The position numbers and the translations under genes are program-made. Source: Serratia odorifera (GTDB lineage Bacteria > Pseudomonadota > Gammaproteobacteria > Enterobacterales > Enterobacteriaceae). From it: a stretch of DNA of 32,000 nt. This document shows positions 1 through 32,000 of this stretch, in pieces. Location of the stretch: assembly GCF_900635445.1 (NCBI RefSeq), contig NZ_LR134117.1, positions 2,443,311 through 2,475,310 on the forward strand. The letters are read 5' to 3'. Below the pieces are notes generated by a model, which was not told where the DNA came from, searched no databases, and was given only the letters and a program-made list of their open reading frames with translations. Within the stretch, counting starts at the first letter, position 1, and each line of letters begins with the position of its first letter.

Positions 1-745
1 CGATGATTTTACGCCCGGTCAGGCCGCAGTCGCCCATTGGACCACCGATGACGAAACGGCCGGTTGGGTTGATGTGGAATTTGGTGGCGGCGCTCAGCCA
101 CTCTGCCGGCAGTACCGGCTTGATGATCTCTTCCATCACCGCTTCTTGCAGGTCTTTCAGCGCGATGTCTTCGGCGTGCTGGGTAGACAGCACTACCGCA
201 TCGATGCCGACGATCTTGCCATCATCATACTGGAAGGTGACCTGGCTTTTGGCATCCGGGCGCAGCCACGGCAGAGTGCCGTTTTTACGCACTTCGGACT
301 GACGCTGTACCAAACGGTGCGCGTAAGTCACGGGAGCTGGCATCAACACGTCGGTTTCGTTGGTGGCGTAACCAAACATCAGGCCCTGATCGCCGGCACC
401 CTGTTCCAGCGGATCGGTACGGTCAACGCCCTGGTTGATGTCTGGCGACTGCTTGCCGATAGCGCTCAGTACGGCGCAGGAGTTGGCGTCAAAACCCATG
501 TCTGAATGAACATAGCCGATCTCACGTACGGTCTTGCGGGTGATCTCTTCGATATCGACCCAAGCGCTGGTGGTAATTTCGCCACCGACCAGTACCATGC
601 CGGTTTTTACGTATGTTTCGCAGGCTACGCGAGCTTTTGGATCCTGTTCCAGGATGGCGTCAAGAACCGCATCAGAGATCTGGTCGGCGATTTTATCAGG
701 ATGACCTTCAGAAACGGATTCTGACGTGAAAAGGTGTTTAGCCAT
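1..745 (-). CDS. metK: S-adenosylmethionine synthetase, N-terminal ~248 codons (runs off the window start)
   Basis: Reverse strand from ATG (743-745) reads [15 protein letters not shown]. At the window edge it reads ...[46 protein letters not shown], collinear with MetK. It is absent from the ORF track because there is no in-window stop. Confidence 0.95.
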
Positions 746-898
746 TGTATTCTTTACCTTGCATAAGACGGGTTGGAAATTACTGCACAGCGCTGGAGAT
801 CCGGGCACCAAGGCGAAGGGTCTCCGCGGATGGCGCGAGATGCATCCTGCAACGCCCCTCTGGCAAAGCCGTTAAGCAGCTTGTCGGTTAACCAGTAT

Positions 899-930
899 AG
901 ATGGATTAACATCTGGACGTCTATTTTAGG
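899..930. promoter_or_regulatory. Candidate MetJ operator (tandem met boxes) upstream of metK
   Basis: Four exactly phased 8-mers: agatggat|taacatct|ggacgtct|attttagg. The third is 7/8 to the met-box consensus AGACGTCT. The site lies ~155-185 nt upstream of the metK ATG. Confidence 0.45.
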
Positions 931-1502
931 TTATGCTTTAGCCGGATTGCCAGTATTTTTTTGCCGCATCGCTCTTTTACGCAAGCCAGGTGACGCCATT
1001 TTCATCGCTTGAAACAGTTGTCAGCCAATTTTCATTTTGCATTTTGCCCCGGTTACCGGTATAAACTGCGCGCGCGGTTCATTTGGTGCACAGTACGCGG
1101 CAGGACAGAGGGTCAGTTCCCGTGTCTGCCGACGGTGACAGCCTGACCAACCGTAGGCGTCGCTGCGACGCCGCCGCTTCATCGAACGGTCACGTTCGTT
1201 CACTATATATAGAGGCTGGGTCGTTCATCATGAACGACGCGCGTGGAGGTGGTTGGATTAATGATCCGTTGTCTACCGGTTGTTGGTTCTCAACAGCAGT
1301 GCCGTTCTGGCGCCAATTCTTCTGCTATCTTCCGTTTTGTCTCTACACCATCAACCCGATGTTACACGCATCTGGGCGCTACTCAGGATTCTCGGGCCGG
1401 CTAACGGTCGTCTGACGAACTGAACAAGGGTAGCCTACAGCCTTCCTGTGGGATGTTTCTTGACCCGATTCACGAGGTTTGAACAGGGTGTCTTACAATT
1501 AT

Positions 1503-1646
1503 ATGAGTAATAAACCGATCGCTACCGGCGAACGGCAGGGTAATTCACTGCCGCAAAGGCGGTTTGTCGGGTTGTTCTCGCGGGATGTAGCTGCGATAGT
1601 GGCTGACTATATCGTCAGTACGGGAAGTGAGGCGAGTAATGTCTGA
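1503..1646 (+). CDS. Small ORF (47 aa) overlapping the speA start, YqgB-like
   Basis: ATG 1503 to TGA 1644-1646, below the track cutoff: [47 protein letters not shown]. It overlaps the speA ATG (1639) by 8 nt. The M..KP.A..ERQ and GL.S...AAIV motifs match my recollection of E. coli YqgB, which also sits directly upstream of speA. Confidence 0.45.
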
Positions 1647-3615
1647 TGATCAGTTGAAACACCGTCCGCCGGTTGCGGACGAATCTATTTCTTTGCGCTC
1701 CATGCAGGAGGTTGCCATGAATGATCGTAATGCCAGCAAGATGCTGCGTACTTATAATGTCGCCTACTGGGGCAACAACTATTATGACGTCAACGAGCTT
1801 GGCCACATCAGCGTGTGCCCCGATCCGGACGTCCCGCAGGCGCGCGTCGATCTTGCCGAACTGGTGAAGGAGCGGCAGAAAGAGGGACAGCGCCTGCCGG
1901 CACTGTTCTGCTTCCCACAGATTTTGCAGCACCGTCTGCGTTCGATTAACGCGGCGTTCAAGCGCGCGCGTGAATCGTTCGGCTACGAAGGTGGCTACTT
2001 CCTGGTTTATCCGATCAAGGTAAACCAACACCGCCGGGTGATTGAATCGCTGGTCAACTCCGGCGAGCCGCTGGGGCTGGAGGCCGGTTCCAAAGCCGAG
2101 CTGATGGCGGTTCTGGCGCACGCGGGCATGACTCGCTCGGTGATTGTCTGTAACGGTTATAAAGACCGTGAATATATTCGTCTGGCGCTGATCGGTGAAA
2201 AGCTGGGGCACAAAGTGTACCTGGTGATTGAGAAGATGTCGGAAATCAACCTGGTGCTGGAAGAGGCCGAGCGGCTGAACGTAGTACCGCGCCTGGGCGT
2301 GCGTGCGCGTCTGGCGTCGCAGGGCTCAGGTAAATGGCAGTCCAGCGGTGGCGAAAAGTCCAAATTCGGTTTGGCGGCGGTGCAGGTATTGAAACTGGTA
2401 GAAACGCTGCGTGAAGCGGGTCGCCTCGACAGCCTGCAATTGCTGCACTTCCACCTGGGGTCGCAATTGGCCAACATTCGCGATATCGCTACCGGCGTGC
2501 GTGAATCAGCGCGTTTCTACGTTGAACTGCACAAACTGGGCGTCAACATCCAGTGCTTCGACGTGGGCGGCGGTCTGGGGGTCGATTATGAAGGCACGCG
2601 CTCCCAGTCTGACTGTTCGGTGAACTACGGTCTGAACGAATACGCCAACAACGTCATCTGGGGCATCGGCGACGCCTGTAACGAGCACGGCTTGCCACAC
2701 CCGACGGTGATCACCGAATCCGGCCGTGCGGTCACCGCCCACCATACGGTGCTGGTGTCCAACGTGATCGGCGTGGAACGTAACGAATTCGGCGAACCTC
2801 ATCCGCCGGCAGAAGACGCGCCGCGTGCGCTGGAAAGCATGTGGGAAACCTGGCTGGAAATGAACGAGCCGGAAAACCGCCGTTCGCTGCGTGAATGGCT
2901 GCACGACAGCCAGATGGATCTGCACGATGTGCATACCCAGTACGCGCATGGCATGCTGGACCTGACCAAGCGTGCCTGGGCGGAACAGCTGTACCTGAAC
3001 ATCTGCAACAAGATCCAGCAGCAGCTCGATCCGAGCAACCGTGCGCACCGTCCGATCATCGACGAACTGCAAGAACGTATGGCGGACAAGTTTTACGTCA
3101 ACTTTTCGCTGTTCCAGTCGATGCCCGACGCCTGGGGGATCGATCAGCTGTTCCCGGTATTGCCGCTGGAAGGGCTGGACAAGCCGCCGGAAGGCCGTGC
3201 AGTGCTGCTGGATATTACCTGCGATTCCGACGGCACCATCGATCATTACGTCGACGGTGATGGCGTAGCGACCACCATGCCGATGCCGCCGTACGATCCG
3301 GAAAACCCGCCGGTGCTGGGCTTCTTTATGGTTGGCGCCTATCAGGAAATCCTGGGTAATATGCATAACCTGTTTGGTGATACCGCATCGGTTGACGTAT
3401 ATGTCTTCCCGGACGGCACCATTGAAACCGAGTTGTCTGACGAAGGCGATACGGTGGCGGATATGCTGGAATATGTACAGCTGGATCCCATCGCGCTGCT
3501 GGCCAAGTTCCGCGATCAGGTCAAGGAAACCGACCTGGACGACGGGCTGCAAGCGCAGTTCCTGGAAGAGTTCGAGGCCGGGCTGTACGGTTATACCTAT
3601 CTTGAAGATGAATAA
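1639..3615 (+). CDS. speA: Biosynthetic arginine decarboxylase
   Basis: Track ORF 1627..3615. From ATG 1639 it reads MSDDQ...[33 protein letters not shown]...[15 protein letters not shown], collinear with E. coli SpeA end to end. Confidence 0.95.
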
Positions 3616-3631
3616 GTAGAGCCGAACTGAA

Positions 3632-3665
3632 AGGCCGGGCATCTCCCTGATGTCCGGCCTTTTTA
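3632..3665 (+). terminator. Rho-independent terminator after speA
   Basis: aggccgggcat-ctccctg-atgtccggcct forms an 11-bp stem with one G-U pair, followed by ttttt. Confidence 0.7.
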
Positions 3666-3837
3666 ATGGTTTCCCCCCCCGCAATCCCCTTCGATATTTC
3701 TTTGCCCCATATCAGTTATCACAAATTTGTTAACTCTCCGTGAGGATTCGGACAGGGTTTTCTCTGTAGGTTGTCACTATTGGTTTGATCGGTTTTGGGG
3801 GAAATGCTGATCAACAGACGGCGGTTTATTCTATAAC

Positions 3838-4035
3838 CTAGTCGTCACTTTTTAATTTTAACACATGCTTTTTCCACCATGTGCTGGTGAGAAATAAGTA
3901 CGCTAAAGCAATCAGCAGAGCGTAGCTTATTGCTTTGAGAACGATAGGGCCGGTAATGGTTATTCCTTGGAAGAGGTAAGCAATCAAATAGCAGATAAAA
4001 ATAGTGCAAAAATTTTGAGAGTTTTTTTTATGCAC
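3838..4035 (-). CDS. Small 2-TM membrane protein (65 aa), possible second or orphan immunity protein
   Basis: Track ORF with GTG start preceded by ggggatat. It has two hydrophobic segments (FCTIFICYLIAYLF... and ISYALLIALAYLFLTS) and is AT-rich. It is the last gene of the minus-strand cassette. Confidence 0.45.
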   Translation of the reverse strand: MHKKNSQNFCTIFICYLIAYLFQGITITGPIVLKAISYALLIALAYLFLTSTWWKKHVLKLKSDD

Positions 4036-4048
4036 ATATCCCCATCAA

Positions 4049-4067
4049 GGCCGGGAAGTGCCCGGCC
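4049..4067 (-). other. GC-rich intra-cassette hairpin between the microcin-like gene and the 65-aa ORF
   Basis: ggccggg-aagtg-cccggcc is a perfect 7-bp stem in otherwise AT-rich DNA. No U-tract follows on the minus strand, so it is more likely an attenuator or mRNA-stabilising hairpin than a full terminator. Confidence 0.3.
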
Positions 4068-4076
4068 ATATCGACA

Positions 4077-4421
4077 TTACCAATGACACTGACCATTAAC
4101 ACTGTTGCGACTAGAATTTCCACCTAATGGGTCATTGCTATTGTTATTATCTCCACAGTTACGAGAGTATGAGCGAATACCTTCGATAGCAGCACCACGA
4201 ATAGAGCCATATGCGAAACCTGAAATAGCACCCGCTGCAATCCCTGCTGGCCCACCAGGCAATCCTCTTGGTCCTCCTACTATTGCACCTGCATATCCCC
4301 CTGCCAAAGCTCCTCTTTTGGCATCGCTGGCAACCTGTGAAGCACATCCTTGGCCCTCATAGCCAGAATCTGCGTTTCCACCAGAAATAGTGAGTATTTC
4401 CTTTGTTGTTAGTTCTCTCAT
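4077..4421 (-). CDS. Class II microcin / colicin V-like bacteriocin precursor (114 aa) with double-glycine leader
   Basis: MRELTTKEILTISGG|NADSGYEGQGCAS... The leader fits M-R-x-L-x3-E-[LI]-x2-[IV]-S-G-G (colicin V: MRTLTLNELDSVSGG). The core is Gly/Ala-rich with GxxxG-type repeats, an Asn/Ser/Gly tail and 3 Cys. RBS AGGA lies ~10 nt upstream. Confidence 0.7.
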   Translation of the reverse strand: MRELTTKEILTISGGNADSGYEGQGCASQVASDAKRGALAGGYAGAIVGGPRGLPGGPAGIAAGAISGFAYGSIRGAAIEGIRSYSRNCGDNNNSNDPLGGNSSRNSVNGQCHW

Positions 4422-4426
4422 AACGC

Positions 4427-4645
4427 TTATTTCCTTTCAAAGCGTTGATAAAGATAATCCACTGTGATCATAGATACAGGGATATAGATGAGAATGATTC
4501 CTAAGGTAATATCATTCAGTGAGTCAATTTGAGAACAAAGATAGCCTAGAGGAATACTTAATAGGAACGTCATAACCTCTAGTGCTATATAAAGTTTTTT
4601 ATTTTTAATTGTCTGTTTGTGACGTGTTGGCATGATATTAAACAT
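4427..4645 (-). CDS. Candidate microcin immunity protein (72 aa, 2 TM)
   Basis: MFNIMPTRHKQTIKNKKLYIALEVMTFLLSIPLGYL...ITLGIILIYIPVSMITVDYLYQRFERK has two hydrophobic helices. Its stop lies 5 nt before the microcin ATG, inside that gene's RBS. Size and topology fit class II microcin immunity proteins. The start could instead be the ATG at 4633. Confidence 0.55.
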   Translation of the reverse strand: MFNIMPTRHKQTIKNKKLYIALEVMTFLLSIPLGYLCSQIDSLNDITLGIILIYIPVSMITVDYLYQRFERK

Positions 4646-5039
4646 CTGGTTTATTTTTCTCTATTTTATCTTTATATGTTAGATCTAGCTGTTATGCGTG
4701 CTGTTAACTTGTGTTATTTAACTAAATTTTAAATGTGATTTTCTTTCCGTGCTTAATGTCTTCGCACTGTGAGTTTGTTTCATTAATAGTATGACGGAAA
4801 TTAACTTATATATTTTCACCTTCAGATAAAGGGGATTGAAATCACAAAACTAATCATCGGGAGCTTAATGGATGTCAGCTCCAAAGCTCGTGAAGGCGGC
4901 CACGTTCACATGCCTGAAGGATGCAGGGTCTATACTGGATGACGACGAGCAGTCGGGATGATGATGCGCGCTCTTGAAGCGCGAACCAAATACGGCGATA
5001 ATCTGCGCCATCAGCAGTGCCAAAAGATTTTTGAATAGA

Positions 5040-5082
5040 TCCCTTTCTCGTCGGGCTAACGACGCGGGAGGGATTTTTTTTT
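5040..5082 (+). terminator. Strong plus-strand rho-independent terminator just upstream of speB
   Basis: tccctttctcgtcg-ggctaa-cgacgcgggaggga pairs at 13 of 14 positions (2 G-U), followed by T9 (5074-5082). Confidence 0.55.
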
Positions 5083-5137
5083 GCTCCGGCCTGTGCGCTT
5101 TCACAACAGGCAAATCGTTGAACTATGAGGGTTTAAT

Positions 5138-6059
5138 ATGAGTACTCTAGGCCATCAGCCCGATAATTCTTTAGTGTCCAACGCCTTTGGTTTCCTGCGC
5201 TTTCCGCTGAATTTCATGCCTTACGACAGCGATGCAGAGTGGGTAATCACCGGCATTCCTTTCGATATGGCAACCTCCGGCCGTGCCGGCGGCCGTCATG
5301 GCCCGGCGGCGATTCGTCAGGTATCGACCAATCTGGCCTGGGAAGGTCACCGCTGGCCGTGGAGTTTTGACCTGCGCGATCGGCTGAACGTTGTCGATTG
5401 TGGTGACATCGTGTTCAATTTTGGCGATGCGCAGGACATGAGCGACAAATTGCAGGCGCACGCAGAAAAACTGCTGAAGGCCGGCAAACGCATGCTGTCC
5501 TTCGGCGGTGACCACTTCGTGACGCTGCCGCTGCTGCGCGCGCACGCCAAGCATTTCGGCAAAATGGCGCTGGTGCATTTCGATGCGCACACTGACACTT
5601 ACGCCAACGGCAGCCAATATGACCACGGCACCATGTTCTTCCATGCGCCAAACGAAGGTCTGATCGACCCGCACCATTCGGTGCAGATCGGTATTCGTAC
5701 CGAGTTCGATCACGACAACGGTTTTACCGTGCTGGATGCGGCGCAGGTGAACGATCGCGGCGTGGACGATCTGCTGACCCAGATCAAACAGATCGTCGGC
5801 GACATGCCGGTATATCTGACCTTTGACATCGACTGTCTGGATCCGGCATTTGCTCCGGGCACCGGTACGCCGGTTATCGGCGGCCTGACCTCCGATCGCG
5901 CGCTGAAGCTGGTGCGTGGCATGCAGTCGCTGAACATTGTCCGGCATGGACGTGGTAGAAGTGGCGCCGGCTTACGATCAGTCTGAAATCACTGCGCTGG
6001 CGGCGGCGACGCTGGGGCTGGAGATGCTGTACCTGCAGGCGGCCAAAAAGCAGCCGTAA
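5138..6059 (+). pseudogene. speB: Agmatinase, interrupted by a 1-nt insertion (possibly an assembly error)
   Basis: [19 protein letters not shown]...[39 protein letters not shown] then goes out of frame at gtCCggc (5941-5942). The +1 frame restores [38 protein letters not shown] (TAA 6057-6059). Length minus 1 nt is 307 codons. Confidence 0.9.
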
Positions 6060-6121
6060 GCGACCAAAACAGTATCAGCTCAAGGCCCTGAGCCGTCAGG
6101 TCAGGGCCGTATGGAGAAAGC

Positions 6122-6992
6122 ATGCTGGGCAAACCATCTATACGTCTTAACAAATATATCAGCGAAAGCGGTATCTGCTCGCGTCGCGATGCCGATCGTT
6201 ATATCGAGCAAGGCAACGTATTTATCAACGGCAAGCGCGTGGCGCTTGGCGATCGCGTCTTCCCGGGCGACGTGGTCAAGGTTAACGGCCAACTGATCGA
6301 ACCGCGCAATGAAGACAACCTGATCTTTATCGCGCTGAACAAACCGGTAGGGGTGGTCAGCACCACGGAAGACGGCGAGAAAGACAACATTGTCGATTTC
6401 GTCAACCACAGCACCCGTATCTTCCCGATCGGGCGGTTGGATAAAGACTCCCAGGGGCTTATCTTCCTCACCAACCACGGCGATCTGGTGAACAAGATCC
6501 TGCGGGCCGGCAACGATCACGAAAAGGAATATCTGGTAACCGTCAACAAGCCGGTTACCGATGAGTTCATCCACGGGTTGGGTGCCGGCGTGCCGATGCT
6601 GGGTACGGTGACCAAGAAATGCAAGGTGAAGAAGGTCGCGCCGTTTGTCTTCCGCATCGTGTTGGTACAGGGGCTGAACCGCCAGATCCGCCGCATGTGC
6701 GAACACTTCGGTTATGAAGTGACCAAGCTGGAGCGCACCCGCATTATGAACGTCGGGCTGGCCGGCCTGCCGTTGGGCGAATGGCGTGACCTGACCGACG
6801 ATGAACTGGTTGAGCTGTTCAAGCTGATTGAAGATTCCAGCTCGGAAGCCAAACCGGCCAAAAAAGCCAAACCGGCGGTGAAAAAAACCTGCCAGCAGCG
6901 GCAACGGGCAGAGAACTGCCGACAAGCCGAGCGGCAATCCGGCTGCGCGCAAGCGTTTTACCCAGCCGGGCCGAAAGAAGAAGGGCCGCTAA
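6122..6992 (+). pseudogene. rluF: 23S rRNA pseudouridine synthase F, 1-nt insertion in the C-terminal basic tail
   Basis: [39 protein letters not shown]...[19 protein letters not shown] is collinear with RluF. After the A7/CC run (6881-6889) the +1 frame reads ...[19 protein letters not shown] (TAA 6990-6992), the canonical tail. The track ORF instead runs to 7012. Confidence 0.85.
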
Positions 6993-7043
6993 GCCCCGCT
7001 CGACGACGGTAACGGGCGCCCGGCCATCACGGCGGGCGCGCTA

Positions 7044-8291
7044 TCAGGCCCGTGAGGTCGCACGCGTCAGCAGCATGCGGCTGAACAACACTCCCCCCGC
7101 CAGCAGCGTCAGCAATTGCGACGCGATCAGCACCGTAAACCCTGAAGAAACCTTGCCCTGACTGGCCATCACCATTCCCATGATCGTCGGCACAAATGCC
7201 GAGAACAGATTGCCGATGCCGTTGATCAGACCATAGGCGCTGCCCACCGCCTGCGGTTGGGCATAGTATTGCAGCAGAGTGGGGATTGCCGCGCCCTGCG
7301 CCCCCCAGCAGGCATTGGCCATCAACAGGAAAAACGCCATCCAGCCGAGCTGGTGGCTGTGCATGACGCCATAGATGCACAGCGCGGTTGCCGCGCCGCC
7401 AAAGGCGAAAATCAACGGCGCCTGATAGGGGCGGATAGCATCGAGCAGCACGCCCCCGAGATATTTTGAGGCGATGCTGACGACAAACGGCAGCGATGCC
7501 AACCATCCCATTTGTCTGATGGAAAACCCTTTCTCATCGGTCAGATAGGCCGGCAGCCAGGCGCTGGAGCCCCACAGATAGCTGAGAGTGGCGATCTCGA
7601 TCAGCATGATCCAACCGAGCATCGGCGTGCGCCAGGCCAGCACGAAGGTCTGCCAGACGCGCGCCAACGCCGCAGGCCTTGCGACGGCAGGCTGCGGTCG
7701 CAGGGGCGGGCGGATAAACAGCCGTACCAGCGTCAGTCCCAATAGCAGATTGATCGCCGCCAGCAGATAGAACGACATTGCCCAGCCGAAGTGCGCCATC
7801 AGGAAACTCACCAGTGGAAAGCCGATCACCAACCCCAGTGATACCCCCAGCGCACTGACCGCGTTGGGCTTGCCGCGTTCATCGGCGGCGAAGCGATCGC
7901 CGACGTACATGGTTTTCAGCGAAAACAGCGGCCCTTCGCTGGCGCCAAGCAGCGCGCGTACCGCCAACAGCAGCAGCAGTGAACCGGCCAGCGGCGAGGC
8001 GGCGGTGAGCAACGCCCACGGCACAATGCTCCACGTCAATGCACGGCGATAGCCCATCAAGGTTTCCAGGAACGGCGTCAACAACATGGCGGAAGCCCCG
8101 TAGCCGAGCAGAAACGCCGTCATCAACATTCCCTGATGCGCGCGGCTGCCGTCGAGCTGAAAGTGATGCAGGAAGTCGGGATTGACCAGCATCACGGCGA
8201 TATTTACCCGATCGGCGTAGGCGATAACGATCAAAAACAGCAGCGCGAGCACCCCGAACCAGCGTTGACGTTGTTGCACCCTGCGTTCCAT
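7044..8291 (-). CDS. MFS transporter (anion:cation symporter-like), 415 aa
   Basis: Intact track ORF with about 12 hydrophobic segments and the MFS loop motif (GYRRALTWS). Its N-terminal region DRVNIAVM parallels the cluster MFS at 14294. Confidence 0.85.
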   Translation of the reverse strand: MERRVQQRQRWFGVLALLFLIVIAYADRVNIAVMLVNPDFLHHFQLDGSRAHQGMLMTAFLLGYGASAMLLTPFLETLMGYRRALTWSIVPWALLTAASPLAGSLLLLLAVRALLGASEGPLFSLKTMYVGDRFAADERGKPNAVSALGVSLGLVIGFPLVSFLMAHFGWAMSFYLLAAINLLLGLTLVRLFIRPPLRPQPAVARPAALARVWQTFVLAWRTPMLGWIMLIEIATLSYLWGSSAWLPAYLTDEKGFSIRQMGWLASLPFVVSIASKYLGGVLLDAIRPYQAPLIFAFGGAATALCIYGVMHSHQLGWMAFFLLMANACWGAQGAAIPTLLQYYAQPQAVGSAYGLINGIGNLFSAFVPTIMGMVMASQGKVSSGFTVLIASQLLTLLAGGVLFSRMLLTRATSRA

Positions 8292-8595
8292 ACACGCTCC
8301 TGTAGCAAAAAGATCGCGACTTCAGACAGCAGAAAACCCGCCTGTCGCCGCCGCAGGGCGAAACAGGGGATTTAGCCTTGAAGTGTAAGTTTATTGTTAA
8401 TTGTGATGGTGGGTTAACCCTTGCCAGAGCTGTTTTACTCGCAGGTTACGACGCAAATCAACGCTTTTTTAACCCTGTTTTTGCGATGAAACACAGGTTA
8501 TTGATAGCTTTTTCATATCGGTGCATTTTTTCGTGATCCCCACCGCATTTGCAACTTTTAAATAACCAACCATTAACTTTTGCCGCGTTGCTCGC

Positions 8596-8623
8596 TTGAC
8601 GAAAGTTTCGCCAGACCTATAGT
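8596..8623 (+). promoter_or_regulatory. Candidate sigma70 promoter of the catabolic operon
   Basis: TTGACG (8596-8601), a 16-nt spacer, then TATAGT (8618-8623), about 60 nt upstream of the first gene (8685). Confidence 0.45.
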
Positions 8624-8646
8624 GGCTGTATTAAATAATAAACTGA

Positions 8647-8662
8647 GTTTCATATATGAAAC
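8647..8662. promoter_or_regulatory. Perfect 16-bp palindrome, candidate operator (IclR-type?)
   Basis: GTTTCATATATGAAAC lies between the predicted -10 and the RBS of the first gene. Related half-sites are ATGAAAC (8486-8492) and TTTCATAT (8511-8518) in the same divergent intergenic region. Confidence 0.35.
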
Positions 8663-8684
8663 AATCAGATAGAGGAACGAAGCA

Positions 8685-9002
8685 ATGAGCTGGAAGAACG
8701 TGTGCGAAGTATCACAGGTGAAAGAAGATTTCCCTTACTCGGCGACGGTAGACGGCAAAGAGATCGGCGTTTATCTGATCGATGGCCAATTTTACGCGCT
8801 GGAAGACGTCTGCCCACACGCCTATGCCTTGCTCAGTCAGGGGTTTGTTGATGACGGCAAGGTCGAATGTCCGCTGCACGAGGCGTTATTCGATGTGCGC
8901 ACCGGCAAGTGCCTGCGCGAACCCGGCGGCCGCGATCTGCACACCTTTCCCACCCGGGTGATCGACGATCGTATCCAGATCACCCTTATCGAGGAGGAGT
9001 AA
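8685..9002 (+). CDS. Rieske [2Fe-2S] ferredoxin component
   Basis: 105 aa with CPH (VCPHAYALL) and CPLH (ECPLHEALF) Rieske ligand motifs. RBS agaggaa. Confidence 0.85.
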   Translation: MSWKNVCEVSQVKEDFPYSATVDGKEIGVYLIDGQFYALEDVCPHAYALLSQGFVDDGKVECPLHEALFDVRTGKCLREPGGRDLHTFPTRVIDDRIQITLIEEE

Positions 9003-9005
9003 CCC

Positions 9006-9314
9006 ATGCAGCACATCACCGATTTCAATCCCTGGCTGCCGGACACCCAACAGGTGATCCCGGCGCGGGAGGGCGGCAACGGCCAGATCCATCAGCCAGG
9101 CCAGTATCAGAACGTTATCTGGCAAACCCGCGCCCGGGTACCGGACGGTTTTGAAACCGCTCTGGTCGCGGCGCTGGAGCAGATCTTCGATGCGGGTGCG
9201 GAACAGCTGGATCAGATTGTCAGCGCGCTCAACCAGCGTCGGTTGTTCGATCGTAACGGTCAGCCCTGGAGTGAAGCGGGGTTCCGTGAGTTCCTTCAGG
9301 TTAATGGTTTCTGA
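9006..9314 (+). CDS. Hypothetical protein (102 aa), translationally close-coupled in the oxygenase operon
   Basis: Starts 3 nt after the ferredoxin stop. I recognise no catalytic motif. The C-terminal LDQIVSALNQRRLFDRNGQPWSEAGFREFL loosely resembles recombinase-type HTH segments (tentative). Confidence 0.55.
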   Translation: MQHITDFNPWLPDTQQVIPAREGGNGQIHQPGQYQNVIWQTRARVPDGFETALVAALEQIFDAGAEQLDQIVSALNQRRLFDRNGQPWSEAGFREFLQVNGF

Positions 9315-9333
9315 GCAGCACAGGGAGAAGACA

Positions 9334-10377
9334 ATGACAGCAAACACAACATCCTGCGCGCAGACCGTGCAAGGCTATCTTGACCAGGGGTTACGCGGCA
9401 TGTGGTATCCGGTGCTGGCGAGTTGGGAAGTGGGCAATAATCCGCTGGGCATCACCCGTCTGGAGCAGCAAATCGTGCTGTGGCGCGACGGCGAAGGTGC
9501 GATCCATGCCTTGGAAGATCGCTGCCCGCACCGTGGCGCACGGCTTTCGATGGGGTGGAATCTTGGCGATCGTATCGCCTGCTGGTATCACGGCGTGGAA
9601 GTTGGCGGCGACGGTACGGTAAAGGATGTCCCGGCGGTGGATCGCTGTCCGCTGGTCGGGCAAAAATGCCTGCGTTCCTATCCGGCCAAAGAGGCCTACG
9701 GTGCGATATTCCTCTTTTTCGGCGTCACCGCCGACCAACCGCCCAGCGAACTGGCATTCCCGCAGGAACTGGCCGATGACGAGTCGTACAGCAACTTTCT
9801 GTGTACTGCCAGCTGGGACTGCAATTATCAATATGCGCTGGAAAACGTCATGGATCCGATGCACGGCACTTACCTGCATTCGTCCTCACACTCGATGGCG
9901 GACGGCGATCGCAAGGCCGATATGGCGTTGGAACCTACCGACAGTGGCTTTATTTTCAAGAAAAACGGCCAGATTGGCGTCAATTTTGACTGGGTGGAAT
10001 TTGGCAACAGTGGCGCGTACTGGATGCGTCTGTCGATCCCCTACAAAAAGCGCTTTGGGCCGGGTGGGCATTTCTGGATCATCGGCATGGTGGTGCCGGA
10101 AGACAAGGATCATTGCCGAGTGTTCTTCTGGCGCATTCGCAAGGTGCAGGACTGGCAGCGTTCGTTGTGGCGTTTCATGTACCGCAATCGCCTGGAGCAG
10201 CTGCATTGGGACGTGTTGGAGCAGGATCGCATCGTGCTGGAAAACATGGCGCCGAACGCGCGCGGCCGCGAGTATCTGTATCAGCACGACGTCGGGCTTT
10301 CTCGCCTGCGCCGCATGATGCAAAAAGAAGCGCAAAGGCAGCTGGCGCAGCTCCATGAGCTGGAGGCCGCGCAGTGA
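9334..10377 (+). CDS. Rieske non-heme iron oxygenase, catalytic (alpha) subunit, no beta subunit
   Basis: From ATG 9334 (RBS agggagaag): MTANTT... Rieske motif CPHRGARLSMG...CWYHG; mononuclear iron motif ENVMDPMHGTYLH (E-x3-D-x2-H-x4-H). Confidence 0.85.
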   Translation: MTANTTSCAQTVQGYLDQGLRGMWYPVLASWEVGNNPLGITRLEQQIVLWRDGEGAIHALEDRCPHRGARLSMGWNLGDRIACWYHGVEVGGDGTVKDVPAVDRCPLVGQKCLRSYPAKEAYGAIFLFFGVTADQPPSELAFPQELADDESYSNFLCTASWDCNYQYALENVMDPMHGTYLHSSSHSMADGDRKADMALEPTDSGFIFKKNGQIGVNFDWVEFGNSGAYWMRLSIPYKKRFGPGGHFWIIGMVVPEDKDHCRVFFWRIRKVQDWQRSLWRFMYRNRLEQLHWDVLEQDRIVLENMAPNARGREYLYQHDVGLSRLRRMMQKEAQRQLAQLHELEAAQ

Positions 10378-11129
10378 ATGGCCTGCTGAGCGGCAAACGC
10401 ATTGTGGTGACCGGCGCCGCGCGCGGGCTGGGGCGCAGTTTTGCCGAGGCCATTGCCAGGGCCGGTGCCAGCGTGGTGATGTGCGACATCCTGGCAGATG
10501 AACTGCACGCCGGCGCAGCGACGCTGCGAGAACAAGGTGCGCAGGTAGAAGCGCTGGCGTTCGATCTGGCCGATCCGGCATCGATTGGCAACGCATTCGA
10601 CGCCATTGCCAAGGGCGGCGCGCTGGATGGGCTGGTGAACAACGGCGCGCTGGCGACCGGAGTCGGCGGCAAAACCATGATGGAATATGATATCGATCTG
10701 TGGGATCGGGTAATGCAAGTCAACGTGCGCGGTACCTGGCTGGTCAGTCAGGCAGCGGTGCCGCTGTTGGCGCAACGGCCGCACGCCAAAATCGTCAACG
10801 TGGCATCAGACACCGCCCTGTGGGGGGCACCGCGCCTGATGGCCTACGTTGCCAGCAAGGGGGCTATCGTGTCGATGACCCGTTCGATGGCGCGCGAGCT
10901 GGGTGAGCTGGGGATCTGCGTCAACGCCATTGCGCCGGGGTTGACGCGGGTCGAAGCCACCGAATATGTGCCGGCCGAGCGTCACCAGCTGTACGAGCAG
11001 GGCCGTGCACTGCCCGGCGCGCAGCATCCCGATGATGTCACCGGCAGTGTGCTGTACCTGCTGTCACCGCTGGCGAACTTTGTCACTGGACAACTGTTGC
11101 CGGTCAACGGCGGCTTTGTATTCAACTAA
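10374..11129 (+). CDS. Short-chain dehydrogenase/reductase
   Basis: GTG start overlaps the upstream TGA (GTGA). It has TGAARGLG cofactor and YVASK catalytic motifs. Confidence 0.85.
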   Translation: MNGLLSGKRIVVTGAARGLGRSFAEAIARAGASVVMCDILADELHAGAATLREQGAQVEALAFDLADPASIGNAFDAIAKGGALDGLVNNGALATGVGGKTMMEYDIDLWDRVMQVNVRGTWLVSQAAVPLLAQRPHAKIVNVASDTALWGAPRLMAYVASKGAIVSMTRSMARELGELGICVNAIAPGLTRVEATEYVPAERHQLYEQGRALPGAQHPDDVTGSVLYLLSPLANFVTGQLLPVNGGFVFN

Positions 11130-11159
11130 TCGCGTCAAGCGAGAGATAAGGATCCGAGC

Positions 11160-11954
11160 ATGGCAGACGAACAAGCGTGTAAATATCTGATCCCGGGATT
11201 GGATCGCGGTTTGCAACTGTTGCTGGCATTTGGCGAGCAGCACAAGGAAATGACCTTTGCAGAATTACATCGCCTGGTCGACATGCCCAAGGCTACCGCC
11301 TACCGCGTGGTGCAAACGCTGGAGCATTTGGGCTTCCTCGAGCGTAATCCGCGCACCAACACCTTCGCGTTGGGCATCAAGGTATTGCGGCTCGGTTTCG
11401 AGTATATCGCGTCGCTGGACGTGGCGCAGGCCGGACAGCCGGTGATCGAACAGCTGCGCGATCGCAGCCAGTGCAGCAGCCATCTGGCGATCCGCGATGA
11501 GCGCGACGTGATCTACATTGCTCGCGTTAGCGCCGCCGGCTCGCAGATCAACCAGGTCAGCGTCGGTACTCGCCTGCCGGTGCATCAGACCTCGCTGGGC
11601 CGCATGTTGCTGACCAGCACTTCGCGCGCCGAATTTGACCTGCTGTACCCGGATGAAAGCTTGCCGGACAACGCGCCGGGAGCACCGACCAGCCGCGAAG
11701 CGCTGTGGCAGATGGTGCAGCAGGATAAAGCGCGCGGCTACGTGATCGGCGAATCGTTTTTCCGTCACGGCATTTCGTCGATCGTCTATCCGATCTTCAA
11801 CCGTGAACAGCGGGTGGAAGCGGTAGTGAGCATCATGGTGCCGTTCGATCAGATCCCGACGGCGGATCGCGAACGGCTGCGGATGGAAGTTCGCGATGCG
11901 GCGGAAAAGATCTCCGGTTTCCTCGGCGCCGCGCCACAGGCCAACGTCGGATAA
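11160..11954 (+). CDS. IclR-family transcriptional regulator
   Basis: 264 aa with an N-terminal wHTH (LDRGLQLLLAF...MTFAELHRLVDMPKATAYRVVQTLEHLGFLER) plus a C-terminal effector domain. RBS aagga. Confidence 0.85.
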   Translation: MADEQACKYLIPGLDRGLQLLLAFGEQHKEMTFAELHRLVDMPKATAYRVVQTLEHLGFLERNPRTNTFALGIKVLRLGFEYIASLDVAQAGQPVIEQLRDRSQCSSHLAIRDERDVIYIARVSAAGSQINQVSVGTRLPVHQTSLGRMLLTSTSRAEFDLLYPDESLPDNAPGAPTSREALWQMVQQDKARGYVIGESFFRHGISSIVYPIFNREQRVEAVVSIMVPFDQIPTADRERLRMEVRDAAEKISGFLGAAPQANVG

Positions 11955-12053
11955 CACCTATTTACTCAGGCAGAGATGAGGTTCCTGATGCACAGGGGCC
12001 TGGGGGCGATCGTGCCTGAAAACAGCATTCAGCGAGAACGTGAGGCAGAAAAG

Positions 12054-12983
12054 ATGAGCGTAATCGGTATCGAAAAACTGGAATTTGGCGTTGAAGATCT
12101 GTCAGCGTGCGCAAAATTCATGCAAGACTTCGGCCTGCAGGCCAGCGCCGGCAATGGCGCAGAGTTCACCACGCTGAGCGGTGCCCGCGTGGCGTTACAT
12201 CCGCTGGCAAGCAGCGAACTGCCGCCGGCGTTCGAGGCCGGCTCCACGCTGCGCCGCATGACCTGGGGCGTGGCCGACTCGGCACAGCTGGCGGCGCTGG
12301 CGTCAAGATTGGCGCAGCAGCCGGGCTTTCGCCAACGGGATGATGCGCTGGAGTGCCGCGATCCCAATGGCATGACGCTGCGCATTATCGTCAGCCAACA
12401 GCGCGACGTGTCGCTGCCGGTGTCGCCGATCAACCAGTGGGGCGACGTGCGGCGCATTGATGAGCCCAGCCCGGTCTATGCGCAGGCGCAGCCGATCAAC
12501 ATCGGCCACGTGGTGTTCTTTGTCGAAGATCTGGCGGCCACCGAGCGTTTCTACTGCGATTTGCTGGGCTTCCAGGTGTCTGACCGCTACATCGATCGCG
12601 CGGTCTTTCTGCGCACACAACCGCGTGGTGGCCACCATAACCTGTTCCTGCTGAAATTGCCGAACCGGCCGCGTGGCCTCAACCATGTGGCATTCACCGT
12701 GCGTGACATTCACGAAGTGATTGGCGGCGGGCTGGCGATGAATAAACAGCAGTGGAGCACTTTTATCGGCCCCGGTCGTCACCCGATTTCTTCTGCCTAT
12801 TTCTGGTATGTCAATAGCCCGACCGGCGGCGCGTTCGAGTATTACACCAACGACGATTTTCTGACGGAAAACTGGCAGCCGCGCGAACTGGAGCATTCGC
12901 TGGTGTCGTTTACCGAATGGGCGGTAGAAGGGGGGATCGATCATGATACCCGCCGCCAGCACAAACCGGTGAATGCGTTATGA
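12054..12983 (+). CDS. Two-domain VOC-family extradiol ring-cleavage dioxygenase
   Basis: From ATG 12054: MSVIGIEKLEFGVEDL... Candidate H/H/E metal ligands are IGHVVFFV, LNHVAFTV and GAFEYYT. The longer track ORF (11976) lacks an RBS. Confidence 0.8.
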   Translation: MSVIGIEKLEFGVEDLSACAKFMQDFGLQASAGNGAEFTTLSGARVALHPLASSELPPAFEAGSTLRRMTWGVADSAQLAALASRLAQQPGFRQRDDALECRDPNGMTLRIIVSQQRDVSLPVSPINQWGDVRRIDEPSPVYAQAQPINIGHVVFFVEDLAATERFYCDLLGFQVSDRYIDRAVFLRTQPRGGHHNLFLLKLPNRPRGLNHVAFTVRDIHEVIGGGLAMNKQQWSTFIGPGRHPISSAYFWYVNSPTGGAFEYYTNDDFLTENWQPRELEHSLVSFTEWAVEGGIDHDTRRQHKPVNAL

Positions 12984-14190
12984 GCCCGATACCTGATGCG
13001 GGCATGGTGATCGTCGGCGGCGGTCAGGCCGGCGGCTGGGCGGCGAAAACGCTGCGCGATCGCGGTTACACCGGCCGGCTGTCGGTGGTGAGTGACGAAC
13101 CCTATGACTTTTATGAACGTCCGCCGCTGTCCAAGGCGGCGCTGCTCGACGCTAACGCACCGCTGAGCCGTTTGTTCAGTGAGTCGGCGGTGGCAGCGCT
13201 GAACATTGACTGGTATCGCCCGCTACGCGCCGAACAGATTGATGCGCAGGCACAGACGGTAACGCTCAGTGACGGCCGACGGTTGCGTTTTACCCAGCTG
13301 TTGATCGCCACCGGTGGTCGACCGCGCCTGCCGGATGCCCGCTGGGCCGCACAGCCACAGGTCATGACGCTGCGCTCGTGGGATGACGCCGCGCGGCTGC
13401 GCCAGGCGCTGCAACAGAGCCGCCGGTTGGCGATTGTCGGCGGTGGCTGGATCGGGCTGGAGATTGCCGCTTCGGCGCGCAAGCTCGGTGTGGAAGTGAC
13501 GGTGTTCGAGCGCCAGCCGGCCCTGTGCATGCGCAGCGTCGGTGCCGAGGTTTCGCAGGCGCTGTTGGAACTGCATCAGCAGCAGGGCGTTACCCTGCAC
13601 TGCGACTGCGGCGAGATAACGCTGGCACAGCGCGACGGCGCGGCGTGGCTGGGTAGCGCGGTCAGTGCGCAGCAGCCATTTGATTTGGTGGTGGTCGGTA
13701 TCGGTGTGGAACTGAACCTGGAACTGGCACGCAGCGCCGGATTGCAGATTGAGGGCGGCATTGTAGTGGACGGGCAGGGGCGTACCAGCCACCCGGCGAT
13801 TTTCGCGCCGGCGACGTGGCGCGCCATCCGACGCTTGGCCTGTGTCTGCAGTCGTGGGCCTATGCACAAAACCAGGCGATCAGCACCGCCTGCGCCATGC
13901 TGGATGCCGCCGCCGCGCCTTACGACGACGTGGCCTGGCTGTGGTCGGATCAATACGACGCCAATATTCAGATCCTTGGCGTGCCAACCGGCGGGGTGCA
14001 TCAGGTGGTGCGCCGCACGCCGCAGTCGCAGCTGTTTTTTACCCTGAATGCCGATCGGCAACTGGTGCAAATGGTGGCATTCAACGACGCGCGCGCCATC
14101 AAGCTCGGCAAACGCTGGTTAGCCAGCGGTCGGGTATTGGATCCGCAGCAATTGGCGGATGCGGAATTTTCTCTGATGGCGTTGAAATAA
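12980..14190 (+). pseudogene. FAD/NAD(P)H ferredoxin reductase component, apparent 1-nt deletion
   Basis: ATGA overlap with the dioxygenase. It has VIVGGGQAGG and AIVGGGWIGLE dinucleotide folds. The frame breaks at ttcgcgccggcgac (~13806-13809), where IFA|AGDVARHPTLGLCLQSWAYAQNQA is expected. It continues in track ORF 13816..14190. Confidence 0.8.
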
Positions 14191-14293
14191 TTCCCCGCTG
14201 CCTGCCGCGTAACGGCCAGACGGCAACGCGCCTCCTCGGTTAAGCCACGAGGAAGGCGCCGCGGGCAGGCCTGGGAAAAACCGGGAGCGTTTC

Positions 14294-15551
14294 ATGACTA
14301 CGCAACATATTGACACCCGCGCTGGTCGGGTGGGGGAAACCGTTGTCGAAAATCAGCCGCAGCGGGTGCGCTGGTCGGTGCCGATGGCGCTGTTTGCCTG
14401 CGTATTGCTGGCGTTTTTTGACAAGATCAGCATTGCGGCGCTGTTTTCCGACAGCGCATTCCAGCAGGCGTTGGGCATCAGTTTTGATCCGACGCGGCTT
14501 GGCTTGCTGATGAGCGCCTTCCTGTTTTCCTACGGATTTTCGTCGATGCTGTTAAGCGGCATCGGCGATCGGCTGAACCCGACCAAGGTGCTGGTCGGCA
14601 TGATGATCGTCTGGGGGCGTGCTGATGGTGCTGATGGGGCTGACGCGCTCTTACCACACCATGATGACGCTGCGCATCCTGCTTGGCATTGCCGAAGGGC
14701 CGTTGCTGCCGATGGCCTACGCCATCATTCGCCAGGCTTTTCCCCAGCGTTTGCAGGCGCGTGCCACCATGCTGTGGCTGCTGGGGACGCCGCTCGGTGC
14801 GGCGCTCGGCTTCCCGGTCACGTTGTTTATTCTCAACACCTTCAACTGGCAGGCCACCTTCTTCTTTATGGCGTTTCTGACGCTGCCGGTGATGCTGCTG
14901 GTGCTGTTCGGTCTGCGTCATCTGCAGGTACAACGGGAGGAAAAAACGCAGCAAACCCTGCCGGCAGAACGCCGACAGCATCGTCGCGCACTGCTGCGTA
15001 ATCCGCACTTCTGGATGATCTGCCTGTTCAATATCGCCTTCCTCACCTACCTGTGGGGGATGAACGGCTGGCTGCCGAGTTATCTGATCAAGGGTAAAGG
15101 CATCCATCTGGAACACGCCGGCTATCTGTCTTCGCTGCCGTTTATCGCCATGCTGCTGGGGGAAGTGCTGGGGGCGTGGCTGTCGGACAAGCTGGATCGT
15201 CGCGCGCTGGCCTGCTTTTTCTCGCTGGGTGGCGCAGGGCTGGGGTTGGCGGCGGTGCTGCATTTGCATGGTACCTACAGCGTGATTGCCGCCATGGCGT
15301 TCAGCACCTTCATGTGGGGCGCCGGCGCGCCGAACATTTTCGCCCTGCTGGCGAAGGCGACCAGCAGTAAGGTGAGCGCCACCGCCGGCGGCATTTTCAA
15401 TGGATTGGGCAATTTTGCCGGCGCGTTGGCGCCGGTGCTGATGGGGGCGTTGATCGCCGCTACCAGCAACATGGATAACGGCCTGTTGTTCCTGGTGGTG
15501 ATGGCCTTTGTCGGCTGCATCATTCTGCTGCCGTTACTGAAGAAATACTGA
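14294..15551 (+). pseudogene. MFS transporter of the catabolic cluster, apparent 1-nt insertion
   Basis: Track ORFs 14294..15001 and 14619..15551 join at the G5 run 14613-14617 (MMIVWG|VLMVLMGLTRS). Length minus 1 nt is 419 codons. Confidence 0.8.
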
Positions 15552-15579
15552 GTGAGCCACGTAATTAAGGAGTGAAACC

Positions 15580-16107
15580 ATGTCACAGATTGAGCAAAAA
15601 ACCGCGATCAAGCCGCAGGATATGACCATGGCGAACTGGGTGGAATCACGCATCGCCCGTTTTGAAGGTCGTAAATATGACTGGAACGCGCTGAAGGTTC
15701 CAGGCGGATTTCGATGCCAAATACCGCCGTGCGCAGATGCGCTACATCGGCACCGGCGCTACCGGCGTCGCCAGCGACGTTAACACCGTGCCCGCCGGCA
15801 ACTTCACCTTCTCGACCATGGTGCTGCCGTCGAAATGCGAAGGGCCGCTGCATTTGCACGACGACGTTGAAGAAGTGTTCTTCATGCTGAAAGGCAGCAT
15901 CACGCTGATGATTCAGGACGGCGAGCGTATTACGAAACGGTGCTGAAAGAGCGCGATCTGATTTCGGTACCGGCAGGCATTTATCGCGGCCTGTTTAACC
16001 ATGGCGAAGAAGAGGCGCTGATGTGCGTGATGCTCGGCACCGCCAAGCCGGAAATCCCGACCTATCCGGCGGACCATCCTTTGTCGAAAGTGAAGCGCAA
16101 CGGATGA
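15580..16107 (+). pseudogene. Cupin-domain protein, two apparent indels (+1 and -1)
   Basis: Cupin motif GPLHLHDDVEEVFFMLKG. There is an insertion at aaGGttc (15696-15697) and a deletion near 15927-15930. The repaired product ends ...GTAKPEIPTYPADHPLSKVKRNG* (TGA 16105-16107). Confidence 0.7.
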
Positions 16108-16921
16108 ACGCATTGCCGGAACGCCGACAGGCGAACTGTAACGGCCATCTGTTGAGCTGGCGCGAAGCCGGGCAGGGCCGACCGGTAGTGTTGCTGCATG
16201 GTATCAGTTCCGGCTCGGCGTCATGGGTGAAGCAGTTGACCGACGCGCGCCTGGCTGCCGGGCATCGGTTGATCGCCTGGGATGCGCCGGGTTATGGCGG
16301 CAGCGCGCCGCTGGCCGACGCTCAGCCGGATGCCGCCGCTTACGCCCGCGCGTTGGCGGCGCTGATCGACCATTTGCAACTGGCGCAGCCCCTGGTGATC
16401 GGCCATTCGCTGGGCGCGCTGATTGGCAGCGCCTATGCGGCGGAGTATCCGTATGGCCTGAACGGCTTGGTGCTGGCGGATCCGGCGCAGGGTTATGGCA
16501 GCGCAACGGCAGAAAACGCCGGCAGGTTTATCAGCAGCGCCAGCAGATGATGGCAACGCTGGGGCCGCAGGGTTACGGCGAACAACGGGCGGCGGCGTTG
16601 TTACGTGAAGGCGCCGACCCGCAGGATATTGCCTGGGTGCAGAGCGCTATGCGGCAGCTCAATCCACCGGTTTTCTCAGCGCCGCCTGGATGTTGGCCAA
16701 TGACGATATCGGCGCTTATTTGATGCGTTATCGCGGCCCGTTGCAGGTGTGGTGCGGCGACGTTGACCAGATTACACCACCGGCAGGCGGCAGGCGAACT
16801 GGCACAACGGCAGGATGCCGAACTGCGGTTGATAACCGATGCCGGACACGCCAGCTACCTTGACGCGCCGTCGGTGTTTAACCGTTATATGCAGGAATTT
16901 ACGAGGGCAATCCAAGCATGA
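16104..16921 (+). pseudogene. Alpha/beta-fold hydrolase (meta-cleavage-product hydrolase-like), three apparent indels
   Basis: ATGA overlap with the cupin. It has HGISSGSASW and a nucleophile elbow GHSLG. Deletions lie at the A4 run 16513-16516 and near 16664-16668, with an insertion near 16785-16788. It ends ...DAGHASYLDAPSVFNRYMQEFTRAIQA* (TGA 16919-16921). Confidence 0.75.
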
Positions 16922-17713
16922 ATTTCCAGATAGAGGGACGGGTAGCGGTCGTGACCGGCGGCTCCTCGGGCATCGGTTTCGAAACCCTGCGGCTGTTGCT
17001 GGCGGAAGGCGCGCGGGTGGCGTTCTGCGGCCGCAACCAGGACAAGCTTGACGCCGCGCTGGCGCAGCTGCGCGAGGCGTTTCCGCAGGCGGAGATCGTC
17101 GCCGCACGTTGCGATGTGCTGGACGCCGCGCAGGTGGCGCAATTTGCCGCCGAGGTCACGCAGCGCTTCGGCGGCGTGGACATGCTGATCAACAACGCCG
17201 GGCAGGGCTTTGTTGCCGATTTTGAGCAAACGCCGCGCGAGGCCCTGGCTGCATGAAGCCGAACTGAAACTGTTCGGCGTTATCAATCCGCTGCAGGCGT
17301 TCCTGCCGGCGCTGGAGCGCTCGGACATCGCCTCGATCACCTGCGTCAACTCTCTGCTGGCGTTACAGCCGGAAGAGCACATGATCGCCACCTCGGCGGC
17401 GCGTGCGGCCTTGCTGAACATGACGCTGACATTGTCAAAACAGCTGGTCGACAAAGGTATTCGGGTTAATTCGATTCTGCTGGGCATGGTGGAGTCTGGT
17501 CAATGGCGTCGCCGCTTTGCCGAGCGTAGCGACCAGCAGCAGAGCTGGGAGACGTGGACGGCGGCGATCGCCGAGCGGCGAGGCATCCCGATGAAGCGAT
17601 TGGGTAAACCGCAAGAGCCGGCGCGGGCGTTGCTGTTCCTGGCGTCGCCGATGGCCTCCTTTACCACCGGAGCGGCGCTGGACGTGTCCGGCGGCTTCAA
17701 CCGACATCTGTAA
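16918..17713 (+). pseudogene. Short-chain dehydrogenase/reductase, apparent 1-nt insertion
   Basis: ATGA overlap with the hydrolase. MNFQIEGRVAVVTGGSSGIGFE... An extra C in ggCCCtgg (17243-17245) splits it into track ORFs 16918..17256 and 17210..17713. Confidence 0.8.
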
Positions 17714-17725
17714 GCAGGAGCGACA

Positions 17726-18514
17726 ATGAAAAAGATCATGATGATCGGCTACGGTGCGATGGCAAAAGAAGTGCTGGCGCGTTTGCCGCAGGGGGTCGTG
17801 CCAGGGTGGATCGTGGCGCGTGACGCACATCATGCAGCGATTGCCGAAGCCTATGGCGATCGGGTGCCGGCGTTGACCGATCCGGCGCAATGTGACGGCC
17901 GGCCGGATCTGGTGCTGGAGTGCGCCAGCCAGCAGGCGGTGGCGGAATTTGGCGAAGCGGTGGTGCAGCGCGGCTGGACGCTGGCGGTGATTTCAACCGG
18001 CGCGCTGGCGGACGCGGCGCTGCAATTACGCATTCAGCAGGCCTGCCAACGCCACCACGGGCGGTTGTGGGTGCTGTCTGGTGCCATTGCCGGTATGGAC
18101 GGGCTGGCGTCTGCGCGCGAGGGCGGGTTGGAGAGCGTGACCTATCAGGCCAGCAAAAGCCCGGCCAGCTGGCGCGGCAGCCTGGCGGAAAAACTCATTG
18201 ATCTGGATGCGGTCAGCGAAACGCGGGTGTTCTTTGACGGCACGGCGCGCGAGGCGGCACGGCTGTTCCCGGCCAATGCCAACGTTGCCGCCACCATCGC
18301 CCTGCATGGCGTGGGGATGGATGCTACCCGGGTTCGTTTGCAAGTGGATCCGCATACCCGCCACAACAGTCATCAATTACGGGTCAGCGGCCGCTTTGGC
18401 GAATTCCAGATGCAGCTGAGCGGCAATCCGTTGGCCGGCAACCCGAAAACCTCGACGCTGGCGGCGTTAAGCGCGGTGCAAGCCTGCCGCCGTTTGGTCG
18501 ACGGCGGCTGCTAG
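17726..18514 (+). CDS. L-aspartate dehydrogenase family (NadX-like) protein
   Basis: 262 aa: MKKIMMIGYGAMAKEV (Rossmann), ...SGAIAGMDGL..., ...NVAATIALHG...HQLRVSGRFGEFQMQLSGNPLAGNPKTS..., typical of the aspartate dehydrogenase domain family. RBS aggag. Confidence 0.75.
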   Translation: MKKIMMIGYGAMAKEVLARLPQGVVPGWIVARDAHHAAIAEAYGDRVPALTDPAQCDGRPDLVLECASQQAVAEFGEAVVQRGWTLAVISTGALADAALQLRIQQACQRHHGRLWVLSGAIAGMDGLASAREGGLESVTYQASKSPASWRGSLAEKLIDLDAVSETRVFFDGTAREAARLFPANANVAATIALHGVGMDATRVRLQVDPHTRHNSHQLRVSGRFGEFQMQLSGNPLAGNPKTSTLAALSAVQACRRLVDGGC

Positions 18515-18538
18515 CTGCCGAACTGTAGGAGTCATAGC

Positions 18539-20011
18539 ATGGAAACGTTAAAGATCTTCCTGGCCGGGCGCTGGCGTGAAGGGCGCGGCGAACTGATGCA
18601 ATCGCGATTCCCGGCCGACGGCTCGCTGAATGCCGAACTGCATGCGGCCAACCTCGACGACGTCAACGATGCGGTTGCGGCAGCGGAACGCGCCTGGCGT
18701 GCGCCTGAATGGCGGCAGCAGCTACCCGCACCAGCGGGCGGCGATCCTGCAGCGCGTCAGCGAGCTGATCGTCGAGCAGTTGGAGCCGTTGGCGCAGTTG
18801 CAAACCCGCGACAACGGCAAACCGCTGGCAGAAACCCGTGGACTGGTGGCCAGCGCGGCCGCCACCGCGCGTTATTTTGCCGCCGCCTGCGAAGTGCTGG
18901 AGGGTGAACTGCCCACCCAGCGCAGCCACGATGCGATGACGCTCAGCCAGTACCAGCCGCTGGGGGTGATCGCCGCCATTACGCCGTGGAATTCACCGAT
19001 TGCCAGCGAAATGCAGAAAGTGGCTCCGGCACTGGCGGCGGGCAATGCGGTGATCCTCAAACCCGCTGAAGCGACGCCGCTGATGGCGCTCAAACTGGCG
19101 GAACTGTTTGAACAGGCCGGATTGCCGGCCGGTTTACTCCAGCGTGTTGCCGGGCAAGGGCTCGGTGATTGGCGAAGCGCTGGCGCGTCACCCTTTGGTG
19201 AAAAAAATTTCGTTTACCGGCGGTACCAGCACCGGCCGCCATTTGGCGCACGTAGCGGCAGAAAAGCTGATCCCGACCTCGCTGGAGCTGGGGGGCAAGT
19301 CGCCGACCATGGTATTGGCAGACGCGGATCTGGAGCAGGCGGCGCGTGGCATCTGCTACGGCATTTTCAGTTCCGCCGGGCAGGCGTGCATCGCCGGTTC
19401 GCGGCTGTTCGTGCACCGTTCGCTGTACCAGCCGTTGCTGGCGCGGCTGTGCGAACTGGCGAGTGGGCTGCGCGTCGGCAACCCGTTACAACCGGGGGTA
19501 CACCTTGGCCCGCTGATCAATGCCCGCCATCGGCAAAGCGTGGCCGATTACGTCGCGCTGGCGCAGCAGGAAGGCGGGCGAGTGCTGATCGGCGGCGAGA
19601 TACCGGCGGATCCGCAACTGGCGAACGGCAGCTACTACCTGCCAACAATTATTGAGGGGCTGAATAACGAGGCCCGGGTGTGTCAGGAAGAAATTTTTGG
19701 TCCGGTGCTGGTGGCGATGCCGTTCGACGATGAAGCACAGCTGATTGAAATGGCCAACGATTCGGTTTACGGGCTGGCGGCGGGCATCTGGAGCCGTGAT
19801 TTTCCGCGGGCGATGGCGCTGGGCGTCGCAGTTGGAAACCGGCACCGTGTGGATCAACACCTATAAGACGTTCTCGATCTCGACGCCGTTCGGCGGCTTT
19901 AAACACAGCGGCCTGGGGCGTGAAAAAGGGCTGCACGGCATCAAGGCGTATATGCAGCAAAAGAGCGTGTATCTGGCATTAAACCACCAGATCAACCGCT
20001 GGAGCGACTAA
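18539..20011 (+). pseudogene. NAD(P)-dependent aldehyde dehydrogenase, three apparent 1-nt insertions
   Basis: ELGGKSP and FSSAGQACIAGSR (catalytic Cys) motifs. The frame steps +1 near 18712-18716, at ctCCagc (19139-19140) and at ctGGGcg (19821-23), linking track ORFs 18539.., 18630.., 19108.. and 19745..20011. Length minus 3 nt is 490 codons. Confidence 0.85.
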
Positions 20012-20063
20012 GCGTCAATTGGTACAGATGATTACTTTTGCATACCCTCATAAAAGAAGGCAG

Positions 20064-21707
20064 ATGATGAGCGATAAAATAACGGTAGGCGAGGCGATAG
20101 CCCGGACTCTGGAGCACTACGCGGTGTCGGCGATTTACGGCATCATCTCGATCCACAATCTGCCGATTGCCGACGCCGTCGGGCAGCGCGGGGCGATCCG
20201 CTTTGTGCCGGCGCGCGGCGAAGCGGGGGCGGTGACCATGGCAGACGCGCATGGACGGTTTTCTGGCCTGGGCGTGGCGCTGACCAGCACCGGTGCGGGC
20301 GCCGGCAATGCGGTCGGGGCAATGATTGAAGCGCTGAACGCCAACACGCCGCTGCTGCATATTACCGGTCAGGTGGAAAAAGCCTATCTTGACGCCGACG
20401 CCGGGTTTATCCACGAAACCAAAGACCAGTTGGGCTTCCTGCGCGCCTGTTCAAAAGCGGCCTATCGCGTCAATTCACCGGAACAGGCGGTGGCGGTGAT
20501 CCAGCGTGCAATCCAGCAGGCGCAGACCGTGCCGTGCGGTCCGGTGGCGGTAGAAATCCCGATTGATATCCAAAGTAGCCTGGTGTCGAGTGCGGTGCTG
20601 ACGCCGGCACGCTTGCCGCCCGCGCTGCCAGCAGCGGACGACGCCGCGGTAGAACGGCTCTATCAACGCCTGCGTGCGGCCAAACGTCCGCTGCTGTGGT
20701 TGGGGGGCGGCGCGCTATCCTGTGCGCCTGCGGTGAAGCAACTGGCGGACGCCGGGGTTGCGGTGATCTCCAGTACCCACGGGCGCGGCATTCTGCCAGA
20801 CAGTCACCCGCGCAGCCTGCGGGCGTTCCATAATTCGCCGAGCATAGAAAAAATACTCAACCGCTGTGATTTGACACTGGTGGCCGGATCGCGGTTGCGC
20901 AGTAACGAAACCCGCACCTGGACGTTGCCGCTACCGCGCCCGCTGGTGCAGATTGATATCGATCCGGCGGCGGCCAACCGCAACTATCTGGCCGACGAAC
21001 AGATCAACGGCGATTGCGCAGCCTTGCTGAGCGCGTTGGCGGCGCGTTATGCACCGCACGCCCGGGTGGATGCCGCATGGGATGCCGACATCGCCGCAGC
21101 GGTGCAGCAGGCGGAAACGGCGTTGCGCCAGCAGTCCGGCGAATACGTCAAGTTGAACGATGCCATCGCCGCAGCGCTGCCGAACGACGGTCTGCTGGTG
21201 CGTGATATCACCGTTTCAGGCAGCGTGTGGGGCAGTCGGCTGTTCCGCGCCGTGGCGCCGCTGTGCAACATCCATTCGCTGGCCGGGGCGATTGGTCTGG
21301 GGCTGCCGATGGCGATCGGCACGGCAATCGCCAACCCGCAGCGTAAGGTGGTCGGCCTGGTGGGGGATGGCGGTCTGGCTCTGGGACTGGGAGAACTGGC
21401 CACCATGGCGCAGGAACAGGCCAACATCACCCTGCTGATCATGAACGACGGCGGGTATGGTGTGATGCGCGGTATTCAGGACAAGTACTTTGCTGGCCGT
21501 CAGTATTACAATGAGCTGCATACGCCAGCGTTCGCGCAGGTAGCGCAAGCCATGGGGATCAAGGCCTGGAAGGTTGACGATGCGGCGCAGTTCAACGGCG
21601 TGCTGGCGGAAGCGATCAACTACCCGGGACCGACGGTGGTGGAGGTGGAGATGAAACGCGTCGGGCCACTGACCTTTGCCGGCCCGCCGCAGAAAACCCT
21701 GTATTGA
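20064..21707 (+). CDS. Thiamine-diphosphate-dependent enzyme (acetolactate synthase / 2-oxoacid decarboxylase-like)
   Basis: Intact. ThDP motif GDGGLALGLGELATMAQEQANITLLIMNDGGYG. The likely start is ATG 20064/20067 after gaagg; the track ORF extends to 20019. Confidence 0.85.
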   Translation: MMSDKITVGEAIARTLEHYAVSAIYGIISIHNLPIADAVGQRGAIRFVPARGEAGAVTMADAHGRFSGLGVALTSTGAGAGNAVGAMIEALNANTPLLHITGQVEKAYLDADAGFIHETKDQLGFLRACSKAAYRVNSPEQAVAVIQRAIQQAQTVPCGPVAVEIPIDIQSSLVSSAVLTPARLPPALPAADDAAVERLYQRLRAAKRPLLWLGGGALSCAPAVKQLADAGVAVISSTHGRGILPDSHPRSLRAFHNSPSIEKILNRCDLTLVAGSRLRSNETRTWTLPLPRPLVQIDIDPAAANRNYLADEQINGDCAALLSALAARYAPHARVDAAWDADIAAAVQQAETALRQQSGEYVKLNDAIAAALPNDGLLVRDITVSGSVWGSRLFRAVAPLCNIHSLAGAIGLGLPMAIGTAIANPQRKVVGLVGDGGLALGLGELATMAQEQANITLLIMNDGGYGVMRGIQDKYFAGRQYYNELHTPAFAQVAQAMGIKAWKVDDAAQFNGVLAEAINYPGPTVVEVEMKRVGPLTFAGPPQKTLY

Positions 21708-21711
21708 AACC

Positions 21712-21732
21712 GGGCGAGGCCAGGCCTCGCCC
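21712..21732. terminator. GC hairpin between convergent ThDP-enzyme gene and loiP
   Basis: gggcgaggcc-a-ggcctcgccc has perfect 10-nt inverted arms. No clear U-tract is present on either strand. Confidence 0.4.
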
Positions 21733-21739
21733 CCAGGGG

Positions 21740-22497
21740 TTATTTACCTGCCGCAATGCGCTCGCGGATGTGCTGCGCGCGCGCTTCCGAGGACGGGTGG
21801 TCGTCAAACATGCTGCTTTGACGGCCGGCTTCCATCTTGGCCAGTTTTTTCGAAGCTGGTCACCAGGCCGTTCGGGTCAATGCCGCGTTTTTTCAGCAGA
21901 TCGAAGGAATAGTCATCCGCTTCGCTCTCCTGCTTTTGCGAGAACTGGGCGCTGACCAGCTTTTCGCCGATATCGGCCAGCTGCGACTGGTGACAGGGAG
22001 CCGATAATGCCGCCGGTAGAGGCCGCTGCCGGTGCGCAGAGCAACGGTGCCGTAGGCAACCTGCATCGCCTTGCGGGTATGACCCAGCGCCACGTGGCCC
22101 ATTTCATGACCCAGTACGCCTTCCACTTCGTTGTCGTTCATCATGTCCATCAGCCCCGCTGTAAACGCGGATACAGCCGTTGGCCATTGCCCAGGCATTG
22201 ACGTCTTTCGTCAGGTAAACCTTATAGTTGGCCGGCGTGCCGTCGATATTGTCGCCCAGCGCCGCCGCGATTTTATTCAGACGTTTGGCATAGGAGCTGT
22301 CGGCCGGCGCGATTTGTGCCTTGCTGTCCATCTCGGCGCAGGATTTTACACTTAACGTTTTTACGTCGTCATTGCTTAGCGTTGCCGCTTGAAACGCCTG
22401 TGCGCCAGACTGCCATCAGGGTATTGGTATCGAGGTTTTGACAGCCGCTTACCAAGGTGGCAATGCTTAATGCAATCAAAGAAGTACGAATTTTCAT
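21740..22497 (-). pseudogene. loiP: M48-family metalloprotease lipoprotein LoiP/YggG, five apparent 1-nt insertions
   Basis: MKIRTSLIALSIATLVSGC (lipobox) ... HEMGHVALGH (HExxH) ... DDHPSSEARAQHIRERIAAGK*. Extra bases lie in plus-strand runs 22413-14, 22153-56, 22029-32, 21989-90 and 21845-50. The 758 nt minus 5 gives 251 codons. Confidence 0.85.
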
Positions 22498-22736
22498 GAA
22501 GCCATCTTCCTGTGATAGTAACAAGGGGAACGTGTGATTTTAGCTGAAACAATCGGGTTGCAAGAGCCCTAGTGTAGCTTGGCGCGGTGTGAAATAGTGA
22601 TATTCCGAAAATCAGCCGATTGGTGCTAATAAGTCGTGAACTCGCTCCTCATTTGGCATTAGGGATTGCCGTTTTAATACGGAGTCTGAGAAAATAGAAA
22701 ACTTGACTGCTTTTTTAATCCGACCTGGAGTAAAAC

Positions 22737-24742
22737 ATGTCCTCTCGTAAAGAGCTTGCCAACGCCATCCCGCGCACTCCAGCATGGACGCCGTGCAAAA
22801 AGCAAAATCCGGCCACCCGGGTGCCCCTATGGGAATGGCGGATATCGCCGAAGTCCCTGTGGCGTGACTACCTCAACCACAACCCGACCAACCCGCACTG
22901 GGCTGACCGCGACCGTTTCGTGCTGTCCAACGGCCATGGCTCCATGTTGATTTACAGCCTGCTGCACCTCACCGGCTATGACCTGCCGATGAGCGAGCTG
23001 GAAAACTTCCGCCAACTGCACTCCAAAACCCCGGGTCACCCTGAATACGGCTATACCCCTGGCGTCGAAACCACCACCGGCCCGCTCGGCCAGGGCATTG
23101 CCAACGCCGTCCGGCTTCGCCATCGCCGAACGCACCCTGGCGGCGCAGTTCAACCCGCCCGGGCCACGATATCGTTGACCACCACACCTACGCCTTCATG
23201 GGCGACGGCTGCATGATGGAAGGCATCTCCCACGAAGTCTGTTCGCTGGCCGGCACCATGAAGCTCGGCAAGCTGACCGCTTTCTACGATGACAACGGCA
23301 TCTCCATCGACGGCCACGTCCGAGGGCTGGTTCACCGACGACACCGCCAAGCGCTTTGAAGCCTACGGCTGGCACGTGGTGCGCGGCGTCGACGGCCACG
23401 ACAGCGACGCCATCAAGGCGGCGATTGAAGAAGCCCGCCGCGTTAGCGACAAACCGTCGCTGCTGATGTGCAAAACCGTGATTGGCTTCGGTTCGCCGAA
23501 CAAGGCCGGCACCCACGATTCCCACGGCGCACCGCTGGGCGAGGCCGAAGTGGCCGCCACCCCGCGAACAGCTGGGCTGGAAATACGCCGCCTTTGAAAT
23601 CCCGCAGGACATCTACGCCCAGTGGGATGCGAAAGAAGCCGGTCAGGCGAAAGAAGCCGCCTGGAACGACAAGTTCGCCGCCTACGCCAAGGCCTTCCCG
23701 GAACTGGCTGCGGAGTTCAAAACGCCGCATGAACGGCGAACTGCCGGCCAACTGGCAGGCAGAAGCGAAGAAAGTGGTTGAGCAGCTGCAGGCCAACCCG
23801 GCCAACATCGCCAGCCGCAAGGCGTCGCAGAACGCGCTGGAAGCGTTCGGCAAACTGCTGCCGGAGTTCCTCGGCGGCTCCGCCGACCTGGCGCCAAGCA
23901 ACCTGACCCTGTGGTCCGGCTCCAAATCGCTGGGCGATGACCTGGCCGGCAACTACATCCACTACGGCGTGCGCGAGTTCGGCATGACCGCCATCACCAA
24001 CGGCATCGCGCTACACGGCGGTTTCCTGCCGTACTCGGCGACCTTCCTGATGTTCGTGGAATACGCCCGTAACGCGGTGCGCATGGCGGCGCTGATGAAA
24101 ATCCGCAACGTGTTCGTCTACACCCACGACTCCATCGGTCTGGGAGAAGACGGCCCGACTCACCAGCCGGTGGAGCAGTTGGCCAGCCTGCGGGTGACCC
24201 CGAACATGAGCACCTGGCGTCCGTGTGACCAGGTGGAATCGGCGATTGCCTGGCAGTAACGGCATCGAGCGCCACGACGGCCCGACCACGCTGATTTTCT
24301 CACGCCAGAACCTGGCGCAGCAGCCACGTGACGCCCGAGCAGTTGGCCAACGTGTACCGCGGTGCCTACGTGCTGAAAGACTGTGACGGCACGCCGGAGC
24401 TGATTTTGATTGCCACCGGTTCGGAAGTGGAGCTGGCGGTGGGTGCGTATGAGCAGCTGACGGGCGAAGGGCGCAAGGTGCGGGTGGTATCGATGCCGTC
24501 CACCGACGCGTTCGACAAACAGGATGCGGCGTACCGCGAATCGGTGCTGCCGTCCGGCGGTCGCCGCGCGTGTGGCCATCGAAGCGGGCATTGCCGATTA
24601 CTGGTACAAATACGTCGGGCTGAACGGCGCGGTGGTGGGCATGACCAGCTTCGGCGAATCGGCACCGGCCGAGCAGCTGTTCAAGACGTTCGGTTTCACC
24701 GTCGACAACGTGGTGGCGAAAGGCCAGGGCGTGTTGAAGTAA
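22737..24742 (+). pseudogene. tktA: Transketolase, eleven apparent 1-nt insertions
   Basis: The repaired product [11 protein letters not shown]|RAL|[25 protein letters not shown]|[10 protein letters not shown]...[17 protein letters not shown] is collinear with E. coli TktA. Extra bases lie in runs 22769-71, 22779-80, 22855-57, 23111-12, 23154-56, 23320-21, 23560-63, 23719-22, 24258-59, 24334-36 and 24554-57. The 2006 nt minus 11 gives 665 codons. Confidence 0.9.
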
Positions 24743-24781
24743 CCGCCAGGCGGGCGAGCAGGCTCGCCCCGCGTGATGGAA

Positions 24782-24808
24782 AACCCGGCTACGTGCCGGG
24801 TTTTTTTT
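24782..24808 (+). terminator. Rho-independent terminator after tktA (overlaps the dmlA stop)
   Basis: aacccggc-tacgt-gccgggtt is a perfect 8-bp stem followed by a T-run ending at 24808. On the reverse strand, ttttcc follows the hairpin, so it may act in both directions. Confidence 0.7.
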
Positions 24809-25895
24809 ATTGCAGTAAATCGGCGATCGCCGCGCCGACCTGCTGGGTCGAGGCATCGCCCTTGCATATCCGGCGTGCGCGGCCCGCTGGCAATGGTGCG
24901 CTCAATGGCGGCAAGGATATCGTCGTGCGCCTGACGGTAGCGACGATCGCCATTGCCGAGAAAGTCGAGCATCATCGCACCGGCCCCAAATCATGGCGAT
25001 CGGATTGGCAATGTTCTGGCCATAAATATCTGGCGCGGAGCCGTGCACCGGCTCGAACAGCGACGGGAAGTCGCGCTGCGGGTTGAGGGTTGGCGGATGG
25101 CGCAATACCGATAGTACCGGTACAGGCCGGGCCGAGATCCGACAGAATATCGCCGAACAGGTTGGAGGCGACGACCACGTCGAAACGCTCCGGGTTCAGC
25201 ACGAAGCGGGCGCAGAGGATGTCGATATGCTGCCTTGTCCCAGCGGATATCAGGGTAATGCTGCGCCATGGCCGCGACGCGTTCGTCCCAGTAGGGCATG
25301 CTGATGGCCATGCCGTTGGATTTGGTGGCGGCGGTAAGGGATTTGCGCGGCCGCTGCTGCGCCAGTTCAAAGGCGTATTGTAGAATGCGATCCACCCCCT
25401 GACGGGTAAACACCGATTCCTGCACCACCATCTCACGTTCGGTGCCTTCGAACATGCGCCCGCCGAGCGACGAGTACTCGCCTTCGGTGTTTTCCCGTAC
25501 CACGTAAAAGTCAATGTCACCGGGCTTTTTGTTGGCCAGCGGGCAGGCGACGCCGGGGAACAGGCGTACCGGGCGCAGGTTGACGTATTGATCGAAGTCG
25601 CGGCGAAACTTCAGCAGCGAGCCCCACAGCGACACGTGATCGGGCACTTTGTCCGGCCAGCCGACGGCGCCGAAGTAAATGGCGTCAAAGCCCTGTAATC
25701 GTTCGAACCAGTCATCCGGCAGCATCTGACCATGTTGCAGATAATAATCGCAGCTGGCCCAGTCAAAGGTGACAAACTCCAGCGCAAGATCCCATTTTGG
25801 CTGCCGCCGCCTGCATGACGCGAAGGCCTTCCGGTAATACTTCCTGGCCGATGCCGTCGCCCCGGGATCGCCGCGATTTTGTAGGTTTTGTTCAT
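24807..25895 (-). pseudogene. dmlA: D-malate/tartrate dehydrogenase (decarboxylating), six apparent 1-nt insertions
   Basis: The repaired product MNKTYKIAAIPGDGIGQEVLPEGLRVMQ...YFGAVGWPDKVPDHVSLWGSLLKFRRDFDQYVNLRPVRLFPG...[39 protein letters not shown]... is collinear with E. coli DmlA. Extra bases lie in plus-strand runs 25860-63, 25795-98, 25233-34, 25087-89, 24984-87 and 24857-59. Confidence 0.85.
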
Positions 25896-25945
25896 CAGAG
25901 GTCTCACTTATAGGTCGGGAGGATTGACACCGCTACCATCCTATA

Positions 25946-25966
25946 ATTGACTAACCGTTAATCAAT
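25946..25966. promoter_or_regulatory. LysR-type T-N11-A box in the dmlA/regulator divergent region
   Basis: ATTGAcTAACcGTTAaTCAAT is a 21-bp near-perfect palindrome (18 of 20 symmetric positions) with ATTGA-N11-TCAAT architecture. Confidence 0.4.
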
Positions 25967-25997
25967 CCGCTGAATGGTGAAACATAAAACACGTATC

Positions 25998-26936
25998 ATG
26001 AATAATATGCCCCTGCTGAGTGATTTACGGGTGTTTGTGCTGGTGGCGCGTCGGGCGGGTTTTGCCGCCGCCGCAGAGGAAATGGGGGTATCGCCGGCGT
26101 TCATCAGCAAACGCATCGCCTTGCTGGAAAAGGCATTGAGCGTTTCATTGTTGCACCGTACCACGCGGCGGGTGGCGATAACCGAAGACGGCGAGCGCAT
26201 TTATGAATGGGCGCAACGTATTCTCAACGATGTTGATCACATGATGGATGAAGTCTCCACCATTCGTCAGGAACCGCAAGGCACGTTGCGGATTGTCAGC
26301 AGCCATGGCTTCAGCCGGCGTTTTATCGCCCCGGCGCTGTCGGTGCTGGCGACGCAGTATCCACGCTTGGAGCTGCGGCTGGACGTGTCCGACCGGCTGG
26401 TGGATCTGGTGAGCGAGGGATTCGATCTGGATATTCGCGTCGGCGACGACATCGCGCCGAACCTGATCGCACGCAAGCTGGCGGATAACCGGCGTATTCT
26501 GTGCGCTTCGCCGGCGTATCTGGCGCGCCACGGCATGCCGAAAACGCTGAACGAGCTGTCGGGCCGCGCCTGTCTGGTGATCAAAGAGCGCGATATGCCG
26601 TTCGGCATCTGGCGTCTGCAAGGCCCTGGCGGCGAGGAGACCATCAAGGTTACTGGCGCGCTGGCCTCCAATCATGGCGAAATCGTACACCAGTGGTGTC
26701 TCGACGGGCAGGGGGTGGCGCTGCGCTCCTATTGGGACGTGCAGGAAAACATCGCCAGCGGCAAACTGGTGCATATTCTGTCCGATTATTATCAGTCTGC
26801 GAATATTTGGGCGGTATATGTTTCACGCTTGGCGACCTCGGCCAAGGTGCGGGTGACGGTGGAGTTTTTGCGGCAGTATTTTGAACGGCATTACGGCGGT
26901 GCCGCACCGCAGGCGGAATACTTGTTCAGCCGCTAG
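25998..26936 (+). CDS. LysR-family transcriptional regulator divergent from dmlA (DmlR-like by position)
   Basis: MNNMPLLSDLRVFVLVARRAGFAAAAEEMGVSPAFISKRIALLEKALSVSLLHRTTRRVAITEDG is a LysR HTH, followed by a substrate-binding domain. The start is ambiguous (25974, 25998 or 26007). Confidence 0.85.
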   Translation: MNNMPLLSDLRVFVLVARRAGFAAAAEEMGVSPAFISKRIALLEKALSVSLLHRTTRRVAITEDGERIYEWAQRILNDVDHMMDEVSTIRQEPQGTLRIVSSHGFSRRFIAPALSVLATQYPRLELRLDVSDRLVDLVSEGFDLDIRVGDDIAPNLIARKLADNRRILCASPAYLARHGMPKTLNELSGRACLVIKERDMPFGIWRLQGPGGEETIKVTGALASNHGEIVHQWCLDGQGVALRSYWDVQENIASGKLVHILSDYYQSANIWAVYVSRLATSAKVRVTVEFLRQYFERHYGGAAPQAEYLFSR

Positions 26937-26950
26937 TGTCACAAGGGCGC

Positions 26951-26973
26951 GTCGCGCCCTTGTTCAAGCGTTC
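26951..26973. terminator. Hairpin between convergent LysR gene and ABM gene
   Basis: acaagggcgc-gtc-gcgcccttgt is a perfect 10-bp stem. Its U-tracts are weak. Confidence 0.4.
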
Positions 26974-26976
26974 GCT

Positions 26977-27303
26977 TTATTTCGACTTTTCCAACTGGGT
27001 CAATCGTTGCACGTTCAGGCTTTCCAGCTTGCCGTCCAATTCCTCGAGGAAGCGATCGTGATAGTCCATGGCGATGTGCTTTTTCAGATCGTCTACCGAC
27101 GCCCAGCGTTCAATAAACACAAACGAGACCTTGCCGGGCTTCTCCAGCTCTTTGACGTTGGTTTCCTGGGATTCGTGGCAATCGTACTGCAGGCAACCCG
27201 GCTCCAGATGGGTTGGGGCGACCATGGCGCGCGCCGCTTTTCTCACTGCGTCGACGTGCTCGGGGAACGGGGTCAGCGTGGCAACAATTTTGACTTCACT
27301 CAT
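26977..27303 (-). CDS. ABM-domain (antibiotic biosynthesis / quinol monooxygenase-like) protein, 108 aa
   Basis: MSEVKIVATLTPFPEHVDAVRKAARAMVAPTHLEPGCLQYDCHES...FVFIERWASVDDLKKHIAMDYHDRF fits the ferredoxin-like ABM fold pattern. Confidence 0.65.
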   Translation of the reverse strand: MSEVKIVATLTPFPEHVDAVRKAARAMVAPTHLEPGCLQYDCHESQETNVKELEKPGKVSFVFIERWASVDDLKKHIAMDYHDRFLEELDGKLESLNVQRLTQLEKSK

Positions 27304-27458
27304 TTTAACTCCTTGTAGTGGATTATGGTCATCCCCAAGATAGGGATTCAGGGTGACTGAAAATGTGCGCTAGATCATTTTATTTTCGCAAAATACCGCC
27401 CAGTTAACAGCCGGACTGTCGGGGCTGTTCCTTTTCGAAAAACTTTGGTTTATGCTCG

Positions 27459-27474
27459 GCTGAAGCGTTTCAGT
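27459..27474. promoter_or_regulatory. Candidate Cra (FruR) operator upstream of epd
   Basis: gcTGAAGCGTTTCAgt; the reverse strand reads TGAAAC|GCTTCA, fitting the Cra consensus TGAAWC-SNTHHW. It lies ~190 nt upstream of the epd ATG. E. coli epd-pgk is known to be Cra-regulated. Confidence 0.45.
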
Positions 27475-27664
27475 TGGGGTGAATAACTCGCTGAAAGGCT
27501 AGAGAGAGCGGTTGTTGGCGGTAACAGGGTTTACGAATAATGCAACGCAGCGATTCACAGCAGGCAGTGCGCTAAAGTACTCTATGCAGGTTAGCATGAT
27601 AACCAGTCAGCGCCACCCCATCCGGCGTCAGCACCGGCGGGAATGGCCTTCTTCAGGGAGCAGC

Positions 27665-28681
27665 ATGACCATCCGCATAGCGATAAACGGCTTTGGCCGT
27701 ATTGGCCGCAGCGTTTTACGCGCACTGTATGAATCGGGGCGACGAGCAGAAATCACCGTGGTGGCAATCAACGAGCTGGCGAATGCCGAAGGCATGGCGC
27801 ACCTGTTGAAATACGACTCCAGCCATGGGCGCTTTGCCTGGGACGTTCGCCAGGAGTGCGATGTGCTGAGCGTGGGCGACGATAGTATTCGTCTGCTGCA
27901 CCAGCCGGCGGTAGAGCGTTTGCCGTGGGGGGAGCTGGGGGTAGACGTGGTGCTCGACTGCAGCGGGGTTTACGGCAGTCGGGCGGATGGCGAGGCGCAT
28001 CTGGCCGCCGGAGCAAAGAAAGTTCTGTTTGCGCACCCGGGCGGCAACGATCTGGACGCTACCGTGGTATTTGGTGTCAATCACCAGACGCTGCAGGCGG
28101 ATCATCGCATCGTGTCCAACGCCTCCTGCACCACCAATTGCATTATTCCGGTCATCAAGCTGCTGGACGATGCCTACAGCATCGAATCCGGCACCGTGAC
28201 CACCATCCACTCCTCGATGAACGATCAGCCAGTGATAGACGCCTATCACGCAGATTTGCGCCGTACCCGTGCGGCAAGCCAGTCGATTATTCCGGTCGAT
28301 ACCAAGCTGGCCGCAGGGATTACCCGCATCTTTCCGCAGTTTTGCGATCGTTTTGAAGCGATCTCGGTGCGCGTACCGACCATCAACGTTACCGCCATCG
28401 ATCTCAGCGTCAGCGTCAGCGCGGCGGTGAAGGTGGCAGAGGTCAACCAGTTGTTGCAAAAGGCCGCACAGGGATCATTTCGTGGTATAGTTGACTATAC
28501 AGAACTACCATTAGTCTCGATTGATTTTAACCATGACCCGCACAGCGCCATCGTCGATGGTACCCAGACGCGGGTCAGCGGTCAGCACCTGATCAAGACC
28601 TTGGTCTGGTGCGACAATGAATGGGGCTTTGCCAACCGGATGTTGGATACAACACGGGCAATGGCCGCAAGCGGTTTCTAG
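27665..28681 (+). CDS. epd: D-erythrose-4-phosphate dehydrogenase
   Basis: From ATG 27665 (RBS agggag): [39 protein letters not shown]...[19 protein letters not shown]...[15 protein letters not shown] is collinear with E. coli Epd. The upstream extension of the track ORF is non-coding. Confidence 0.95.
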
Positions 28682-28755
28682 TACGGCGGCATCCGCGACG
28701 ATGCGCCACTCAGGCAACTTTATAGCTTATAGAGAATCAACCAAGAGGGTTCACC

Positions 28756-29919
28756 ATGTCTGTAATCAAGATGTCCGATCTGGATCTGGCGGGAAAACGC
28801 GTTCTGATTCGTTCCGATCTGAACGTACCGGTAAAAGACGGCAAAGTGACTTCCGATGCGCGTATCCGCGCTTCCCTGCCGACTATCGAAGCTGCGCTGA
28901 AGCAAGGCGCCCGCGTTATGGTGACCTCCCACCTGGGCCGTCCGACCGAAGGCGAGTACAACGAAGAGTTCTCGCTGCTGCCGGTGGTTAACTACCTGAA
29001 AGACCATCTGAAAAACCCGGTACGTCTGGCAAAGGACTACCTGGATGGCGTTGACGTGGCCGAAGGCGAGCTGGTAGTGCTGGAAAACGTGCGCTTCAAC
29101 AAGGGCGAGAAAAAAGACGACGAAACCCTGTCCAAGAAATATGCGGCACTGTGCGACGTGTATGTGATGGACGCGTTCGGTACCGCACACCGTGCGCAGG
29201 CCTCTACCCACGGCGTGGGCAAGTTCGCACCGGTAGCCTGTGCTGGTCCGTTGCTGTCTGGCGAACTGGAAGCCCTGGGCAAAGCGCTGAAAGAACCTGC
29301 GCGCCCAATGGTTGCCATCGTCGGCGGCTCTAAAGTGTCGACCAAACTGACCGTGCTGGACTCCCTGTCCAAAATCGCCGACCAGCTGATCGTCGGCGGC
29401 GGCATTGCCAACACCTTCGTTGCCGCGCAAGGCAACAATGTCGGTCAGTCACTGTATGAACCTGATTTGATCCCGAACGCCAAAAAGCTGCTGGAAACCT
29501 GCGACATTCCGGTGCCAACCGATGTGCGCGTAGCCACCGAGTTTTCCGAAACTGCCGCAGCAACGGTAAAACAGGCGAACGAAATCCAGGACAGCGAGCA
29601 GATTCTGGATATGGGCGACGTCTCAGCCGAGCGTTTGGCCGTTATCCTGAAGAACGCCAAAACCATTCTGTGGAATGGTCCGGTTGGCGTATTCGAGTTC
29701 CCTAACTTCCGTAAGGGCACCGAAATCGTTGCACGCGCCATTGCAGAAAGCGATGCTTTCTCGATTGCGGGCGGCGGCGACACTCTGGCAGCGATCGACA
29801 TGTTCGGTATTGCTGACAAGATCTCCTACATCTCCACCGGCGGCGGTGCGTTCCTGGAATTCGTTGAAGGGAAACAGCTGCCTGCAGTGGTGATGCTGGA
29901 ACAACGCGCTAAGCAGTAA
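28756..29919 (+). CDS. pgk: Phosphoglycerate kinase
   Basis: [45 protein letters not shown]...[28 protein letters not shown], 387 aa, collinear with E. coli Pgk. Confidence 0.97.
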
Positions 29920-29926
29920 TTCTGAC

Positions 29927-29956
29927 AACGGGAGGCGAAAGCCGCCCGTTTGTTTT
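29927..29956 (+). terminator. Terminator/attenuator hairpin after pgk
   Basis: aacgggaggc-gaaa-gccgcccgtt is a 10-bp stem with 1 mismatch, followed by tgtttt. Confidence 0.5.
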
Positions 29957-30159
29957 ATACCGCTCTGCTACGGTAGTGCGGTATGAAAAATCGATTTACC
30001 ACCATCTCTACCCAACGGATTTCGAGATGTGGCTGGCGGCGAAAGAACGACCTCTCGCCAGCCGGCACTGCCGGACAGGCGAGGCAGGTACGGGATGCCA
30101 ACGCCGCTACGTCTTGAACGATGAAGGGTATAACGGCCGACGAAACAGGACAAAGTAAC

Positions 30160-31239
30160 ATGTCTAAAATTTTTGATTTCGTAAAACCGGGTGTCATCAC
30201 GGGTGATGACGTTCAGAAAGTATTCGCAGTAGCCAAAGAGAACAACTTTGCGCTGCCAGCTGTCAACTGTGTGGGTACCGACTCCATCAACGCGGTGCTT
30301 GAAGCTGCGGCGAAAGTGCGTTCACCTGTCATCGTTCAGTTCTCCAACGGCGGCGCCGCGTTCATCGCTGGCAAAGGCGTGAAAACTGACGTGCCACAGG
30401 GCGCAGCGATTCTGGGCGCAATCTCCGGTGCGCATCACGTTCATCAGATGGCTGAACACTACGGCGTGCCGGTTATCCTGCATACCGACCACTGTGCGAA
30501 GAAACTGCTGCCATGGATCGACGGCCTGCTGGATGCCGGCGAGAAGCACTTTGCCGCGACCGGTAAACCGCTGTTCTCTTCCCACATGATCGACCTGTCT
30601 GAAGAGTCGCTGGAAGAAAACATCGAAATCTGCAGCAAGTACCTGGCACGCATGGCGAAGCTGGGCATGACGCTGGAAATCGAACTGGGTTGTACCGGCG
30701 GCGAAGAAGACGGCGTGGACAACAGCCACATGGACGCTTCTGCGCTGTATACCCAACCGGAAGACGTGGCTTACGCGTACGAAAAACTCAACGCCATCAG
30801 CCCGCGCTTCACCATCGCTGCCTCCTTCGGCAACGTACATGGCGTGTACAAGCCAGGCAACGTCAAGCTGACGCCAACCATTCTGCGTGATTCTCAGGAC
30901 TACGTGTCCAAGAAATACAACCTGCCGCACAACAGCCTGAACTTCGTGTTCCACGGCGGTTCCGGTTCAAGCGATGCAGAGATCAAAGAGTCCGTCAGCT
31001 ACGGCGTGATCAAAATGAACATCGATACCGATACCCAATGGGCGACCTGGGACGGCATCCTGCAATATTACAAACAAAACGAAGGTTATCTGCAAAGCCA
31101 ATTGGGTAACCCGAAAGGCGCCGATCAGCCGAACAAGAAATACTACGATCCACGTGTCTGGCTGCGCGCTGCGCAAACCAGCATGGTGACTCGTCTGGAG
31201 CAGGCATTCAAAGATCTGAACGCCATCGACGTTCTGTAA
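30160..31239 (+). CDS. fbaA: Class II fructose-1,6-bisphosphate aldolase
   Basis: From ATG 30160: MSKIFDFVKPGVITGDDVQKVFAVAKENNFALPAVNCVGTDSINAVLE...FKDLNAIDVL*, 359 aa, collinear with E. coli FbaA. Confidence 0.97.
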   Translation: MSKIFDFVKPGVITGDDVQKVFAVAKENNFALPAVNCVGTDSINAVLEAAAKVRSPVIVQFSNGGAAFIAGKGVKTDVPQGAAILGAISGAHHVHQMAEHYGVPVILHTDHCAKKLLPWIDGLLDAGEKHFAATGKPLFSSHMIDLSEESLEENIEICSKYLARMAKLGMTLEIELGCTGGEEDGVDNSHMDASALYTQPEDVAYAYEKLNAISPRFTIAASFGNVHGVYKPGNVKLTPTILRDSQDYVSKKYNLPHNSLNFVFHGGSGSSDAEIKESVSYGVIKMNIDTDTQWATWDGILQYYKQNEGYLQSQLGNPKGADQPNKKYYDPRVWLRAAQTSMVTRLEQAFKDLNAIDVL

Positions 31240-31281
31240 TCCGTTTGCCCGGTGTGCTATGTCGCACCGTTCGCTCGACGC

Positions 31282-31314
31282 ACAAAGGCTCCCTTCGGGG
31301 AGCCTTTGTTTTTT
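31282..31314 (+). terminator. Rho-independent terminator after fbaA
   Basis: acaaaggctccc-ttcg-gggagcctttgt is a perfect 12-bp stem with a tetraloop, followed by T6. Confidence 0.8.
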
Positions 31315-31464
31315 GGCGCGGTTTTGATGTTGCCCGCGATGTTTTTTTGCCAAAATTGGCATCGCACAACATTGTTGGTTACCCTTATGCGGGTGGTTTG
31401 CGCATCGGATAGACCGATGCTGTTGCTATTTCTCCCTCGGGGAGCTTTAAAGTAGGACGTTAGA

Positions 31465-32000
31465 ATGGAAGATCTCAACGTAGTAAACGGCATTAACAGT
31501 GCCAGTAACTGGCTGGTGAAAAACCAGGATTTATTGATTCAGTATGCGGTAAACGTGGTCGCGGCAATCGCCATCTTGATCGTGGGGTCGATTATTGCCC
31601 GCATGGTCGGTAATGCGCTGAACCGGGTGATGAAACTGCGTGGTATTGATGCCACGGTTGCCGATTTCCTGTCCGCGATGGCGCGTTACAGCATCCTGGC
31701 GTTCACCTTTATTGCCGTATTGGGCCGGGTAGGCGTGCAGACGACCTCGGTTATCGCGGTGCTCGGTGCCGCCGGTCTGGCGGTTGGCCTGGCGTTGCAG
31801 GGTTCGCTGTCCAACTTTGCCGCCGGCGTGCTGCTGGTGGCCTTCCGTCCGATCCGTGCCGGTGAGTACGTCGATCTGGGCGGTATTGCCGGCACCGTCG
31901 ATCAGGTGCAGATTTTTTCCACTACCATGCGCACCCCAGATAACAAAACCATCGTGGTGCCGAACGGTAAAATCATCGCCGGCAATATCATCAACTATTC
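31465..32000 (+). CDS. mscS: Small-conductance mechanosensitive channel, N-terminal ~178 codons (runs off window end)
   Basis: ATG 31465: [41 protein letters not shown]...[45 protein letters not shown]... is collinear with E. coli MscS. It is not in the track because there is no in-window stop. Confidence 0.9.

Follow-up and report, generated by a model that had tools for sequence, protein, structure and literature searches.

A cassette of two genes, perhaps three, that was probably acquired horizontally and encodes a likely class IIa microcin lies between speA and speB in the Serratia odorifera DNA analysed here, a stretch of 32 kb (32,000 nucleotides) that is referred to below as the window. 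The central gene pair would, on the explanation we favour with some confidence, encode a secreted antibacterial class IIa microcin together with the protein that protects its producer. The basis for this in the sequence is a leader that matches the published pattern, purifying selection, homology to MccPDI/MccS and SM064, homologous operons that contain an exporter, co-variation of the immunity gene with the microcin core, and immunity genes that persist as orphans; export in this strain, the receptor, pore formation and protection are inferred. The features are as follows.

3616..5137, strand not assigned: speA-speB intergenic region holding the insert, 1522 bp
3838..4035, minus strand: orf65, small membrane protein of 65 aa, GTG start, two hydrophobic segments
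4049..4067, minus strand: GC-rich hairpin GGCCGGG-CACTT-CCCGGCC, 10 nt 3' of the microcin stop
[quoted passage not shown]
4080-4376, minus strand: predicted mature peptide, 99 aa, 9.63 kDa, pI 7.9 (computed)
4080..4154, minus strand: Asn/Ser/Gly-rich tail, aa 90-114, ending LGGNSSRNSVNGQCHW, putative uptake (receptor-recognition) module
4155..4346, minus strand: core (putative toxic) domain, aa 26-89, in which C26 and C89 bracket GxxxG runs
4377-4421, minus strand: leader, aa 1-15, predicted cleavage after G14-G15
4427..4645, minus strand: imm72, candidate immunity gene, 72 aa, basic N-terminus, two predicted transmembrane helices
4431..4436, minus strand: AAGGAA, Shine-Dalgarno sequence of the microcin gene, within the final imm72 codons, read from the sequence
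4646..4860, minus strand: AT-rich region upstream of imm72, 30-37% GC, expected site of the cassette promoter

The 114-aa minus-strand ORF with a 15-residue double-glycine leader, from which the original prediction started, was located at 4077-4421, with MRELTTKEILTISGG as the N-terminus of the precursor. The secretion signal of class II microcins is a double-glycine leader of 15-19 residues with the pattern M...Rx[IL]x9G[GAS] (PMC12219008), to which MRELTTKEILTISGG is an exact match, and this is the sole ORF in the window that fits the pattern, even in a relaxed form. The GG of the leader is invariant among the relatives in a 17-sequence alignment. At 9.63 kDa, the mature peptide is within the size range of class II microcins (about 5–10 kDa), and it ends in ...NSVNGQCHW with no Gly/Ser-rich siderophore-attachment C-terminus of the class IIb kind; the small size and the absence of that Ser-rich tail agree with the class IIa-like assignment made earlier. 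Pfam scans of the neighbouring genes revealed no modification genes.

The mature peptide contains 22 Gly and 15 Ala in its 99 residues, and ten in-register GxxxG motifs extend from G37 to G76 in two runs split by a GLPGGP turn, which bears out the Gly/Ala-rich, glycine-zipper-like core that had been predicted. The Asn/Ser/Gly-rich tail was also as described, but the count of two cysteines was not, the mature peptide having three (C26, C89, and C112). All three are invariant in the close family, and C89 and C112 are invariant in 17 of the 17 aligned sequences, MccPDI included. This odd number counts against the main reading as regards the disulfide pattern. The AlphaFold model of the peptide places helices at 26-52 and 58-88 with a pLDDT of only about 50-60, the model as a whole being of low confidence (pLDDT 50).

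Comparison with known microcins and family profiles, which had been proposed as a check, gave a divided result, with BLASTP finding MccPDI and MccS, but the Pfam profiles Bacteriocin_IIc (PF10439; 17.3 bits, gathering cut-off 27.1) and MccV (PF17508; 11.2 bits, cut-off 27; E 0.56, leader region only) remaining below their gathering scores. The glycine-zipper domains were likewise below theirs (PF13441, 16.7 bits vs 28.9; PF13436, 16.7 vs 27), and for the three small ORFs Pfam and NCBIfam returned sub-threshold matches only, whilst a sequence search of the PDB returned only chance-level matches. The database entry for the exact protein is WP_071586656.1, named “hypothetical protein [Serratia odorifera],” and no publication on the peptide was found, in keeping with its description as undescribed. 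It is absent from two published studies, supplements included (PMC13101503; PMC9746304), a full-text literature search for the tail motif retrieved no paper, and a literature search for microcins of Serratia species other than S. marcescens found no relevant report among the papers listed.

Judged by sequence similarity, the peptide is a remote homologue of MccPDI and MccS. BLASTP identity to MccPDI is 32% over 87 aa (E 9e-10) and to an MccS variant 32.5% over 120 columns (E 1e-9), and thus the vague likeness to MccS/MccPDI that had been suspected does exist but is a distant one (32% identity, E about 1e-9). The peptide and both of these microcins have a double-glycine leader with an N(A/D)(N/S)xx(Y/F)EG segment after it, and then a hydrophobic domain that is rich in Gly, contains GGPxG and is closed by a cysteine (C89 here, C90 in McpM). 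A linker rich in Asn, Gly and Ser leads in all of them to a short tail, whose cysteine is two residues from the C-terminus. In the 17-sequence alignment C89 shares a column with C90 of MccPDI, and C112 with C118. A neighbouring two-TM gene of 71–72 aa, for immunity or, here, putatively so, is a further feature in common.

The differences from MccPDI and MccS are also considerable. The core is only 22-23% identical to theirs and the tail 32-36%, and the peptide has three cysteines, whereas MccPDI and MccS have four. In McpM the essential C57 and C90 bracket the hydrophobic domain, and a second leader is cleaved at G35/A36 (PMC5311971); the peptide in the window has no counterpart of residues 19-36, its segment from the GG to C26 being 10 residues long, and C26, whilst at the start of the core, is not column-aligned with C57. 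The CPBP protease gene mcpA and the exporter genes mcpD/mcpB of MccPDI have no adjacent counterpart here, and the window contains no CPBP gene. MccPDI is carried on a conjugative plasmid, whereas the cassette is chromosomal in this strain. The action of MccPDI is through membrane permeabilisation and depends on cysteines (PMC5311971).

SM064 (clade X), a class II microcin of S. marcescens that is antibacterial in experiments (PMC13101503 File S2), is matched at 39% over 70 aa (E 9e-11). It belongs to the same genus, is encoded away from the exporter locus as the peptide here is, and ends in the common tail ...GGALGGNxNxNSVNGQC[RH]W, where the two agree at 12 of the final 16 positions. Its N-segment, however, is unlike that of the peptide, and its precursor as listed has four cysteines, one of them before the GG site, whereas the three of the peptide all fall in the mature part. 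Colicin V (MccV), the prototype for export through a C39 PCAT with adaptor and TolC, has a double-glycine leader with the same length (15 residues) and pattern and a small adjacent immunity gene, both as here, but there is no similarity in the core and its uptake module is a different one (CirA/TonB; PMC12219008).

The layout of class II microcins is an N-terminal toxic part followed by a C-terminal uptake part (PMC12219008). Of the 16 other sequences in the alignment, 12 match the final 16 residues of the peptide at 69–94% identity, among them some with unrelated cores, namely SM064 (core 20%, last 16 residues 75%) and P0013 and P0014 (cores 9–12%, last 16 residues 75–88%). The reverse is seen in protein P0005, which has a core 64% identical to that of the peptide and a tail, of the MccPDI type, that is only 24% identical. 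The peptide family is mosaic, its parts having been exchanged, and the 72-aa immunity type goes with the glycine-zipper core and not with the tail.

A 72-aa ORF with two transmembrane segments, predicted to end 5 nt upstream of the microcin gene, was confirmed at 4427-4645. Its TAA stop (4429-4427) is followed by a 5-nt gap (GCGTT) and the microcin ATG at 4421, and the microcin ribosome-binding site does overlap the end of the ORF as had been claimed, with AAGGAA (4436-4431) in the last codons and a 10-nt spacer between the AGGA core and the ATG. The two hydrophobic segments of the product correspond to AlphaFold helices at 16-38 and 45-71 (pLDDT 72). Homologues of imm72 adjoin microcins of the same core type, the cores being 50-72% identical, whereas MccPDI and the peptide of Duffyella are partnered by small proteins unrelated to imm72. 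Homology of imm72 to McpI was considered and rejected, with hhalign giving a probability of 0.4% for the imm72 family against McpI. In some Serratia the microcin gene has gone from this chromosomal site and the orphan imm copies that remain have a dN/dS of 0.09–0.15. Comparative sequence data thus support imm72 as a putative immunity protein, which co-varies with core type and is retained alone after loss of the microcin.

Across S. proteamaculans, S. inhibens, S. liquefaciens, and this strain, at a dS of about 1.2, the dN/dS of the microcin gene is 0.10–0.19, and that of imm72 among Serratia species is 0.12–0.18. This purifying selection shows that both genes, kept in several Serratia species, are real and not ORFs that arose by chance.

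No PCAT, adaptor or TolC gene was found in the window by Pfam scans, and the window has no ORF of 700 aa or more. An exporter and membrane-fusion protein encoded beside the microcin gene, which is one criterion for class II, are therefore lacking in the window but are present at four homologous loci. On plasmid pGABEKP28_1 of Pantoea piersonii (L011; WP_269950534.1, 57% identity) the order is imm, microcin, HlyD adaptor, peptidase-ABC exporter, and the same order was found in a metagenome (L021; 59% identity) and on plasmid pEM01 of Duffyella gerundensis (L012; WP_071852566.1, 43% identity). At the fourth (L017, encoding P0005) the microcin precedes an imm72 homologue, an adaptor, and a Peptidase_C39 ABC exporter. 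The Pantoea, L021 and Duffyella homologues are similar to the peptide from end to end, with the three cysteines and the tail in common, and at the Pantoea and L021 loci an imm72-family gene is immediately upstream of the microcin, as in the window. The Erwiniaceae loci have kept the HlyD adaptor, the C39 PCAT and a gene for a ClpP-like protease, whereas the Serratia cassette is without all of these; the homologues in the Erwiniaceae operons are all annotated as hypothetical. With the Pantoea PCAT as query (E <= 1e-100), no protein named as Serratia was among the best 120 of 5512 matches, in which such names are sparse.

This lack of an exporter in the window raises the alternative that the locus is an immunity island or relic, kept since imm72 (perhaps with orf65) guards against the same microcin made by competitors, with the microcin gene silent or being lost and no cognate exporter in the strain. 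Such decay has occurred elsewhere: at L005 there are frameshifts in both genes, so that both are inactivated in that lineage, P0011 is a truncated remnant, and the microcin gene has been lost at L013 and L015. The immunity-only loci at the same site are under purifying selection, and clustering at 90% identity gives 28 immunity clusters against 4 for the microcin. The purifying selection on the microcin gene (dN/dS 0.10–0.19), however, is as strong as that on imm72, which is hard to explain if the peptide is never used. In S. marcescens, moreover, SM064 and other active microcins likewise lie apart from the PCAT/MFP locus, with a PCAT present in nearly all genomes that carry microcins (PMC13101503). 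We regard the relic explanation as unlikely, though it is the most serious of the alternatives.

Under the preferred explanation of a secreted microcin with its immunity protein, imm72 and the microcin gene would be co-transcribed from the AT-rich upstream region and probably translated in close succession, because of the 5-nt gap and the Shine-Dalgarno sequence inside the 3' end of imm72. The 114-aa precursor would be recognised through its double-glycine leader by a C39-peptidase ABC exporter (PCAT) acting with an HlyD-type adaptor and TolC, all presumably encoded elsewhere in the genome, and removal of the leader after G14-G15 would release a 99-aa peptide of 9.6 kDa. At the target cell, the tail (...LGGxSxxNSVNGQC[HR]W) may serve in outer-membrane recognition and uptake. 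The leading candidate for the receptor is OmpF, the one used by the multi-Cys microcins MccPDI, EN82 and EN112. Two long glycine zippers are expected to fold the C26...C89 core into a helical hairpin, which disulfides that form in the periplasm would probably staple or multimerise and which would insert into the inner membrane of the target and permeabilise it. The 72-aa product, a predicted two-helix protein of the inner membrane, would neutralise the core and so protect the producer.

A second alternative accepts the export of a double-glycine peptide but assigns it a chiefly non-killing role, in a matrix or biofilm or as a signal, with the membrane protein as a partner in handling or processing. 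Self-association would be favoured by so long a glycine-zipper core, one study reports that Acinetobacter baumannii microcins self-assemble and promote biofilm (PMC13188072), and many predicted S. marcescens microcins were inactive in the assays used, 17 of the 40 tested having been confirmed (PMC13101503). The nearest validated relatives (MccPDI, MccS, and SM064) are antibacterial, however, the type of membrane protein tracks the type of core as a toxin and its immunity would, and orphan retention of the membrane protein suits immunity better than processing, all of which makes this role improbable. A non-secreted membrane toxin and antidote, forming an addiction module that stabilises mobile DNA and carrying a GG-like N-terminus only by accident, would suit a glycine-zipper membrane peptide and a cassette found on mobile DNA (a plasmid-like contig, beside an inovirus block), but is very hard to credit given the conserved leader with its invariant GG, the four independent homologues directly coupled to C39-peptidase exporters, and a conserved hydrophilic tail that has no role in an intracellular toxin.

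Horizontal acquisition of the microcin cassette, as favoured above, is consistent with its setting. The cassette is antisense to both flanking genes, speA and speB, and the GC profile of the insert is 30–50%, against 55–62% in the flanks. The speA-speB site is the common location across all of the Serratia loci compared, with variable content. No DNA match to the insert was found in 5,426 E. coli genomes; tblastn against phage genomes, a scan of viral contigs, and a search of the whole window against Rfam also gave no match. The neighbouring genes are metabolic only, according to Pfam scans within the window. The apparently split speB is unlikely to be a true pseudogene, another assembly of the same lineage differing there by a single 1-nt insertion. 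In one metagenomic relative (L003) the cassette lies directly 3' of gene IV in an inovirus (filamentous-phage) block on a plasmid-like contig, where plasmid iterons were all that was found when the block was searched for flanking direct repeats of att type.

More tentatively, the cassette may be a self-contained mobile module without an exporter of its own that moves from replicon to replicon and uses any resident PCAT, and filamentous phage might deliver the microcin and immunity pair. In the same tentative scheme, toxicity would come from a double glycine-zipper hairpin that is bracketed by disulfides and had not been characterised before, the immunity family paired with it would also be new, and free recombination would join this core to two or more kinds of uptake tail, of which NSVNGQCHW and that of MccPDI are the known ones.

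Class II microcins are abundant in Enterobacterales, being present in 96% of S. marcescens genomes (PMC13101503), so that a find of this kind is otherwise to be expected, and one more predicted microcin is less surprising after the surveys of class II microcins from 2022-2026. The peptide and its partner add to a kind of microcin that is now known to be common and are not a new type of system. If active, however, they would represent a new pair of toxic core and immunity protein for class IIa microcins, in Serratia associated with plants and food (strains of proteamaculans, plymuthica, inhibens and liquefaciens, and those labelled odorifera), from which we found no report of a microcin. The occurrence of one core with two tails, and of one tail with several cores, offers a natural means to separate killing from the choice of receptor, and the immunity-only strains at the same site are ready controls with predicted resistance. 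The locus also illustrates how microcin genes may exist at a distance from their exporters and, by decay, turn into immunity islands.

The third gene, orf65, is preceded by a Shine-Dalgarno sequence GGGGA at 4043-4039. It could have an accessory role, or it could be an immunity gene, either in addition to imm72 or as an orphan. It is present at L001 (85% identity) and at L005, and a 63-aa homologue (54% identity) is intact at L015 beside the orphan imm gene, but it is missing from L002, L009, L003, and L011. A search of plasmids with orf65 gave no match, and the possibility that it is a paralogue of imm72 was rejected, as hhalign detected no similarity between the two.

The AT-rich region (4646..4860), in which the promoter is expected, is partly conserved among the Serratia loci; a scan of it gave no convincing sigma-70 match, and no Fur box upstream of imm72 scored above what shuffled sequence gives. 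The 50-nt segment that contains the hairpin at 4049..4067 folds at -19.1 kcal/mol. This hairpin was not called in a terminator scan and is only a weak terminator candidate because it has no T-run. At the equivalent position L002, L009, and L003 have different hairpins.

The 114-aa ORF on the minus strand of the window is a conserved gene for a double-glycine-leader peptide, paired with a co-varying gene for a small membrane protein, and its family has other members wired to C39-peptidase exporters as well as two branches that are experimentally antibacterial. Three small genes lie inside the 1.5-kb speA/speB intergenic region, where the GC content falls to 30–44% against 55–62% on either side, except in the Gly/Ala-rich microcin ORF (~50% GC). 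Re-reading of the sequence returned exactly the positions originally predicted for the 114-aa and 72-aa ORFs, and the features are as follows.

Features of the locus (window positions)
1627-3615, speA, flanking gene, to which all three small genes are antisense
3838-4035, minus strand, orf65, second small membrane-protein gene, 65 aa, GTG start
4049-4067, minus strand, GC-rich hairpin preceding orf65 (the 50-nt segment containing it, -19.1 kcal/mol)
4077-4421, minus strand, microcin gene, 114 aa, product starting MRELTTKEILTISGG
4436-4431, minus strand, Shine-Dalgarno AAGGAA of the microcin gene, inside the final codons of imm72
4427-4645, minus strand, imm72, candidate immunity gene, 72 aa, its TAA (4429-4427) 5 nt ahead of the microcin ATG
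5138-5986, speB, flanking gene, to which all three small genes are antisense

As had been proposed, the leader is of the class II microcin type. It conforms to the signal pattern given for these peptides in PMC12219008, M...Rx[IL]x9G[GAS], and this is the only ORF in the 32-kb window to match it, even with a relaxed pattern. The predicted mature peptide has 99 aa (9.63 kDa, pI 7.9; 22 Gly, 15 Ala) and carries, between G37 and G76, ten GxxxG motifs in register, a run broken by GLPGGP. Three Cys were counted (C26, C89, and C112) rather than the two originally described, all invariant in the close family. The AlphaFold model places helices at 26–52 and 58–88 with a turn between them, at a pLDDT of only about 50–60.

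In public databases, the identical protein is a "hypothetical protein [Serratia odorifera]" (WP_071586656.1/PNK90790.1), and the 72-aa protein is PNK90789.1. The microcin cluster at 90% identity contains 16 variants, from strains labeled S. proteamaculans, S. odorifera, S. inhibens, and S. plymuthica, with one UniRef entry auto-named "Bacteriocin". A search of 5.8 billion proteins gave only four close-relative clusters, and a profile search of 1.84 billion representatives gave 22 proteins at E ≤ 1e-3. In all recovered Serratia loci the small genes occupy the same speB/speA site, and no DNA similar to the insert was found in E. coli genomes. Codon analysis gave a dN/dS of 0.10–0.19 for the microcin gene (at dS about 1.2) and of 0.12–0.18 for imm72 over the same pairs; both genes are therefore protein-coding and under constraint.

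The vague likeness to MccS and MccPDI noted in the original prediction proved to be remote yet significant, with 32% identity over 87 aa to MccPDI (E 9e-10) and 32.5% over 120 columns to an MccS variant (E 1e-9). Similarity to SM064 of S. marcescens, which inhibits its own E. coli secretor and 9/24 S. marcescens strains (PMC13101503 File S2), reached 39% over 70 aa (E 9e-11). An alignment of 17 sequences revealed a shared plan of leader, N(A/D)xSxYEG, first Cys, and Gly-rich hydrophobic domain with GGPxG, followed by the invariant C89 (C90 of McpM, the MccPDI peptide), an Asn/Gly/Ser linker, and a tail with the invariant C112, equivalent to McpM C118. Judging from how identity is distributed along this plan, the family is a mosaic of exchangeable parts. 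Homologue P0005, which itself has an MccPDI-type tail (...CSGGVGGTCSR), shares 64% of the window core (aa 26–89) and 24% of the window tail (aa 90–114), whereas SM064 shares 20% of the core and 75% of the final 16 residues, and two peptides with MccPDI-like cores, P0013 and P0014, share 9–12% and 75–88%, respectively. Another exporter-less cassette (L022, 6479–7557), with an ABC permease gene as neighbor on one side and a 280-aa ORF lacking annotation on the other, encodes a microcin with an SM064-like core, an NADFGYEGRG N-segment, and an NSVNGQCRW tail, with paralogous membrane ORFs (75 and 76 aa) on either side.

The window peptide is distantly related to MccPDI and MccS but falls outside that family in the narrow sense; it has no second leader and no mcpA, its core is different, and its immunity protein is unrelated, while with SM064 it has only the uptake-type tail in common. 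The leader, the size, the lack of a class IIb tail, and the adjacent candidate immunity gene are those of class IIa, an adjacent exporter being the only class IIa feature lacking, and by its sequence the cassette would work like a class IIa microcin. No description of the peptide or of its immunity family was found in the literature and supplements searched, in agreement with its being called undescribed. Class II microcins are already known to be ubiquitous from large surveys (PMC9746304; PMC12219008; PMC13101503), which makes one more of them less surprising. What makes this one useful is that the domain swaps found in nature, and the strains with immunity alone, allow its function to be tested directly.

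The imm72 product is basic at its N-terminus and contains two hydrophobic segments, modeled by AlphaFold with 19 homologues as helices 16–38 and 45–71 (pLDDT 72). A member of its family stands beside every peptide whose core is 50–72% identical to that of the window (L003, L011, L017, and L021), despite a different tail (L017) or reversed gene order. The small membrane proteins accompanying the more distant cores, those of Duffyella (39%) and MccPDI (23%), are unrelated to it (hhalign probability 0.1% and 0.4%, respectively). This co-variation with core type, together with the orphan copies, favors the proposal that the small two-TM ORF is of the immunity type. Several Serratia strains have an immunity gene without a microcin gene at the speB/speA site, which is a recurrent insertion spot, and clusters at 90% identity number 28 for immunity against 4 for microcin. 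Orphan immunity genes are expected in bacteriocin systems. Those found here are under purifying selection (dN/dS 0.09–0.15), which counts as evolutionary evidence for protection, short of demonstration. In some S. proteamaculans-type strains, the orphan gene stands alone beside an inserted msrA/thioredoxin-like/msrB block (L013, 5225–8220; L014, 1601–4596).

The third gene, orf65, has intact copies in the window, L001 (85% identity), and the L005 lineage, along with a 54% identical, GTG-initiated 63-aa homologue in L015; it is therefore a real gene. It is not present in S. inhibens, S. liquefaciens, or the plasmid or phage copies. It is unlike imm72, and Pfam, NCBIfam, and the plasmid collection contain nothing similar. 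It is a putative accessory or second (orphan) immunity gene. In L015 (8001–8460), the imm72 and orf65 homologues lie about 40 bp apart with no trace of a microcin gene between them, and just 10 nt separate this imm72 homologue from the one in L009, which carries the microcin and no orf65. Alternative deletions have made the locus a mosaic.

No exporter is encoded in the 32-kb window, which has no ORF of at least 700 aa, and the neighbors are metabolic genes. In homologous operons the exporter is adjacent. Plasmid pGABEKP28_1 of Pantoea piersonii carries, in order, a 73-aa imm72 homologue, a 112-aa peptide (57% identical to that of the window), an HlyD family protein, and a peptidase-domain ABC transporter. 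The same order occurs on metagenomic contig L021 (peptide 59% identical) and, with a different small ORF, on pEM01 of Duffyella gerundensis (43%), and L017, encoding P0005, has the peptide first, then an imm72 homologue, the adaptor, and a Peptidase_C39 ABC exporter. A ClpP-like serine protease gene lies 3′ of the exporter gene in three operons (L011, 11880–12539; L012, 11849–12487; L021, about 9982–10638). MccPDI has an additional protease gene too (mcpA), and on that analogy the ClpP-like protease might contribute to maturation. Active S. marcescens microcins such as SM064 are encoded apart from their exporter, and a C39-peptidase exporter is present in all but 0.3% of microcin-bearing genomes of that species (PMC13101503), which makes an exporter acting in trans plausible here.

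The missing exporter and the dispensability of the cassette lead to the main rival reading, an immunity island whose toxin gene goes unused. In the L005 lineage, imm72 has a 1-nt deletion and the microcin gene a 13-nt deletion and G14A in the GG site, so that both appear to be decaying together, and only a truncated remnant survives as P0011. Against an unused toxin stands the strength of purifying selection at the microcin gene. This lineage (L005, 2778–3332; also L006–L008) is about 98% identical to the window.

For a functioning microcin, imm72 and the microcin gene would be co-transcribed from the AT-rich region 4646–4860, where no promoter for the cassette was identified and no Fur box scored above chance. 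Export of the precursor, with cleavage after G15, would rely on a PCAT/MFP/TolC system whose genes lie elsewhere, the NSVNGQCHW tail would mediate uptake, and the double glycine-zipper hairpin bracketed by C26 and C89 would insert into the inner membrane. MccPDI requires the two Cys on either side of its hydrophobic domain and has been proposed to permeabilize membranes as multimers (PMC5311971), and pore formation by the window peptide is an idea carried over from there. The dependence on OmpF and DsbAB reported for the multi-Cys microcins EN82 and EN112 (PMC12219008) offers a lead for the receptor, short of a finding.

The immunity–microcin pair also occurs, with genes overlapping as ATGA, in the loci of P0004 (L003, L004, and L018–L020, from three JGI metagenomes), a peptide about 63% identical overall and 71% over residues 26–114. 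There (L003, 1458–8351), the cassette directly follows gene IV (pIV secretin) of an inovirus block, in which PHROGs identified a replication initiator, attachment protein, minor coat protein, Zot/pI, and pIV secretin; further features of the L003 contig are a Rep3 replicon, iterons (14211–14791), and ParDE. Phage ends of the block were looked for and not found, and there were no relatives in viral and phage collections; filamentous-phage carriage is therefore a lead only.

In the window, speB is broken into 282 aa and a 40-aa ORF by one extra C (5935–5945). Over 3.3 kb, the sole differences from L024 (GCA_003576035.1, same lineage) are two 1-nt insertions, both in short base runs (5935–5945 in speB; about 4831). 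Genes for an MFS transporter, aldehyde dehydrogenase, and transketolase also look fragmented (14294–15551, 18630–19655, and 22737–25086), and these breaks, like that in speB, are probably assembly indel errors rather than pseudogenes. In related Serratia loci, a hok/gef-family small toxin gene lies past metK on the speA side (L009, 7232–7384; L015, 12696–12848).

Follow-up and report, generated by a model that had tools for sequence, protein, structure and literature searches.

A conserved, IclR-linked catabolic operon of Serratia odorifera, tentatively linked to the breakdown of kynurenate

Which compound is degraded by a gene cluster that joins a familiar ring-hydroxylating half to a lower half of unfamiliar composition? 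This question is raised by a locus of Serratia odorifera within the 32,000-nt stretch of DNA analyzed here (the window; contig NZ_LR134117.1, positions 2,443,311 to 2,475,310). An earlier note on this DNA had described 14 same-strand genes at 8685-21707, and all components it named are found by Pfam and NCBIfam domains (Table 1). The gene set thus stands, but its extent has to be enlarged: the divergent MFS transporter gene on the minus strand shares the conservation of the cluster and is therefore counted as the 15th gene of the locus. Within Serratia an orthologue lies at this divergent place too (83-88% identity), as it does in Klebsiella, Enterobacter, Raoultella and Kluyvera (57-61%). The locus is best explained as a single operon under IclR control, accompanied by a second, divergent transporter gene, through which the cell would take up an aromatic carboxylate that contains nitrogen and degrade it oxidatively to completion.

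Table 1. Features of the locus and single-base indels in this copy (window coordinates)
Feature	Position	Strand	Details
MFS transporter, second	7044..8291	-	Pfam MFS_1, E 9e-42; divergent from shared control region
Sigma-70-like promoter TTGACG-16-TATAGT	8596..8623	+	10/12 consensus matches; consensus match only
Perfect 16-bp palindrome GTTTCATATATGAAAC	8647..8662	.	upstream of first gene
Rieske-type [2Fe-2S] ferredoxin, 105 aa	8685..9002	+	Pfam Rieske, E 4e-21
HTH_62 protein, 102 aa, 14th gene	9006..9314	+	Pfam PF20552, E 4e-21
Alpha-only Rieske non-haem-iron oxygenase, 347 aa	9334..10377	+	Pfam Rieske + VanA_C
SDR1, 251 aa	10374..11129	+	Pfam adh_short_C2, E 1e-52; GTGA-coupled to oxygenase
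IclR-family regulator, 264 aa, PcaR/PcaU/PobR-like	11160..11954	+	Pfam HTH_IclR + IclR_C
Two-domain VOC extradiol dioxygenase, ~309 aa	12054..12983	+	Pfam Glyoxalase; alternative start 11976
FAD/NAD ferredoxin reductase, 403 aa in relatives	12980..14190	+	Pfam Pyr_redox_2 + Reductase_C, two frames
Reductase indel	near 13805		1-nt deletion
MFS transporter, anion:cation symporter type	14294..15551	+	Pfam MFS_1 in two frames; 420 aa in relatives
MFS indel	14613		1-nt insertion
Monocupin, ~175 aa	15580..16107	+	Pfam Cupin_2 (on intact orthologues)
Cupin indels	15696; near 15923-15926		insertion; deletion
Alpha/beta hydrolase, GHSLG, ~272 aa	16104..16921	+	Pfam Abhydrolase_1
Hydrolase indels	near 16512-16516, 16665; near 16784-16786		deletions; insertion
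SDR2, 264 aa	16918..17713	+	NCBIfam PRK07062 equivalog
SDR2 indel	17243		insertion
Aspartate-dehydrogenase-family protein (AspDH), 262 aa, intact	17726..18514	+	Pfam Asp_DH_C + NAD_binding_3
Aldehyde dehydrogenase (ALDH), 489 aa in relatives	18539..20011	+	Pfam Aldedh over four frames
ALDH indels	18725, 19139, 19821		insertions
ThDP enzyme, 546 aa, intact	about 20067..21707	+	three TPP_enzyme domains; NCBIfam PRK07064 equivalog

The supposition that this is a conserved orphan pathway is borne out by neighbourhood comparison, in which the genes are tightly co-conserved across taxa; the databases and literature searched assign no substrate to the cluster, and a search for a homologous characterised pathway found none. 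Hundreds of bacterial species have retained these genes as one set. Among 301 sampled genomes of the same family, 37 encode the oxygenase and 35 of these also the ThDP enzyme, 10-11 kb away on the same contig wherever both positions were printed; no genome of this sample has the ThDP enzyme without the oxygenase. Order and strand are identical in about 60 Enterobacterales loci, one Neisseriaceae genome and Acinetobacter. Rearranged sets are found in Halomonas, Saccharospirillum, Oceanobacter, Burkholderia, Dyella, Marinobacterium, Novosphingobium, Aquabacterium and one further genome, on plasmids of Caballeronia and Cupriavidus, and, without the ALDH, in an alphaproteobacterial MAG. The AspDH gene invariably belongs to the set, and the VOC enzyme and the cupin are always present. 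The proteins of the orthologous clusters are 44-82% identical to those of Serratia and bear generic RefSeq names, and the clusters differ from that of Serratia in regulator position, transporter type and reductase type. Klebsiella pneumoniae shares the Serratia gene order, as does Acinetobacter baumannii with its full cluster, in which A1S_0956-0958 of strain ATCC 17978 encode the aspartate dehydrogenase, the ALDH and the ThDP enzyme. The PA3504-3509 neighbourhood of Pseudomonas aeruginosa PAO1 is presumably another orthologous, uncharacterised cluster.

The frameshifts that had been mentioned for this copy are present and amount to 11 single-base indels in six genes (reductase, MFS transporter, cupin, hydrolase, SDR2 and ALDH). 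Seven of them repeat the neighbouring base, the other four each remove 1 nt, and none of the 11 occurs in a 95%-identical relative. When the indels are ignored, synonymous against non-synonymous codon differences number 57 vs 6 in the ALDH, 31 vs 5 in the MFS transporter and 18 vs 1 in the cupin, which is the same pattern of strong purifying selection as in the intact genes. Because they are absent from this close relative and the affected frames are under purifying selection, the indels most likely represent assembly or sequence errors, not gene decay. It is improbable that they are real and that the operon is an array of recently inactivated pseudogenes in this strain. Eleven frame-breaking indels in a genome given as one closed contig of 99.98% completeness would agree with such a loss, but most of them duplicate a neighbouring base, and indels are denser still in the adjoining housekeeping region at 21.7-24.3 kb, where all are +1 insertions. 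Moreover, purifying selection is undiminished in the substitution pattern, neither large deletions nor stop-codon substitutions nor IS elements were observed, and the genes are intact in the closest relative and all other species.

With respect to control of the operon, the predicted promoter is the top-scoring site within 8200-22100. Among the Enterobacterales loci fetched with the oxygenase, about 50 have the palindrome GTTTCATATATGAAAC as an identical 16-mer directly 5' of the ferredoxin gene, and a site with at most three mismatches occupies this position in 60 of 80 loci (L002-L081); Neisseriaceae, Providencia, Acinetobacter, Burkholderia and Cupriavidus have variants of it. The DNA around it is only 75-83% identical, whereas the 16-mer is unchanged. 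Judged by this pattern, the palindrome is the probable operator of the cluster's IclR regulator, which scores 156 bits against TIGR02431, under the cut-off. The MFS transporter encoded within the operon belongs to TIGR00893, the D-galactonate-transporter subfamily. Depending on the taxon, the cluster's transporter is of the MFS-ACS, TRAP or TTT type or an NMT1-type ABC system, and for this reason the substrate is taken to be a carboxylate.

The upper half agrees with the hydroxylation and meta-cleavage route that the earlier note had recognized, in that it encodes a Rieske oxygenase with ferredoxin and reductase, a coupled SDR, and a VOC enzyme with iron ligands. The GTGA/ATGA overlaps between genes are likewise real at 10374, 12980, 16104 and 16918. 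The closest NCBIfam models of the ferredoxin are the AndAb and HcaC ferredoxins, both under cut-off, and the reductase is HcaD/AndAa-like. The oxygenase contains the Rieske motif CPH-x16-CWYH and the iron motif E-NVM-D-PM-H-GTYL-H. Its orthologues in gamma- and betaproteobacteria (60-93% identical) are all generically named, and a solved-structure search found no close characterised enzyme; the nearest relatives, CarAa (E 6e-21) followed by phthalate dioxygenase and DdmC, are distant and match in the N-terminal part only. The carbazole 1,9a-dioxygenase CarAa/CarAc/CarAd also combines an alpha-only Rieske oxygenase, a Rieske ferredoxin and a separate reductase, and CarAa, the best solved-structure match, acts on an N-heterocycle, with meta-cleavage and hydrolysis to follow. 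However, the CarAa match spans only ~185 residues, and the car operon encodes a two-subunit LigB-type CarB instead of a VOC enzyme and has no SDR, cupin, AspDH, ALDH or ThDP genes. SDR1, the proposed cis-dihydrodiol dehydrogenase, is encoded directly 3' of the oxygenase in nearly all cluster loci, Novosphingobium being an exception. In almost every locus, whatever the class, the HTH_62 protein gene adjoins that of the oxygenase, and a PDB relative sought by sequence was not found. In NCBIfam and the PDB alike, the VOC enzyme comes closest to homoprotocatechuate 2,3-dioxygenase (E 1e-15 to 1e-20), whose iron ligands H155, H214 and E267 as well as H248 align with conserved residues. This resembles the hpa system, in which HpaD is the nearest relative and HpaE resembles the ALDH, yet the scores are far under the family cut-offs and isomerase, decarboxylase, hydratase and aldolase genes are missing from the cluster.

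The lower half had been thought to match no textbook pathway, and the cupin, hydrolase, SDR2, AspDH, ALDH and ThDP enzyme indeed fit no named NCBIfam pathway; the only models that its genes match are generically named 'equivalog' ones (PRK07062, PRK07064). Cupin orthologues are 68-82% identical across classes with an invariant H-x-H-x3-E motif (H91, H93, E97), and a fold search returned generic metal cupins only. The hydrolase scores under cut-off against the PcaD, HsaD and BphD models, and none of the NCBIfam models searched reaches its cut-off on the ALDH. The Serratia proteamaculans orthologue of SDR2 scores 438 bits against NF005468 (cut-off 266). The nearest solved structure of SDR2, PDB 3lf1 (E 3e-91), bears just the deposition title 'Short Chain Oxidoreductase Q9HYA2'; the entry names no organism, and we take it to be the PA3507 SDR of P. 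aeruginosa PAO1. The match would fit the nadX-type neighbourhood in Pseudomonas to which the earlier note pointed, presumably PA3504-3509. The AspDH reaches 388 bits against NF009828 (cut-off 177) and matches the L-aspartate dehydrogenase PDB 2dc1 (E 1e-32); its orthologues in P. aeruginosa and Klebsiella reportedly have measured aspartate dehydrogenase activity. It shares fold and family with the NadX L-aspartate dehydrogenase of NAD biosynthesis (Thermotoga, Archaeoglobus) but differs in lying in a catabolic operon, not beside nadA/nadC, and in its distinct subfamily model (PRK13303.1-3). The ThDP enzyme, encoded by a single-copy gene, scores 818 bits against NF005470 (cut-off 495), followed by the unnamed subfamily PRK08266 (312 bits) and the 5-guanidino-2-oxopentanoate decarboxylase subfamily (277 bits). 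The closest functionally named subfamily is thus a 2-oxo-acid decarboxylase, which is also the activity proposed here.

Since the AspDH is the sole nitrogen-handling enzyme and two metalloenzymes of the ring-cleavage type are encoded (VOC and cupin), the substrate should contain nitrogen and a bicyclic ring. The earlier note named no substrate; retro-chemistry and the classes of the enzymes point tentatively to kynurenate (4-hydroxyquinoline-2-carboxylate) as the leading candidate, and the oxygenase is accordingly proposed as kynurenate 7,8-dioxygenase. After import of the acid by the MFS transporters, the oxygenase with its ferredoxin and reductase would form the cis-7,8-dihydrodiol (orphan EC 1.14.99.2), which SDR1 would re-aromatise to 7,8-dihydroxykynurenate (EC 1.3.1.18). 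Extradiol cleavage of the carbocycle by the VOC enzyme (EC 1.13.11.10) would then give 5-(3-carboxy-3-oxopropenyl)-4,6-dihydroxypicolinate. The subsequent steps are of our own construction and could take place in a different order. SDR2 may reduce the side-chain double bond; decarboxylation of the 2-oxo acid by the ThDP enzyme would follow, and the aldehyde so formed would be oxidised by the ALDH. An SDR in the role of an ene-reductase is unusual. The Fe(II) cupin could then open the 4-hydroxy-2-pyridone ring adjoining the substituted carbon, and the alpha/beta hydrolase could split the N-acyl product into 2-oxoglutarate and iminoaspartate (2-aminofumarate). Finally, the 'aspartate dehydrogenase' might convert iminoaspartate into L-aspartate, or interconvert aspartate with oxaloacetate and ammonia. 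The carbon atoms of this route would add up as 5 + 4 + 1 (CO2) = 10. The IclR protein may sit on the conserved palindrome and leave it once substrate or an intermediate is at hand.

For pseudomonads, the classical kynurenate ('quinoline') route of tryptophan breakdown was reportedly described by the Hayaishi laboratory in 1961-63 (EC 1.14.99.2, 1.3.1.18, 1.13.11.10). Its first three reactions, namely NAD(P)H/O2-dependent cis-dihydroxylation, NAD-dependent diol dehydrogenation and extradiol cleavage, correspond exactly to the three enzyme types that come first in the operon, and we infer a link between the two. To our knowledge, the lower steps were never resolved biochemically. A 2024 review, citing Horibata 1961, gives glutamate, alanine and acetate as end products and refers to the 1961 Pseudomonas work as all that is known of kynurenate breakdown (PMC11354673); these products are compatible with the proposed 2-oxoglutarate and aspartate. 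Our full-text literature search found no gene assignment for the pathway. A. baumannii, which carries the full cluster, is reported to grow on kynurenic acid as sole carbon source (strains AYE and ATCC 19606; PMC10732645, citing Breisch et al. 2022). Marine variants of the cluster also encode a group-A flavin phenol hydroxylase and an arylsulfatase-like enzyme, which would fit a sulfated hydroxy derivative, e.g. xanthurenate 8-sulfate, feeding into the same catechol by a second way in. Neither tryptophan 2,3-dioxygenase nor kynureninase was found in the S. odorifera genome, so any kynurenate must be exogenous. Near the cluster, a TDO-like gene occurs in one locus only, in Marinobacterium, where its neighbour is not a kynureninase.

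Less likely than kynurenate, yet to be taken seriously, is another nitrogen-containing aromatic or heteroaromatic carboxylate degraded by the same operon logic, such as quinaldate, xanthurenate, a hydroxyquinoline- or indole-carboxylate, or an aminobenzoate-type acid. The enzyme-class evidence applies equally to these acids, and among the solved structures nearest to the oxygenase are enzymes for the N-heterocycles carbazole, 2-oxoquinoline and methylxanthines. Sulfatase, phenol hydroxylase and GH3 accessory genes in some taxa further suggest conjugated phenolic forms of the substrate. Against these acids, we know of a described dihydrodiol, catechol and extradiol route for kynurenate only, and a monocyclic amino-aromatic would have no use for two ring-opening enzymes and would as a rule be processed by a deaminase rather than an AspDH-family enzyme. 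Of all these acids, only kynurenate figures in a growth report on a carrier species (PMC10732645).

A nitrogen-free aromatic acid, with the AspDH-family protein outside aspartate/iminoaspartate chemistry, is unlikely: the PcaR/PobR-type regulator, the kinship of the VOC enzyme to homoprotocatechuate dioxygenase and the high scores of the ALDH against HpaE and StyD, though under cut-off, would suit it, but the AspDH gene is never missing from the set, its product scores as high against its subfamily model as given above and has orthologues with reported aspartate dehydrogenase activity, and the functions of HpaF, HpaG, HpaH and HpaI are not encoded in the cluster. Least probable is an amino acid of the aromatic type or a close analogue of one (resembling phenylalanine, tyrosine or DOPA). 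After dihydroxylation and meta-cleavage of its ring, C-C hydrolysis would set free L-aspartate from the side chain for deamination by the AspDH, by analogy with hca/mhp, where 3-phenylpropionate yields succinate and a 2-amino analogue would give aspartate, together with a C5 fragment that the ThDP decarboxylase, ALDH and SDR2 would turn into acetoacetate; the hydrolase is weakly similar to meta-cleavage-product hydrolases and SDR2 to 3-hydroxybutyrate dehydrogenases, but all transporters seen are carboxylate types and none an amino-acid type, the well-conserved Fe(II) cupin would be left without a role, the alpha-only oxygenase is unrelated to HcaE, and no hydratase or aldolase is present in the cluster.

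If the assignment to kynurenate is right, the cluster would comprise the genes for a pathway known since the 1960s for which the literature search returned no gene assignment.

Fourteen plus-strand genes, which the earlier note had grouped into a single catabolic cluster, were all recovered by domain assignment, and the motifs (Rieske CXH...CXXH, E-x3-D-x2-H-x4-H and a GHSLG elbow) and GTGA/ATGA gene overlaps that it named are present in the sequence. A fifteenth gene belongs to the locus as well, i. e. a divergent MFS transporter gene that occupies an equivalent position in Serratia, Klebsiella, Enterobacter, Raoultella and Kluyvera. The locus resides in a closed 5.27-Mb chromosome with 56% GC, the nearest named relatives of which are Serratia species, and an Rfam scan across the locus gave no match. 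The reductase and MFS genes are separated by a 79-nt GC-rich insertion that is missing from ten other Serratia species; the corresponding position in Serratia sp. AKBS12 is occupied by a related sequence of slightly greater length. This insertion folds as a long hairpin (-50 kcal/mol, z -2.3), is present as a single copy and has no REP-type family match within the genome.

Features of the locus, with positions in the window
Feature	Position	Strand	Basis of assignment
MFS transporter (15th gene)	7044-8291	-	divergent position kept across genera
Half-sites ATGAAACA and TTTCATAT, repeated	8486-8518		
Promoter-like site	8596-8623		
Palindrome GTTTCATATATGAAAC, 16 bp	8647-8662		
14-gene cluster	8685-21707	+	domain assignments
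Rieske ferredoxin	start 8685	+	domain search
HTH_62 protein, 102 aa	9006-9314	+	domain search
Alpha-only Rieske oxygenase with VanA_C domain		+	Pfam Rieske and VanA_C, motifs in translation
SDR1	10374-11129	+	domain search
IclR regulator		+	HTH_IclR and IclR_C
Two-domain VOC extradiol dioxygenase	12054-12983	+	domain search
FAD ferredoxin reductase	start 12980	+	domain search
79-nt insertion	14196-14274		
MFS transporter		+	domain search
Cupin		+	domain search
Alpha/beta hydrolase		+	domain search, GHSLG
SDR2	16918-17713	+	NCBIfam PRK07062 equivalog
Aspartate-dehydrogenase-family protein (AspDH)	17726-18514	+	Asp_DH_C and NAD_binding_3
Aldehyde dehydrogenase (ALDH)		+	domain search
ThDP enzyme		+	NCBIfam PRK07064 equivalog
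Further single-base insertions	21730-24334		comparison with AKBS12

The cluster is a real, tightly conserved and regulated catabolic operon. Gene content and order are identical in about 60 loci from Enterobacterales, in Acinetobacter and in one genome of the Neisseriaceae, and a rearranged, near-complete set occurs in Halomonas, Saccharospirillum, Oceanobacter, Burkholderia gladioli, Dyella, Marinobacterium, Caballeronia and Cupriavidus plasmids, Novosphingobium (with no ferredoxin or reductase in its gene table), an alphaproteobacterial MAG (without the ALDH), Aquabacterium and one more genome. Among these loci, only the type of transporter (MFS, TRAP, TTT or NMT1-type ABC, in some cases with a porin or TonB receptor), the type of reductase and the position of the regulator vary. 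The conserved core comprises 12 proteins (nine enzymes, the ferredoxin, the reductase and the HTH_62 protein) and travels with the IclR regulator and a varying transporter. The co-conservation anticipated in the earlier note was also borne out in 301 evenly sampled genomes of the family to which the window belongs, in which the ThDP enzyme was counted above its curated cut-off: it was present in 35 of the 37 genomes with the oxygenase and in none of the 264 genomes without it. Wherever both positions are given, it lies 10-11 kb from the oxygenase on the same contig and strand. The two genomes with the oxygenase only are a 78%-complete one, in which the match is located on a contig of ~2 kb, and one of 2.7 Mb. 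Other genes of the AspDH family (36-43% identical) in Ralstonia and sampled gammaproteobacteria occur in unrelated contexts and are hence not informative, and a Variovorax ThDP homologue was set aside as part of a different, CoA-dependent cluster. A record titled Pseudomonas lundensis I31 (locus L096) carries the whole cluster on a contig end, and most of the encoded proteins share 94-100% identity with their Serratia proteamaculans counterparts (89% for the ThDP enzyme), which suggests assembly contamination or a very recent transfer.

Ahead of the cluster, the promoter-like site (TTGACG-16-TATAGT) is followed by the perfect palindrome GTTTCATATATGAAAC, located 22 nt ahead of the start codon of the first gene. 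The identical 16-mer recurs at the equivalent position in about 50 Enterobacterales loci, in flanking DNA that is only 75-83% identical, and recognisable variants exist in the Neisseriaceae, Acinetobacter, Burkholderia and Cupriavidus loci. Together with an IclR protein encoded within the cluster itself, this constitutes the arrangement of an IclR-regulated operon, and the palindrome is most simply explained as the putative operator of this regulator. Indirect support for co-transcription comes from the location of all genes on one strand, from the gene overlaps and from the predicted operator that the genes share. The half-sites are repeated some 135-170 nt further upstream, on the side of the divergent MFS gene. 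In the Klebsiella and Enterobacter loci, one or two extra degenerate palindromes precede the main palindrome by 270-315 nt.

With Rieske and mononuclear iron motifs, a VanA_C/SRPBCC-type catalytic domain, separate ferredoxin and reductase genes and no small-subunit (beta) domain anywhere in the cluster, the oxygenase is a three-component alpha-only enzyme of the phthalate/VanA type. Its nearest solved structures, i. e. CarAa (carbazole dioxygenase), phthalate dioxygenase and dicamba demethylase, match the N-terminal half only, with E-values no better than 1e-21. The ferredoxin/reductase pair is replaced by a PDR/VanB-type reductase in Cupriavidus and Oceanobacter. The HTH_62 protein is encoded alongside the oxygenase in almost all taxa and is retained even where this replacement has occurred, as on the Cupriavidus pauculus plasmid. 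No solved structure is related to it by sequence, and a literature search for PF20552 found no paper. The VOC enzyme is a type I extradiol dioxygenase with the 2-His-1-carboxylate iron triad in its C-terminal domain, and residues aligned with H155, H214 and E267, as well as H248, of homoprotocatechuate 2,3-dioxygenase are kept. In the second half of the cluster, the cupin is a very strongly conserved monocupin with an invariant H-x-H-x3-E motif; its AlphaFold model (pLDDT 67) retrieved only generic cupins in Foldseek. AspDH scores 388 bits with NF009828 (cut-off 177), contains Asp_DH_C and NAD_binding_3 and matches PDB 2dc1 at E 1e-32. Regarding a role in de novo NAD synthesis, linkage to nadA or nadC was found in none of the loci examined; the gene always lies between SDR2/ThDP and ALDH in a catabolic cluster. 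PDB sequence searches with the oxygenase, VOC enzyme, AspDH, cupin, ThDP enzyme, SDR2 and HTH_62 protein returned distant or generic relatives only, with the exception of the SDR 3lf1.

The suspicion that the cluster is an orphan has held: neither NCBIfam, RefSeq and PDB nor the full-text literature yielded a characterised pathway to which the whole cluster is homologous. Pfam and NCBIfam provided no pathway name, and the names remain generic even at the equivalog fits of SDR2 and the ThDP enzyme, as do the RefSeq names for the copies in A. baumannii, Caballeronia, Cupriavidus and Novosphingobium. Labels among the 240 listed oxygenase homologues are generic or derived from homology (e. g. 'aromatic ring-hydroxylating dioxygenase subunit alpha' or 'phenylpropionate dioxygenase-like'), none with an experimentally assigned function. 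Full-text searches found no paper assigning a function to the cluster, and the PA350x and A1S_095x locus tags appeared in expression tables only, where A1S_0956-0958 of A. baumannii ATCC 17978 are about 2-fold mucin-induced. A riboflavin/lumichrome pathway, matched by keyword, was rejected because it involves a different enzyme set (P450, xanthine oxidase, alpha-beta Rieske enzyme). The hca/mhp 3-phenylpropionate pathway differs in its alpha-beta HcaEF, LigB-type MhpB and MhpD/E/F, whereas the cluster lacks a beta subunit, hydratase and aldolase and its oxygenase reaches 27 bits with the HcaE model (cut-off 830); it is thus not a member. The same applies to the hpa homoprotocatechuate meta pathway, for which HpaD, HpaE, HpaF, HpaG, HpaH and HpaI would be expected at family score, while the cluster attains 74 bits for HpaD (cut-off 321) and 452 for HpaE (cut-off 638) and lacks the other Hpa functions. 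The division drawn in the earlier note therefore stands: the upper half follows a familiar hydroxylation/meta-cleavage design, and the lower half, with its predicted cupin, hydrolase, SDR, AspDH, ThDP enzyme and ALDH, is unlike every characterised pathway compared.

Which substrate enters this pathway may be narrowed down from the gene content. All transporter types seen across the loci are carboxylate types. The first three enzymes are the Rieske oxygenase, a translationally coupled SDR and the VOC enzyme with its His/His/Glu triad, the predicted order of which is that of the classic route from an arene via cis-dihydrodiol and catechol to extradiol fission. As AspDH is the only nitrogen-handling enzyme, the substrate should contain a single nitrogen, released in the form of aspartate or iminoaspartate, and the second conserved metalloenzyme of a ring-opening type, the monocupin, suggests a bicyclic substrate. 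Kynurenate fits all four constraints and is quite possibly the substrate. The degradation of kynurenate by bacteria, known since the early 1960s, opens with EC 1.14.99.2, 1.3.1.18 and 1.13.11.10, in which kynurenate is converted via its 7,8-dihydrodiol into 7,8-dihydroxykynurenate, followed by 8,8a-extradiol cleavage into 5-(3-carboxy-3-oxopropenyl)-4,6-dihydroxypicolinate. The enzyme classes needed for these three reactions are encoded in this order, and no sequence assigned to the three EC numbers was found in the databases and literature searched.

The oxygenase, SDR1 and the VOC enzyme may convert kynurenate via the cis-7,8-dihydrodiol and 7,8-dihydroxykynurenate into the ring-fission product, whose side chain could then be saturated by SDR2. 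The ThDP enzyme and ALDH would turn the 2-oxo acid into the acid one carbon shorter, releasing CO2, before the cupin opens the pyridone ring oxygenolytically at its substituted carbon. Finally, the hydrolase could split the N-acyl product into 2-oxoglutarate and iminoaspartate, which AspDH would reduce to aspartate (carbon balance 5 + 4 + 1 = 10). The six enzymes remaining after ring fission would hence be just sufficient for the lower half. Somewhat more tentatively, the cluster may represent a kynurenate operon that includes two unprecedented steps: the opening of a 4-hydroxy-2-pyridone by a small Fe(II) cupin and the capture of ring-derived iminoaspartate as L-aspartate by AspDH.

Delftia and Comamonas are kynurenate users, and neither is represented among the best 120 oxygenase homologues listed. 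Serratia marcescens 2CC-1 reportedly degrades quinaldic acid via kynurenic acid; a literature search on this degradation found nothing, nor was a report of Serratia growth on kynurenate found in the literature searched. Tryptophan 2,3-dioxygenase and kynureninase are both absent from the genome of the window, so that kynurenate would be scavenged. Growth with kynurenic acid as the only source of carbon and energy is stated for A. baumannii AYE and ATCC 19606 in a 2023 review (PMC10732645, citing Breisch et al. 2022), whose passage on this growth links it to no gene; A. baumannii carries the complete cluster. Pseudomonas extracts are described as forming glutamate, alanine and organic acids from kynurenate (PMC11354673, citing Horibata et al. 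1961), with which the products of the proposed route are compatible. P. putida KT2440 that has been engineered to produce kynurenic acid accumulates the compound (bioRxiv 10.1101/2024.10.04.616593). That the cluster instead serves another nitrogen-containing aromatic acid is rather unlikely, and the remaining substrate readings are rated below both.

Several related loci harbor accessory genes. In the marine versions from Halomonas and Saccharospirillum (loci L076, 13245-18999, with L082, and L070 with L083), genes for an arylsulfatase-like enzyme, a group-A flavin phenol hydroxylase resembling 3-hydroxybenzoate-6-monooxygenase and a TRAP transporter are inserted between the oxygenase module and the rest of the cluster. 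These genes are consistent with an additional entry route that starts from a sulfated hydroxy derivative, for example xanthurenate 8-sulfate; other sulfated phenolic acids would also be compatible. In Novosphingobium resinovorum pSA2 (L193, 8711-12936), a TonB-dependent receptor and a GH3 glycoside hydrolase directly precede the ThDP-AspDH-ALDH genes, which hints that this organism may use the substrate in glycosylated form. On the Cupriavidus pauculus plasmid (L191), the cluster adjoins genes at 21916-24523 for a two-subunit molybdopterin hydroxylase (2Fe-2S and Moco), which has its own IclR regulator and a TTT binding protein; this hydroxylase could feed an N-heterocycle into the cluster. 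In Marinobacterium sedimentorum (L189, 298-2602), a gene resembling tryptophan 2,3-dioxygenase (172 bits, below the family cut-off) lies 6.5 kb upstream of the cluster, next to an unclassified class-V aminotransferase-fold gene. Since the neighbouring gene does not encode a kynureninase and no other locus showed such a pair, it was rejected as support for kynurenate.

In the copy in the window, comparison with intact orthologues of ten Serratia species and the 95% identical AKBS12 revealed 11 single-base indels. They are distributed over six genes, namely those for the reductase, MFS transporter, cupin, hydrolase, SDR2 and ALDH; seven are insertions that duplicate the adjacent base and four are one-base deletions. 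Insertions of like kind run on, more densely, through the next 2.6 kb, where about 20 more relative to AKBS12, nearly all copies of the adjacent base, hit genes downstream of the cluster that had been called loiP, tktA and dmlA; the indel-rich stretch hence extends from about 13.8 to 24.3 kb. With indel columns ignored, synonymous versus non-synonymous codon differences to AKBS12 amount to 57 versus 6 for ALDH, 31 versus 5 for MFS and 18 versus 1 for the cupin, and to 91 versus 11 for the intact ThDP gene. Base-duplicating indels, mostly synonymous differences and frames that are open in all other species examined argue for a poorly polished stretch rather than gene decay. The indels in the cluster are thus very likely a sequence artefact, and the roughly 10-kb stretch is probably mis-assembled or poorly polished. 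Long-ORF coverage, as a genome-wide measure of frameshift density, is insensitive at this GC content.

Taken together, the cluster in the window is an ordinary representative of a family that is widely distributed, and the assembly is locally rich in errors. New here are the co-occurrence figures, the conserved putative operator, the sulfatase/hydroxylase and GH3 variants and the recognition of the frameshifts as probable artefacts, complemented by the growth report on A. baumannii. The value rests in the family, as a question that has been open for more than 60 years becomes directly testable. A core that is inherited together in hundreds of species, among them major hospital pathogens and associates of insects and plants, and that has no assigned substrate is a clear annotation gap; even with a different substrate, its lower half would match none of the characterised pathways compared. 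Kynurenate is an immunomodulatory and neuroactive tryptophan metabolite of the host that acts as a ligand of host receptors and is abundant in the gut lumen, bile, insects and honey. If it holds as the substrate, thousands of genomes could be re-annotated together, the proposed capture of iminoaspartate by AspDH would explain the presence of NadX-like genes in catabolic clusters of mesophilic bacteria, and Klebsiella, Serratia, Enterobacter, A. baumannii and P. aeruginosa could consume kynurenate.
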